Source: Candidatus Latescibacterota bacterium
GTDB taxonomy: Bacteria > Latescibacterota > UBA2968 > UBA8231
DNA: 64,000 nt
Assembly: GCA_965223905.1 (NCBI GenBank)
Contig: CBDCXV010000009.1
Span: forward strand, 480,001 to 544,000
Direction of reading: 5' to 3'
Translations under genes and position numbers: made by a program
Shown: one piece after another, positions 1 to 64,000 of the stretch
Numbering within the stretch: the stretch's first letter is position 1
How the letters are laid out: each line of letters opens with the position of its first letter
The notes under the pieces: model-generated
Databases searched by the model: none
The model's input: the letters and a program-made list of their open reading frames with translations, nothing else
Told to the model about the DNA's origin: nothing

Positions 1-3000
1 GGCACGGCATCAGCCGGAGCCACCGGCACCCCGAAGCCGGACAAGGTTCAGAACGTGCAGGTGGTGGTTCCCGCCGCCCCGCAGCAGCTCACGGTATCGT
101 GGAACGAGGTCTCGGGGGTCTCTCCCTCAGATGGGTACATAGTGCAGTGGAAGTCGGGGTCCCAGGAGTGGGACGAAGACGGAATGGCGAACCGCCGAGT
201 CCTGGTGACGGGTTTGAATACTACGCTTGGGGATGAGACGCCGGCAACGGACACGCCACTGGCCGGCATCCCGCACACGGTGCGGGTGACCGCCACGAAC
301 GCGGGCGGCGCCGGCGACCCCTCGGTGCAACGCACAGGCACGCCGAAGCCGGGCCAGGTGGGGGCAGCAGATGGGACAGACGATGATGTGGTGGTGACTT
401 CCGAGGTCGGTGCGCTCATGGTCAAGTGGGGCTTGGTCACGGGGGCCACAGGGTACAGAGTGGAGTGGAAGTCGGGGACGCAGAATTACACCGCCAGCCG
501 CCGAGCCACGCCGACCGGTACGAGTCATACGATTCCGAATCTGGACGCGGACACCGAGTACACGGTGCGGGTGACCGCCAGGAACGGGAGCGGCGACGGC
601 ACGGCCTCCGCTGGGGTCATGGGCACCCCGAAGCCGGGCCAGGTGACGGGCGTGGAGGCGACTCCCGGCGTGGGAGCCCTCACGGTAACGTGGACCGCAG
701 TTGCGGGGGCCTCAGGGGGATACAAAGTGCAGTGGAAGTCGGGGTCGGAGGATTACAACACGTCCGACCGCCAAGATGAGGTCCCCGGACAGAGCACCGA
801 GACCCATCCGATTTCGAGCCTGACGGCGGGCACCCGGTACACGGTTCGGGTGATCGCCACGAACGATGGCGGCAGCGACCCCGGCGACGGCGGCGACGGC
901 CCGGCCTCCGCTGGGGCCATGGGCACGCCGAAGCCGGGCCGGGTGACGGGTGAGAGGGTGACGCCGGGCCCGGAGCAGCTTGAGGTATCGTGGACCACGG
1001 TCACGGGGGCCACTAGCTACAAGGTGCGGTGGAAGTCGGGGGAGGAGGAGTACTCCGCCAGCCGCCAAGCCACTGCGACCGTTTCGCCCCATGTGATTCG
1101 GAACCTGACGGGAGAAACCGAATACACGGTGCAGGTGATCGCTACGGTGGCTTCGGTCGACGGCGATCCCTCCACCGACGCCACCGGCACGCCGGATGTT
1201 GCCCCGGCGAACGTGGTGACGGGCGTCCGGGTGACGGATGAGGGGGACGAGCAGCTCACGGTGCAGTGGAAGCGTAAACGGGGGGCAACGGCCTACACGG
1301 TGCAGTGGAAGTCAGGGAGTGAGAGTTACGGCGACGGAACGGAGACGCCGCTCCGCCAGACCACGGGGATCGGCAGGACGACGCATGTGATTCAGGGCCT
1401 GACGGGAGGAACCGAATACACGGTGCGGGTGAAGGTTGCCGGGGCCACCGACCCAGCTGACGATGACTTTGCGGAGGCCACGGGCACACCGACGGCGGCT
1501 ACACCCGCCCGGGTGACGGAGGTGAAGGTGACTTCCGACGCGACTCAGCTCACGGTATCGTGGAAAGAGGTCCCCGGGGCTACCTACAAGATACAGTGGA
1601 AAGCGGGCTTTCAGCAGTACGCCGAAACTCGCGAAGGCGAGAAGAGTCCCGGTACAACGTCACATACAATTAATGTTGCTGATGATGGTCTGAAACCGGG
1701 CACCCTGTACATGGTGCGGGTGCAGGCGATCGAGTCTGATGCCAAGCCCCCAGGGGGACCGTGGTCGAGCGAAGTCACCGGCATGCTGAAGCCGGCCCAG
1801 GTGACGTTTGGAGCGAACCAAGGCGTGACTTCCGGCTCGGAGAAGCTCACGGTATCGTGGATCGCGGTCCCGGGGGCCGCTAGCTACAAGGTGCAGTGGA
1901 GGACGGCGAGTCAGTTGACTTACTCTTCTATTCAACAAGCCACCGTGACCGGTACGGAACATACGATTGGGAATCTGGAGGCGGGCATCAAGCACACGGT
2001 GCAGGTGACCGCTATGAACGCCGGCGGCGACGGAGCGCCTTCAGTTGATACGGGAACAAGTGCCATGGGTACCCCGCAACCGGGCAAGGTGACGGGCGTA
2101 ACGGTGACCCCCGGGGTGGGGGAAACCTCCACGAGCCTCACCGTGATGTGGGACCCGGTCACGGGGGTCTCCACCAGTGCTGGCTACAAAGTGCAGTGGA
2201 AGTCGGGCTCGGAGGAGTACGACGAGACCGCCCGCCAAGGTGCGCCGAGCGGCACGAGTCATTCGATCCCGAGTCTGGATGCGAACACCCAGTACACGGT
2301 GCGGGTGATCGCCACGAACACGGGCGGCGACGGCCCGGCCTCCGATGAGGTCCCGGGCAGGCCGAAGCCGGGCGAGGTGACGGGCGTGACGGTGGATCCC
2401 GGCGCGGGGCAGCTCGCGGTGAAGTGGGCGGAGGTCACCGGGGCTACGGGATACACGGTGCAGTGGAAGTCGGGGGCGGAGGATTACGCGTCCAGCCGCC
2501 GAGCCAGGACGGACGGTTTGAGGTATGTGATTCAGAATCTGACGAGCACGGAGTACACGGTGCGGGTGTTCGCCTCGAACGCGAGCGGCGACGGACCGGT
2601 TTCCGCCGAAGCAAGAGGTACGCCGTCGTCGGTCTTGGAAGGCCAGGTGACGAACCTGCAGGTGATCTCCGGGGTGGGGCAGCTCACGGTATCGTGGAGA
2701 GCGGTCCCCCAGGCTACCGAATACACCGTGGAGTGGAGGGAGGAGCCGGGGACTTTCGCGACGGAGGACATGGCTGAGGTGACCGGTACGAGGTATACGA
2801 TTGAGGATCTGAAGGGAGGCACCGAGTATGCGGTGATGGTGACCGCCATGCTGCCCGACGTGCTGTCCCCACCCGGGTCGGACGAGGCTTTCGGAACGCC
2901 GAGTTTGGACCAGGTGGCGAACGTGCGGGTGACCTCCGACGATGTGGAGCTTCTCACGGTATCGTGGGACGCGGTCCCGGGAGCCGACGGATACAAAGTG

Positions 3001-6000
3001 CAGTGGAAGTCGGGATCGGAGCAGTACTCGGAAAGCCGCCAAGCCACGCCGGACGACGCTACGGGGTATACGATTACCAATCTGATGGGAGGCACCCAGT
3101 ACACGGTGCGGGTGATCGCCGCGAAGGGAGCTTTGGAAGGACCGCCCTCGGACGAACACACCGCCACGGCGGGGGCCGATCCGGACCAGGTAGCGAACGT
3201 GCAGGTGACTCCCGGCCGGACGCAGCTAGCGGTGAGGTGGGACCCGGTCTCGGGAGCCGACGGATACAAAGTGCAGTGGAGGTCGGGATCGCAGCAGTAC
3301 GCGGCCAACCGCCAAATGGACGTGGGAACCGGTACGAGGTATACGATCACGGGGTTGGTGGCAGACACCGAGTACGCGGTGCAGGTGATTGCTGTCGTGA
3401 ACGGGATCGACGGATCGCCCTCAGGGGAGGTTGCGGGCACGCCGACGAGTACGCCTACAACACCAACTACGCCGACAACACCAACTACGCCGACAACACC
3501 AACTACGCCTACAACACCAACTACGCCGACAACACCAACTACGCCGACAACACCAACTACGCCGACAACACCAACTACACCCACGCCGCAGCCGCCTGCG
3601 GCCAATGTACCGTCCATGGTCAGGCATGTAACCGTGATGGCGAGGGAAGGCGGGCTTCAGGTCCGGTGGCTCTCGCTGGCCAAAGCCGGCTACCGGGGTC
3701 CGTTGAGCGGCTACAAGGTGCAGTGGAAGTCGGGGTCGGAGGCGTACGCCCCGGCCCGCGAAGATACTGTTATCGGCCGGCTCACCTGGGTGAACCATAT
3801 CATTGGGAACCTGGCCGAGAAGGAGTACACGGTGCGGGTGATGGCCTACAACGAGCACGGCGACGGCCCGCCCTCCGACGAGCTTGTCGGTACGCCCAAG
3901 GAGGCCAAGCCGTCCAACCGGATCGCCGGGGTCCTGAAGGGAGACGCCCGCGGCGCAAATGGGCAGCAGCCGCGCGGCGACATGTCCCAGCGGTCGAGTC
4001 TGGGTCTGGACCCGGCCGGGCATCTGGACGCGGGCCAGGAAGTGACCCTGACCGTGTCGGTGGCCACCGTCGCTTCGTATGTATTGGAAGTGACCGGAGG
4101 CCGGGGGGTGACCCTGAGCGGGACCGGCGTCACCGACGAGGGTTCAGGCCGGGCCCGGCTGGATGCGGAGTCCTGGTCGAACCAACAGCAGCGCACCGTG
4201 GTTCTGAAAGACACGGTGGCGGTGGACACCTTGTCCGTGGCGCTTCTGGATACGGACGGGGATCAGGTGGCCGCGCTGGAGCCGAAGATCGTCTACAACC
4301 CGGAGGTGCGTGACGGCCTTCGGGTCACCGGCCTGCCGGACACCTTGACGGTGAACCGCCAGTATTGGGGTGAAGTGACGCTTCTGGACCGCTACGGCAA
4401 CGTCCGCGTCCGCGACGACGACCGCGAGGTGGTGCTTTCGGCCAACCAGGCAGGCGTCAGTTCGGCGCCGGCGAGCCTGGAAGCCGGCACCGGGCGGTTC
4501 TGGGTGCGCAGCGATTCGCTGTTGACCGAGGAGCTGGTTCTGACCTTCCGGGATGGCGCGGTGAGCCAGTCGGAGACGGTAATCGTGCGGCCTCTGGATG
4601 CGCCGGATCAGCTGGTTGCCGCCGATTATCCCGGCGACGAGGGTGGATTCATCGAGCTGACGTGGGATCTGTCCTTGGATCATTCGATCCTGGATGGCTA
4701 CCGCATTTTCCGTACGCCGATCAACGGCGAGCCGATGGAGTGGGGCCGGGTGGCGGCCGATCTGGAAGCTGAGGAGGGCCGCGCCGTGGTGGCGACGCTG
4801 GACACGGTCACCACCGCCTGGGGGATTGCCGCCGAGCTCGAGCTCGAAATGGAGCCGACTTCGGGAGGAGGGGATACCCCGGTGACGCCCCCGCCGCCCA
4901 ACGATCCCGAAGAGCCCCCGACCGTTGGGCGATCGTCGAGTATTACCCTGTCGTCGGGTATCGTTCTCGCCACGCCGGAGCCGCCCATGATGGAGGAGGA
5001 AGATCCCGACATGGAGGAGGATCCCGAAATGGACCCGAAGAAGGTTCGGCGATCCTCGGTTACGAGGTCGGGTTCGGTGCGCGCCGTCGACAACGTCGCG
5101 CCGTCGGCGGTTCGTCGGTTCCGTGCGGTCGACGCGCCCGACGACGACGGGGGCCGCATTCTCCTGACCTGGGAAGGCTCGTTGTCGGACAGCCTGGTGA
5201 ACCGCCGGGTCGAAGGAGCGATTGGTCCGACGGTCTCCGACATGAGCCGGGGGGTTGCGGGGTATCGCATCTACCGCCAGCCAGCCGACGGGGCGTTTGC
5301 GCTTCTGGACACGGTCGGACGGAGCGCAACCTCCTATGTCGATACGACGGCCCTCAACGGGGAGCGCTTCACCTACACGGTGGCCGCCTTCGACGAGGAC
5401 AACGAAACCACCTCCGAAGAACAATCGGCTATGGCCATCCGTAACCGGGAGGTGGATGTCACCGGCAAGTACGTCTTCGGTCTGTTCGGAGCCGACCGGA
5501 CAGTCGGGTTCGACGACTTCTTCCACTTCGCCGATAACTACGGGTTCACGGCGACGGATGCCGAGTGGGACCCGGCCTTCGATCTGGCCTCGAACCAGTC
5601 GATCGGTTGGGAATCACTGGCGGTGTTTGCCCAGAACTTCGGTCGTCAGACGGCCTCGACCGGGAAGGTGATCCCGCTGCGAGCCGGCCGCAACGAGCAG
5701 ACGCGGCTGGATTTCTACGGGGGTGTCCCGATGCCTAAGGTCGGGGAGGAGTTCGTCCTGACCCTGCACCTGAGCGACTTCGGTCTGCTCAAGGGCTACG
5801 GTTTCCAGCTCGAGTTCAACGGCGAGGAGCTGGAGGTCGTCCGCGCCGTGGCAGCCGACAACGGCCTCGGCGAGGGCCCCTTGGCCTTACCGCAGGTCCT
5901 GGGCGCAGCCGACGGGAAACGGGCCATTGTCGCCTACGGGGATGCCGTCTCGGAAGGCACGGTGGCCGTGGATGTGGTTTTCCGCGCTCTCAGGGAGTTC

Positions 6001-6381
6001 GAAACCGGCTTCATCAGGGTCACCGAAGGCCAGGTCCGCGACGGTACCTTTGCCGTCAACGCCTTGGCCTTGCCGGCCCCGGTGGAGATGGAGACGCTGC
6101 CGGAGGTGTACGCTCTGGGGTTCAACTACCCGAACCCCTTCAACCCGGAGACCACGATCAAATACGCGCTTCCTCAGGCGTCGGACGTGGAGTTGGTGGT
6201 TTACAATTCGCTCGGCCAGAAGGTGCGAACCCTGGTGGCCGAGCATCAGGGCGTAGGTCGCTACGCCTTCACGTGGGACGCGACCAACGACCGTGGCCAC
6301 GCGGTGTCTTCAGGGATCTACCTGTACCGCCTGCGGGCGGGAGAGTTCGCGCAGGTCAGAAAGATGCTGTTGCTGAAGTAG
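1..6381 (+). CDS. Large secreted fibronectin type III repeat protein with PT linker, dockerin/EF-hand-like, cohesin-like and C-terminal FlgD-Ig (T9SS-like sorting) domains; 5' end lies outside the window
   Basis: The frame is open from base 1 (GTASAGATGTPKP...). It has more than a dozen FN3 units (LTVSW...YKVQWKSG...YTVRVIA), an EF-hand-like 'DRTVGFDDFFHFADNYG' and a C-terminal 'NYPNPFNPETTIKY...SSGIYLYRL...KMLLLK'. Confidence 0.88.
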   Translation, partial: GTASAGATGTPKPDKVQNVQVVVPAAPQQLTVSWNEVSGVSPSDGYIVQWKSGSQEWDEDGMANRRVLVTGLNTTLGDETPATDTPLAGIPHTVRVTATNAGGAGDPSVQRTGTPKPGQVGAADGTDDDVVVTSEVGALMVKWGLVTGATGYRVEWKSGTQNYTASRRATPTGTSHTIPNLDADTEYTVRVTARNGSGDGTASAGVMGTPKPGQVTGVEATPGVGALTVTWTAVAGASGGYKVQWKSGSEDYNTSDRQDEVPGQSTETHPISSLTAGTRYTVRVIATNDGGSDPGDGGDGPASAGAMGTPKPGRVTGERVTPGPEQLEVSWTTVTGATSYKVRWKSGEEEYSASRQATATVSPHVIRNLTGETEYTVQVIATVASVDGDPSTDATGTPDVAPANVVTGVRVTDEGDEQLTVQWKRKRGATAYTVQWKSGSESYGDGTETPLRQTTGIGRTTHVIQGLTGGTEYTVRVKVAGATDPADDDFAEATGTPTAATPARVTEVKVTSDATQLTVSWKEVPGATYKIQWKAGFQQYAETREGEKSPGTTSHTINVADDGLKPGTLYMVRVQAIESDAKPPGGPWSSEVTGMLKPAQVTFGANQGVTSGSEKLTVSWIAVPGAASYKVQWRTASQLTYSSIQQATVTGTEHTIGNLEAGIKHTVQVTAMNAGGDGAPSVDTGTSAMGTPQPGKVTGVTVTPGVGETSTSLTVMWDPVTGVSTSAGYKVQWKSGSEEYDETARQGAPSGTSHSIPSLDANTQYTVRVIATNTGGDGPASDEVPGRPKPGEVTGVTVDPGAGQLAVKWAEVTGATGYTVQWKSGAEDYASSRRARTDGLRYVIQNLTSTEYTVRVFASNASGDGPVSAEARGTPSSVLEGQVTNLQVISGVGQLTVSWRAVPQATEYTVEWREEPGTFATEDMAEVTGTRYTIEDLKGGTEYAVMVTAMLPDVLSPPGSDEAFGTPSLDQVANVRVTSDDVELLTVSWDAVPGADGYKVQWKSGSEQYSESRQATPDDATGYTITNLMGGTQYTVRVIAAKGALEGPPSDEHTATAGADPDQVANVQVTPGRTQLAVRWDPVSGADGYKVQWRSGSQQYAANRQMDVGTGTRYTITGLVADTEYAVQVIAVVNGIDGSPSGEVAGTPTSTPTTPTTPTTPTTPTTPTTPTTPTTPTTPTTPTTPTTPTTPTTPTPQPPAANVPSMVRHVTVMAREGGLQVRWLSLAKAGYRGPLSGYKVQWKSGSEAYAPAREDTVIGRLTWVNHIIGNLAEKEYTVRVMAYNEHGDGPPSDELVGTPKEAKPSNRIAGVLKGDARGANGQQPRGDMSQRSSLGLDPAGHLDAGQEVTLTVSVATVASYVLEVTGGRGVTLSGTGVTDEGSGRARLDAESWSNQQQRTVVLKDTVAVDTLSVALLDTDGDQVAALEPKIVYNPEVRDGLRVTGLPDTLTVNRQYWGEVTLLDRYGNVRVRDDDREVVLSANQAGVSSAPASLEAGTGRFWVRSDSLLTEELVLTFRDGAVSQSETVIVRPLDAPDQLVAADYPGDEGGFIELTWDLSLDHSILDGYRIFRTPINGEPMEWGRVAADLEAEEGRAVVATLDTVTTAWGIAAELELEMEPTSGGGDTPVTPPPPNDPEEPPTVGRSSSITLSSGIVLATPEPPMMEEEDPDMEEDPEMDPKKVRRSSVTRSGSVRAVDNVAPSAVRRFRAVDAPDDDGGRILLTWEGSLSDSLVNRRVEGAIGPTVSDMSRGVAGYRIYRQPADGAFALLDTVGRSATSYVDTTALNGERFTYTVAAFDEDNETTSEEQSAMAIRNREVDVTGKYVFGLFGADRTVGFDDFFHFADNYGFTATDAEWDPAFDLASNQSIGWESLAVFAQNFGRQTASTGKVIPLRAGRNEQTRLDFYGGVPMPKVGEEFVLTLHLSDFGLLKGYGFQLEFNGEELEVVRAVAADNGLGEGPLALPQVLGAADGKRAIVAYGDAVSEGTVAVDVVFRALREFETGFIRVTEGQVRDGTFAVNALALPAPVEMETLPEVYALGFNYPNPFNPETTIKYALPQASDVELVVYNSLGQKVRTLVAEHQGVGRYAFTWDATNDRGHAVSSGIYLYRLRAGEFAQVRKMLLLK
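3451..3576 (+). repeat. Seven tandem 18-bp units (ACGCC[G/T]ACAACACCAACT) encoding a (TPTTPT)n linker
   Basis: Read directly. Units 1 and 4 carry ACGCCT, the others ACGCCG. Confidence 0.95.
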
Positions 6382-6400
6382 AAGTGTGGGTACGGATACA

Positions 6401-6457
6401 GAGGGGGTTGGGAAGGGAGACCATTCGTCGTCTCCCTCCCAACCCTTCTTTCTTTCC
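6401..6457 (+). terminator. Probable intrinsic terminator after the FN3 gene
   Basis: Imperfect inverted repeat GGGTTGGGAAGGGAGA ... TCTCCCTCCCAACCC followed by TTCTTTCTTT, about 20 bp after the stop. Confidence 0.65.
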
Positions 6458-6604
6458 AGAAAAATCCGGGAGATGGGATGTGATTGGGGATGATCCGCAA
6501 ACCCTTTAAACCTGGCTTTTTGGGGTGGCCTCCATCGCCAGGCCAAGGGGGAGAAAGAGCATCGGCATCCCATCTCCTAAATGAATATGTAAAACCAATG
6601 AACA

Positions 6605-6822
6605 ATGGCTGAGAACAGAAGATATACCGACGCAGGTCCCACTATCCCGGGCAGTTGAGTGCCGCCGTGACCGAAGCCACGAAAGAAGCCGTCGAGGAGG
6701 TCGCCGACCGGGCGGGTTGGTCGCTGGCCGAGACGGTCCGGGAGTGTATCGACGTGGGCCTTCCCGTGGTTCAGAAGCGGTTGACCACCCCAGATGACAG
6801 CGAGGTTCCTTCCGGCTCCTGA
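6605..6822 (+). pseudogene. Small ribbon-helix-helix (CopG-like) protein, start apparently frameshifted
   Basis: The frame ending at TGA 6820-6822 reads ...YPGQLSAAVTEATKEAVEEVADRAGWSLAETVRECIDVGLPVVQKRL..., an RHH-like pattern. ATG 6605 is out of frame; TTG 6655 is an alternative start. Not in the ORF track. Confidence 0.55.
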
Positions 6823-7299
6823 GATCACGGGGTAGGTCGGTCTTTTTTGGGAACTGCCTGAAGTGGGCAGTTCCCCTTTTTTATTTCCTGATGTCATCGT
6901 CTCCCTTTCGCTCGTCGCGCTGCTTTTTTGGCCTGCGCTGAGGATCAGAACCCAGGGCACGAATCGTCGCCAATATTTGAAAACGAGTCTCCCTCGAAAT
7001 CGATCTTGGGCCGCCGCGAAACGTCGGTTGAGGGCCCAAAACCCTGGGGGGGGATTTAAAGAGGTTCGACGGCAAAATTGAGTGGCAATACTATCGGAAC
7101 TGGGAGACGACGATGCGGCCCCGTCAAAGAAGCTCTTTGAAACCGCACGAACCGTAGCAACCCAACCTTAAACTCCCGTCTGGACAGCGCGACCCAAAAA
7201 ATCCCCCGCGAGTGATAACTGCTGGTATAACGGCTCTCGGGTTATTTTTCAAGTTACGAATTAACAGCAACTTACAACATTACAACTGCGGAGGACCTG

Positions 7300-10200
7300 G
7301 TGACCACCGGTCTGCGCATCCCCTTGGGGCTGGCCCTGGACACGGTCGCGGGCAAGCTCTACTGGACCGACAATGGCACGGACAAGATCCAGCGCGCCAA
7401 TCTCGACGGCTCCGAAGTGGAAGACCTCGTCACCGGCCTGCAGACGCCGTTGAGCCTGGCTCTCGACACGGCCGCGGGCAAGCTCTACTGGACCGACAGC
7501 GGCGCCGACAAGATCCAGCGGTCCAACCTGGACGGCTCCGAGGTGGAGGAGCTGGTGACCGAGGGCCTGGAAAGTCCCCGGGGCCTGGCCCTGGACGCGG
7601 CCGGGGGCAAGCTCTACTGGAGCGACAACGGCACCGACCGGATCCAGCGCGCCAACCTCGACGGCTCCGAGGTGGAAGAGCTGGTGAGGGAGGGTCTGCA
7701 AAGTCCCCGGGGCCTGGCCCTCGACGTGGAGGCCGGCAAGCTCTACTGGAGCGACAGCGGCACCGGCAGGATCCAGCGGGCCAATCTCGACGGCACGGAA
7801 ATCGAAGACCTGGTGACCGAAGGCCTGCTGAGTCCGCGGGGCCTGGCCCTGGTCCGGACCGTTGCCCCCGGCAACCAGGCCCCGGTCCTGGCGCCTATAG
7901 CGGACCGGACCACGGCGGCCGGCGACACTCTGACCCTGGCGGCGGCCGCCAGCGACCCGGACGGCGACGCCCTGACCTACGCGGCTTCATCGAGCGACGA
8001 GGCGGTAGCCAGGGTCGAGGTGACCGATTCCCTGCTGACGGTCTACGCGCTGTCCGCGGGCGGGGCCACGATCACCGCGACCGTCCGCGACCCGGAGGGC
8101 CTGGAGGCGGTGCAGCGCTTCGCCGTGCTCGTCGTCGGGGCCGGAAGCCTCGGGGCCGTCAACCGGCTCTACTGGACGGACGCGGGCAGCGACCGCATTC
8201 AGCGGGCCCACCTGGACGGCTCCGGGGTCGAGGACGTCGTCGACAGCGGCCTGGTCAATCCGCGCGGCCTGGCCGTGGACTCAGCGGCCGGCAAGCTCTA
8301 CTGGACCGACTACGGCAGCGACCGCATCCAGCGGGCTAATCTCGACGGCTCCGAAGTCGAGGACCTGGTGACCGCCGGCCTGCAGATCCCCCTGGCCCTG
8401 GCCCTCGACGCGGCAGGCGGCAAGCTCTACTGGACCGACAACGGCACCGACCGGATTCAACGGTCCAACCTCGACGGAACCGAAATCGAGGATCTCGTCA
8501 CCGGCCTGCGGACCCCGTTGGGGCTGGCCCTCGATCCGGCCGGCGGCAAGCTCTACTGGACCGACAGCGGCGCCGACCGCATCCAGCGCGCTGAGCTCGA
8601 CGGCAGCGAAATCGAAGACCTGGTGACCGAGGGCCTGCAGATACCCCGGGGGCTGGCCCTGGACTCAGCGGCCGGCAAGCTCTACTGGGCCGACAGCGGC
8701 ACCGACCGCATCCAGCGGGCGAATCTCGACGGCTCCGAGGTCGAGGACCTCGTGACCACCGGCCTGGGCACCCCCCGGGGCCTGGCCCTCGACGTTTCTG
8801 CGGGCAAGCTCTACTGGGCCGACAGCAGCACCGACAAGATTCAGCGCGCCAACCTCGATGGCAGCGACATCGAAGACCTGGTGACCGAGGGCTTGCTGAG
8901 TCCCCGGGGCCTGGCCCTTGCCCGGACTTTGTCCACGGACAACCAGGCCCCTGCCCTGGAGCCGCTGGCGGACCGCACCGCGGCGATCGGCGACTCGCTG
9001 ACCCTCGCGCTTGCCGGCAGCGACCCGGACGGAGACGCCCTGACCTACACCGCTTCCTCCGGCGACGAAGCGGTGGCCACGGCGGAAGCCGCCGACTCCC
9101 TGGTGACTCTACGGCTGCTGGCCGTCGGCGAGACCGCCGTCACCGTGACCGCCCGCGACCCGGGGGGCCTGCAGGCAACCCGAACCTTCACCGTCACCGT
9201 GCAGGCTTCCAACGAGCCCCCGCTCGCCGTGCCCTGGCTCTACTGGACCGACGCGCGCACCGACCGCATCCAGCGCGCTGAGCTCGACGGCAGCGACATC
9301 CGCACCCTGATCACCGGGCTCATGCAGCCCCGGGACCTCGCCCTCGACCGGGACGGCGGCCGCATGTACTGGACCGACAGCGGCGCCGACAAGATCCAGC
9401 GCGCCCACCTCGACGGCTCAAAGGTCGAAGACCTGGTGACCGAGGGGTTGAAGGAGCCGTTCGGGATCGCCCTCGATCTGGGCGGCGGCAAGATCTACTG
9501 GAGCGACTGGGGGACCGACCGCATCCAGCGATCCAACCTCGACGGCTCCGAAATCGAAGACCTCGTCGCCACCGGTCTGAACGAACCCTACGGCCTGGCC
9601 CTCGACCTAGGGGAGGGCAAGATCTACTGGACCGACTGGGGGGCGGACAAAATCCAACGGGCAAACCTCGACGGCTCCGAAGTCGAAGACCTGGTCACCG
9701 GCCTCAACCAGCCCCGGGGGATCGCTCTCGATCTGGAAGACGGCCGCATGTACTGGCCCGACTGGGGCACGGACAAGATCCAGCGCGCGAATCTCGACGG
9801 CTCCGAGGTGGAAGACTTGGTTACCGAGGGCCTGCGGACCTCCCAGGCGATCGCCCTCGATCTTTCCGGCGGCAAGATGTACTGGACCGACTACGGCACC
9901 GACAAGATCCAGCGCGCCAACCTGAACGGCTCCGATGTGGAAGATCTGGTCACCTCCGGCCTGAAGGAGCCGTACGGCTTGACCCTGGGCGCCGGCCTGC
10001 CGGCGCAGATCCTCAAGGTGGAGGGGGAACCAGCGACCCTGAACCTGTCCGGCCGCTTCCGCGACCCGGAGGGGAGTACCCTGACCCTTACCGCCACTTC
10101 CAGCGACGGGGCGGTCGCCGCCGCGAGTCTGGCCGACTCGGTGCTGACCATCGCCCCGGTAACCCCCGGACAGGTGACCATCGCGGTCACCGCCCGCGAC

Positions 10201-10593
10201 GAGGGGGGCCGGGCCGCCACCCTGCCGGTGGCCGTGACCGTGTACCCGGCCAACCGCCCCCCGGTGGCCAAAGCCCTGGCCGACCGCAAGATCCGCATCG
10301 ACCGCCCGGACCGGGTCGAGCTGACCACCGCCTTCACCGACCCGGACGAAGGAGACGTGCTGACCTACACGGCCGCGTCGAGCAACGAGGCGGTGGCCAC
10401 CGCGGCCGTCGAGGGGACCGGGATGGGCATCGCCCCCAAGAGCATCGGGCAGACCCGGATCTCGGTGACCGCCCGCGACCCCGAAGGCCTGGAAGCGGCC
10501 CTGAGCTTCGGAGTCACCGTGGAGCCCAAACCGCCCCCAGGCCGCCCAGGCCCCCGCCCGGCTCGAGCAGTGATAATGGTGGTGGCCCGGTAA
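7300..10593 (+). pseudogene. YWTD (LDL-receptor class B) beta-propeller plus cadherin/Ig-like repeat protein; 5'-truncated N-terminal part of a frameshifted giant gene
   Basis: YW[T/S/A/P]D repeats occur in blocks of 4+6+6, separated by 'DPDGDALTY' Ig/cadherin units. The sequence begins mid-repeat (EDLVTTGL at 7291) with no signal peptide. Coding continues in another frame after a C-run at about 10534-10538. Confidence 0.8.
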
Positions 10594-10682
10594 CCCCTCC
10601 GCGGCCTCCACCACCACCTCCACCTCCGCCGGGTCCCAATCGGGCTCCGGCCTTCAACGACGGACCGAGCACCTCCCGCAGC

Positions 10683-13600
10683 GTGGCGGAGAACACGGCA
10701 GGAGGACAAGACATCCAGCACCCCATCAGCGCCACCGATGAAGACCGGGACCGACTGACCTACCGGTTGAGCGGAGACGATGCCGATTCTTTCACGCTGA
10801 ACACAAGCAACGGTCAGCTTCGCACCCGGTCAGGCGTCACCTACGACTACGAGGATAAAGACCGCTACTCCGTGACGGTGGAGGCAGACGACCGTCGTGG
10901 CGGCGCCGCCTCCATTGACGTGACCATCTATGTGGCCGACGTCGACGAGCCCCCCGAGGCGCCGGCCCGGCCCCGGGTCGAGCCGGGCGACTCGAAGAGC
11001 CTGACCGTGACCTGGACCGAGCCGGCCAACACCGGCCCCGGCGTTGACGGCTACGACGTGCAGTACCGCAAGAGCGGCTCCTTCCTCCCCTGGCCGCACA
11101 GCGGCTCCGGCACGAGCACAACCATCACGGACCTGGACCTGAACACCCGCTACGAGGTGCAGGTGCGTGCGACCAACGACGAAGGCACGGGTGCCTGGTC
11201 GTCCTCGGGTTTCGGGACGACCAGCGCCAACCAGCGGCCGGTCTTCGACGAGGGGGGCAGCGCCACCCGCAGCCTGGCGGAGAACACCCCGCCCGATCGG
11301 GACATCGGCACCCCGCTAAGAGCGGCCGATCCCGAGGGCGGCGCGGTGACCTACAGCCTCTCCGGACGGGACGCGAGCTCGTTCACCATCGATCCAAACA
11401 ACGGCCAGCTGCGCACACAGACCGGCGTTGAGTACAACTACGAGGCGCGAAATCGCTATTCGGTGACGGTGGAAGCGCAGGACGAGCAGGGGGGCCGCGC
11501 CACCATCGCGGTGACGATTGACATAACCGATGACGACAACGAACGGCCGCAAAGACCCGACCGGCCCTCGGTGACGGCCTCGACGCTGACGAGTCTGACC
11601 CTGCGGTGGACCGAGCCGAGCAATACCGGGCCGCCCATCACCGATTACAATGTGCAATACCGCGAAGGCAGCAGCGGCGCCTTCACTGCGGCGGCACATG
11701 ATGGCATACGCACGACGACGACGATTGCGAACCTGGAGTCGGACACCTCGTATGAGATTCAGGTGCAGGCGATCAGTGACGAAGGCACGAGCCCGTGGTC
11801 GCCATCGGGGAATGGACGGACCGTCGCCAACCAGGCCCCCACGTTCAACGAAGGTCCGAGCGCCACGCGCAGGTTGGCGGAGAACACGACCGGCGCCCAC
11901 AACATCGGCAACCCGATAACCGCCACCGACCGCGACGGAGGGACGCTGACGTATAGCCTGGAAGGCACGGACCGGGCCTCCTTCACTCTCGATGTCAACC
12001 AGCTTCAGACCCAATCGGGCGAGACCTACGACTACGAGGAGAAGCCCAGCTACGTCGTGATCGTGCGCGTAGAGGACGGTCAGGGCGGCAGCAATACCAT
12101 CGAGGTGACCATCAACCTGATAGACGAACAGGAACCGCCCGGGGACCCGGCAGCACCCAGCGTCATACCGGCCTCATCAACCAGCCTGACCGTGACCTGG
12201 GACGAGCCGGCCAACACCGGTCCCGACATCGACGACTACGACGTGCAATACCGCGAAGGGGGCGGCGGCGGCTTTACCCCCTGGACACACAATAGCGCGG
12301 AACGCACCGCGACCATCACCGGTCGGAGCCCGGGCACGAGCTATGAGGTGCAGGTGAAGGCGCACAACGACGAAGGGGCCAGCGACTGGTCGCCGTCGGG
12401 CACGGGAAGCACCGGCGCCAATGAGCCCCCGGTCTTCACCGACGGGTCGAGCGCCACGCGCGCCCTCGACGAGAACACCACGGGCGTGCAGGACGTCGGC
12501 GATCCGGTAAGTGCCACCGACCCGGAGAATACTACGCTGACCTATAGCCTCGAAGGCACGGATGCGGATGCCTTCACCATCAACTCGCGCAGCGGGCAAC
12601 TTCGGACCAAATCGGACCAGACCTACGATCACGAGACGACGCCCCGCTATGTTGTGAGTGTGAAAGCAACCGACGGGCATAGCGGCGAAGGCGCCATCCT
12701 CGTGTTGATAAACCTGAACGACGTCAACGAGCCGCCGGCGTTCACCAGCGACGCAACCTTCGAGACGGTAGAAAATGGCACGAGGGTCGGCGAAGTGGTC
12801 GCCCGCGATGAGGATAGTGCCGACGGTATCACGAGTTACACCATCACCGGCGGTGTTGACCGGGACCTGCTCGAGATCGACAGCGGAGGCGCGTTGACCT
12901 TCAAGAACGCCCCCGACTTCGAGGATCCCGCGGACAACGGCAGAAACAACCAGTACAGCGTCGCGGTCACGGCCACCGGCGGCGCGGGAGGCCGCGCCCT
13001 GACCGCACAGCAGACAATCACCGTCACCGTCACCGACGTGAACGAACCGCCCGTCTTCACCAGCGACGATGCCTTCAAGGTCGATGAAAACGAGCAGTCC
13101 GTCGGCCGGGTGACCGCCCAGGACGCCGACAGGAACGACGGCATCACCGGCTACGAGGTCACCGGCGGAGCCGACGGGAGCCGGTTCGAAATCGCCGGCA
13201 CGAACCAGTTGCGCTTCAAGGACGCCCCCGACTTCGAAAGGCCGGCGGATGCGGGGGGCAACAACGAATACATCGTGGAGGTCACGGCGACCGGCGGCGC
13301 CGGGACCCGGGAGATGACGGGAACGCAGACGATCACCGTCACCGTGGAGGACGTCGACGAACCGCCGGGGAAGCCCGATCCGCCCACGGTGAGCGACGAG
13401 ACCGAGAGCAGCCTCACCGCGACCTGGACCGAGCCAGCCAACACCGGGCCCGACATCACCAATTACCATGTACAATACCGCGACAGCGGCGCGTTCACCG
13501 ATTGGCCGGACACCGGCCCGTCCCTGACCCGCACGATCACGGGCTTGAGTTCGGGCAGCACCTACCAGGTCCGGATACAGGCGGAGAACGACGAAGGGAA

Positions 13601-16600
13601 GGGCGCGTGGTCCAATTCGGTCAATGGGGCCACGCTCCGGACCGGTGGCATTTGCGGCCGCACCGAGCAGGTGCGCGACGAGATCGTGGCGCAAGCCCCC
13701 GTAAGCAATTGCGGCGATGTGACCGCGGACCACCTGGCCGAAATTACCTCCCTCGATTTGAGATTCAGGGACATCTCAGCACTACAGGCGGGCGATTTTT
13801 TCGGGCTGACCGCCTTGCAAGAGCTCAACCTGGGTAACAACGACCTTGAGACGCTGCCGGCGGGCGCGTTCTCTGAGCTGACCGCCTTGCAAAAGCTCCA
13901 CCTGTTTAACAACGACTTTGAGACGCTGCCGGCGGACGTGTTCTCCGGGCTGAGCGCCTTGCAAGAGCTCAACCTGCATACCAATGACCTCAGCAGTCTG
14001 CCGACGGGCCTGTTCTCCGGGCTGACCGCCTTGCAAGAGCTCAACCTGCATACCAATGACCTCAGCAGTCTGCCGGCGGGTGTGTTCTCCGGGCTGACCG
14101 CCCTGCAACAGCTCAACCTGAATTTCAATGATCTCGGCAGTCTGCCGGCGGGCCTGTTCTCCGGGCTGACCGCCCTGCAACAGCTCAACCTGTGGGACAA
14201 CGACCTCGGCAGTCTGCCGGTAGGTGTATTCTCAGGGCTATCGTCGCTTGAATTTCTTGACCTGAGTGGTAACCAGATCAGCAGCTTGACTGTGGGTGTG
14301 TTCTCACAGCTGACCGCCCTGACAAGACTCATCCTGAGTGGCAACGAAATCGAGACGCTGCCATCGGGTGTGTTCTCACAGCTGACCGCGATTGAAGAGC
14401 TCCACCTGACTAGCAACGGCTTTGAGACGCTGCCTGCGGACCTGTTCTCGGGGCTGACGGAACTGAGGACACTCCACCTTTCATTCACCTACCTCGAGAC
14501 GCTGCCTGCGGACCTGTTCTCGGGGCTGACGGAACTGACCCATCTCGACCTTTCCAACAACAAACTTGAGACGCTGCCATCCGGTGTGTTCTCCGGACTG
14601 GCCGCACTGACAATACTCTACCTGAATGACAATGCAGTCAGTCCCCTCCCCATCACTGTTTCGCTGGAACCGGCTGGGACAGACCAGTTCAAAGCCACGG
14701 CGCACACGGGCGCGCCTTTTGAAATGGTCCTGCCGGTGCGGGTTGCCAACGGCTCCATCGCCAGCGGCGAACAGACCATCGCCATTGCCGCGGGCACCCT
14801 GGAAAGCGAGCCTCTCGCCGTCTCCCGCCCGCCGGGCGCGGGCGCGGCCGTCACCGCGGATATCAAGCGGTTGCCGCCACTGCCCTTAGACCATCTCGGC
14901 TACGAACTCGTCAAATCCGCCGACCTGCCGCTGGAAGTGATCGCCGTCCAACCGGTGACGATCTATCCGACGTCGCTGTCCGTACCGGAAGACGGCAGCA
15001 ACACCTATTCGATCGTGCTGAACGTGCAACCAACCGCAGACGTGACCGTCGGGGTGACGGTGCCGTCGGGGTCGAATATCTCGGCGAACCCGCTGCAACT
15101 GACCTTCACGGCAAGCAATTACGACGAGCCGCAAGCAGTAACAGTAACCGCCGGCATGGACGATAACACAGTCGATGACATGGTCACGGTGAGCCACACG
15201 GTCAGCGGCAGCGGGGACTATCAGGGCGTCACCGCAGACGACGTGCAGGTCACTGTTCTGGAGATGCCCGACAATGCCAATGCCCCGCCGGTTTTCACCA
15301 GTGAATCCACCTTCGAGGTTGACGAAAACGAAACCATGGCCGGCACGGTAATCGCCACGGATGCCGACGTCAGGGACTACGTCACCGGCTATGCGATTAC
15401 CGGCGGCGACGATCAGGCGCATTTCTCGATCACCCGCGGGGGGACATTGACCTTCGATGGGAATGAGGGCGCCGACCATGATCGCCCAATGGACACGGGC
15501 GAGGACAATTCATATTCCCTCACGGTCGAAGCGACCAGCGGCACGGGCGACCGGGTGCGGACGGCGACACAGACAATTACCGTCGAGGTTGTGAACGTCG
15601 TGGAACCGCCGGGCAGGCCGCCAGCCCCCCTGCTGACGACCCGGCTCGAGGAGGAAAAATATATCGTCGAGGTGCGCCCGGGCGGCACGCCGGCGAATAC
15701 CGGGCCTGACATCGGCGGCTACGAAATACAGTTTCGCGCCAGGGAAAGCTCCCCTCTCTTTGAGAACTCGATCTTGTTGATTGTATCCGACGAGGGTGAT
15801 TGGGAGACAGATATCCCCGGCTTGATCAATGGTACAACCTACGAAGTGAGAATTCAGGCGTTGAGCGGCGAAGGCTTGAGCGAGTGGTCGCCGGTATCCG
15901 AGATAACCATCCCCAACGAGGCCCCGGTTGTCGATGGCGCCATTGACGCGGTGACCGGCACGGTAGGCGGGGCCGTCGAAATCGCGTATGCGCTTTCTGT
16001 GTTTTCCGATCCCGATGGTCCCGATCTCATCCTGCAGTACACGGCCACGTCGAGCGACGAGACCGTCGCGACCGTAGAGATGATCGGTTTTGCCGTCAGG
16101 ATCACGCCGGTGGCCGCCGGCACTGCGACGATTACGGTAACCGCGCGCGATCCCCACGGCGGGACCGCCGCCGCCACCTTCGACGCGACCATACAGGCAA
16201 CCACCCTATTGGCGCCCACCCTGAGCATCAGCGGAGATGACTTTACCATCGGATTCACAGATGACTTCGCGGCCAGCGAGACCCGCGCCTACGAGGTCAG
16301 AATCCGGCACAAGACGCCTGTCGGACCGTGGGCCACAGGGTGCTTTACCGCCACGAACGAGGGTCAGGATATTTCCATATCCGAGACCCTCTCAGAGCCT
16401 GATTTTTTCGAGCCGGGCACCACCTACCAAGCGGATTACGGGTACATCGGGGCGGATTGCAACGGCAGCGCGACCAGCCGCTCCGGGACCGTCGAGGCGA
16501 CGACCACCGGAACCCCTTCTTTTGACATCGACCTCGTTTTCGTCGGCGCGATTTCCTCAAAACACCGGTCGGCGGCAGAAGCGGCGGCGACCCGTTGGGA

Positions 16601-17402
16601 GCGCATCATCACGCACAGCATTCCCTACCATCCCGTTACGGAAGAAGAGCGCGATTACGTGGAGGAATTTTTCCCAACGGCCACCATCCCCGACAAAATC
16701 GATGATCTGCTGATTTTCGTGGAAATCGGTGACAACGTGGGATTGGGTGTTGGTACTCTGGCTGACGCCCGGACGATCATCCTACGCGACCCGTCCTTCT
16801 TGCCCTGCATAGCGCGACTGAGGCTCAACGGGGACAACCTGCCCAGTCTCTCAGACGAGCTGTTGGCGGATGTCATGGAGCACGAGATGGGACACACTCT
16901 GGGTTTTGCCTCCTGGCTGTGGCGAGGGCACAACCTGCTGCATGACCCTTCCCTCAACAACCCCGTCTTTCCCGCGCCCGACACGCACTTCTCAGGTCCG
17001 CTGGCGATTGCAGCCTTCAATGCCAGCGGCGGGGCGGCCTACACAGGCGCGAAGGTGCCGGTGGAAAACAACGGGATACCGGGCGCAGCTGACAGTCACT
17101 GGCGTGAGAACGTGCTCGACGACGAACTCATGACAACCCGTTTCAACCGTTTGTTACCGCACAACCCGCTCAGCGCGATCACCATTCAGGCGATGGCCGA
17201 TATAGGCTACCGCGTCGACATCACCCAGGCCGAGTCGTACAAGGGGCCCTTTGTCACACCCTTTGCGGCGTCTGCGCCAGTCGTCCGGGCGGCCGAGGAG
17301 GACTCGGTTCCGCTCACCTGCATTGTAGAAGGCCCCACCGCCATGCCCGACAAGCCTGCGACCATCATCCTTGAAGTGAAGCGCACCGTCGAGAGCGAAT
17401 AA
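10683..17402 (+). CDS. Cadherin/FN3/leucine-rich-repeat surface protein with C-terminal leishmanolysin (M8)-like zinc metallopeptidase; C-terminal part of the frameshifted giant gene
   Basis: Cadherin motifs (ENT...ATD.D...YDYE), FN3 units, 24-aa LRRs, the Zn motif HEMGHTLG and the GP63-like 'SHWRENVLDDELMT'. The frame is open upstream through a Pro-rich linker (GSSSDNGGGPVTPPRPPPPPPPPPGPNRAPAFNDG). Confidence 0.85.
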   Translation: MAENTAGGQDIQHPISATDEDRDRLTYRLSGDDADSFTLNTSNGQLRTRSGVTYDYEDKDRYSVTVEADDRRGGAASIDVTIYVADVDEPPEAPARPRVEPGDSKSLTVTWTEPANTGPGVDGYDVQYRKSGSFLPWPHSGSGTSTTITDLDLNTRYEVQVRATNDEGTGAWSSSGFGTTSANQRPVFDEGGSATRSLAENTPPDRDIGTPLRAADPEGGAVTYSLSGRDASSFTIDPNNGQLRTQTGVEYNYEARNRYSVTVEAQDEQGGRATIAVTIDITDDDNERPQRPDRPSVTASTLTSLTLRWTEPSNTGPPITDYNVQYREGSSGAFTAAAHDGIRTTTTIANLESDTSYEIQVQAISDEGTSPWSPSGNGRTVANQAPTFNEGPSATRRLAENTTGAHNIGNPITATDRDGGTLTYSLEGTDRASFTLDVNQLQTQSGETYDYEEKPSYVVIVRVEDGQGGSNTIEVTINLIDEQEPPGDPAAPSVIPASSTSLTVTWDEPANTGPDIDDYDVQYREGGGGGFTPWTHNSAERTATITGRSPGTSYEVQVKAHNDEGASDWSPSGTGSTGANEPPVFTDGSSATRALDENTTGVQDVGDPVSATDPENTTLTYSLEGTDADAFTINSRSGQLRTKSDQTYDHETTPRYVVSVKATDGHSGEGAILVLINLNDVNEPPAFTSDATFETVENGTRVGEVVARDEDSADGITSYTITGGVDRDLLEIDSGGALTFKNAPDFEDPADNGRNNQYSVAVTATGGAGGRALTAQQTITVTVTDVNEPPVFTSDDAFKVDENEQSVGRVTAQDADRNDGITGYEVTGGADGSRFEIAGTNQLRFKDAPDFERPADAGGNNEYIVEVTATGGAGTREMTGTQTITVTVEDVDEPPGKPDPPTVSDETESSLTATWTEPANTGPDITNYHVQYRDSGAFTDWPDTGPSLTRTITGLSSGSTYQVRIQAENDEGKGAWSNSVNGATLRTGGICGRTEQVRDEIVAQAPVSNCGDVTADHLAEITSLDLRFRDISALQAGDFFGLTALQELNLGNNDLETLPAGAFSELTALQKLHLFNNDFETLPADVFSGLSALQELNLHTNDLSSLPTGLFSGLTALQELNLHTNDLSSLPAGVFSGLTALQQLNLNFNDLGSLPAGLFSGLTALQQLNLWDNDLGSLPVGVFSGLSSLEFLDLSGNQISSLTVGVFSQLTALTRLILSGNEIETLPSGVFSQLTAIEELHLTSNGFETLPADLFSGLTELRTLHLSFTYLETLPADLFSGLTELTHLDLSNNKLETLPSGVFSGLAALTILYLNDNAVSPLPITVSLEPAGTDQFKATAHTGAPFEMVLPVRVANGSIASGEQTIAIAAGTLESEPLAVSRPPGAGAAVTADIKRLPPLPLDHLGYELVKSADLPLEVIAVQPVTIYPTSLSVPEDGSNTYSIVLNVQPTADVTVGVTVPSGSNISANPLQLTFTASNYDEPQAVTVTAGMDDNTVDDMVTVSHTVSGSGDYQGVTADDVQVTVLEMPDNANAPPVFTSESTFEVDENETMAGTVIATDADVRDYVTGYAITGGDDQAHFSITRGGTLTFDGNEGADHDRPMDTGEDNSYSLTVEATSGTGDRVRTATQTITVEVVNVVEPPGRPPAPLLTTRLEEEKYIVEVRPGGTPANTGPDIGGYEIQFRARESSPLFENSILLIVSDEGDWETDIPGLINGTTYEVRIQALSGEGLSEWSPVSEITIPNEAPVVDGAIDAVTGTVGGAVEIAYALSVFSDPDGPDLILQYTATSSDETVATVEMIGFAVRITPVAAGTATITVTARDPHGGTAAATFDATIQATTLLAPTLSISGDDFTIGFTDDFAASETRAYEVRIRHKTPVGPWATGCFTATNEGQDISISETLSEPDFFEPGTTYQADYGYIGADCNGSATSRSGTVEATTTGTPSFDIDLVFVGAISSKHRSAAEAAATRWERIITHSIPYHPVTEEERDYVEEFFPTATIPDKIDDLLIFVEIGDNVGLGVGTLADARTIILRDPSFLPCIARLRLNGDNLPSLSDELLADVMEHEMGHTLGFASWLWRGHNLLHDPSLNNPVFPAPDTHFSGPLAIAAFNASGGAAYTGAKVPVENNGIPGAADSHWRENVLDDELMTTRFNRLLPHNPLSAITIQAMADIGYRVDITQAESYKGPFVTPFAASAPVVRAAEEDSVPLTCIVEGPTAMPDKPATIILEVKRTVESE
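13738..14633 (+). repeat. About 12 tandem 72-bp units encoding 24-aa 'typical'-class LRRs
   Basis: Consensus LTALQELNLxxNDLxxLPAGVFSG, preceded by a Cys-containing cap (ICGRT...NCGDVT). Confidence 0.9.
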
Positions 17403-17805
17403 GCCGCCTGATCCTCGGCCCACTCGTGGCACTGGCGGCCCCGGCCTTCCGGTCGGATGCCGAGCCCCGAGCCGCCACGAGAGGTGGTCTCGAAGCCGCG
17501 CCCGCAAACGGCCATCTGCACCCCGGCGCGACTCCGGAGTCGGGATGGCCGGCCCCCTGATCAGCGAGCTCGCCGACGCAGAAAACCTTGGGCTTCAGGG
17601 CGCGGCCGATGGCATTCAGCCTTCAAGCCATCCCGGCAGGCCTGGAACGCTAGCTCCGCTCGCCGTCCGGCTTCGAAGGAGGACAGGTTGCTCGTGTCGT
17701 GTAGCAGTTTCTCGACTCGACGTTGATCTCCCATCGTCAGCCCGTGACGGGATCAGCGTCCGTTTCCCTACCTTCTTGGTGGCAATCATTTCTGCCCCCT
17801 TCATT

Positions 17806-17843
17806 TAATAGCACGCAGGGCCAATAATAGCACGCAGGGCCAA
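17806..17843. repeat. Perfect 19-bp tandem duplication TAATAGCACGCAGGGCCAA upstream of the helicase gene
   Basis: Two adjacent identical copies at 17806-17824 and 17825-17843. Confidence 0.9.
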
Positions 17844-17897
17844 GAAAACGCTGACCTCGCATCCGGGGTTGGCCGTTCCCAATCGGAGAGCAGGTCC

Positions 17898-21472
<3,575 letters not shown>

Positions 21473-21639
21473 CGGTCTCGATGGTTGCAGAGTGGTCCGT
21501 AAATTTGGGGAGATCGGATCTTTCCCCTAACCGCGAAATCCGGATCGGCCTTGTCTCCATCCTCCCTGCCCGGGGCAACCGGGCTGATAACGCGATAATA
21601 TTGGGCGGAACATTCGGGCCCGCATGAAAAGGAAACCTC

Positions 21640-23208
21640 ATGCCACTCATTGACAGGCAACTTCGCGAGATATGGGATGCGTTGCGGGCAGAAGGTGCCC
21701 AGCGCCGCGATTCCCTGCGCGTGACTCGCATCAAACACCTCCGCGGCATCCGGGATCTTCGAGTACCGTTTCCCTACCCCGTCTGCGTGTTGGCAGGTCC
21801 CAACGGCTGCGGCAAGTCCACCGTGCTGTTCGCCTGCGCGTGCGCTTATCAGGATCCCGACCGGGGGCCGCGAGACTTTGCCCCCAGCAGCCTCTTCCCC
21901 AACTTCGCTCACGGACGACAGGGGGAACTTTCCGACACAGTCGAGGGAACCGAACTGGAGTTCGACTATGTCCAGGATGGCGGGAGCTACGCCATGGCCT
22001 GGAAAAGGGGACGTTCCTTCAGATGGGGTCGCAGCTTCCTGGGCCGAAAAGGTGGAAGACAACCGCAACGGGCACTATACCTTCGCACTCTCGCGAATCT
22101 CACCAATCCGTCGGAGGTGCGCGGCCTTCTGCAACTTGCTCGAAAGCGGTTTCAGACGGAAGAACTTACGCCTGACCTGCTGATCTTCGCCCATCGCATC
22201 CTGCCCCGCCGCTACCGCAAGCTCTCGGTCATCAGCGCGCAAACCCGTGACCTGTTGTTTGCCGAAGTCGAAGGGCATGACCCAACCAGCTACTCCGAGT
22301 TTCACATGTCCTCCGGAGAACGCGCCGTTCTCCGCATCTCCAAGGACATTTCCCGCCTGCCGGGGGCGCTCGTTCTCATCGACGAGGTGGAAGCCGGGTT
22401 GCATCCGTATACGCAACAGCAGGCCATGCTCGAGCTGCAGCGCATCGCGCTGCGGCAAAAGCTTCAGATCGTGGTCGCCTCTCACAGCCCCGTGGTCCTG
22501 GACAGCGTCCCGCCCGAAGCCCGGATATTCCTCGACCGGGATCCGACCTCGGAAGTCCGAGTCATGCCCGCGTACCGGGACATCTTCCAGAAGGCGCTTT
22601 ACGGGCAGTCCCGCGATCAGCTCTCCTTTCTCTGCGAAGACGCAGTCGCCGAGGCCATCGTTCGCGGCGTTCTCGACGTGCTCAACTCCGAAATGGGACT
22701 GCGCCATGACGACTTCGTCGTCGGCAGAAACACCGGGCGCGACGAGTTTCCAGGCCACATCCGCACCTTGGGCAAGTTCGGCAAGTTGAGGGACTTCCTC
22801 ATGGTGCTGGACGGCGACTCGCGAGATCTCGAGGACAAGATCAAAGGGGTTACCGGGGATTACGGACACAACGCCCTGCCGTTGTTTCTTCCGGGGGACG
22901 GGTCGCCGGAGCAGTGGGTATGGGAGATCCTTGGCCGGCAGACGCAGGAATACGGCAACGCACTCGGCTTGTCCGCTCCAGATCTGGAAAGAAGAATGCG
23001 TGAAATCGAGCAGCTGTTCGAAGGCTCGGTACGGCAGGTGGACATGGGGAAGTCGACCTTGCGGACATTCGCGGACGAACTGGACCGGGCCGCGGAGGAC
23101 GTGGCGCGAATCGCAGGCCGGACTGAGGCCGAAGCGAAGCGCGGAGACATGGCGCGGTTCCGGGTGGAGCTGCAGGAGCAGATCAACGCCTGGAGGCAGG
23201 AAAGCTGA
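21640..23208 (+). CDS. ABC/AAA_21-type ATPase fused to a TOPRIM-like domain (OLD-family-like ATP-dependent nuclease)
   Basis: Walker A GPNGCGKST, signature MSSGE, Walker B LIDEVE, H-loop SHS. C-terminal 'LCED...VLDGD' acidic motifs. Confidence 0.75.
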   Translation: MPLIDRQLREIWDALRAEGAQRRDSLRVTRIKHLRGIRDLRVPFPYPVCVLAGPNGCGKSTVLFACACAYQDPDRGPRDFAPSSLFPNFAHGRQGELSDTVEGTELEFDYVQDGGSYAMAWKRGRSFRWGRSFLGRKGGRQPQRALYLRTLANLTNPSEVRGLLQLARKRFQTEELTPDLLIFAHRILPRRYRKLSVISAQTRDLLFAEVEGHDPTSYSEFHMSSGERAVLRISKDISRLPGALVLIDEVEAGLHPYTQQQAMLELQRIALRQKLQIVVASHSPVVLDSVPPEARIFLDRDPTSEVRVMPAYRDIFQKALYGQSRDQLSFLCEDAVAEAIVRGVLDVLNSEMGLRHDDFVVGRNTGRDEFPGHIRTLGKFGKLRDFLMVLDGDSRDLEDKIKGVTGDYGHNALPLFLPGDGSPEQWVWEILGRQTQEYGNALGLSAPDLERRMREIEQLFEGSVRQVDMGKSTLRTFADELDRAAEDVARIAGRTEAEAKRGDMARFRVELQEQINAWRQES

Positions 23209-23942
23209 CGGTGAATCGAAAAAGCTGCGTGGCCAAAGTGATGAATGCGAGACAAAACCGGAAGCCCGCTCGCCTGATCAATGATCGCGGTAACGGAGAC
23301 CGACAATGAGTAATTCAGCTACACAAACCCCGCCAGAACTCGAAGTATCGAATTTCGGACCGATCGTCGAGGCAAAGATCGATCTGCGTCCCCTGACGGT
23401 GTTTGTCGGACCGAGCAACACGGGCAAGTCCTATCTTGCGATCCTGATCTACGCGCTGCATCGATTTTTTAGCGGTTTCAAGGAAAACAGGTTCTCCTTG
23501 AGTCCCCATTTCTCTAAAGAAATGCTTGACGCTTTTGACAAATGGGCCCAAAAGACTGTGGGCAAAAGGGAAATGAAATCTCACATTGCCTTACCTGATG
23601 AATTAACAGGGGTTATTCGTTCCATATTGACAGCCGAGAGCCCCCAACTCGGAAACGAAATCAGCAGGTGCTTCGGTATCGAAATCAGCAGGCTGGTACG
23701 CAAAGGAAACAAGGACACTGCTGTTGTTTTCCGAATAAAAAATCCGGACGATTCAACGCCTTTCGAGCTCAGATCGACTTTCTCAACAATGGGAGGGAAT
23801 GTATTCCAAACAAAAATCCCAGAAGAGATGTCCATCCAGGTCGACGAGGGACAAAATCGTTGGTGGATGAAACGTCTTCACTTACCGGAGTTTACTCCCG
23901 ACAGAGAGGCAGAGTTGGATCTGTTGATCAGGGAACTGTTAG

Positions 23943-25406
23943 GGCTATATACGGGTTTTTCAACGTGGTATTTATAGCGTTTCCCCAATGAGATTTTTAG
24001 GGTTTCATACTGTACGGAATCGGGCCGGAATCTGCGCAGGGATATCGAGGTCTCCGACGCACAGGTAAATCAGGTCGGCAAAGGCATCCAGAGTTTTAAA
24101 TCCACTGGCTCGATTCTTGACCATGCGGATAATGCGATTGAGCCCTTCGGCGGCGGCGTTGGTCAGGTGCGTGTCGACGAAGGCGGTGATGCCGGCCGCC
24201 TGCTTGCGCACCGTGTTGACGAACTTGCGCAGGGGCTGCAGGCGGCTGCGCAGGGCCGCCGTCGTCCACTTCTTGAGGAAGCGTTCGGCGGCCCAGCGCG
24301 CCTTGTAGCGCCAGAAGTGCTCGAACTCGTCCTTCAGGCGCCAGGCGCGGTAGATGCGGCGGTTGGCCTTCTCCAGGGTTTGGAGCGTGCGCCGATCCTT
24401 TCGCGAGCGCTGGGCGGAGTGATGCAGCAGCACCCAGCGCAGGCCCTTGAGCAGCTTGCGGTCCTCGCCACAGGCTTGCCGCCACTGCTCCTTGCGCACC
24501 TCGTCGACGGCTTCGTTGAGGGCCTTGACGACGTGGAATCGGTCCAGGACCAACTCGGCGTTGGGACCATGCTGCCGGATGGCGCCGATGAAGGTCTCGC
24601 TCAGGTCGCAGCAGGCCCAGCGGATGCGGTCCTTCTGGAAGGCGCTGAGATGGTCCCGGAAAAACGCGTCGATGGTCTTCCGTGCCTTGCCCTTGCCGAC
24701 CCAGACGACACGGGAGCGTTCCAGGTCGTAGACCAGGGTAGCGTATTTATGGCCCTTGGCGTAGGAGATCTCGTCGATGCCGAGGGTCTTCAGCCGGCGG
24801 ATGCGGTGCCCCGTACGCCGGCGCTCGATGAGCCGGTGCAGCTGGTCGGACAGGGTCGACGGGGCCAGACCCAGCAGGCGCGCGGCGGCGGCCTGCGTCA
24901 TCCACTGGCAGTACCTCAGCAGCAGGTATTCGAAGCGGTAGCTGACCTGGGCCGAGGGCGCCGCCCAGGGCACCTCCTCGACGCGACGGCCGTGGGTCGG
25001 GCAGCGGATCTCCCGAGGGGCGTGGTGCAACCAGAGGGTACGGCCGCAAACGCGGACGTCGCGCCAGCGGCGGAACTCCATGACCTGTACGATCTTGCCG
25101 CGGCGCCCACACTCGGGACACCGGCACCCGTTCCTTTGGGGCTTCACCGCGACCACGACGGCCGCTTCTTCCCCGTGTCCTTCGAACCACACGCCCACCG
25201 CGCGAAATCCCTTGAATTGGAACAGCTTGGAGACGAACTTCATAGCGGTCATAGGTCGCCTTCCCTTCCCTTTCTTGGGGAGTGCTTGATGGGGATACAC
25301 CAAGCATAGGGAACGACCTATGGCCTTGTCATGTACTCAGATGGACAGCAAGGGCTCAGGTACTTTCCGTACTTACGTTTCGGCGTTGAAAAACCCGGAT
25401 AGACCC
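23943..25406 (-). mobile_element. ISL3-family insertion sequence, copy 1 (1464 bp)
   Basis: Terminal IRs GGCTATATACGGGTTTTTCAACG / GGGTCTATCCGGGTTTTTCAACG (20/23 match). 8-bp target duplication ACTGTTAG at 23935-23942 and 25407-25414. Confidence 0.95.
24005..25252 (-). CDS. ISL3-family transposase
   Basis: Zn finger CPECG...CPTHG, 'LGIDE', 'CCDL', 'DRFHV', 'TNAAAEGLNRII'. ATG start chosen after the GGAAGG RBS. Confidence 0.95.
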   Translation of the reverse strand: MTAMKFVSKLFQFKGFRAVGVWFEGHGEEAAVVVAVKPQRNGCRCPECGRRGKIVQVMEFRRWRDVRVCGRTLWLHHAPREIRCPTHGRRVEEVPWAAPSAQVSYRFEYLLLRYCQWMTQAAAARLLGLAPSTLSDQLHRLIERRRTGHRIRRLKTLGIDEISYAKGHKYATLVYDLERSRVVWVGKGKARKTIDAFFRDHLSAFQKDRIRWACCDLSETFIGAIRQHGPNAELVLDRFHVVKALNEAVDEVRKEQWRQACGEDRKLLKGLRWVLLHHSAQRSRKDRRTLQTLEKANRRIYRAWRLKDEFEHFWRYKARWAAERFLKKWTTAALRSRLQPLRKFVNTVRKQAAGITAFVDTHLTNAAAEGLNRIIRMVKNRASGFKTLDAFADLIYLCVGDLDIPAQIPARFRTV

Positions 25407-26270
25407 ACTGTTAGCAGTCCTGATGCCTGAACTCGCCGGTCCTCTGAATCTTCCCGCGTTCTATCTTCCAGCTAGCCGCACCGGTGTGATGCACGCGCAC
25501 AGCGTGGTCGTCAGCGCCATGATCGGAAGCGCGCCGATGACAGGTCTGCGGCCAGCAGCGGCCACCCCAATGCTTTCGGGTGTTTTGGCGGATTTCCTGC
25601 AACAGTTGATCGAAATCGACCGTCCGCGGATTGAAATTGGAAGGGTCGGTTCGAGGTGGAGCCGTCCGCCGTTTGCCCAGCACGGCGGGTTACTCGCTGG
25701 GAGGATCGAAGAAGCTATTCTCGGGGGGTCGGTGCGCGTCGATAGATCCGAGACGATCGGCTATCCGCATTTCACCTACCAGCCAACGGGATGGAGAAAA
25801 CCCCTGCCCCTGATGAACGCATCGTCGATGGTCTCGGAACTCGCGCCGGTAGTGCTGTACCTGCGCCACGTCGTTCAATCCGGCGAGACCTTGGTTATAG
25901 AGGAGCCGGAGTCGCACCTGCATCCGGCCATGCAGGTCGAGTTCACCCGCCAGCTTGCGGCGCTCGTTAAAGCCGGGGTCAGGGTGATCGTCACCACCCA
26001 CAGCGAGTGGGTGCTGGAGGAACTCGCCAACATTGTGCGGCGCTCCGAACTTCCCGCCGCCCGCCGCAAGGAAATCCCCCGGGGCGAATCCGCGCTTCGT
26101 TCCGACCAGGTGGGGGCATGGCTGTTCGAACCGAAGCGCCGCCCCAAGGGTTCGATTGTAAGGGAAATCCGGCTCGACGATTCCGGGCTCTACCCAACTG
26201 AATTCGACGAGGTCGCGCGGATCCTCCACAACGACTGGGCCGACATTTCAAGTTGGATCGGAGATGCCGA

Positions 26271-26750
26271 ATGACGGGGTTGGTGGAGACGGTTCGAGGG
26301 AAAGTCGAGAACACCTGTGTCAGGAGCGGACGCCTGCGAAGGGAAGGATGCACGGTTTCCTTGCAAGGTGCTCCGCAACTGAGACTGGTCATCGATTTCG
26401 ACAAACCCGGCTCTCCACTTGAGCGCCAGCAGACACGCTGCGACTACCTGTTCGTCGCCGAAGTCCCCGCCAAGTCTGGTTGGCTTGCGCCGCTGGAGTT
26501 GAAGCGCGGGAAATTGGACGCCAGCGAAGTCGTCGGACAGCTCAAAGCAGGTGCCCGCGCCGCGGAACAGCTTGTGCCGGACACGATGCCGGTCAACTTT
26601 CGCCCCATTGCAGCCTTCGGCGGCGGCATTACCAAGGCGGAACGGAACGCATTGAGGGACAAACGAAACAAAGTACGGTTCCATGATGCCGCCGAGCCCG
26701 TCCGATTGATCAAATGCCGCGAGAAACTGATTCAGGGGCTCCTACCGTGA
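26271..26750 (+). CDS. Hypothetical protein, probable PD-(D/E)xK nuclease partner of the upstream ATPase
   Basis: ATGA overlap with the ATPase stop; motif 'CDYLFV...PLELKRG...QL'. Confidence 0.6.
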   Translation: MTGLVETVRGKVENTCVRSGRLRREGCTVSLQGAPQLRLVIDFDKPGSPLERQQTRCDYLFVAEVPAKSGWLAPLELKRGKLDASEVVGQLKAGARAAEQLVPDTMPVNFRPIAAFGGGITKAERNALRDKRNKVRFHDAAEPVRLIKCREKLIQGLLP

Positions 26751-27008
26751 CGCGGCGGTAGGCCAGCTTTACGGCAGGCTCTCCGAGGATCGCGTCCGTG
26801 AGTTTCTTTCCGTTCGCGATTTGGCTGCTGACGACCTCGAAGTACTCCGTTGCGTCGTCGATAACGCCAAGTTGTATTTCAGCAGACCCGTGGACTTTGA
26901 CCGTGCTTGGCAGGAAGAACTGGGCGATGAAGAATAATGTGGGTTTGATTTCTCCCTCCTTATCCTTGGAGTTTGCTGCCTAGCCCCTCACAGCCGGAGA
27001 GCGATATC

Positions 27009-28136
27009 TTGATCGGACAGAGGCTCAAGCTCTCACGTACCGCAGCCGGCGTGTCCCTTCGCGGCCTGGAGGAACGCATCGGAAACCGCGTAACGGCGCA
27101 GGCGATCGGCAAGTACGAGCGCGACGAATCCATGCCGAGCTCAGGAATCCTCATTGCGCTGGCCGATGCCCTTTCGGTCCCGGTGGACTACTTGGTCGGT
27201 GACCAGGAAATGGTTCTGGAGGCGGTCGAGTTCCGAAAAAAGAAGATCACGGGCAAGCGTGAGGAGGCGCAGGTCGAGGCAAAGGTCCTGCATCTGCTGG
27301 AGCGCTACCTCATGGTCGAGGAGTTTCTCGGGCTGACCAGCATCAACTGGGACAAGCCCCGGGAAGCCCCCTACCCTATCGTCAGCGACCCCGGGGAGGC
27401 CGATCGGGCCGCTCACAGCCTCCGCTTGTACTGGGGCCTGGGACTCGACCCTATCCCCAATCTGGTTGAGCTGATGGAAGAGCACGGTATCAAGGTGCTT
27501 TCATGTCCCCTCGGGAAGATCGACGGGCTTACGGCCCGGGTGCGCCGCGCCGGCAGCATCCCGGTTCCCGTTCTCGTTGTGAACGACAGCGACTGGGGAG
27601 AGCGGCAGCGGTTGACGATGGCGCACGAGCTTGGACATCTGGTCCTGGAAGTAGCCCCAAAGGTAGATGCCGAAAGGGCCGCCTTCCGGTTCGCCGGAGC
27701 ATTCCCGATGCCCGCCGAGGCCCTGTGGGCGGCCATGGGCAAGCGCCGCAGTTCCATCGGCTGGGAGGAACTCTTTGACCTCAAGCAGCTATTCGGCGTG
27801 AGCGTTCAGGCACTCACCTATCGGTGCAAGGATCTTGGAATCTTCAGCGAAACCTTGTACCGGCGGCTGTTCAAGGACATCTCGCAATTAGGCTGGCGCA
27901 CGCCTCCCTACCGGGAGCCCCTCGCCATGAAGAGGGAGGAGCCCCGACGTTTCGAGCGCCTGTGCTTCCGTGCTCTGGCCGAAGGCGCGGTCTCCGAAGC
28001 CAAGGCTGCGGAGCTGCTAGAAATTTCGGCCCACGAACTGAACCAGCGCATGGAAGAGCCGCCGGCCATGGAAGAGTCGCCAGACCTGGAGTATGCGGGC
28101 CATGAAGGTGCTGGTCTCGGACACCTTCCGTCCTGA
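27009..28136 (+). CDS. XRE-family HTH regulator fused to ImmA/IrrE (M78) metallopeptidase
   Basis: N-terminal HTH (IGQRLKLSR...AIGKYERDESMP) and HELGH Zn motif. TTG 27009 follows GGAGA. Confidence 0.9.
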   Translation: MIGQRLKLSRTAAGVSLRGLEERIGNRVTAQAIGKYERDESMPSSGILIALADALSVPVDYLVGDQEMVLEAVEFRKKKITGKREEAQVEAKVLHLLERYLMVEEFLGLTSINWDKPREAPYPIVSDPGEADRAAHSLRLYWGLGLDPIPNLVELMEEHGIKVLSCPLGKIDGLTARVRRAGSIPVPVLVVNDSDWGERQRLTMAHELGHLVLEVAPKVDAERAAFRFAGAFPMPAEALWAAMGKRRSSIGWEELFDLKQLFGVSVQALTYRCKDLGIFSETLYRRLFKDISQLGWRTPPYREPLAMKREEPRRFERLCFRALAEGAVSEAKAAELLEISAHELNQRMEEPPAMEESPDLEYAGHEGAGLGHLPS

Positions 28137-28146
28137 TTGACCTGAG
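28102..28146 (+). pseudogene. 5' remnant of a PIN-domain toxin gene
   Basis: Reads MKVLVSDT(+1 nt)SVLIDL, a typical PIN N-terminus, overlapping the XRE-ImmA end. The rest of the gene is absent. Confidence 0.5.
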
Positions 28147-28928
28147 CAAGGAGAGGAAACATCAACCGCAAAAAGCTCATCGAGGTCGCCCTGCCTCTCG
28201 ACGCCATCAACGCCGCGTCGGCGCGAGAGAAGTCGATCCGGCACGGGCACCCGAGCACCCTGCATCTCTGGTGGGCGCGCCGGCCCCTGGCCGCGGCGCG
28301 GGCGGTGATCTTCGCGCAGATGGTGGACGATCCCTCGGCCTGCCCCGAGGAGTTCCCCACCGAGGCGGACCAGAAGCAGGAGCGGGAGCGGTTGTTCCGC
28401 CTCATCGAGGAGCTGGTCCGCTGGGAGAACACCACCAACGAGGAGCTGCTGGAACAGGCGCGGGCGGAGATCCGCCGGAGCTGGGGCCGCACCTGCGCCG
28501 AAAATGCCGGGCATCCGCGCGCCGCCGAGCTGTTCGACCCGGACCGGCTGCCGGCCTTCCACGACCCCTTCGCGGGCGGCGGCGCTTTGCCGCTGGAGGC
28601 GCAGCGCCTGGGGCTGGAGGCCCATGCCAGCGACCTCAACCCGGTGGCGGTGCTCATCAACAAGGCGATGATCGAGATCCCGCCGAAGTTCGCCGGCAGG
28701 CCGCCGGTCAACCCGGAGGCCCGGCCCGGCGGGTCGTCGGCCCAAGCGTCGCTGATCGAACGCGGCTGGACCGGCGCCCAGGGGCTCGCCGAGGACGTGC
28801 GCTACTACGGGCAGTGGATGCGCGACGAGGCGGAGCGGCGCATCGGGCATCTGTATCCGCCGGTCGAGGTCACCGCCGAGATGGTGCGGGAGCGGCCCGA
28901 CCTCAAGCAGTACCAGGGCCGCAAGCTG

Positions 28929-28960
<32 letters not shown>

Positions 28961-29652
28961 GAAGAGCCCGAACCCGGCCTTCGCCGACGTCGACGTGCCG
29001 CTGGTCTCGACCTTCATGCTGTCGACGAAGCGGGGCAAGGAGGCTTATGTCGAGCCGGTGATCGAGGGGCGCGGGTACCGGTTCGCAGTGAAGGTGGGGA
29101 AGCCGCAGGATGCCGAGGCTGCCAAAGCGGGGTCCAAGTCTGGAGGAAGTGGCAAGCCATTTCTCTGCCTCCTCTCGAGTACCCCCATGCCGTTTGAATA
29201 CTTGCGGTCGGAGGCAAAATCCGGGCGGATGGGTGCCCGTTTGATGGCCATTGTCGCCGAAGGAGACCGAGGGCGCGTGTATCTGACGCCAACGGCGGAG
29301 CACGAGGCCATGGCAGAAGAGGCAGAACCGCAATGGACACCTGATACGAATTTACCGGAGCGGGCGCTGGGCTTTCGAGTTCAGGAATACGGCATGATTA
29401 TGTGGCGCGACCTTTTCACTCCCCGCCAACTCGTCGCCCTGACCACCTTCTCCGACTTGGTGGCGGAAGCAATGGAACGGGTCAAGCAGGATGCCGTCGC
29501 CGATGCTTCCGTGGACCACTCCCTGCGTAACCGGGGCGGGACACGGCCTGCCAAGTCCCGCTCAGAAGCGGATGCAGTGGAAGGCCGCGAGCCTAATGCA
29601 GCCGATATTCCCGAAAACGGTCAGCTCCCCCAGAATGGAGATGCCGGATTTC

Positions 29653-31116
29653 GGGTCTATCCGGGTTTTTCAACGCCGAAACGTAAGTACGGAAAGTACC
29701 TGAGCCCTTGCTGTCCATCTGAGTACATGACAAGGCCATAGGTCGTTCCCTATGCTTGGTGTATCCCCATCAAGCACTCCCCAAGAAAGGGAAGGGAAGG
29801 CGACCTATGACCGCTATGAAGTTCGTCTCCAAGCTGTTCCAATTCAAGGGATTTCGCGCGGTGGGCGTGTGGTTCGAAGGACACGGGGAAGAAGCGGCCG
29901 TCGTGGTCGCGGTGAAGCCCCAAAGGAACGGGTGCCGGTGTCCCGAGTGTGGGCGCCGCGGCAAGATCGTACAGGTCATGGAGTTCCGCCGCTGGCGCGA
30001 CGTCCGCGTTTGCGGCCGTACCCTCTGGTTGCACCACGCCCCTCGGGAGATCCGCTGCCCGACCCACGGCCGTCGCGTCGAGGAGGTGCCCTGGGCGGCG
30101 CCCTCGGCCCAGGTCAGCTACCGCTTCGAATACCTGCTGCTGAGGTACTGCCAGTGGATGACGCAGGCCGCCGCCGCGCGCCTGCTGGGTCTGGCCCCGT
30201 CGACCCTGTCCGACCAGCTGCACCGGCTCATCGAGCGCCGGCGTACGGGGCACCGCATCCGCCGGCTGAAGACCCTCGGCATCGACGAGATCTCCTACGC
30301 CAAGGGCCATAAATACGCTACCCTGGTCTACGACCTGGAACGCTCCCGTGTCGTCTGGGTCGGCAAGGGCAAGGCACGGAAGACCATCGACGCGTTTTTC
30401 CGGGACCATCTCAGCGCCTTCCAGAAGGACCGCATCCGCTGGGCCTGCTGCGACCTGAGCGAGACCTTCATCGGCGCCATCCGGCAGCATGGTCCCAACG
30501 CCGAGTTGGTCCTGGACCGATTCCACGTCGTCAAGGCCCTCAACGAAGCCGTCGACGAGGTGCGCAAGGAGCAGTGGCGGCAAGCCTGTGGCGAGGACCG
30601 CAAGCTGCTCAAGGGCCTGCGCTGGGTGCTGCTGCATCACTCCGCCCAGCGCTCGCGAAAGGATCGGCGCACGCTCCAAACCCTGGAGAAGGCCAACCGC
30701 CGCATCTACCGCGCCTGGCGCCTGAAGGACGAGTTCGAGCACTTCTGGCGCTACAAGGCGCGCTGGGCCGCCGAACGCTTCCTCAAGAAGTGGACGACGG
30801 CGGCCCTGCGCAGCCGCCTGCAGCCCCTGCGCAAGTTCGTCAACACGGTGCGCAAGCAGGCGGCCGGCATCACCGCCTTCGTCGACACGCACCTGACCAA
30901 CGCCGCCGCCGAAGGGCTCAATCGCATTATCCGCATGGTCAAGAATCGAGCCAGTGGATTTAAAACTCTGGATGCCTTTGCCGACCTGATTTACCTGTGC
31001 GTCGGAGACCTCGATATCCCTGCGCAGATTCCGGCCCGATTCCGTACAGTATGAAACCCTAAAAATCTCATTGGGGAAACGCTATAAATACCACGTTGAA
31101 AAACCCGTATATAGCC
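29653..31116 (+). mobile_element. ISL3-family insertion sequence, copy 2 (1464 bp)
   Basis: Same IRs as copy 1; target duplication CGGATTTC at 29645-29652 and 31117-31124. Confidence 0.95.
29807..31054 (+). CDS. ISL3-family transposase
   Basis: Translation identical to copies 1 and 3 in the ORF track. Confidence 0.95.
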   Translation: MTAMKFVSKLFQFKGFRAVGVWFEGHGEEAAVVVAVKPQRNGCRCPECGRRGKIVQVMEFRRWRDVRVCGRTLWLHHAPREIRCPTHGRRVEEVPWAAPSAQVSYRFEYLLLRYCQWMTQAAAARLLGLAPSTLSDQLHRLIERRRTGHRIRRLKTLGIDEISYAKGHKYATLVYDLERSRVVWVGKGKARKTIDAFFRDHLSAFQKDRIRWACCDLSETFIGAIRQHGPNAELVLDRFHVVKALNEAVDEVRKEQWRQACGEDRKLLKGLRWVLLHHSAQRSRKDRRTLQTLEKANRRIYRAWRLKDEFEHFWRYKARWAAERFLKKWTTAALRSRLQPLRKFVNTVRKQAAGITAFVDTHLTNAAAEGLNRIIRMVKNRASGFKTLDAFADLIYLCVGDLDIPAQIPARFRTV

Positions 31117-32688
31117 CGGATTTCCTGACGACGACATCGGCCTCAATGAGGAGGGCTGCGGAGCCACCGCGTATGCCGAGGCAGTGGGGGTGTATCTGAC
31201 GTTTGCATTGTCGAAGCTCGCCGACAGGGGATCGACAATCTGTACTTGGTTTACCGAGCGTGATTCCACGCGGAACACTTTCGCCCGCCAGAGCATCCCG
31301 ATGACTTGGGATTTTGCTGAACTCAACATGCTGCTCGGTGGAACTGGCAGTTTCCTCGGTGCGGTCCAATGGACCGCCGAGAGCATTGATGGAGTCGCCG
31401 CCGGATGCGGCTCATCATTCGGTGCAGGCACCCAAAGCGATGCGGCCCATCAGTCGTTGAGCACCAACAAGATCATCTCAACCGACCCGCCCTACTATGA
31501 CAACATCGGCTACGCCGATTTATCGGATTTTTTCTACGTCTGGCTGCGCCGCTCGTTGAGGTCAACTTTTCCCGATCTCTTCGCCACAATGGCCGTACCA
31601 AAGGCGGAGGAATTGGTCGCCACACCATACCGGCATGGGAACAAGGAAGGAGCGGAAGCATTTTTCCTGGCGGGTATGACCGAGGCGATGCGCCGCCTTG
31701 CGGAGCAGGGGCATCCCGGTTTCCCAGTCTCCATCTACTACGCATTCAAACAGTCCGAGACCAAGGGTGACACCGGGATTTCCAGTACCGGCTGGGAGAC
31801 TTTCCTGGCAGCGGTGATCCAGTCAGGCTTCGCCGTCACCGGCACTTGGCCGATGCGCACCGAGCTCGGTAACCGCATGATTGGCATGGGCACCAACGCC
31901 CTCGCCTCCAGCATCGTCTTGGTCTGCCGCAAACGCCCGAAAGACGCACCCCTGGCCACCCGCCGCGAGTTCGTCGCCGCCCTGAAGGCCGAGCTTCCCG
32001 CGGCCCTCGCCCACCTGCAATCCGGCAACATCGCCCCGGTTGATCTCGCCCAGGCCGCCATCGGCCCCGGCATGGCGGTCTACACCCGCTACGCCAAGGT
32101 GCTCGACGCCCAGGGCAACCCCGTGTCCGTGCGCGACGCCCTGGCTCTGATCAACCATACCCTCGACGAGGTCCTGGCCGAGCAGGAAGGGGAATTCGAC
32201 GCCGACACGCGCTGGGCCCTGGCCTGGTTCGAGCAGCAGGGCTTCACCGCCGGCGAGTACGGCGTGGCCGAGACCCTGTCCACTGCCAAGAACACCAGCG
32301 TCGCGGGGATGGTGGAGGCGGGCATACTGGAGTCGAGGGCCGGCAAGGTGCGGCTGCTCCGCCCCGAAGAGCTGCCCGAGGACTGGGATCCGGCCGCCGA
32401 CCGCCGGCTTCCCGTCTGGGAGGTCGTCCACCACCTCGTGCGCGTTCTGGAATCCCACGGCGAGACAGGGGCAGCCCGCCTCGTCAGGCAACTCGGCGGC
32501 GTCGCCGAAACCGCCCGCGAGCTCGCCTACCGCCTGTACACGGTGGCGGAGCGCAAGAACCGCGCCGCGGAAGCGCTGTCCTACAACGCCCTGGTCCAGA
32601 GCTGGCCGGAGATCGCGCGCCTGGCGCGGCAGGAAGCGCCGGACGAGCAGGGCGGACTGTTCGGAGAAGATGATCCGGCAGGTGGAAC

Positions 32689-33339
32689 ATGAGCGCGGTC
32701 CATGGATCGTGGTGCAATGCGGTTACCTGGCGGACCAAGTGCCGTTACTGCAGAGAACAAATCTTCTTCTTTCACTGCGACTGCGGATCGGGGGTTTTCT
32801 TCGACGAATTGGGGCCTCCTTGGCCTATCCATGACTGCGACACATCCTGGGCGCGTAACCTGAACCGTTAGAAAGACGATTCCGGCGGGCTCAACGTTGA
32901 AATCGCACCGGGAATCACGGTCCGGCGGGCACCGGAGGGATCGATAGACCACGGGGTTGTATCGAGAGCCGTACGCCAAGAAAGGCGGCCCGATCCCATA
33001 CAGGCGGTAAAACCGGAAGGCCCTGAGGATATCACTGTAATCGGAATACTCAGGGAACTGCAGGTTGAAGTCGATGTGGCACCATCACTGAGGCTGCCGG
33101 AGACTTCGATGGCATCTGGATTTCTGGGAAAACTGGCGACCGGGAGATGGGGGAAGGTCACCATACACGCCCAGTCACCAGACGAGGATGTGCTCAACAG
33201 TTACACCGTCTGGGTGCGAAGCGAAGCTTTATCAGAGGTGGGGAATTCCCGGGGCCTAACGGTCGAAGCCAAAATTTCCTCTCAATTCATCCCTATAGTT
33301 GGGAATGTCTGGGTAGGCAGTTTCTACGAGGTGCTTTGA
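32689..33339 (+). pseudogene. Hypothetical Cys/His-rich (Zn-binding) protein with one in-frame TAG
   Basis: ATGA overlap with the methylase stop. Motif CRYC...HCDCGS...HDC. After TAG 32869-32871 the same frame stays open to TGA 33339. Confidence 0.65.
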
Positions 33340-33437
33340 TGAACCAATTCAGAGGAGGATGGCTCATTTCTTCGTCATGCCAGTCTCCTACGCCCAACCA
33401 GCTATCCGAAACAGGTTGACGGTGCCCTGACACACCC

Positions 33438-34652
33438 ATGAATGCCCGACCAGACATCAGCGGCCGAGACATCGTGTTGGGACAAGGCTTGGCACCGATT
33501 CCGGAACGCCTACTCCTCGCCCACGCGCGAGGTGAGGTTCTCTTCATTGCAGGTGCCGGCGTTTCACAGTCCGCAGAATTGCCAGACTTTCGCAAGCTGG
33601 TCGTCAAGGTGTACGAAGAGCTGGATTTAGGGATGCATTCCGTTATTTCCAGAATCTCCTTCCTGAATGACAGCCCAAATCCAGATCTATCGAACTTGCA
33701 GAATTGGCAAAAGGCCGAGGTACGGCGTTTCAAGAAAGGGGAATACGATGTCGTCCTGGGCATGCTTGAGCGGAGACTGGAAGGTCAAGAGAAGTCCCAG
33801 AGTCAGGTCAGGAGGATCGTCAGAGAAACACTTCGCCCGACTGGCCTGAAGCCAGCCCCAATTCATGGAAATTTGATGCGTCTTGCCGACCGCGGTGCCG
33901 CGGTAGCAATCATCACGACGAATTTCGACCTGCTCTTTGAAGACGCGGCGAGTAAAATGAGATCCCCGGTCCAGACGTACGCACTTGGAGGCATACCGAG
34001 ACCCAGACCGCCATCGAATCCAGAATTCAATGGCGTGCTGCACATCCATGGTGCCTTGGACCGAAATCCCAATAGGACTTCTGAGCTGATCATTTCCGAT
34101 CAGGACTTCGGCGAGTTCTATCTGCGCAGGCGGATTGTTCCCGATCTGATTTACGACGCCGCACGCTTGTATAACCTGGTACTCGTGGGTTACAGCGCCA
34201 ACGACCCACCAATGAGGTACCTGCTGAACGCTGTCGCTGCGGATGTAGCGCGCTTCCCCGACCTTAAGGAACGATTCGTATTTGTAGGACTGAGGAAAGA
34301 CGATCCCGTAGAACTGGACGACTGGAGGGCTCGAGGGATTACACCGATTCGTTACGAAGTTAAAGATAATGACCACTCCCATCTTCAGCATACACTGGCT
34401 CGATGGGCGGGATTTTCCGCAATAAATGGCAACAGAACCCTAGTCGATCGCGAGCTGAAAAAAATGGTGAGGGTCAGAAGGGCGGAGGCTAGCGACGAAG
34501 AGCGGGATTTATTCGACCACTTGATCCGACGCAGTGAGACAAACGAACGAATTCGTTTGTCCAAGCTTGCCTCCAGGCACAAAGCGGATTTGGGATGGCT
34601 CGACGGCATCGTAGCCGTGTCGTCGGAGGAAAGCGGGAAGGGCAACCGATGA
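33438..34652 (+). CDS. SIR2-like NADase domain protein (N-terminal half of a DSR1-like defence sirtuin)
   Basis: 'FIAGAGVS...LPDF', 'TTNFD', 'LHIHG', 'LVGYSANDPPMRYLL'. Confidence 0.85.
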   Translation: MNARPDISGRDIVLGQGLAPIPERLLLAHARGEVLFIAGAGVSQSAELPDFRKLVVKVYEELDLGMHSVISRISFLNDSPNPDLSNLQNWQKAEVRRFKKGEYDVVLGMLERRLEGQEKSQSQVRRIVRETLRPTGLKPAPIHGNLMRLADRGAAVAIITTNFDLLFEDAASKMRSPVQTYALGGIPRPRPPSNPEFNGVLHIHGALDRNPNRTSELIISDQDFGEFYLRRRIVPDLIYDAARLYNLVLVGYSANDPPMRYLLNAVAADVARFPDLKERFVFVGLRKDDPVELDDWRARGITPIRYEVKDNDHSHLQHTLARWAGFSAINGNRTLVDRELKKMVRVRRAEASDEERDLFDHLIRRSETNERIRLSKLASRHKADLGWLDGIVAVSSEESGKGNR

Positions 34653-37384
34653 GACTGCTCCAGCTAAGTCTCAATGCCAGAGATCAAGGGACGGTGGGTT
34701 CTACAGCCGCATTTCTCGAGAGTCGTCTCGAGGAAAAAGGAACTATCGAGTGGGCATTACGTCTTGGTTCAAACGACATCGTAAAGCGCATTGCAACGCT
34801 GTGGTTGCTAAACCGAAAGGAAGGAATAGCCCTCCGGGAACCTTGGCGATCAGCATGGCGAATAATTGAGGAAAGCTGGAATCACCCGACCGTCCGGTAT
34901 GATTTAAGACGGAATGAATACATAGTAAAGGATCGATTATCCTCTGGAGAGAGGTCCGATTCTCTCGTCTCCGCAATCGTCGATCTCGTTGCGCCGAGGT
35001 TAGTTCTCAAATCCTACGGTACCCGGGAACGTGAACTCTATAAAATCCCAAAGCGCCCGAGAACGTTCCACCATCTTTTTCGTTCAAGTTTGAGTTGCGG
35101 GAAAACGATCGATCCGAGTTTTCTTGGATTGGACCGGTTGATGGATGGTGAATTCATCCTTTCTCTTGCCAACGCTCTAGACGCCGCTGTTGTGCGTGGA
35201 CTGAACCTTGCACGCGGCATAGGCTGGGCCCATACACACCTCCACTTGCGTCGTGTATATCACGTATCGGAACCTGAACGTAGCGAAGAAACATATGAGC
35301 CAGATGAATTCAACCAGGATATCGCACCGCCGGTGAAGCTTCTTTACGCAGTTGCTTCCCAGCTCATAGAAGTCGACAGCTCCGCAGCTCAGGGTTTTGT
35401 CAGTCGATGGAACCGAAAAGACTCCCCGATTCATTTGCGGCTTTGGGCCGCAATGTCCCGTGATCCACGGGTAACGTCTGCAAAAGCGGTAGGTGACTTT
35501 CTCCTACGCTTGAATTACCGGCTATTTTGGGACGTGCATCACCATCCTGAAATAACCGAACTTCGCGCCCGGCGCTTTTCCGAGTTGGGCGATTCTACAC
35601 AAAAAAGGGTCACCAAAAGAATACGGAGGGGTCCACCCCGCCGGTTCTGGCCTGAAAATGAAAATGCGGACTCTGACCGCGTTGATGAGGCTCGTCTATA
35701 TTGGATTGTTCGCGAACTTAAACGGATTGAAGTCGCCGGAGGAACATTGCCACAAGCGGACCGGGTTTGGCTTGAAACGAACATTGTCCGGTTCTCCGGT
35801 TTAGCTGAAATGAACCGGATCGATGAGGGATTTCTGGATTTACCGAAGGGGGAATCGTTGCCCGCAGACCCAGTCCTTTCACTGGATACCTGTAAAGATA
35901 TTGATCGGTTAAGGACACTGGATCAGGCATTCACACCTCCCCGTAGTGGATGGGTTGATGATCCGGGGGAGCTGTCATGGGACTGGCTCAGGGAAAAAGG
36001 CAACGCTCTGAAGGTCTTGAAGGATTTTGAAGCAAGCCCCAGTGGCGGAGCGGAATTCCCGAAGGTCTGGGAACGCTTTGGGTGGGCACACTCGCCTCCA
36101 GAGGACCAACAGCAGGAAACCAATGAGAGGGATTTACCCTCTGAGGCATGTAGGGTTTTGGAACTACTTCAGAAGTTGCCTGAAGAGACCCTATCAAAAG
36201 CTATTGATGGCATTACCCACTGGCTTAGTGCTTGGCAAAAATACGTTGTAGACTTGCCCAACTGGTCTGCTGTCTGGTACCGTGTCTGGCCGTTAGCCGT
36301 TGCGAAAACAAACGGAATCCAGCCACTGAACGGAGACTCTACCTCTCACACCGAAGTAAGCCTCCATCTCGACAGAGACTGGGATCACGATATCCTAAAC
36401 ACCTCCGCAGGCAAGCTCGTTGGGGTTTTTCTTACAGGCTGCCCTGACCTTGTAATCGATTCCAAACCATTTGATTGCTCCAGCGAATTGCACAAGATGA
36501 GGGCTCAGGTTGTCAACATTTCCGGACGGGCGCGATTAATCGCGAAGCTTCGTATGATCTTGGACTTGGAATATTTCCTGAAAGCCGACCAAGAATGGAC
36601 GGAAAATCATCTTATTGAGCCCCTTCGTGCAGACGAGGACGAGGCATTGGTGCTCTGGAGTGCCATCGGTGGGCGGAGGCGATTTCGAGGAGTATTGGAA
36701 ATAATAGAAAGCGACATGGTTGAACGATCTACGGATGCCCGACTTGATCGCGAGACCCGCCGTTCACTTGCATTCAGCCTTGTGGTCGAGTCCCTGCATG
36801 CCCTTCGCGAAAGGCGGGAACCAGCAGTCCCGTATGACCAGATCCAGCAAATGATACGGTCCTTGGAAGCCGAAGTTCGTACATACTGCGCAGAAACGAT
36901 AACCCGTTTCGTGAATGATCTTTCGGAACCAAGCGACCAGGAACCCGACCCTCCGTCACGAGAAGATCTATTCCTATCCGCTGCAAAGCCCTTTTTGGTA
37001 CAGGTCTGGCCACAAGAGCGTTCCTTGGCGTCACCCGGGGTCAGCGCTGGGCTGTCCAGATTACCCGCGGCGGCTCGCGGCGAATTTGCGGAAGCAGTTA
37101 ACGCGGTCGAACGCTTTCTCATACCCTTCGATTGCTGGTCAATGCTCGAATATGGACTGTATGGCAACGACGACGACGAAATGCCAAAGCTCTCAATGAT
37201 TGAAGATGAAGCCAGGGCAGAGGCACTACTGGGCCTTCTGGATCGGACGGTGGGGACGGCTGAAGACTCGGTAATCCCTCTTGATCTGGGAGATGCACTT
37301 GATCAGATACGTGGAGTCGCCCCAAATCTTCCTCAAGCCTCGGAATACCGTCGCCTGGAGACAGCCGCTCGCCGGGCAGTATAG
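34649..37384 (+). CDS. Large helical protein resembling the C-terminal (sensor) part of DSR1-like sirtuins
   Basis: ATGA overlap with the SIR2 gene; long open frame with Trp-rich helical motifs ('LRLWAAM...FWD...RRGPPR'). Family link is from memory. Confidence 0.6.
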   Translation: MRLLQLSLNARDQGTVGSTAAFLESRLEEKGTIEWALRLGSNDIVKRIATLWLLNRKEGIALREPWRSAWRIIEESWNHPTVRYDLRRNEYIVKDRLSSGERSDSLVSAIVDLVAPRLVLKSYGTRERELYKIPKRPRTFHHLFRSSLSCGKTIDPSFLGLDRLMDGEFILSLANALDAAVVRGLNLARGIGWAHTHLHLRRVYHVSEPERSEETYEPDEFNQDIAPPVKLLYAVASQLIEVDSSAAQGFVSRWNRKDSPIHLRLWAAMSRDPRVTSAKAVGDFLLRLNYRLFWDVHHHPEITELRARRFSELGDSTQKRVTKRIRRGPPRRFWPENENADSDRVDEARLYWIVRELKRIEVAGGTLPQADRVWLETNIVRFSGLAEMNRIDEGFLDLPKGESLPADPVLSLDTCKDIDRLRTLDQAFTPPRSGWVDDPGELSWDWLREKGNALKVLKDFEASPSGGAEFPKVWERFGWAHSPPEDQQQETNERDLPSEACRVLELLQKLPEETLSKAIDGITHWLSAWQKYVVDLPNWSAVWYRVWPLAVAKTNGIQPLNGDSTSHTEVSLHLDRDWDHDILNTSAGKLVGVFLTGCPDLVIDSKPFDCSSELHKMRAQVVNISGRARLIAKLRMILDLEYFLKADQEWTENHLIEPLRADEDEALVLWSAIGGRRRFRGVLEIIESDMVERSTDARLDRETRRSLAFSLVVESLHALRERREPAVPYDQIQQMIRSLEAEVRTYCAETITRFVNDLSEPSDQEPDPPSREDLFLSAAKPFLVQVWPQERSLASPGVSAGLSRLPAAARGEFAEAVNAVERFLIPFDCWSMLEYGLYGNDDDEMPKLSMIEDEARAEALLGLLDRTVGTAEDSVIPLDLGDALDQIRGVAPNLPQASEYRRLETAARRAV

Positions 37385-37438
37385 CAAGGCCCGTACCAGA
37401 AAGGCGGAGTAGTCGAGGCAACGCCCGAAAGAGAATGA

Positions 37439-38650
37439 ATGAACCTGCCTTACCCCACAACTACTCTCGAATCTCTGATGGCGGATCTCGAGTCCGAGTC
37501 CGTCGAGCGCAAGGAGTCGCTGCAAGGGGATGCCCCGACCCCGATTCGTCAAGCCGTCTGCGCATTTGCCAACGACTTGGCCGACCACCGGACGCCGGGG
37601 ATAGTCTTCGTGGGCGTGCGCGATGACGGAACCCCGACCGGTCTCCATATCACCGATGAACTGCTACTCCAACTCGCCGATATCAAGACCGACGGCAACA
37701 TCGTGCCGCCGCCCACGTTGTCGGTCGACAAGCACGTCCTTTCGGGCAAGGCGGTGGCCGTTGTCTCTGTTAAACCTTCGGATTCTCCTCCGGTGCGCTT
37801 TCGGGGGCAAGTCTGGATTCGCGTTGGGCCCCGGCGTGGTATCGCGAGTGCCCAGGATGAGAGGATCCTGAACGAGAAGAGACGGCATCGCGATCCTCAT
37901 TTCGATGCTCACCCCGTTTCCACCGCCAGCCTCAACGACCTGGACCTGCGTCGTTTCGACGAGGAGTACCTGCCTTCAGCCTTTGATCGCGCGATCCTTG
38001 CCGTCAACGACCGCAGCACCGAAGAGCGTCTCGCCGCCACCAAGATGATCGCCTCGGTCGATGATCCCGCGCCGACGGTAACGGGCCTCCTCGTCCTGGG
38101 AACGCGGCCCCGGGAATTCCTCCCAGGCGCCTATGTGCAGTTTCTCCGCATTGCCGGGAAGGAGTGGGGTGACCCGGTTGAGGACGAGGTCCGTTGCGAC
38201 GGACCGATTGCCCATCTGGTAGCACGTCTGGATGACAAGCTCCTCGCTCACAACCACATGGCCGTGGACTTCACCTCCGCCCCCGTGGAAACACGCCAGC
38301 CGACCTACCCTATCGCGGCCTTGCAGCAGCTTGTGCGCAACGCGGTCATGCACCGCACCTACGAGGGAACCAACAGTCCTGTCCGGGTGTACTGGTTCGA
38401 TGACCGCATCGAAATCTCAAGCCCGGGGGGCCCCTTTGGCATCGTTACAGTGGAATCGTTCGGGCAACCTGGTGTCGTGGATTACCGCAACCCCAATCTG
38501 GCGGAGGCCATGCGTGTCCTCGGCCTCGTACAACGATACGGCTTCGGCATTCCCACGGCGCGGCGGGAATTGAAGGAAAACGGGCAGCCGGAGCCGGCGT
38601 TCGAGGTCCAACCCAACTGGGTCCAATGCACGGTGAAGGCGAGGCTATGA
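37439..38650 (+). CDS. Schlafen/AlbA_2 domain protein with RecG-C-terminal-like (HATPase_c_4) domain
   Basis: 'ESESVERKES...CAFAN...VGVRDDG' and 'LVRNAVMHRTY...DDRIEISSPGG...YRNPNLAEAM'. Confidence 0.85.
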   Translation: MNLPYPTTTLESLMADLESESVERKESLQGDAPTPIRQAVCAFANDLADHRTPGIVFVGVRDDGTPTGLHITDELLLQLADIKTDGNIVPPPTLSVDKHVLSGKAVAVVSVKPSDSPPVRFRGQVWIRVGPRRGIASAQDERILNEKRRHRDPHFDAHPVSTASLNDLDLRRFDEEYLPSAFDRAILAVNDRSTEERLAATKMIASVDDPAPTVTGLLVLGTRPREFLPGAYVQFLRIAGKEWGDPVEDEVRCDGPIAHLVARLDDKLLAHNHMAVDFTSAPVETRQPTYPIAALQQLVRNAVMHRTYEGTNSPVRVYWFDDRIEISSPGGPFGIVTVESFGQPGVVDYRNPNLAEAMRVLGLVQRYGFGIPTARRELKENGQPEPAFEVQPNWVQCTVKARL

Positions 38651-39650
38651 GCATCCCTGTCCTGACTTTCTTCAACATCAAAAGAGGCGTTTGGAAGACG
38701 GCGCTGATCTATCACGTTGCTTCCATGCTGTCCAAGCTGGATCGTCCGGTGCTCGCCGCCGATCTCGACCCCCAGGCCAATCTGACGGCCGCTTTTCTGC
38801 AGGAAGGAGAACTGGAGAAACTGTGGGAACCATCCCCTGATGACACAATTGGGAAAACCATCTTCCAGTGCATCGAGCCGCTGAACGATGCAGGCGATAT
38901 CCGGGAGCCTTGCCTTCATCGGATCGACGATTACCTGCACCTCCTTCCTGGCGATCTCGCGCTCTCCGGTTTTGAGGACCTGCTTTCCGCAGAATGGCCC
39001 AACTGCCTAGGGAGCCAGAACCTCTACCGTCCCTTCCGGGTCATCACCTCGTTGTGGCAGGTGTTGCAGCAGGGGGCCCGCCAATGCGACGCCGATCTAA
39101 TCTTCGTCGACGTCGGCCCCAGTTTGGGGGCCATCAACCGGTCTGCTTTGATCGCCGCGGATTTTGTCGTCGTACCGCTGGGAGCAGACCTTTTTTCGCA
39201 GCAGGGTCTGCGCAACCTCGGCCCGGCGCTCAGGCGCTGGCGGGCCGATTGGGCAAGGCGGCGCGATAGCTGGGGCGAGCCGGCCTTCGACCTGCCGGCT
39301 GGAAACATGCACCCCATAGGTTACCTGGTTCAGCAGCACGGCGTGCGCCTGAGCCGCCCCATCCAGGCTAATGACCGCTGGGTGAAACGACGCCGGAGGA
39401 GTACGCGCGCAGCGTCCTGGGGACCGGACAAACGCCGCAATCGCTCACCTTGGAGACCGACGGCAACCGGATCGCTACGGTAAAGCACTTCCGCAGCCTG
39501 ATCCCGCTTGGACGGGAGGCCCGCAAACCTATCTTCGACCTGACCGTGGCCGACGGTGCCATCGGCAGCCACGCGGTGGCCGCCAGCGATGCTTTCCATG
39601 ACTTCAAGGAAATCACAGAGGAAATCCTGCGGCGCATAAGGGCCGACTGA
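38647..39650 (+). pseudogene. ParA/Soj-family ATPase with degenerate Walker A and a frameshift
   Basis: 'FFNIKRGVWKT' replaces KGGVGKT; DLDPQANLT and DVGPSLG are present. A frameshift near 39390 precedes the C-terminal part ('KHFRSLIP...KPIFDL'), which ends at 39650. Confidence 0.8.
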
Positions 39651-39682
39651 GCCGGAGATCACAAGAAAAAAGGAACGACACC

Positions 39683-40810
39683 ATGAATGAGGAAAACCGA
39701 GACGACCGACTGCATCTTCCTAGCCTGTCAATTACCGGGTTCCGGGGGATTGATGCGCTCACCGTTGAGCGGTTGGGACGCGTGACGTTGCTGGCGGGGA
39801 GGAACAGCGTAGGCAAAACGACTGTGCTGGATGCGGTCCGGGCCTACGGGGCCCGGGGTCACCTTGATGTGTTGTCCAAGATGCTGGAAAGCAGTGAAGA
39901 GGTGGCTACACGTGTTAACGAGAGAGGTCAAGAGACGGTTGGCCCATATTGGGAGGCGATCTTCTACGGACGGGATGCTTCCGATGGGGCCACCTTATCG
40001 ATAGGCCCAAACAACGATCAGAATCGGCTTGAAATTGAAGCCGTCCGCCCAACAACGCTCCTTGCTGCTTGGCAAATCAGGTCACGTGGAATTCCGACAC
40101 GCAGTCTCAAATTTGTATTTCAAGGAGAGGAACTAGGAGAAACTGGACTATTCTGCCCTTACGCTTTGAGTACAAAAGTCTCCAGGAGCCGTCGCGTATA
40201 CCAATCATCAGGATGGACTTTTGGAAAAGTCCCCGCCGAAATTACGTGCGAGTCCATAGGACCTGGTCTGTTGAACAACAACGAGATCCTTGAACGCTGG
40301 AATGTAATCGCATTAACTGACGATGAGGACCGGGTGGTGAATGCTTTGCAGCCCATCCTCGGCGGCGAAGTGAGTCGCATTGCGATCATCGGAGATGAAA
40401 AATACGATTCACGAGCAGTGGCGAAGCTCCAGGGGCAGGAGTTTCCAGTACCCCTCAGAAGCTTTGGTGACGGCGCCCAGCGTTTGTTCGGCGTCGCTTT
40501 GGCCATTGTCAACAGCAGGGACGGATTTCTGCTCATCGACGAAGCGGAAAACGGCATTCACCACTCCGTGCAGCGCGATTTCTGGCGCATGGTGTTGCTG
40601 GGAGCTCAAGATAACAACGTGCAGGTCATTGCGACGACGCACAGCTACGACTGTGTGCGCGGCTTTGCACAAGCGATGACCGAGTGCGAAGGGATCGAAG
40701 GGGCGCTCGTCCGCATTGAACGCGAGGACGGACACCTGCGCGCGGTCGAGTATTCAGAGCGCAACCTCAAGGCCATTGCCAAGCAACCCACTCCTGTTGA
40801 GGTGAGGTAG
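39683..40810 (+). CDS. ABC/AAA_15/21-type ATPase
   Basis: 'GFRGI', Walker A GRNSVGKT, signature SFGDG, Walker B LIDEAENG, TTHS. Confidence 0.85.
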   Translation: MNEENRDDRLHLPSLSITGFRGIDALTVERLGRVTLLAGRNSVGKTTVLDAVRAYGARGHLDVLSKMLESSEEVATRVNERGQETVGPYWEAIFYGRDASDGATLSIGPNNDQNRLEIEAVRPTTLLAAWQIRSRGIPTRSLKFVFQGEELGETGLFCPYALSTKVSRSRRVYQSSGWTFGKVPAEITCESIGPGLLNNNEILERWNVIALTDDEDRVVNALQPILGGEVSRIAIIGDEKYDSRAVAKLQGQEFPVPLRSFGDGAQRLFGVALAIVNSRDGFLLIDEAENGIHHSVQRDFWRMVLLGAQDNNVQVIATTHSYDCVRGFAQAMTECEGIEGALVRIEREDGHLRAVEYSERNLKAIAKQPTPVEVR

Positions 40811-40814
40811 ATGT

Positions 40815-41420
40815 ATGCCTGGTAAGGACCGCGTTCTTCTCGTCGAGGGGCCGGATGACGAGCACGTCGTCCGGCATCTTTCCATTCGCCACGAAGGGAT
40901 GCCCCAATTCTGCATTCTGCAGAAGGAAGGAATAGAAAATCTGCTCGATTTCATGGGCTTGGAGATTCTGGAACCCGGCCGCAGGGCCGTCGGTATCCTC
41001 GTGGACGCCAACGAGGATCTTACCGCTCGGTGGAGTGCTGTCGCCAACAGGCTTCGAGAGGAACATATCGAGGTGCCTGACGGTCCCGAGACAGGCGGCA
41101 GCATTGTGGACGGCTCTCCACGAATTGGCATCTGGTTGATGCCGGATAATTCTTCGCCAGGGGAGCTCGAGGATTTCGTCTCGGAAATGATCCCCGCCGA
41201 CGATCCAGTTTGGCCGTTAGCCCAGGACTACATCGACGGAATACCGAGGGAAGACCGGAAGTTTACCGAGAAAAAGATTCAGCGGGCAAAGCTCCATGCC
41301 TGGCTGTCAACCAGGGAGGATCCCAGACCGATGGGTGTCGCCATCCGCACGGGGGATTTGAGGGTGGATGGAAAACTCAGCACAACATTCGCGGACTGGC
41401 TGCGGAAGCTGTTCAATTGA
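40815..41420 (+). CDS. DUF3226-like TOPRIM-fold protein, partner of the upstream ATPase
   Basis: 'LLVEGPDD...VDAN...WLMPDN..GELED...KLHAWL'. Confidence 0.75.
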   Translation: MPGKDRVLLVEGPDDEHVVRHLSIRHEGMPQFCILQKEGIENLLDFMGLEILEPGRRAVGILVDANEDLTARWSAVANRLREEHIEVPDGPETGGSIVDGSPRIGIWLMPDNSSPGELEDFVSEMIPADDPVWPLAQDYIDGIPREDRKFTEKKIQRAKLHAWLSTREDPRPMGVAIRTGDLRVDGKLSTTFADWLRKLFN

Positions 41421-41445
41421 ATTGGTTTGGTACCAGTACCACATC

Positions 41446-42675
41446 ATGAGTTCTGCTGAACTGAATCTTGCCCGCCGACTCCGGCTCGGAGATGACTCGC
41501 CTCTGGAGGTCATGCGCGTCCTGCTGTCCGGTAGCCTCGTCACCAGCCCGGACCGAAACGAACTGGCCGACCAGCTCGCCGCCTTTGCCAACTCACGTGG
41601 GGGAACCCTCGTCATGGGAGTGGACGACGCCACCCACGAGGTTCTGGGCATCCCATTGGATTCCCTGGATGCGGTGGAGACCTGGGCCCGTGAAATCTGC
41701 AACGATTCCGTGAAACCCGCGCTCGACGTCGACATCCTGAAGCTCGAATTGCCGGACACTTCCGGAACACTCGTTCCGGTCGTCCGCATCGAGGTCCCCC
41801 GCGGCCTGTTCGTTCACGAGAGTCCGGGCGGATACTTCCACAGGACGGTCAGGTCGAAGCGAGAAATGGCACCCGATGTGCTGGCCCGGCTCTTCCACGA
41901 ACGCAGCCAAGGCGGTATGATCCGCTTCGACGAATCGCCGGTGCCCCGCACCGGGCCGGGCGATCTCGACTATTCCCTTACTCGCCGGTTCCTGCGGGAG
42001 GATTCTCAGGAGAGCGTCAACGAGGCGGCGGCACGAAAGCTCCGCCTCGTGGCCGATGACCAGGACGACGTCGCGCGACTCACGCTCGCCGGCGTTCTGC
42101 TGGGTACGCCCGAGCCGCAAAAGTGGCTACCCCACGCCTGCATACAGGCGGTCAGCTATGCGGGTGAGCGCACCGATGCCGACTATCAGACCGACGCCCG
42201 GGACATAGGGGAATCGCTCGACGAGCAGGTTGCGGAAGCCCTGTACTTTGTGCGGCGGAACATGCTGGTGCGGGCGACCAAGACGACGGCCCGGGTCGAG
42301 TGCCCGCAGTTCAGCGAACGGGCCGTTTTCGAGGCCCTGGTGAATGCCGTGGCTCACCGCGACTACTCCGTGGCAGGTTCCCGGATTCGTCTGCATCTCT
42401 TCGGAGACCGCCTCGAGCTCTACGTCCCCGGTGCCCTGGCGAATACCCTCTCGCCGGACAGTCTGCACCTGCGGCAGGCCAGCCGGAATGAACTCATCGC
42501 CTCCCTTTTGGGTCGCTGTCCTGCGCCCGGCGGTTTCGGCCGGACGCATTTGATGGACCGCCGCGGCGATGGCGTGCGGATTATCCGGGAAGAGTGCAGG
42601 CAGCTTTCGGGCCGCCTTCCTCAATACAACCTGGTTGACGACATCGAGTTGCGGTTGGTGATCCGGGCGGCATGA
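41446..42675 (+). CDS. Second Schlafen/AlbA_2 plus HATPase_c_4 domain protein
   Basis: 'LAAFANSRGGTLVMGVDD', 'EALVNAVAHRDYS...DRLELYVPG...SRNELI'. Confidence 0.82.
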   Translation: MSSAELNLARRLRLGDDSPLEVMRVLLSGSLVTSPDRNELADQLAAFANSRGGTLVMGVDDATHEVLGIPLDSLDAVETWAREICNDSVKPALDVDILKLELPDTSGTLVPVVRIEVPRGLFVHESPGGYFHRTVRSKREMAPDVLARLFHERSQGGMIRFDESPVPRTGPGDLDYSLTRRFLREDSQESVNEAAARKLRLVADDQDDVARLTLAGVLLGTPEPQKWLPHACIQAVSYAGERTDADYQTDARDIGESLDEQVAEALYFVRRNMLVRATKTTARVECPQFSERAVFEALVNAVAHRDYSVAGSRIRLHLFGDRLELYVPGALANTLSPDSLHLRQASRNELIASLLGRCPAPGGFGRTHLMDRRGDGVRIIREECRQLSGRLPQYNLVDDIELRLVIRAA

Positions 42676-43160
42676 AGCTCTCTACCATCGGCTTCACCAG
42701 GAAACCTGCCCGCCGATTTTTCGAACTACTCCGTCAGTCGGGCGCAAAGCGTGTCGTCGACGTGCGGCTCAACAACGGGTCGCAGCTCGCCGGTTTCACC
42801 AAGAAGGATGACCTCCCCTACTTTCTCGATAAGCTTTGCGGCATGGAGTATGTCCACCTTCCCGCGCTGGCCCCGACGAAGGAGATCCTCGACGACTTCA
42901 AGAAGCGGAAGGGCGACTGGAAGACCTACGAGGACCGCTTCCTCGCCCTGATGCGGGAGCGGCGGATCGAGGAGACGGTCCCCAGGGAGATCGTCGCGGA
43001 CGGCTGCCTGCTGTGCAGCGAGGACAAGCCCCACCACTGCCACCGGCGTCTCGTTGCCGAGTACCTGAACGAGCATTGGGGGGGGCGTCGAGATCTCCCA
43101 CCTCGGATAGAGGCATGGCATGATACCCGCCTCGGAAACATTCATACCGATCATGGTTGA
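42672..43160 (+). CDS. DUF488 family protein
   Basis: 'TIGFT...DVRLNN.SQLAGF...CLLCSE..PHHCHRRLVAEYL'. The natural end is probably TAG 43110 if the G8 run at about 43078-43085 is one base too long. Confidence 0.85.
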   Translation: MKLSTIGFTRKPARRFFELLRQSGAKRVVDVRLNNGSQLAGFTKKDDLPYFLDKLCGMEYVHLPALAPTKEILDDFKKRKGDWKTYEDRFLALMRERRIEETVPREIVADGCLLCSEDKPHHCHRRLVAEYLNEHWGGRRDLPPRIEAWHDTRLGNIHTDHG

Positions 43161-43443
43161 GCGCATCGTGGAGGGCTTCGCGCCTTACCGCGTAGTCCTT
43201 TTCGGCTCGCACTTGCGGGGCGCGACCCACAAGTGGAGCGACGTCGACTTGCTGGTGGTGTTGCCGAACGGTACCGATCAGCACCATGCCGCCGTCGAAA
43301 TCCACCGGGCCTTGGGCGATCTGCCGGTGGCCAAGGACATCGTCGTGACCACGCCGGAGGAAATCAGCCGTCGCGGTCACGTCATCGGTGGTGTGCTGTA
43401 CGCGGCACTGCGGGAGGGGGAAACCATCTATGAACGACCCTGA
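43120..43443 (+). CDS. Minimal nucleotidyltransferase (MNT) antitoxin
   Basis: 'LFGSHLRG....SDVDLLVV'. Confidence 0.88.
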   Translation: MIPASETFIPIMVERIVEGFAPYRVVLFGSHLRGATHKWSDVDLLVVLPNGTDQHHAAVEIHRALGDLPVAKDIVVTTPEEISRRGHVIGGVLYAALREGETIYERP

Positions 43444-43834
43444 GCGCCTCCGTGAAGGGCGTCGCTGGCTTCGTTTCGCGAGGGAGGATCTCGATGTGGC
43501 GAAGGAGTTGCTTGGCGGGCGACGAATCCGACACGCCTGCTTTTGCGCCCAGCAAGCGGCCGAAAAGGCGCTAAAGGCGGCGCTCCTGCTTGAGGGACTC
43601 GAGATCCCCTACATACACGATTTGAATGCCGTGCGGAACCGGTTACCTGATTCGTGGTCCGTGCGGAGCGAACATCCCGATCTTGCTGAACTCACGGTAT
43701 GGGCAGCTGAATCTCGGTACCCCGGGGATTGGCAGGAGGCCACAGCGGTCGATGCCGAACGGGCGGTGTCGCAGGCCGGAGGGGTCTACGACTCAATAGC
43801 GGCCGAGTTCGAGCAGCGCACAAACGCTGAATAA
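43430..43834 (+). CDS. HEPN domain protein (MNT-HEPN pair)
   Basis: 'WLRFAREDL...AQQAAEKALKA...HDL...SRYP'; overlaps the MNT end. Confidence 0.85.
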   Translation: MNDPERLREGRRWLRFAREDLDVAKELLGGRRIRHACFCAQQAAEKALKAALLLEGLEIPYIHDLNAVRNRLPDSWSVRSEHPDLAELTVWAAESRYPGDWQEATAVDAERAVSQAGGVYDSIAAEFEQRTNAE

Positions 43835-43875
43835 GTCATTAAAGGCCCCACCCCAACGGAAAAGAGAACCAGCAT

Positions 43876-46800
43876 ATGGCAATCACGAACCACGAGCGCG
43901 TCGGCACGGCGATGGAGTTGCTCCGTCAGGGACTGGCCCCGTTCGTCGAACGCGAGCTGAACGACAAGGTCAAGAGGAACGCCGTCGACATGGACGTTCT
44001 TCGCCGCTTCGAGATCGACAAGCCGTACCGCGAGTGGGACGCCGCTGCCCTCCTCCGGCTGATGGGGGATAACTGGAGGGACGTCTTCAGCGACACCTTC
44101 GGCTACACAGAGCGCAGCCTGGTTTCCGAGCTGCGTGAATGGCGCAACAAGTGGGCGCACCAGGAGCGCTTCTCCAGCGACGATGCCGACCGCGCCCTTG
44201 ACTCCGCGGAGCGTCTTCTCACCGCGGTTTCCGCTCCCCAGTCGGCCGAAGCCGCAAAGATGAAGTTGGAGCTGCGCCGGCGGGTGTTCGACGAGCAGGT
44301 GCGTGGGGAGCAGCGCCGGGGCATAGGCGGGCTTGTCGAAGCCGTGGGCGACGGCGGGCTCAAGCCCTGGCGCGAGGTGGTGACTCCTCACGCCGACGTG
44401 GCAAGCGGCCGCTACCAGCAGGCGGAGTTCGCCGCGGACCTGGGGCAGGTGCATCTGGGCGAGGGCACGGACGAGTACCGCGACCCCGGGGAGTTCTTCC
44501 GGCGGACCTTCCTAACCGAAAGCCTGAAGCGGTTGCTGGCCGGCGGTATCCAGCGCCTCGCCGGCCAAGGCGGCGACCCGGTGGTTCAACTGCAGACCAA
44601 CTTCGGGGGCGGCAAGACCCACTCGATGCTGGCGCTCTACCACCTGTTCTCCGGGATCCCAGCGCGGGAGCTCACCGGCATGGACGAGGTGCTGGCGGAG
44701 GCGGGGGTCGAAATTCCCCGGGAAGTGCGGCGCGTGGTGCTGGTCGGCACCCGCATTTCCCCGGGAAATCCGGTGACCAAAGCGGACGGCACGGTGGTTC
44801 GCACCCTGTGGGGGGAGCTCGCCTGGCAGCTCGGCGGCAAGGAGGCGTTCGAGCGGGTGCGCGCCGACGACGAGCGGGCGACCAGTCCCGGGGACGTGCT
44901 GCGGGAACTGCTGAACGAGTACGGGCCCTGCCTGGTGCTGATCGACGAGTGGGTCTCCTACGCGCGCCAGCTTCACGACGACCCCGATCTGCCGGCGGGC
45001 AGCTTCGAGACTCAGTTCACCTTCGCCCAGGCCCTGACCGAGTCGGTGAAGCTCACGGGCAACTGCCTGCTGGTGATTTCGCTGCCGGCTTCCAACACCT
45101 CGACTCCCGATTCTCCCCATACCGAGGCGGACGACGCCGAGGTCGGGGGTGTTCGCGGGCGCGGCGCCCTGGACCGGCTACGCAACGTGCTGGGCCGGAT
45201 CGACTCGCCGTGGAGGCCGGCCAGTGCCGAGGAGAGCTTCGAGATTGTGCGCCGGCGGTTGTTCGAGCCTCTCGCCGGACCGGACCCCTTCACGCAGCGC
45301 GACGTCACCGCCCGCGCCTTCTCCGAACTGTATCGCTTACAACAGGTCGAGTTCCCCGCGGAGTGCCGCACCGCCGACTACGAGCGCCGCATCCAGACGG
45401 CTTACCCGATTCATCCCGAGATCTTCGACCGACTCTACACGGACTGGTCCGCCCTCGCCAAGTTTCAGCGCACCCGAGGGGTGCTGCGCCTGATGGCCGC
45501 GGTGATCCACAGCCTGTGGGAGCGGGGGGACCGCAACCCGCTGCTGCTGCCCTCCACCCTTCCCATCGACGACGACCGCGTGCGCAACGAGCTGACCCGC
45601 TATCTCTCCGACAACTGGAACCCCGTCATCGACAAGGACGTCGACGGCCCGGGCTCGCTGCCGGTCGCCATCGACGGGAGGGCGCCCAACCTCGGCAAGC
45701 TCTCCGCCACGCGGCGGGTGGCGCGCACCGTCTACCTCGGCTCCGCCCCCACTACCGCAGCGGCGCACCGGGGCATCGACGACTCCCGGGTCAAGCTCGG
45801 CTGCGTCATGCCGGGAGAATCCCCGGCGGTGTTCGGCGACGCCCTGCGCAGGCTGGCCGCGGAGGCGACCTATCTCTACCAGGACGGCCCCAGGCAGTGG
45901 TACGCCACCCAGCCGACGGTCACCAAGCTGGCCGAGGACCGGGCCGAGCAACTGGCCGGCAACCCCGACGCGGTCGCCAGGGAGCTGGAGGAGCGGCTGA
46001 AGAAGGACCTGCGCAGCACCGGGGACTTCGACCGCATCCACACCCTGCCCCGCTCGGGGGCGGACGTGCCGGACGACCTCGACGCGCGGCTGGTGGTGCT
46101 CTCCGCGGAGCATCCCTGTTCGCGGGATCCGGACAATGCGGCGGAGGTCACCGCCCGGGAAATCCTCGAGTCGCGCGGCAGTACACCGAGACTGTTCCGC
46201 AACACCCTGGTCTTCCTGGCGGTGGACAAGGTGCGGTACCAGGACCTCGACGAAGCCCTGCGCCGGTACTTGGCCTGGGTGTCGATCCTCGACGAGAGGG
46301 AGGAACTCAACCTCGACCCCCACCAAGCCCGACAGGCGGAAACGCAGCTGAAGGCGGCTGACGACACGGTGACCGCGCGGCTGCCGGAGGCTTACCAGTG
46401 GCTGCTGGTTCCCGGGCAGGAAAGGCCGGATGCCGAGGTCTCCTGGGAAGCCATTCGTCTGACTGCGTCAGGGGCATTGGCGGAACGGGCAGGCAAGCGG
46501 CTGCGCAACGAGGAACTGCTGGTAGCCGGGCTCGGGGCGACCATCCTGCGCAAGCACCTCGACGAGGTGCCCTTATGGCGCGGGGGGGATCACGTGGCGG
46601 TGCGGCAGCTCGTCGAGGATTTCGGCCGGTATTTGTACCTGCCACGCCTGCGCAACACCGAGGTTCTCACGCGCGCCGTCCAGGACGGGGTCGCTTTGCT
46701 GACCTGGGAGTCGGATTCATTCGCCCTTGCCGAGAGCCAAGACGAGGCCGTTGGACGCTACCGCGGTCTGCAGGCGGGACAGGCGGTCGGAATTTCCCCC

Positions 46801-47187
46801 GAAAGCCCGGCCCTGCTGGTCAAGCCGAAGGTGGCCCGCCGGCAGCTCGACGCGGAGGTGCCGCCCACGCCGGCGCCGGCTCCCGAGGGTCAGGAGGAGG
46901 TACCACCTGGTACGGATGGGACTGAGCCGCCCCCGCCGCCGCCCGAGAAGAAGGCGCGACGGTTTCACGGGGCCGTGACGCTGGACGCCACCCGGGTAGG
47001 CCGAGACGCCGGCCAGATCGCCGACGAGGTGATATCCCATCTTTCCGGCCTGGTCGGATCGGAGGTTACGGTCACCCTGGAGATCGATGCCGAGATCCCG
47101 GAGGGGGCCCCGGAGAACGTCGTGCGCACGGTCACCGAGAACAGCCGCACCCTGAAGTTCGCCAGCCACGGGTTCGAGGAGTCGTGA
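43876..47187 (+). CDS. Swt1-like HEPN plus DUF499 AAA+ ATPase; core gene of the restriction-like system
   Basis: N-terminal RNKWAH (Rx4H), 'PWREVVTPH.DV', Walker A QTNFGGGKTH, Walker B LIDEW, 'YPIHPE', 'FQRTRGVLRLMA'. Confidence 0.92.
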   Translation: MAITNHERVGTAMELLRQGLAPFVERELNDKVKRNAVDMDVLRRFEIDKPYREWDAAALLRLMGDNWRDVFSDTFGYTERSLVSELREWRNKWAHQERFSSDDADRALDSAERLLTAVSAPQSAEAAKMKLELRRRVFDEQVRGEQRRGIGGLVEAVGDGGLKPWREVVTPHADVASGRYQQAEFAADLGQVHLGEGTDEYRDPGEFFRRTFLTESLKRLLAGGIQRLAGQGGDPVVQLQTNFGGGKTHSMLALYHLFSGIPARELTGMDEVLAEAGVEIPREVRRVVLVGTRISPGNPVTKADGTVVRTLWGELAWQLGGKEAFERVRADDERATSPGDVLRELLNEYGPCLVLIDEWVSYARQLHDDPDLPAGSFETQFTFAQALTESVKLTGNCLLVISLPASNTSTPDSPHTEADDAEVGGVRGRGALDRLRNVLGRIDSPWRPASAEESFEIVRRRLFEPLAGPDPFTQRDVTARAFSELYRLQQVEFPAECRTADYERRIQTAYPIHPEIFDRLYTDWSALAKFQRTRGVLRLMAAVIHSLWERGDRNPLLLPSTLPIDDDRVRNELTRYLSDNWNPVIDKDVDGPGSLPVAIDGRAPNLGKLSATRRVARTVYLGSAPTTAAAHRGIDDSRVKLGCVMPGESPAVFGDALRRLAAEATYLYQDGPRQWYATQPTVTKLAEDRAEQLAGNPDAVARELEERLKKDLRSTGDFDRIHTLPRSGADVPDDLDARLVVLSAEHPCSRDPDNAAEVTAREILESRGSTPRLFRNTLVFLAVDKVRYQDLDEALRRYLAWVSILDEREELNLDPHQARQAETQLKAADDTVTARLPEAYQWLLVPGQERPDAEVSWEAIRLTASGALAERAGKRLRNEELLVAGLGATILRKHLDEVPLWRGGDHVAVRQLVEDFGRYLYLPRLRNTEVLTRAVQDGVALLTWESDSFALAESQDEAVGRYRGLQAGQAVGISPESPALLVKPKVARRQLDAEVPPTPAPAPEGQEEVPPGTDGTEPPPPPPEKKARRFHGAVTLDATRVGRDAGQIADEVISHLSGLVGSEVTVTLEIDAEIPEGAPENVVRTVTENSRTLKFASHGFEES

Positions 47188-47506
47188 CAAGGCCCGACAC
47201 CGCTGGTAGCACGAAGGGAGAGACAGCTCTACATATGAAATCGCGGTCTCCTCGCAGGTGGGAAAAAGGCCGAGGATGGGGAAGCCATGCAAATCCCGTG
47301 GCAGCGTTGGGCGCATTGATTGAGAGCCAAAAAGGTGCTTTATCTATACTCTTGTATCATGGATCCGTGGTCTCAGCCCAGCCAAGCGATACGCTCCCTG
47401 CTCCCACGCTTTTTGCTAACCTCGACGGTTGTCGTTCAAAGGGCCGGGTTAGAAGTTGCGTCGGTTGGGCCCATCAAGGAGGAAGGCTTTGGACTTGCTA
47501 GGGAAC

Positions 47507-49354
47507 ATGTACATCGAACGAGTGCAGGTAGACGAAGGCTTTCTCGACGGTCTGGACCTGCGGCTGGCCCGAGGGCTCACTGTGATTATCGGCGCCCGCG
47601 GAGCGGGGAAGACCTCACTTGTGGAACTCGTCCGGTTCTGTCTCGATGTAGGAAGCTTCACCGATGAGGCTGGTCAGCGAGGGTACCAGCAGGCGCTGTC
47701 CGTTCTCGAAGGTGGGCAAGTTACGGTGACCCTGAGCGATGGGCACGAGCGCACCACATTCGTAAGGTCAGCGTCTGACTCGTTGCCGCGGTCGACTTCA
47801 AGGCCGCCTGATGTGACGATCCTTGCGCAAGGAGAAATCGAGGCTGTCGGCGCCCAAAGGGGTGGGCGCCTGCATCTTGTTGACCGGCTTGTTCCGGAGC
47901 GACGAGACTTTCACCGAAAAGCCGAGCACCTGAGAACCCAGATTAAGTCCATCACAGTCGAGATCCGAGATCTGCTGATCGAAGTAGACGACATGGAAGG
48001 AGCCGTTGGTGAGGAACGGAACGTTCCAGAGGAGCTAGCGAAAGCTCTGGAGCTAGAGGCTTCAGCCCTCAAATCCGTAGAGGCGACGGAAGCGGATAGA
48101 AAGCAGCTTGCCTCCTTGCAGCAAGCATCCGCGCAAACGAAGGTGCAGCAGGGGGTGTTTGAACGCGCTTTGGAAGAACTGGAATCACTGGATGCTGACC
48201 TAGTGGGGATTTCTAAACGTCCGATTCTAGCGGAGAGTTGGCCTGATTCAGCAGGTGGGCAGGATATGCTTTCACCGCTGCGTGAAAAGGTCGTCAGTGC
48301 TCTTGACCATTTAGATAAGGCGAGGCTGGTAGTTGCTGCAAGTATCCAGGACATACAGTCGCATATAGAGGATGGCATTGAGAAGACAATCAGGACAGAC
48401 CAAGCATCTCGCGAGATTCGGAAACGATTGGACCAGTTAGAGGAAGGTATAGGTGCGATCACCCGGAGGGTGGAGGAACTTCGCGAGAAGTCGGGTCAGC
48501 TCTCGGCGCTTAGCCAGCGATTGGTCGAGAAGCGTGCGCATGCGGTCTCCCAGTCAGGACACCGAAACGAGCTATACCGTGCTCTAGATCGTCTGCGTCA
48601 GGAACGCTTCGACAGCCGATTAAAGGTCGCAAAGTCCCTCACAGACGAGCTTGGACCTGACATTCGGGTCAGGGCTACCCGATCAGAGCAGACAAGACCC
48701 TATGCTGAAGCCATTATCGGTGGGCTTCGAGGAAGCGGCCTGCACTACAACGCGCTTAGTCCGCAACTCGCTGCTACCATGTCTCCACTGGAACTAGCCC
48801 AAGCTGTCGAAACAAGGGACCCCGAACCAATTGCAGAAGCAGCAGAAATACCGAGAGGTCGGGCGATGGCTATCATTCAGGCTCTAAAAGAAAGTGATTT
48901 GGCAAGCATCGTAGCGGCGCCGATTGACGACGGTATCGCACTTGAACTTCTAGACGGGTCCATATACAAGAATAGTGAGAATGTTTCAATCGGACAGCGC
49001 TGCACAACAGTTTTGCCGGTGCTCTTGGGCCAGCATGGAGGAATCCTCATGGTTGATCAACCAGAGGATCATTTGGACAATTCCTTCATCACTACTACGG
49101 TAGTAACTGCACTTAAAAAACGAGATCCAGGAGACCAGTTGATCTTTGCTTCACACAATGCCAATATTCCAGTATTGGGCAATGCAGATTCGATTGTAGT
49201 GCTCGACTCTGACGGAAAACGCGGTTTCGTAAAGCATACCGGCCCCCTTGAGGACAAGGAGAGCGTGCGAGCAATTACGGATGTCATGGAGGGAGGTGCC
49301 AAGGCGTTCGCGCGGCGGGCAGAATTTTACGGTGGTGATTTCGGTAGAGACTAA
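47507..49354 (+). CDS. SMC/ABC-type coiled-coil ATPase (Ppl/TrlF-like, no PHP domain)
   Basis: Walker A GARGAGKT, long coiled coil, 'SIGQR', 'VDQPEDHLDN', 'SHNANIPVLG', 'MEGG..AF.RR'. Confidence 0.85.
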   Translation: MYIERVQVDEGFLDGLDLRLARGLTVIIGARGAGKTSLVELVRFCLDVGSFTDEAGQRGYQQALSVLEGGQVTVTLSDGHERTTFVRSASDSLPRSTSRPPDVTILAQGEIEAVGAQRGGRLHLVDRLVPERRDFHRKAEHLRTQIKSITVEIRDLLIEVDDMEGAVGEERNVPEELAKALELEASALKSVEATEADRKQLASLQQASAQTKVQQGVFERALEELESLDADLVGISKRPILAESWPDSAGGQDMLSPLREKVVSALDHLDKARLVVAASIQDIQSHIEDGIEKTIRTDQASREIRKRLDQLEEGIGAITRRVEELREKSGQLSALSQRLVEKRAHAVSQSGHRNELYRALDRLRQERFDSRLKVAKSLTDELGPDIRVRATRSEQTRPYAEAIIGGLRGSGLHYNALSPQLAATMSPLELAQAVETRDPEPIAEAAEIPRGRAMAIIQALKESDLASIVAAPIDDGIALELLDGSIYKNSENVSIGQRCTTVLPVLLGQHGGILMVDQPEDHLDNSFITTTVVTALKKRDPGDQLIFASHNANIPVLGNADSIVVLDSDGKRGFVKHTGPLEDKESVRAITDVMEGGAKAFARRAEFYGGDFGRD

Positions 49355-49359
49355 GGCCG

Positions 49360-50298
49360 GTGGATAGGCGCGAAGCACTTGAGCTATTGTCCTCAGAAAG
49401 CGCTTTCGACAGATTGCGCGCTGCACGCATTTTGCGCCATCTTGCTGTCTCATCCTCAGATAGAGCCCTCATTGAAGCCGCTCACCGGACCGAATCGGAT
49501 GCGTGGGTACGTTCTGCTCTCTCGAGGATCACAAGCCACGATCCGAAAGCACCCTCGGGGAAAAGTCCAGAAGAGCAAGTCGTAGAGGATGGAACACTGC
49601 TTGCCCATGACATTCGAGCACAGACCACCCAAGAGTTAACGGCGATGGTTGCCCATGAACTCGACCCACTCCTCGGGACGCTTCGTATGTGTTGTATGAA
49701 GGAGATATCCAGTTTCGAGGAGAGTGAGACTAAGCGATCCATTGCTGGCCTCGAGTCCTTTCTTAAGGCCCTGCGAGGGCTCTACAAAGCATCCGGAGTA
49801 CCCTCGGTCAGCGACTTTAGCCTTAACGACGTTGTGTTTGATTCAATCGAAACGGTTCTAGAAGAGCGACGGCAAAATGCAGCGGAAGAGATAAAGGTGG
49901 AAGCGGCGCGAAAGGATTATGTGGGGACACTAGGAGATCCCGATCTAGTCCGTCTTGCCCTCGTCAACATTCTTCGTAACGCCTTAGAAGCGAGCGACTC
50001 AACATCGGGAGGACAGGGACTTCCCGTGGTAGTCAACTGGGGTTTCACTGAAAGAGACGCTTGGGTATCGGTCTTGGACGAAGGGGTTGGCCTTCCACCG
50101 GGGGCATCTGGCATGGTAAAACCCGGTGTAACGAACAAGGACAAAGGTGCTCATTCTGGCATGGGTCTGCCCGTGTGCATCAGGGCACTAAAAGGGCTGA
50201 ATGGTGCGTTGGCTCTTCGACCACGCGAGGGTGGTGGAGTGGTCGCGGAGATGCGTTGGAAGGGAGATGAAGGGAAAAATGCGGGTGCTTCTAATTGA
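49360..50298 (+). CDS. Soluble sensor histidine kinase with HEAT-like N-terminus
   Basis: H-box VAHEL, N-box NILRNALEA, G1 DEGVG, G2 SGMGL. No transmembrane stretch is evident. Confidence 0.85.
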   Translation: MDRREALELLSSESAFDRLRAARILRHLAVSSSDRALIEAAHRTESDAWVRSALSRITSHDPKAPSGKSPEEQVVEDGTLLAHDIRAQTTQELTAMVAHELDPLLGTLRMCCMKEISSFEESETKRSIAGLESFLKALRGLYKASGVPSVSDFSLNDVVFDSIETVLEERRQNAAEEIKVEAARKDYVGTLGDPDLVRLALVNILRNALEASDSTSGGQGLPVVVNWGFTERDAWVSVLDEGVGLPPGASGMVKPGVTNKDKGAHSGMGLPVCIRALKGLNGALALRPREGGGVVAEMRWKGDEGKNAGASN

Positions 50299-51697
50299 GG
50301 ACGAGGAGGCCACAATCCGACAGATCCGCGCCCGCTTGCAAACCGAATGCCAAGCTAATGTCAAACTCGCACGAAGCAGGGACACTGCTATCGAGATTTT
50401 GAAAGGGAACGAGGATTTCGACTTGATCGTCTGTGACTTGAGAATCCCGACACGAGACGGATCGTTGGACGTAGACCAGGAACACGGCCTCCGGGTGCAT
50501 GATGTAGCTCGTACAGAGCATCCCGGCACCTTCACGATCTTTTTCAGCGGATTTGTAGAGCTTGAAAATGTAGGTGCAAGACTGTCTGCCGGCCCGTCTC
50601 TGGACGTCTTCGCCACAGGAGAAGAATGGCCGCTTGTAGACGCCCTCCTTAAATCGAAACAACCGGAGTTTCTTCAGTGGGCTACCAAATTGAGTATGAG
50701 ACTCAGGGAGGTAAATCAAATCAATATCCTTCAACCCAATATTTGCCTCACTAACGAATTCGCGTGGAGGACCTTACGCATCTATGCGAAACGATTGAAT
50801 GGAACAGAGATTGTTTCTGAGAGCCTGGGCGGTCTGTCAGGCGCGAAGGTACTTCGAGTCGAGATTTTGGACGGGTCACAAGCCTCTGTAGGATTGGTAG
50901 TTGCGAAGGTGGATCTACTCGTACGAATTGAGGACGAGCTTGTTCGCTATCGTAGGCATGTGGCACCGGTTCTGCGGGTCGGAACATTTGCTCCGCTAGC
51001 GGGCGAAGTCCTCCACGGATGTGGTCGGTTCGGAGCAGCCTTCTACAGCCTCGCTGCGAATGGATACAACGACCTTTTCTACCTGTCCATCACTGATGAC
51101 GCTGCTTCTCAGAAGGCGGTGTCTCTACTCCGCAAATCTCATCGTCAGTGGCGAGGCAATACTGGTAGCTCGAACGTATCCGTCGGCACCGTAAGGTCTT
51201 CTTGCATATCCGATGAACAGCTTGCTCCGTGGAGGGACGACCTTAGTCCAGACCGCGTTGAGGAGGCAGAGGCAATCACGATCTCCATGAAGCAATCTAT
51301 CCAACACGGAGATCTGCACGGCCTCAACGTGCTTGTCGATAGCGAAGGAGGACCTCTAATTATCGACTACGGCAACTTTGCCCGGCACCCAGTGGCACTC
51401 GATCCAGTGACACTTGAAATGAGCTTCGTATTTCACGCCGAACATCCTGAGCTTCATGGATGGCCGTCTATTGAGCAGGCGTCACGCTGGTTTGATCTAG
51501 CCGAATACGTTCGCGGTTCGCATCTCAAGGAGGTAGTCGGTGCTTGCCGCCAGTGGGCAGAATCCGATACCTCCCGACCGGAGTTGGCGGCAATCGTATA
51601 CGCTCATGCAGTACGGCAGCTGAAATATGAAGATACCAATAAAAGTCTTGCCCTTGCCATTGCTAAAGCCGCCATGGCAGAGCTGATTGGCGAGTAG
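50267..51697 (+). CDS. Response-regulator receiver domain fused to an APH/protein-kinase-like (TCAD9-like) phosphotransferase
   Basis: REC motifs VLLIEDEE and DLIVCDLRIP. Kinase motifs GGLSGAKV, VAKVD, HGDLHGLNVLV and IIDYG. Confidence 0.85.
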   Translation: MKGKMRVLLIEDEEATIRQIRARLQTECQANVKLARSRDTAIEILKGNEDFDLIVCDLRIPTRDGSLDVDQEHGLRVHDVARTEHPGTFTIFFSGFVELENVGARLSAGPSLDVFATGEEWPLVDALLKSKQPEFLQWATKLSMRLREVNQINILQPNICLTNEFAWRTLRIYAKRLNGTEIVSESLGGLSGAKVLRVEILDGSQASVGLVVAKVDLLVRIEDELVRYRRHVAPVLRVGTFAPLAGEVLHGCGRFGAAFYSLAANGYNDLFYLSITDDAASQKAVSLLRKSHRQWRGNTGSSNVSVGTVRSSCISDEQLAPWRDDLSPDRVEEAEAITISMKQSIQHGDLHGLNVLVDSEGGPLIIDYGNFARHPVALDPVTLEMSFVFHAEHPELHGWPSIEQASRWFDLAEYVRGSHLKEVVGACRQWAESDTSRPELAAIVYAHAVRQLKYEDTNKSLALAIAKAAMAELIGE

Positions 51698-51721
51698 TTA
51701 GCTTCCTCACTCCGAACAGGT

Positions 51722-52098
51722 TTATTCGCGTTCAAACCCTCTTGGTCGAATAAGACAAGCTTTTCCGAGGAAACTACTCCAAATAACTATAGGACATAAT
51801 GTATGCGTATCCTTGAAATCGTGTTGCAAGCCGAAGGTATGGCTCAGTTCGTGGGCCACCGTCGTAAAGCTCGCACTTCCCCCTATAGAAATAAAGGCAC
51901 GATTTTTAACTCTCGGCCATGGCGCTGAGCGCACCTCAAGATTAGGCAGCACCCTGAGGATGGTTTGCATGTCCCTCGACAGAGCATCGTAGTACTGGTG
52001 GACCATCCTGCATCCAGAAAAAAACGTGTATCCTGCAGGGTCAAAATGGAGATCTCAGGGGAAGATCGGAACAAGAAGGACAGGACAGCAAATACCAA
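51722..52098 (-). pseudogene. Degraded fragment of a zinc metallopeptidase gene
   Basis: HELSHTFGLQHDF (HExxHxxGxxH) in a short ORF; the region is broken across frames. Confidence 0.45.
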
Positions 52099-52343
52099 AA
52101 TGAATCACCCTTTTCTCTGCCTGTCCGGCGGTCAAAGAATGGGTTCCATCCCTCCTTTCTGTTGCCGGCAAGTGGGAGCATTGACAGGGGTCCGGCTGGC
52201 GGTAATTTATCCTACGCGACCGAATCTTCATCCGAGTAAGGATTGATCACACCCTCGTTGTATTAGAGAACTGTAACTGGGGCACTCAACCACTTATCTT
52301 TTTCAGGTTTTGTTAATCAATAGTTGAACGCTTAGGTGACAAG

Positions 52344-53099
52344 ATGGCTAGGAAGCCACCGCCAGGACGATGCGTACATTGTAGAGCTGAGGTCAAGCAC
52401 CTGACTTGGGATCATGTGTTCCCCAAGGGGTGGTATCCGGGGAACACGCCTCCGAACATGGAGAAGTGGAAAATTCCAGCGTGTAGTCCGTGCAACTCGA
52501 GGTATGGGTGCATTGAAGACGACCTCGGAATCGTCATTCCCCTTTGTCTCGGACCCGACGCACCGAACGCCACAGGATTGTACCAGAAGGCCCTACGTGC
52601 TATCGATCCATCCCATGGGCGAAATCACAGAGACAGAGTGAATAGGAGGAAGAAACGACAGAAGCTCTTTCGGAGTTTGCTCAAGGGTCACGAGATTCCC
52701 AACGCTGTGTACCCAGGATTTGAGGAGAGATGGAACAGGGCTAAGTCGGATCAGGTTGGCCTTCCTGTTCCGGTAGATCACCTGAAGCAATTGGTCGTGA
52801 AAATAGTAAAAGGCATTACGTACATAGAGGATCGGATCTACCTAAATGAGCACACACAGATTGAGCACCATGTAGTAAAGCCAAGCATAGCCGCCCCACT
52901 CGAGAAAGCCGTGAGGGTGCACGGCGAAATACACTCTCGAGAACCTGGAATAGAAGTCGTCCGCGCCGTTACACCGGACGATGGCGTCTCTGCCCTATAC
53001 AAGATCACAATCTGGGGGAGGCTAGTAATGTACGCGACGGTGAAAAAAGGCCTTCAACCGGACGCTCCAGTGGACTCATCACAAGCTTCCTGCCTCTAA
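52344..53099 (+). CDS. HNH endonuclease-like protein
   Basis: CVHC...TWDHVFPK...PACSPCN. Confidence 0.75.
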   Translation: MARKPPPGRCVHCRAEVKHLTWDHVFPKGWYPGNTPPNMEKWKIPACSPCNSRYGCIEDDLGIVIPLCLGPDAPNATGLYQKALRAIDPSHGRNHRDRVNRRKKRQKLFRSLLKGHEIPNAVYPGFEERWNRAKSDQVGLPVPVDHLKQLVVKIVKGITYIEDRIYLNEHTQIEHHVVKPSIAAPLEKAVRVHGEIHSREPGIEVVRAVTPDDGVSALYKITIWGRLVMYATVKKGLQPDAPVDSSQASCL

Positions 53100-53114
53100 G
53101 GCCTTTCCACGAAT

Positions 53115-53522
53115 TCACGGGACTACTACGGCGGCGCTCTTCGGTCGGCAACACCTCAACTTTTGACTCGTTAATTTCGTCGCGGGCTCGTGCCCTTGAC
53201 TGCACAGACCGCAGGCTGCCGGTACTGTGCCGATGTCGCCCATTCGGTGCCAGTACTGCAAGACGTTGATCACCAGAGCTGCCGAAGAATGAAGCGCCTG
53301 GATTTTGGGAATGCTTCCAGTTTGCGGCTTTAGTTCATTGCCGTGGCCTGCTTTCAAAGCGACCAGCGCTTCCTCAGACAACGGCTCGAACAGATTGTCC
53401 TTGATGTTGATGGTGTAGTTCGGATTTCCTTCGGCACTACTGCGGCCCTGTAAGGCTAGCCCATGGCGGTGCGCCCATTGCAGCTGCTTCGAAAGAATGT
53501 ACTTGCGGCCGTTCATACTCAT
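53115..53522 (-). pseudogene. Truncated restriction-endonuclease-like (PGN_0703-like) gene
   Basis: 'DNLF...G.GNEL...ALHSSAALVINV' N-terminal motif. The ORF ends before any catalytic core. Confidence 0.5.
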
Positions 53523-53797
53523 GGTCAGCTCTAAGTTCGAGGCAAACTATCCCTGCCGGTAGGAAAAATAAGGGTACCTATTTGGACTCTCGGTCAGGCG
53601 CTGAGAGCACCGCAAAGGTCAGGCAGCCTCCCTGACGATCGTTTGGAGGTCCTTCGACCGAACTCGGAATACGGTTTTGTATTTTGTCGGCCTCCGTATC
53701 AGGATCTATCCGGGCATGTGGGGTCGTTGAGAGCACACCCACCCCTACGGCCAACCCCGGGGTCCGGCCCCGGCCCCGGTTTTTTCTGCCGGCACTG

Positions 53798-54357
<560 letters not shown>

Positions 54358-54404
54358 GGCCACACGGGTCGTTGAATCAATCCCTGCGCAAGGAGAGCCT
54401 GGTT

Positions 54405-56525
54405 TTGGAACAATTCTCACTGGAGCACCCCGCGGGAAACAGCTCTCTGCTACTCAATGGCGAGTGGCAGTTCAGCGAGGGAACAGACGGGTCGCCACCG
54501 GCTGACAGTGACTGGCAGCGGGTGCGGGTGCCGCATCGATCGAGGGAATTCGAAAACGATCCGCCGGTATCAGGTTGGTATCGCACAACGCTGCGTGTGC
54601 CGGAGCAGTGGGATCTTCACGACAGTGACCCGGTGTTCGATCTGGCGCGGGTAAGGCATTACGGGCGGGTCTATCTGGGGGATCGGGTGGTGGGCGAGCA
54701 TTTCGGTATGCGGACGCTGTGGCGGGTCGAGCTGCGTGGACTGGTGGAGGCGGGCGGCGAGTATGATCTGATGATTTACACGCACAACTCGTCGGGCTCT
54801 TATGCCCATCCCGACCTCGACGAGGTCAGCGAAAGGGTGGCGATCGCGCTCGATACCTTCACGTGGCAGACGGGTTCCAGCACCATCGGGGTCGAGGGGG
54901 ATGTGTGGCTGCGACTGGAGCCGCGGCTGCTCATCGAGGATCTCTACGTGATGACGTCGGTGCGAGAGAAAACGCTCACAGTCGCCGTCACGGTGCGCAA
55001 TAAGAATTCGGCGGGTGCCTCGGCCGTTCTGGATCTGGTGGTGACGCGGGACGGAGGAGTCGAGCTCGAGCTGCCGACGCAAGAGGTCGGGCTCGAAGCC
55101 GGGGAAAAGCAGGTCGTGCGGGTGGCCGTGCCGTGGGAGGATCCCGTGCTCTGGGGGAGTCCGCCTTACGGGCAGCCGGTGCTGTATTTCCTGCAGGCGG
55201 CGTTGCGCCATGCCGACGAGGCGACGCCGATGCACACGCGGGTCGAGCGCTTCGGTTTCAGGGAGGTGTGGGCGGAAGGGGAGCGACTGCTGCTGAATGG
55301 GCAACAGCTCATGCTGTGGGGTGATCACTCGCTCCCCTATGTGCACGAGCGGCAGTGGATGACGCGGAAACTGCTGGATCTGGCTGACGGTAACATGAGT
55401 GTCGTCGAGAACCATCGCATCGATCCGCCGCCGGTGCTCTACGATGTGGCTGACGAGCTGGGTGTCTTCGTGGTGTCGTCCAACTTCTGCGTGGCCACGG
55501 GTCAGGTGAACGAAGAGTTGGAGGGGGCGGAGCTGGATCTTGTGCTCGAGAACAACCTGGCGATCTGCGAGACCTGGATCCGGCGCGACCGCAATCATCC
55601 GAGCATTCTGTTTTGGGACGTGACTGACTCGCGGGAACCGAGGTTCGGAATCCCTCTGCTGCGGCGGGCGCAGGAGCTGGATGACACCCGCATGAGGGAG
55701 GTCACGTACGACGTCACCAGTCACTCACCCGAACTGGTCGAACTGGTCGATACCTACCGGTTGTTCAGCGACAAGGAGCATATCGAGGAGGCGATCCATT
55801 TTATCCGCACGAACCCGGAGATGCCGGTAAAGCCGATCCGCGTCGGTGAGGCGGGCATTTTCGGGCGGCCGACGTGGGACTATGACGAGGCGCCGCCCAT
55901 GCAGGAGGGGGAGGACTGGCCCGAGTTTCTGGAGAGTATGCCCGAACGGAAGATTCACGGCCTGCAGACTTTCTACCTGATCGACCAGGATGGCAAAGGC
56001 TTCTATAATGAGAACACGGGCAATCTGTCAGCGCCCGTGCATCCTCAGATCACCTGGCCGTCGCAATCGGGACTTGACGCGCGCATCGATCCGTTTGGCG
56101 AGGGGACACAGGAGGCCTGGGGAAAGGCGGCGCTGTACCTCAACTGGTGTGATCCCGAGGAGCCGCTGTCACGCCGCACGTCCACATGGGAGTGGTCGCG
56201 TGAGATGTTCCGCGGGGTTACGGGCAGGGATGTAGGACCGCTGGCGGAGACGCGGGTGCCCGAGGTGATCGTGCATGTGTCACGAGGTGGTGAGCCGGTG
56301 GCTGGGGCCCAGGTTTTTGTTAAGGCGCTGGAGGGACAGGGTGTAGTGCCGTTCGGGATTCGGGGGGACGGGGCGGGTGCGAGTTGGTTCGTGTTGCCGG
56401 AGGCTGGGAGGTATGCTTTTGCGTGTGATGGGGGGCGGGTGGAGGTGTTGGCTCAGCGGCAGCCGATTCGCACCTCTCCGGGTTATGAGCATATCCAGCA
56501 TGTGCAGATGGAATTGGGTGATTGA
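54405..56525 (+). CDS. Glycoside hydrolase family 2-like protein
   Basis: 'LNGEWQF', 'GWYRTT', 'FGFREV...LLLNGQ', 'YDVADELG', 'RDRNHPSILFW'. TTG start after AGGAG. Confidence 0.8.
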   Translation: MEQFSLEHPAGNSSLLLNGEWQFSEGTDGSPPADSDWQRVRVPHRSREFENDPPVSGWYRTTLRVPEQWDLHDSDPVFDLARVRHYGRVYLGDRVVGEHFGMRTLWRVELRGLVEAGGEYDLMIYTHNSSGSYAHPDLDEVSERVAIALDTFTWQTGSSTIGVEGDVWLRLEPRLLIEDLYVMTSVREKTLTVAVTVRNKNSAGASAVLDLVVTRDGGVELELPTQEVGLEAGEKQVVRVAVPWEDPVLWGSPPYGQPVLYFLQAALRHADEATPMHTRVERFGFREVWAEGERLLLNGQQLMLWGDHSLPYVHERQWMTRKLLDLADGNMSVVENHRIDPPPVLYDVADELGVFVVSSNFCVATGQVNEELEGAELDLVLENNLAICETWIRRDRNHPSILFWDVTDSREPRFGIPLLRRAQELDDTRMREVTYDVTSHSPELVELVDTYRLFSDKEHIEEAIHFIRTNPEMPVKPIRVGEAGIFGRPTWDYDEAPPMQEGEDWPEFLESMPERKIHGLQTFYLIDQDGKGFYNENTGNLSAPVHPQITWPSQSGLDARIDPFGEGTQEAWGKAALYLNWCDPEEPLSRRTSTWEWSREMFRGVTGRDVGPLAETRVPEVIVHVSRGGEPVAGAQVFVKALEGQGVVPFGIRGDGAGASWFVLPEAGRYAFACDGGRVEVLAQRQPIRTSPGYEHIQHVQMELGD

Positions 56526-56728
56526 GAAGTGCTTGCACAGGGTTCGTCAATATCCCCGCTCTCTAAAAAAACCGTCAACCAAAGCGTTATTCTCGCTGCC
56601 GCCTACCCGATAGCCGCCCAAGAAGAAATAAGGGACCGCGCCGCGCCGGCACATTTCGCCGGCATACTGTGCTGTCAGCAGATGCTGGATGACCTTGTTG
56701 AGAATGCCAGTGACCGGACAGGTGTCCT

Positions 56729-56830
56729 CGGAAAGCTGAGCACCCACTGGCGCACCGGCACCCGGGGCAGCACATCGTCGACCCGGCGCGCCGCCGTATC
56801 GGCCATGCGCCGGCTGCAGCAGGGGGGGCA
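56729..56830 (-). mobile_element. Remnant of an IS91-family transposase zinc-binding domain
   Basis: Translates to CPPCCSRRMADTAARRVDDVLPRVPVRQWVLSFP, matching the IS91 'CPSC..RRM...A..LVD.VLP..PVRQWVLS.P' motif. Confidence 0.7.
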
Positions 56831-57476
56831 GGAGTGGCCAATGACAACAGCTCCGCAACTCTCCTCGCCATCTCCGCAAAGTACATCACTTCCTCCGGTG
56901 ACAGCGCCCGCCCGAGCACATCGCGTTCCCGGTAGGACACCCATTTCTTGAGCACCTGGTAGCCGCCGAGCTTGTAGCCCCAGATCGCAGCGGGGACGTT
57001 GCGCCAGAAAGCGCGGTCGTTCAGATAGACGTCCAGAGTTCTTGCGCCGAGGGTGGTTATTGAATTACCGAGCGCGGCGCGTTCCTCCGGGGTGTACTCG
57101 CGTTCGACGATGCGGCCCTGTCCCGGCATCACCGCTTCGCCGGTTCCGTAGTGGCCCCACCCTGCTGTATTCGCGAAGTCGTCGCCGGTCATGTTGCGAC
57201 CGTCGGTGGTGGAGGGCACAGCTATGGCGGCGACCTCCGGGCGCAATGCGCCTTGGGTAACGCTGGGAACCGGCGTGTCGGGATCGAGCAAGGGTGCCAG
57301 TTCGCGGCCCCGTGCCGCTGATGCAGCGAGTGCCTCTGGTGCGCCGTCAGCTTCGCCATCGGGCCAGCCCGGCAGCGGGATTCGTGGCCATTCCATGCGG
57401 AGCGCCCCGGCGTTGGCTTTGCGGTAAGCGGGATCGTGGAGGGTGGCGAGGACGTGGTGGAAGAGGTCTTCTAAAT

Positions 57477-58940
57477 GGCTATATACGGGTTTTTCAACGT
57501 GGTATTTATAGCGTTTCCCCAATGAGATTTTTAGGGTTTCATACTGTACGGAATCGGGCCGGAATCTGCGCAGGGATATCGAGGTCTCCGACGCACAGGT
57601 AAATCAGGTCGGCAAAGGCATCCAGAGTTTTAAATCCACTGGCTCGATTCTTGACCATGCGGATAATGCGATTGAGCCCTTCGGCGGCGGCGTTGGTCAG
57701 GTGCGTGTCGACGAAGGCGGTGATGCCGGCCGCCTGCTTGCGCACCGTGTTGACGAACTTGCGCAGGGGCTGCAGGCGGCTGCGCAGGGCCGCCGTCGTC
57801 CACTTCTTGAGGAAGCGTTCGGCGGCCCAGCGCGCCTTGTAGCGCCAGAAGTGCTCGAACTCGTCCTTCAGGCGCCAGGCGCGGTAGATGCGGCGGTTGG
57901 CCTTCTCCAGGGTTTGGAGCGTGCGCCGATCCTTTCGCGAGCGCTGGGCGGAGTGATGCAGCAGCACCCAGCGCAGGCCCTTGAGCAGCTTGCGGTCCTC
58001 GCCACAGGCTTGCCGCCACTGCTCCTTGCGCACCTCGTCGACGGCTTCGTTGAGGGCCTTGACGACGTGGAATCGGTCCAGGACCAACTCGGCGTTGGGA
58101 CCATGCTGCCGGATGGCGCCGATGAAGGTCTCGCTCAGGTCGCAGCAGGCCCAGCGGATGCGGTCCTTCTGGAAGGCGCTGAGATGGTCCCGGAAAAACG
58201 CGTCGATGGTCTTCCGTGCCTTGCCCTTGCCGACCCAGACGACACGGGAGCGTTCCAGGTCGTAGACCAGGGTAGCGTATTTATGGCCCTTGGCGTAGGA
58301 GATCTCGTCGATGCCGAGGGTCTTCAGCCGGCGGATGCGGTGCCCCGTACGCCGGCGCTCGATGAGCCGGTGCAGCTGGTCGGACAGGGTCGACGGGGCC
58401 AGACCCAGCAGGCGCGCGGCGGCGGCCTGCGTCATCCACTGGCAGTACCTCAGCAGCAGGTATTCGAAGCGGTAGCTGACCTGGGCCGAGGGCGCCGCCC
58501 AGGGCACCTCCTCGACGCGACGGCCGTGGGTCGGGCAGCGGATCTCCCGAGGGGCGTGGTGCAACCAGAGGGTACGGCCGCAAACGCGGACGTCGCGCCA
58601 GCGGCGGAACTCCATGACCTGTACGATCTTGCCGCGGCGCCCACACTCGGGACACCGGCACCCGTTCCTTTGGGGCTTCACCGCGACCACGACGGCCGCT
58701 TCTTCCCCGTGTCCTTCGAACCACACGCCCACCGCGCGAAATCCCTTGAATTGGAACAGCTTGGAGACGAACTTCATAGCGGTCATAGGTCGCCTTCCCT
58801 TCCCTTTCTTGGGGAGTGCTTGATGGGGATACACCAAGCATAGGGAACGACCTATGGCCTTGTCATGTACTCAGATGGACAGCAAGGGCTCAGGTACTTT
58901 CCGTACTTACGTTTCGGCGTTGAAAAACCCGGATAGACCC
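57477..58940 (-). mobile_element. ISL3-family insertion sequence, copy 3 (1464 bp)
   Basis: Same IRs; target duplication TTCTAAAT at 57469-57476 and 58941-58948. Confidence 0.95.
57539..58786 (-). CDS. ISL3-family transposase
   Basis: Translation identical to the other two copies. Confidence 0.95.
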   Translation of the reverse strand: MTAMKFVSKLFQFKGFRAVGVWFEGHGEEAAVVVAVKPQRNGCRCPECGRRGKIVQVMEFRRWRDVRVCGRTLWLHHAPREIRCPTHGRRVEEVPWAAPSAQVSYRFEYLLLRYCQWMTQAAAARLLGLAPSTLSDQLHRLIERRRTGHRIRRLKTLGIDEISYAKGHKYATLVYDLERSRVVWVGKGKARKTIDAFFRDHLSAFQKDRIRWACCDLSETFIGAIRQHGPNAELVLDRFHVVKALNEAVDEVRKEQWRQACGEDRKLLKGLRWVLLHHSAQRSRKDRRTLQTLEKANRRIYRAWRLKDEFEHFWRYKARWAAERFLKKWTTAALRSRLQPLRKFVNTVRKQAAGITAFVDTHLTNAAAEGLNRIIRMVKNRASGFKTLDAFADLIYLCVGDLDIPAQIPARFRTV

Positions 58941-59401
58941 TTCTAAATCCGCGCCGATACGGTGGAGATAGCGTTGGGCGACCCCGGACAAATTGGGGCG
59001 GCGTTGTATTTCGTTGCCGCTGATTCCGAGGCCCCCGTCACGGAGGTAGGCGGGGAACATGTTAGCACCGCGCTCAATCAGCGGAAGGAGCGCCCAGGGG
59101 CTAGAGTCACCCAACAAGGGCCAGCAAGTGGGTCAGGGGTCATGGGCTCGGTGGAGCCGCATCGGCCTGACGGCGAGGTGGGCCTGATCGAAGGTCTGGA
59201 CGTTCCTGACGCCTCGGCGGCGGCAGCTGGCGGGAAACGCTCCCCACGCTAGCGGCGCTGACGAGGACCGCATGGCCGTGGCTGGAGAGGGGGGTGGTAT
59301 GTCAAATGCTAAGGCTACTTCAGGTCCTGTTCCCTACGGGGAATGGAAAAAACCCCCGGACTTACCACGATAGAAAAGCTTGGTGGGACAGCGAATTCGG
59401 G

Positions 59402-59922
59402 CTAAGGAAGCGGTAGAGAAACGTTGCGTTTCCTTAGGGACTGTGCCATCTCTTTGGAGACATTCTCTTTACTGATGAAATTTGAGGTCACGGATTGTCC
59501 GATTGCCTGGGCAACCTCCTTGTCATTGAAGCGTTTTATTCGTGCTTGGGTCTTGATGGCGCCAGCAAATCGGGCAATCTTGGCAATAGGGCAATAGATA
59601 GTTCAACAAGATCTATATGCCACTGGTTGACGCCAGGGTCCGGCGTATCTCCTTCCTTGCTGGCTGCCCGTATGTCGCAATCCTCAAGGATGCTATCTGG
59701 AATTACGGCTAGATCTATGTGAGCCAAGTGATCTCGAGTTAGTGCCAATGCCGCGACTACTCTCTCCATTTGTCGAGCGGGACGATCCAGAATGTAGACT
59801 GACAGTTTATTGTTCGCGGGATACAGGCACTTCACGACATCGGCTTGAGTGTCTCCCTGTTCAAGCCACTCCATGTCATCCCAATGTCGTTTCTGACTTA
59901 GCTTCCTGAGGACGACTGCCAC
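59402..59922 (-). pseudogene. Putative ADP-ribosyltransferase-fold toxin (CmdT-like), frameshifted by an 8-bp duplication
   Basis: 'LRK...W...AD...CL...NKLSVY...HIDL...GDTP...N.WHIDL'. GGCAATAG is duplicated at 59582-59597; removing one copy gives 170 aa ending at 59402. Confidence 0.6.
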
Positions 59923-60836
59923 GGATACTCCAACTCCAGCGAGCCGACTAGGTCAGTGAGGTCCTCACGTAGTTCCGGCACACCCTCGCTCTCAATAGCC
60001 TGCCTAAGGAGTCCTATAGCAGCACTTCTTTCGAGGTAAGCCAAGCCCAAGGCGGCAGCATCTCGGACCAGTGGAGACCCATTACAAAGCCCGAGGGATA
60101 GCAAATTAACAACGGTTTCGCGTAAAGGCCTTGCTTCTCGGCGCGAGACCCACTCCAGCATTTCTGACATTACCTCTGGAGAGGCACCGCCTTTAATTAA
60201 CCGTAGCCTCAGATAATCAAGTACGTCGACCGGGTGGGTCTGAAAAATCTGCTGGAGGCCGGTTGAGAAGCGGCTCTCCACCCCAGCCTCGAATTGTTCA
60301 TCATGGGCGGCCGAGAATAAGCGATCTAAATTGGATACTATAAAATCAGGTGCTAAGACGCCGAGGAAGTCATGACTCCTTTGGTTGTCTGAGGCGCCAG
60401 CAGCGGGGGAATGCAACACGTCTTTCAGGTTGGCAATTTCGACTATAGTCCATAAAGAATCATCTAGAAGCTCGGGAGGCAGTCGAACAGTCGCCGTTTG
60501 TGGTTGCAGGAAGTAATTGTGATAGTCGGCTGAACCAAAAAGGTGTTCCGTGGCAGCCTGCGACTGGACGACATGGCGTGTCGAATTGACTCCTGGCTGC
60601 CTGTCAAAGAGGGGCAAGTAAGTGCCCTTGCGCTCGGATCCGAAGTAGTATTTTACCATGGCCTTCTGGGAGTGATCGGTACGCGGCGCGGAGGAAAACA
60701 GCCTTTCTATTCTAGTCCAACTATCAGGCGAATCATCGTGGTCAATCCCATACCTAGGCTGCGTCTCAGTGTTGGCAGGGCAGTCTAGAGACGCGGGACT
60801 AGTGAGATCCTCAAATGACAAGACACCGCTGTTCAT
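59898..60836 (-). CDS. Hypothetical protein with C-terminal HEAT-like repeat
   Basis: Overlaps both neighbours; 'SPLVRDAAALGLAYL...L.QAIESE.VPELR'. Confidence 0.65.
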   Translation of the reverse strand: MNSGVLSFEDLTSPASLDCPANTETQPRYGIDHDDSPDSWTRIERLFSSAPRTDHSQKAMVKYYFGSERKGTYLPLFDRQPGVNSTRHVVQSQAATEHLFGSADYHNYFLQPQTATVRLPPELLDDSLWTIVEIANLKDVLHSPAAGASDNQRSHDFLGVLAPDFIVSNLDRLFSAAHDEQFEAGVESRFSTGLQQIFQTHPVDVLDYLRLRLIKGGASPEVMSEMLEWVSRREARPLRETVVNLLSLGLCNGSPLVRDAAALGLAYLERSAAIGLLRQAIESEGVPELREDLTDLVGSLELEYPWQSSSGS

Positions 60837-61414
60837 GCAACGTCCCCCTTGGCAGCAATTTCGTTTCCCAAGTCAACGAGCTCTTCAAAAATGCCTGCTA
60901 AGTCATCGATTCTTTGCGTGGGCTGCGGAGCAGTATTGACGTCTAATTCTAAGCGACAGACATTTCCGGTGACTGTAGACTCCACTCGTTCAGAGCCTTG
61001 CACCTCTACTCGTATTTCCAGAATACTCGCAATTGACCATGTTGACAGGCGATTGAGTTCTACGCCCTCTATTGTGCGAGAATGGCGGCGTCGGTTAACT
61101 CGGTATAGAAGATCGTGCATATCCATGTCGATCTTGAGTGCGGGAAGCAACTCGGTGAGAATCTTGTTCCCCTCAGCTGGATCCTGACTCAACCTCCAGT
61201 CTATCCGATTAGGGTTTGCTTGAACGCTCAACCTTCCGGTCAAATGGGGGCCCTCTTCCTGCATTGAGCGCTCACGCGGCCTGTGATTTACTGCTTCTGG
61301 TGGTGTGCCCACCAATTGCTCCCAGAAGCTCGCTGTTTGCGCTAAGGGTTCGAGAGTGAACGCGGAGAGCCTAAGGCTTTCCGTTTGCCAGTCATTCAGA
61401 CTCTGTATGGGCAT
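60833..61414 (-). CDS. Hypothetical protein, possibly TIGR04255-like
   Basis: GGAGG RBS; motifs 'W.TESLRLSAF', 'NRIDW', 'YRVNRRR', 'NRLSTWS', 'LELDVNT'. Family link is from memory. Confidence 0.5.
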   Translation of the reverse strand: MPIQSLNDWQTESLRLSAFTLEPLAQTASFWEQLVGTPPEAVNHRPRERSMQEEGPHLTGRLSVQANPNRIDWRLSQDPAEGNKILTELLPALKIDMDMHDLLYRVNRRRHSRTIEGVELNRLSTWSIASILEIRVEVQGSERVESTVTGNVCRLELDVNTAPQPTQRIDDLAGIFEELVDLGNEIAAKGDVA

Positions 61415-61873
61415 TAGTGGATTCCTCCATAAATGGGGCTGTATCGGTCCCATTCCTCAGGAGGGGTTTAAGAAGTAGTGCACGAATGATCTCTATTGAT
61501 GAAGCTCAAACCGGTGCTGCTACCCTATGAGGTGGAGAAATTGGAAGATAGGAGGGGGTGACTCTACTGCAAGTCTGGGGCCCAAGCCTCCTGGGCATTG
61601 AGGAGGGAGCACCCTTTCTTGGCGCCCGAAGGGAGGAATGTGGGGCAAATTTCCGGCAGGGTCCTCACCAGAGACCTTGGCCTGCGAATTCGACTTGGCT
61701 TGGGTTTACCGTCATCCTGGGCTCCAGCAGCCACTAGGCTTACGGCGGCGTGGAATGGGTCGAATGCCGGGAAGTGATTCAGGTGGTGGAGGTGTACCAG
61801 CGGGTCATGCTGGATGGCCGTTGCGCGAGGTGACCCGACCGATGTATGGGGCGCGTCTCTCATGCCATTGCCC

Positions 61874-62419
61874 ACCCGTGCTCGATTCTCGACCGCAATG
61901 ACCTGGCCTGAAGCGACATCTTTCAACCGCTTGTATCTTCATTGACAGATACAATCCATTCCAGACCTCAACCCCCCCCGGAGACAACTGAATCGTGCCA
62001 TTCCTTCGCGTTCGCATAGCCCCCTCGCCGACCGGAGCCCCCCACGTCGGCACCGCCTACATCTCCCTGTTCAACATGGCCTTTGCCCGCCGGCACGGCG
62101 GCGAGCTGGTGCTGCGCATAGAGGACACCGACCGGGCGCGGTCCTCCGACGAGCACGAGCGGCGCCTGATGGAGGCGCTGCGCTGGGCCGGCATCGAGTG
62201 GCAGGAGGGCCCCGACCTCGGCGGGCCTCACGGTCCCTACCGGCAGAGCGAACGGATCGAGATCTACTCGGGGTACGCGAAGCAGCTCGTAGACCAGGGC
62301 CGCGCCTACTACTCCTTCACGACCCCCGAAGAGTTGGCCGCCTTGCGGAAGCGCAAGGACTCGGGCGAGCCGGCCCCGTACGAGGCGGAGCGCGAGCAAT
62401 CGACCGAGGCGGCGCGGAA
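61874..62419 (+). repeat. Imperfect direct repeat, copy 2 (gltX upstream region plus 5' coding part)
   Basis: See copy 1 at 53798-54341. Confidence 0.92.
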
Positions 62420-63344
62420 GCGGATCGACGCGGGGACTGCGCACGTGATCCGCATGAAAACCCCGCGCGAGGGATCGGTAACGGTCACCGACACGTTGCG
62501 CGGGGAGATCCCGTTCGACCTGGCGGGCCTCGACGACCAGGTGCTGCTGAAGTCGGACGGGTTCCCCACCTATCATCTCGCGGTCGTCGTCGACGATCAC
62601 CTGATGGAGATCAGCCACGTCATCCGCGGCGAGGAGTGGATTCCGTCGACGCCGAAACACCTGCTGCTCTACGACTGGCTGGGCTGGGACCCTCCGGAGC
62701 ACACCCATCTGCCGCTGTTGCTCAACCCGGACCGCTCCAAGATGTCGAAGCGGCGGAACCCGACCTCCATCGACTTCTACCGCCGCGCCGGGTACCTGCC
62801 GGAGGCGCTGCTCAACTACCTGGCGCTGATGGCCTACCCGCCGGGGGAGGGGGGCGAGGAGAAATTCCCGCTGTTCGAGCTGGTCGACCGTTTCGATCTC
62901 GGGCGGATCAACCTCGGCGGCTCGGTGTTCGACCTCGAGAAGCTGAGCTGGCTCAACGGCCGCTACATCCGCGAGGACCTCACCGCCGGGGAGCTGCTGG
63001 ATCGCCTGAAGGAATGGGCCCTGAACGACCGTTTCATCGGCCAGATGATCCCCCTGATGCAGCCGCGCATGCAGACCCTCGGCGCATCTGCACGACATTG
63101 CGCGGCCAATTCAATCATCGGTTCAGTTCCTTGGATTCGGCGGCATCCGGTGTTCGAGCATGGAGAAACATGGCAGGATTCTCCCAGACAAATGGCAATT
63201 TGTCCCCATGGTACCACGGCTTACGGAAATGTACAAACCGGAATCCTTAACAGAGCACTAGTTGGAGGAAGCGGGGTTCGGGAAGAACACACCAGTATAC
63301 AATGGAAGGGGAAGGAAACGAAACGAGGGCGGGGAAGGCTCTAA
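61995..63344 (+). pseudogene. gltX: Glutamate--tRNA ligase, 3'-truncated (about 363 codons) and run into unrelated sequence
   Basis: HVGT (HIGH) and KMSKR (KMSKS) motifs, 'DDHLMEISHVIRGEEW', 'FDLEKLSWLNG'. GluRS-like sequence and GC-rich codon usage stop after MQTLG at about 63083. Confidence 0.85.
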
Positions 63345-63412
63345 CGAAAAGGTGTTGCAATCGGTGCCGTTGGCGTCCAAATTAGAAAGGTACGATTGAA
63401 AGGAAGGTGGAT

Positions 63413-64000
63413 ATGAACTTTGAGGTGAAAATCGAGAATTTTGGTCCAATCCAAAAGGCAAGGATCCAGGTTGGCCGGTTTACGGTATTCGCCGGACCGA
63501 ACAATACAGGTAAAACGTTTGTGTCGAAGATGCTTTATTCGATTCTTAGTGCTATAAACGCGAATCATGTGCAAGTTTTTTTTGGCATGATGACAGACAT
63601 CATTGAATCAGATTTGCGACATTACGAAAGGACCGGTTTGGCAGTAGAAGAACGTCACCTGCTCGAAATTAGAAAAGCACTTGAAAAAATCGATTCTGTT
63701 TTAAGGGAGACGTTTCCTAGCCATCCGGTCAAAAAAGAATCTGATTGGCTAAGAGAAATACAACCCGAACTGAAAACAGAAATTGAGAAAATAGAGAGCC
63801 ATTTTCAAATTCTTAGAAATAATGTCAAAACAAAAAGGCAATTCCCGGTCTTTGAAGCCTCTAGTGATCTATTGAGAAGTCTTTTAGGAGAAGTAGATTC
63901 GGTAGTTGGTATTGGGGAAAGGTTCAAATTTATCCAGAACGTGCAAGGGAATTTCCAAACTTCCGATCTTTCAGAGCTTAAAGGAGGAGCGGATTTCTCT
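63413..64000 (+). CDS. ABC/AAA_15/21-type ATPase, 3' end beyond the window
   Basis: ATG after GGAAGGTGG; 'IENFGPI...FAGPNNTGKT'. The frame is open to the window end and is AT-rich. Confidence 0.85.
   Translation, partial: MNFEVKIENFGPIQKARIQVGRFTVFAGPNNTGKTFVSKMLYSILSAINANHVQVFFGMMTDIIESDLRHYERTGLAVEERHLLEIRKALEKIDSVLRETFPSHPVKKESDWLREIQPELKTEIEKIESHFQILRNNVKTKRQFPVFEASSDLLRSLLGEVDSVVGIGERFKFIQNVQGNFQTSDLSELKGGADFS

Follow-up and report, generated by a model that had tools for sequence, protein, structure and literature searches.

The window, a 64,000-nt stretch of a contig from a Candidatus Latescibacterota bacterium, carries three consecutive genes for an SMC/Rad50-like ABC ATPase, a soluble histidine kinase (HK) and a kinase with a fused receiver domain (REC-kinase). 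A first-pass annotation, made from the letters and reading frames alone, proposed them as a phosphorelay-gated defence system, raising two questions: whether the three genes form a unit at all, and whether such a unit would serve in defence. We find that the trio is a self-contained, horizontally mobile, still unnamed signalling cassette, and we give a probability of roughly 0.55 to its acting as a phosphorelay-switched anti-phage or anti-plasmid defence system.

Layout, composition and integrity of the locus

The trio lies at 47507-51697 on the + strand, in the order ATPase, HK, REC-kinase, with all three genes intact. Its features are as follows, in window coordinates.

47190..53900 (approximate borders), no strand: low-GC block (about 0.48-0.59), from composition profile and GC3, containing the trio plus three or four small ORFs
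47188..47506, + strand: spacer from the HmaC stop (47187) to the ATPase start, 320 bp, GC 0.555
47477-47484, + strand: Shine-Dalgarno-like AAGGAGGA in the spacer, from sequence reading
47492, + strand: TTG, possible alternative ATPase start, from the same reading
47507..49354, + strand: SMC/Rad50-like ABC ATPase, 615 aa, PHP-less TrlF/Ppl relative; N-terminal head lobe 1-126, antiparallel coiled coil 132-382, small helical insert 384-469, C-terminal head lobe 474-611
47591..47617, + strand: Walker A, residues G29-S37; G29, R31, G32, G34 and K35 invariant in an alignment of 64 sequences
48575..48841, + strand: neck of the ATPase plus its helical insert (357-445), where the N-terminus of the HK is predicted to dock
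48986..49069, + strand: ABC signature (S494, G496, Q497) and Walker B/D-loop (D517, Q518, P519, E520, D521), all invariant in the 64 sequences
49154-49159, + strand: ATPase H-loop, H550 and N551, from the 64-sequence alignment
49360..50298, + strand: soluble HK, 312 aa; HEAT-like N-terminus ~1-75, divergent DHp, HATPase_c 192-300
49654-49656, + strand: codon of the phospho-accepting H99 of the HK
50279..51697 (alternative starts 50267, 50201), + strand: REC-kinase, 472 aa; REC 1-~145, TCAD9/APH-type kinase ~160-472
50435-50437, + strand: codon of the REC acceptor D53
51305-51328, + strand: kinase catalytic loop, H343-N350
within 50279..51697, + strand: metal-binding D363 of the kinase domain

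The ORF bounds (47456/47507..49354, 49360..50298 and 50201/50267/50279..51697, all on the + strand) confirm the tight linkage and common orientation noted earlier, with 5 bp between the ATPase and HK genes. The 32-bp overlap claimed for the HK and REC-kinase genes holds if the latter starts at the ATG at 50267, and shrinks to 20 bp with the start at 50279, where the 472-aa database copy begins. The trio had also been placed directly after the DUF499 gene (HmaC); the order is right, but the 320-bp spacer intervenes, and neither a sigma-70-like promoter nor a terminator was detected on its + strand. With GC of 0.53-0.55 and GC3 of 0.50-0.54, the three genes are indeed less GC-rich than neighbouring DUF499/HmaC (GC 0.69, GC3 0.87). 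The low-GC block is probably a single recently acquired segment; its small ORFs have no Pfam or PHROG matches and were assigned to no family, and a search around the block detected no flanking repeats.

The ATPase, HK and REC-kinase (615, 312 and 472 aa) are full length by comparison with their homologues (medians 615, 302 and 476 aa), in keeping with the reported lack of lesions. The island around them, which also holds Dsr1, PDC-M38, PDC-M45C, HEPN and Schlafen-like genes as well as HmaC, had been described as decaying. That description suits a Dsr1-like gene split over two overlapping frames (33438-34652 and 34595-37384) and a Type ISP C-terminal fragment adjoining an ISL3 transposase, but the remaining island genes look intact.

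Conservation of the trio as a unit

Using the REC-kinase alone as query we retrieved 80 loci, of which 75 had at least 2800 bp of upstream sequence and were thus informative. At 67 of the 75, tblastn placed an ATPase and an HK upstream of the REC-kinase, co-oriented with it and in the order seen here, and an HK-cluster ORF at two more (L021 and L024) brought the total to 69, with order and spacing kept across at least seven phyla; three of the seven phyla carrying the cassette are represented by one locus each. The REC-kinase occurred without the ATPase or HK at the other six loci, so the kinase can occur in other wiring. Among 1137 flanking ORFs just three families recurred (at 78, 71 and 64 loci, the next at 5); the flanks otherwise varied between loci and held no fourth conserved gene. 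Pairwise protein identities within the trio were correlated (Pearson 0.80-0.87, Mantel P = 0.001, 53 loci), and the cassette gene tree partly conflicts with taxonomy. Invariant or nearly so across phyla were the Walker A/B motifs, ABC signature, H-box His and N/G1/G2 boxes, the REC acidic pocket with its Asp and Lys, and the Lys, Glu, HGD..N and D of the kinase. The co-occurrence on which the first-pass annotation depended is therefore borne out as one conserved unit, and its remark that no named system has this architecture stands: the trio is named neither in PADLOC and NCBIfam models nor in the searchable literature.

The three proteins and a predicted ATPase-HK contact

The NCBIfam TrlF_fam_ATP profile matched the ATPase (6.4e-69) over positions 294-944 of 944, and the PADLOC Ppl profile matched at the C-terminus only (3.8e-19), upholding the suggested Ppl/TrlF likeness without a PHP domain; both scores fall under the curated cut-offs (233.7 vs. 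350 and 77.3 vs. 1000). PADLOC also gave weak LmuB and AriA matches, and a profile of the ATPase matched AriA weakly (5.4e-4). Best Foldseek matches to the AF2 model (pLDDT 90.1) were JetC, SMC, Rad50, MukB, RecN and LmuB, with JetABC first (1.2e-10); as modelled, the fold is nearer to SMC, Rad50 and JetC than to AriA of PARIS.

The window's HK has HATPase_c as its sole Pfam match. In the HK family Pfam found HATPase_c in all 61 members and HEAT_2 in 11, with no TPR or HisKA match; PADLOC models gave no match for the HK, and PDB profile matches were HK853, FixL and ZraS. Residues H99, N207, G267, G269 and L270 are invariant, and E100, D240, G242 and G244 nearly so. A soluble protein with a HEAT-like N-terminus had been predicted, and both parts agree with our results: no hydrophobic stretch was found (the highest 19-residue Kyte-Doolittle mean was 1.2), and residues 6-72 match HEAT-like alphaRep proteins (E = 6.7e-20).

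Modelling of the ATPase with the HK, a check that the first-pass annotation had suggested, supported a contact, with an ipSAE of 0.61 (runs of 0.64, 0.61 and 0.60) as against 0.00 in the best of three controls. Among solved complexes 58 of 80 attained that mark, compared with 2 of 110 among mismatched pairs, a calibration that is only approximate here because the alignments were custom-made. The runs shared at least 91% of contacts, with a partner pLDDT of 72. In the predicted interface, residues 13-53 of the HK, in its HEAT-like N-terminus, sit on the ATPase neck and helical insert (residues 357-445); the interface includes or adjoins the conserved residues R23 and E45 of the HK and R371, P427 and E429 of the ATPase, where L430 is conserved too. 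Solved structures include HEAT-repeat subunits on SMC complexes, so a memorised likeness may contribute to this prediction.

Pfam agreed with the proposed fusion of REC to an APH/TCAD9 kinase (TCAD9 at 57.3 bits, cut-off 40; Response_reg; APH) and found no DNA-binding domain in the REC-kinase. Over 87 sequences E7, D8, K125, H343, D345, H347, N350 and D363 are invariant and D53, K210 and E220 nearly so. The AF2 model (pLDDT 95.1, pTM 0.91) contains a REC fold matched at Z 16.3, and by Foldseek the nearest solved folds of the kinase domain are glucosamine, malto-, choline and amicoumacin kinases and APH(3'). Since these are small-molecule kinases, the target may be something other than a protein, and judging from these predicted likenesses to metabolic and antibiotic kinases a non-toxic role would fit equally well.

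Comparison with known systems

The closest known system is Detocs (DtcA, DtcB, DtcC), a proven defensive two-component system that the first-pass annotation did not cite; the trio is not a member of it. Both are small mobile operons that pair a soluble HK with a response regulator of enzymatic output; the Detocs work shows that a defence effector can be under the control of a two-component phosphorelay, with both His and Asp needed for defence (bioRxiv 10.1101/2023.01.24.525353). The Detocs kinase senses through TPRs, whereas the trio has a HEAT-like stub of ~75 aa on its HK and a separate SMC-like ATPase; the stand-alone 'buffer' receiver DtcB has no conserved counterpart at trio loci; and the effectors described for Detocs are PNP, REase, TOPRIM and transmembrane proteins (bioRxiv 10.1101/2023.01.24.525353), in place of a TCAD9/APH kinase.

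The entire TrlF ATPase part and the Ppl C-terminus (NCBIfam NF045780, NF042955; PADLOC Ppl) align with the trio ATPase; plasmid TrlF genes match it too, from residue 250-350 or so through to the end. It lacks, however, the N-terminal PHP phosphoesterase that is the presumed Ppl effector, and its partners are the HK and REC-kinase rather than TrlG (AlbA_2 + HATPase_c_4) and TrlR. Like JetC (Wadjet), LmuB (Lamassu) and AriA (PARIS), the ATPase combines an ABC head and an antiparallel coiled coil. In Wadjet and Lamassu the ATPase serves a separate effector as its sensor or scaffold, and AriA is described in the same role. Those ATPases pass to nucleases by direct contact, whereas the trio is predicted to signal to a kinase by way of a His-Asp phosphorelay; homologues of kleisin, KITE, LmuA and AriB were absent from the flanking ORFs of trio loci.

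The effector belongs, above the Pfam gathering threshold, to the same family as the TCAD9 (PF19974) kinases of vWA-MoxR-VMAP ternary conflict systems. As that work presents them, TCAD9 is an active APH-superfamily kinase and conflict-system effector that may target low-molecular-weight substrates, and the effectors of these systems include APH-like kinase and receiver domains; the vWA-associated effectors it describes contain no histidine kinase domains (PMC7159879). Unlike those systems, the 69 trio loci have no vWA, MoxR or VMAP gene; a vWA-FHA gene was nearby only at two orphan REC-kinase loci (L011 and L014).

Proposed mechanism

In the defence model the ATPase, by its fold a dimeric SMC/Rad50-type ABC ATPase with a coiled coil, would bind the HK through the HEAT-like N-terminal domain at the coiled-coil base, by analogy the place where kleisin or Mre11 sits on SMC or Rad50 partners. 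A trigger, probably foreign DNA or a phage protein, would engage the ATPase, and ATP-driven movement of its head and neck would alter the activity of the bound HK. From the chemistry of these families, the HK should autophosphorylate on the conserved H99 and pass the phosphate to the conserved D53 of the receiver. The receiver would then switch the fused TCAD9/APH-type kinase, either on or off, and the kinase may phosphorylate an essential small molecule or protein such that growth or phage replication stops.

Genomic context and alternative functions

Surroundings of the cassette are variable, mobile or defence-rich, as expected from the first reading of the locus. Among 129 neighbours scanned at other loci, integrases (5) and resolvases (4) were commonest (raw counts); transposases, Mrr, DpdF, dCTPase, PsyrT and SoFic also occurred, and ordinary genes (HrcA, YchF, LysR, sulfatase, glycosyltransferase) were frequent too. 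Two IMG/VR contigs, both predicted prophages, carry the full trio, in one case between prophage cargo and host genes. No match was found in 50,697 phage records, and a DNA search with the Leclercia copy found none in 5,426 E. coli genomes.

The REC-kinase occurs in 47 plasmid records, and the best ten plasmid matches to the ATPase, spanning query residue 1-3 to about 608-614, all lie in records that carry it as well. The full plasmid trios inspected are flanked by VapBC pairs on both sides, or adjoin an AbiE-type pair or Fic/VbhA, and have relaxase or replication genes next to them. Such neighbours, the integrases and resolvases, and the presence of JetC, whose Wadjet system acts on plasmids, among the nearest folds of the ATPase would suit a module for maintenance or exclusion by plasmids and other mobile elements, its kinase being a growth-arresting toxin restrained by ATPase and HK for as long as the element is there, or the module acting on competing elements, with no phage sensing. 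We think this unlikely: most cassette copies are chromosomal, the trio has no conserved small antitoxin-like neighbour, an addiction module does not usually need as much as three large proteins with intact catalytic sites, and plasmid carriage is typical of defence systems too.

Quite unlikely, in our estimate, is non-immune signalling of stress or DNA damage, in which the ATPase would report chromosome state (breaks, stalled replication) and the kinase would modify a metabolite or regulator, adaptively rather than suicidally. An ATPase fold common to Rad50, RecN and SMC speaks for it, as do the kinase's resemblance to metabolic small-molecule kinases, one copy adjoining umuDC and a SRAP gene, and the housekeeping neighbours. 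What is described for the locus of PHP-bearing TrlF, moreover, is a phenotype in growth and temperature, not a demonstrated phage phenotype (bioRxiv 10.1101/2020.06.02.129163). Distribution is nonetheless very patchy, with 131 relatives found in a pattern scan of 185,579 species (one genome each) and the cassette in 0 of 60 relatives of this genome, and its foreign composition and variable flanks are unlike a core stress pathway.

The Pfam APH match, the Foldseek matches to APH(3') enzymes and amicoumacin kinase, and plasmid carriage could together indicate an inducible resistance determinant, with the kinase inactivating an antibiotic or other toxic small molecule sensed by ATPase and HK. This we regard as very improbable, for the kinase domain has just 11-17% identity to solved APHs and no sequence-level match to solved structures, and we know of no resistance kinase that requires an SMC-like ATPase. 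The TCAD9 family was, as its description has it, defined from conflict-system effectors (PMC10910872).

Chance adjacency, or an ordinary two-component regulator beside an unrelated ATPase, is scarcely credible, being contradicted by the linkage of order and spacing in 69 of 75 loci from at least seven phyla, by an output domain that is an enzyme and not a DNA binder, and by a predicted ATPase-HK interface that scores far above controls.

A conserved ATPase–HK–REC-kinase cassette

The first-pass annotation had described three tightly linked, co-oriented genes behind the DUF499 gene (HmaC below), and ORF analysis confirmed that layout:

47507-49354 (or from 47456; alternative starts), + strand: ATPase, 615 aa
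49360-50298, + strand: soluble histidine kinase (HK), 312 aa
50279-51697 (or from 50201 or 50267; alternative starts), + strand: receiver domain fused to a TCAD9/APH-type kinase (REC-kinase), 472 aa

The ATPase-to-HK gap is 5 bp, and HK overlaps REC-kinase by 32 bp if the latter begins with the ATG at 50267, or by 20 bp with the start at 50279, where an identical database protein (472 aa) begins.

The genome search for the trio was made with REC-kinase only. A large protein collection held at least 192 relatives, typically of ~470 aa with the same two domains, and pattern scanning of a single genome for each species yielded 131, of which the best 80 loci were taken; 75 of these, having at least 2800 bp upstream, were informative. 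By tblastn, the ATPase gene and then the HK gene lay directly upstream on the same strand in 67 of the 75, and two further loci (L021 and L024), each with an ORF that groups with the HKs, bring the total to 69. The six exceptions were four loci from Dehalococcoidia (L011, L014, L041 and L058) together with L042 and L073 (kinase fragment); copies at L039, L063, L075 and L077 looked fragmented in the ORF calls. When 1137 flank ORFs were clustered, three families alone recurred (in 78, 71 and 64 loci), and since the next-commonest family reached just 5 loci, the cassette has no fourth component and its flanks are otherwise unrelated: no buffer receiver, antitoxin or nuclease recurs beside the 80 loci. 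Pairwise identities of the three proteins correlate across 53 loci (Pearson 0.80-0.87, Mantel P = 0.001), some of which is expected from genome kinship alone. Among plasmids, the best ten rows of the ATPase search covered the query from residues ~1-3 to 608-614 and all ten records also held REC-kinase, while the remaining ~220 matches were TrlF-type genes aligned over the C-terminal half only. We saw no effector swapping (the same ATPase with another output) in this plasmid collection, where the full-length PHP-less ATPases listed were all in REC-kinase records. The trio is a real, widespread though rare, mobile cassette, and we are highly confident that its three proteins work as a single ATPase–HK–REC-kinase signalling module.

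Folds and catalytic sites of the three proteins

The ATPase belongs to the SMC/Rad50 class: its ABC head has all the motifs and is split into two lobes by a coiled coil. Its AF2 model (pLDDT 90.1) shows the split head, long antiparallel helices (132-236 and 256-382) with a low-confidence apex (237-255), and a small helical insert ahead of the C-terminal lobe. Among 64 aligned family members the invariant positions are G29, R31, G32, G34 and K35 of Walker A, Q108, S494, G496 and Q497 of the signature, D517-D521 of Walker B, and H550 and N551 of the H-loop. The best Foldseek matches were JetC of Wadjet, SMC heads, cohesin, Rad50, MukB and RecN, with LmuB of Lamassu lower down. The C-terminal likeness to Ppl and TrlF and the missing PHP domain, both proposed earlier, were upheld: positions 294-944 of the 944 in the NCBIfam TrlF profile aligned (6.4e-69; 233.7, below the cut-off of 350), Ppl matched at the C-terminus only, from profile position 730-738 (77.3, below the NCBIfam cut-off of 1000), and Pfam gave no PHP hit, an absence that the start points of these two matches also indicate. 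Conservation also picks out residues 314-320 (window 48446-48466), midway along the descending coiled-coil helix, where G314 never varies and G316 and R320 hardly do; they may form an elbow or provide a contact.

The HK carries all of the two-component kinase boxes (H-box His, N, G1 and G2). H99, N207, G267, G269 and L270 are invariant in the family alignment, and E100 and D240, G242 and G244 of the G1 box nearly so. As the first-pass annotation held, the protein is without membrane helices (no membrane-spanning hydrophobic stretch occurs in any of the three proteins) and its N-terminus is HEAT-like, the first 70 residues matching HEAT-like alphaRep proteins at 6.7e-20. Across 61 family members Pfam found HATPase_c in 61, HEAT_2 in 11, and TPR and HisKA in none, the last result marking a divergent DHp; there are nonetheless profile matches to solved HKs, and no PADLOC model matched at E up to 0.1. 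The H-box reads H-E-x-x-P/S, and the phosphatase motif of HisKA kinases is H-E-x-x-T/N; the HK may be kinase-only, a suggestion to which we attach little weight.

In the third protein the proposed union of a receiver with an APH/TCAD9-like kinase was borne out on both sides. The receiver has its fold, acidic pocket, acceptor Asp and conserved Lys: E7, D8 and K125 are invariant and D53 near-invariant among 87 sequences, and the fold matches 3crn_B with Z 16.3 and an rmsd of 2.5 Å over 122 residues. All structural matches to the whole REC-kinase model in that comparison were receiver domains and have no bearing on the kinase domain. The latter is TCAD9 (PF19974, of the protein-kinase-like clan), at 57.3 bits against a Pfam gathering cut-off of 40, with a conserved catalytic set of K210, E220, H343-G-D345...N350 and the metal-binding D363 (AF2 model of REC-kinase: pLDDT 95.1, pTM 0.91). 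At the sequence level only the receiver part matched solved structures; by fold, the kinase domain lies nearest glucosamine kinase, maltokinase, choline kinase, amicoumacin kinase, APH(3') enzymes, methylthioribose kinase and the lanthipeptide kinase LxmK, all at 11-17% identity. These neighbours point weakly to a small molecule or peptide as substrate, more than to a classical protein-kinase target. In the ESM Atlas TCAD9 is also fused to STAS and to OmpR-type regulators, and so seems to be a reusable output module. The receiver part drew weak PADLOC matches to PDC-M60B and PDC-M60C, of a class, PDC-M60, that we suspect corresponds to Detocs.

Predicted contact between ATPase and HK

Complex prediction for ATPase and HK, with each protein supplied as a family alignment, gave ipSAE values of 0.64, 0.61 and 0.60, whereas the highest of three controls scored 0.00. 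In the calibration of the tool, the mark reached by the pair was also attained by 58 of 80 solved complexes but by only 2 of 110 mismatched pairs; this calibration is only rough here because our own alignments were supplied. The runs had at least 91% of their contacts in common, with a partner pLDDT of 72. In the models HK residues 13-53, of the HEAT-like domain, lie against ATPase residues 357-372, 384-396, 423-429 and 441-445, which make up the final turns of the descending helix of the coiled coil and the adjoining helical insert, and family-conserved residues (R23 and E45 of HK; R371, P427 and E429 of the ATPase) fall in or beside the predicted interface. This may be the counterpart of the site where SMC proteins bind kleisin N-domains and Rad50 binds the Mre11 helix-loop-helix. 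Binding of the HK by the ATPase is supported by these predictions, which may draw in part on likeness, since SMC complexes with HEAT-repeat subunits have been solved.

Distribution, mobility and neighbours

The 67 tree rows of genome loci comprise 26 from Actinomycetota, 24 from Pseudomonadota, 10 from Chloroflexota and two from Acidobacteriota, with single rows from Nitrospirota, Campylobacterota and Melainabacteria. Actinomycetota and Chloroflexota stand broadly apart from Pseudomonadota and the other rows, and there are pairings across families and phyla: Pseudomonas with Phytobacter or Enterobacter, Campylobacterota with Nitrospirota, and Frankia among proteobacterial rows. Leclercia, Pseudomonas, Phytobacter and Enterobacter are among the genera with copies, the last three for example at loci of Pseudomonas tehranensis (L060), Phytobacter diazotrophicus (L069) and an Enterobacter sp. 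(L076).

Of 129 genes directly beside the cassette in other genomes, phage integrases (5) and resolvases (4) were the most frequent by Pfam family, with transposases, TraI and Mrr also found; PADLOC matches at 1e-10 or below include DpdF, dCTPase, type II methyltransferases, PsyrT, SoFic and a type IV restriction enzyme, and plain housekeeping genes occur as well. Being raw counts, these are only suggestive.

REC-kinase is held by 47 of 72,556 plasmid records, 36 of them from Piscirickettsia, where the ATPase matches (34 records) cover residues 475-610 only among the matches listed. One Piscirickettsia salmonis plasmid (L084, 6434-8410) has a truncated HK and an intact REC-kinase amid toxin-antitoxin genes and IS elements. 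Complete trios are flanked by two VapBC pairs on a Leclercia plasmid, follow an AbiE-type pair and IS110 on a Vibrio alginolyticus plasmid, and follow Fic/VbhA while adjoining a relaxase gene on a Rhodococcus plasmid. RefSeq names in these three plasmid copies go no further than 'AAA family ATPase', 'ATP-binding protein' or 'histidine kinase', and 'phosphotransferase' or 'response regulator'.

The full trio occurs on two of 2.9 million IMG/VR contigs. On one (L087, 412-10232) it comes after a gene for a tail-spike chaperone domain, umuD/umuC and IS110 and before SRAP and chloride channel genes, which are host genes, in what looks like the cargo end of a prophage. ORF lengths and positions at a Phytobacter locus (L069) match those of this contig. 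Searches of phage records and of complete E. coli genomes (the latter with the Leclercia copy as DNA query) gave no match.

Proposed mechanism and role

The linkage of the genes, their intact catalytic sites and the folds are observed, as are surroundings that are mobile and often rich in defence genes; on the mechanism that we propose, the ATPase would recognise an infection cue and its ATP cycle would alter HK activity, H99 of the HK would phosphorylate D53 of the receiver, the receiver would switch the fused kinase, and the kinase would phosphorylate a host or invader molecule, leading to growth arrest or a replication block. Overall we rate the cassette as a candidate for two-component-gated defence combined with an SMC-like sensor. 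A role in defence against phages or other mobile DNA has, in our estimate, slightly better than even odds. To the fuller reading we assign a probability of about 0.45: an undescribed immune class in which an SMC/Rad50-like ATPase detects foreign DNA or a phage protein and signals through a docked HK and His-Asp phosphotransfer to a kinase effector, whose phosphorylation of a small molecule or protein disables the cell or the invader. If true, this would be the first SMC-type sensor coupled to a two-component relay and the first TCAD9/APH kinase-type defence effector with a defined switch; it would link SMC-type machines and His-Asp signalling, two protein worlds not known to communicate, and phosphorylation by an APH-type kinase would join the immune effector chemistries. 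The cassette is compact (~4.2 kb), and each of its catalytic residues can be named.

Comparison with known systems

Few defence systems are known with two-component phosphotransfer, among them Detocs and, for transcriptional control, Ambrosia, and in these the kinase itself is taken to be the infection sensor; in the trio, sensing seems to have been passed to the SMC-like ATPase, and the output is a kinase. Ambrosia, a five-gene system, is different from the trio. Wadjet, Lamassu and PARIS have the idea of an SMC-type or ABC sensor in common with it, but their sensors hand over to nucleases.

Detocs is the nearest known system. It is described as a two-component system of proven defensive function whose response regulator has an enzyme as output; its defence requires the His and Asp, and its detection rule demands all three genes DtcA, DtcB and DtcC (bioRxiv 10.1101/2023.01.24.525353). 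DtcC, a receiver with a non-DNA-binding effector, has its like in REC-kinase, although the TCAD9 kinase is absent from the effector types that the text of the paper lists. The other two defining genes have no counterpart: DtcA is an HK with N-terminal TPR repeats, which none of the 61 trio HKs has, and DtcB is a stand-alone 'buffer' receiver, of which none recurs in the 80 loci; the ATPase, in turn, is extra. Lacking a TPR-bearing DtcA-type kinase and DtcB, the trio is not a member of Detocs.

The TrlF and Ppl PHP-ATPases have the ATPase body in common with the trio, but they carry a PHP domain and have different partners; the trio ATPase has no such domain, scores under both NCBIfam cut-offs and does not belong with them. 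The cassette may shed light on these unexplained ATPases, with which it has the predicted partner-docking region in common. The vWA-MoxR-VMAP ternary conflict systems, from which TCAD9 was named (PMC10910872, figure legend), are said in the source paper to include rare APH-superfamily kinases and receiver domains among their effectors, and the same paper reports having seen no histidine kinases among vWA-associated effectors (PMC7159879). No vWA, MoxR or VMAP gene recurs in the 80 loci, which sets the trio apart from these systems; a vWA-FHA protein occurs only beside the orphan REC-kinases L011 (4703-9500) and L014 (4654-9400) from Dehalococcoidia, which have neither ATPase nor HK and also adjoin a divergent OmpR-type response regulator. 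The surroundings of these two orphans recall the vWA link of TCAD9. Membership of an Hma system is rejected because HmaC is unlinked to the trio elsewhere, tblastn in the 80 loci returning one weak, distant, opposite-strand match (L028, 6e-06).

The first-pass annotation knew of no named system with this architecture, and we found no ATPase–HK–REC-kinase trio in literature on TCAD9, TrlF and anti-phage combinations of HK, receiver, SMC, Ppl and ABC ATPase, a search with subscription journals and supplementary tables outside its scope; an earlier description may exist elsewhere, for example in such sources. TrlF figured in this literature only at the Photorhabdus locus.

Setting in the window

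In the window the trio sits in a defence island, whose members also include a PDC-M38 pair, a DUF488/PDC-M45C gene and a HEPN gene. Features placed by coordinates are:

24005-25303 (-), 29756-31054 (+) and 57539-58837 (-): three 432-aa ORFs, of which the one annotated, adjoining the Type ISP fragment, is an ISL3 transposase
33438-37384: Dsr1-like SIR2 gene read in two frames, of 404 aa and 929 aa, that overlap by 58 bp
37439-38650 and 41368-42675: two AlbA_2 (Schlafen-like) + HATPase_c_4 genes
43876-47187: HmaC, HEPN_Swt1 + DUF499 (PADLOC HmaC match, 1138 bits)
56587-57522: Type ISP C-terminal fragment, abutting the ISL3 transposase

The two frames of the Dsr1-like gene suggest a frameshift or a split form. 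HmaC may be an orphan or part of a different DUF499 arrangement, since no Hma helicase or methylase gene is found among the annotated ORFs at 33438-43834. Between HmaC and the trio is a 320-bp spacer containing a AAGGAGGA motif at 47477-47484.

The lower GC of the trio relative to the DUF499 gene, remarked on at first pass, is marked at third codon positions: GC3 is 0.54, 0.51 and 0.54 in the three genes against 0.87 in HmaC and 0.76 in a glycosyl hydrolase gene further downstream. The low-GC block spans ~47190 to 53900, with no convincing flanking repeats or integrase bounding it, no tRNA genes within the 64-kb window, and no sigma-70 promoter or terminator found on the + strand around the trio. 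The cassette is missing from all 60 relatives of the source genome that were searched (2 in its genus, 34 in its family and 24 in its class; E up to 1e-20), and this absence, with the foreign composition, points to recent acquisition. The stretch 51698-53900 is of the same low-GC block and has small ORFs at 52344-53099, 53115-53522 (-) and 53578-53880 (-), which match no Pfam or PHROG family apart from a weak Endonuclease_7 hit.

The two AlbA_2 + HATPase_c_4 genes lie a few kb from the trio's ATPase, itself a PHP-less relative of TrlF. The same domain pair is found in Photorhabdus TrlG, the partner of the PHP-ATPase TrlF at a temperature-restriction locus (bioRxiv 10.1101/2020.06.02.129163). 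At the start of the window, 1-21472 contains very long + strand ORFs of 2126, 1097, 2239 and 1179 aa.
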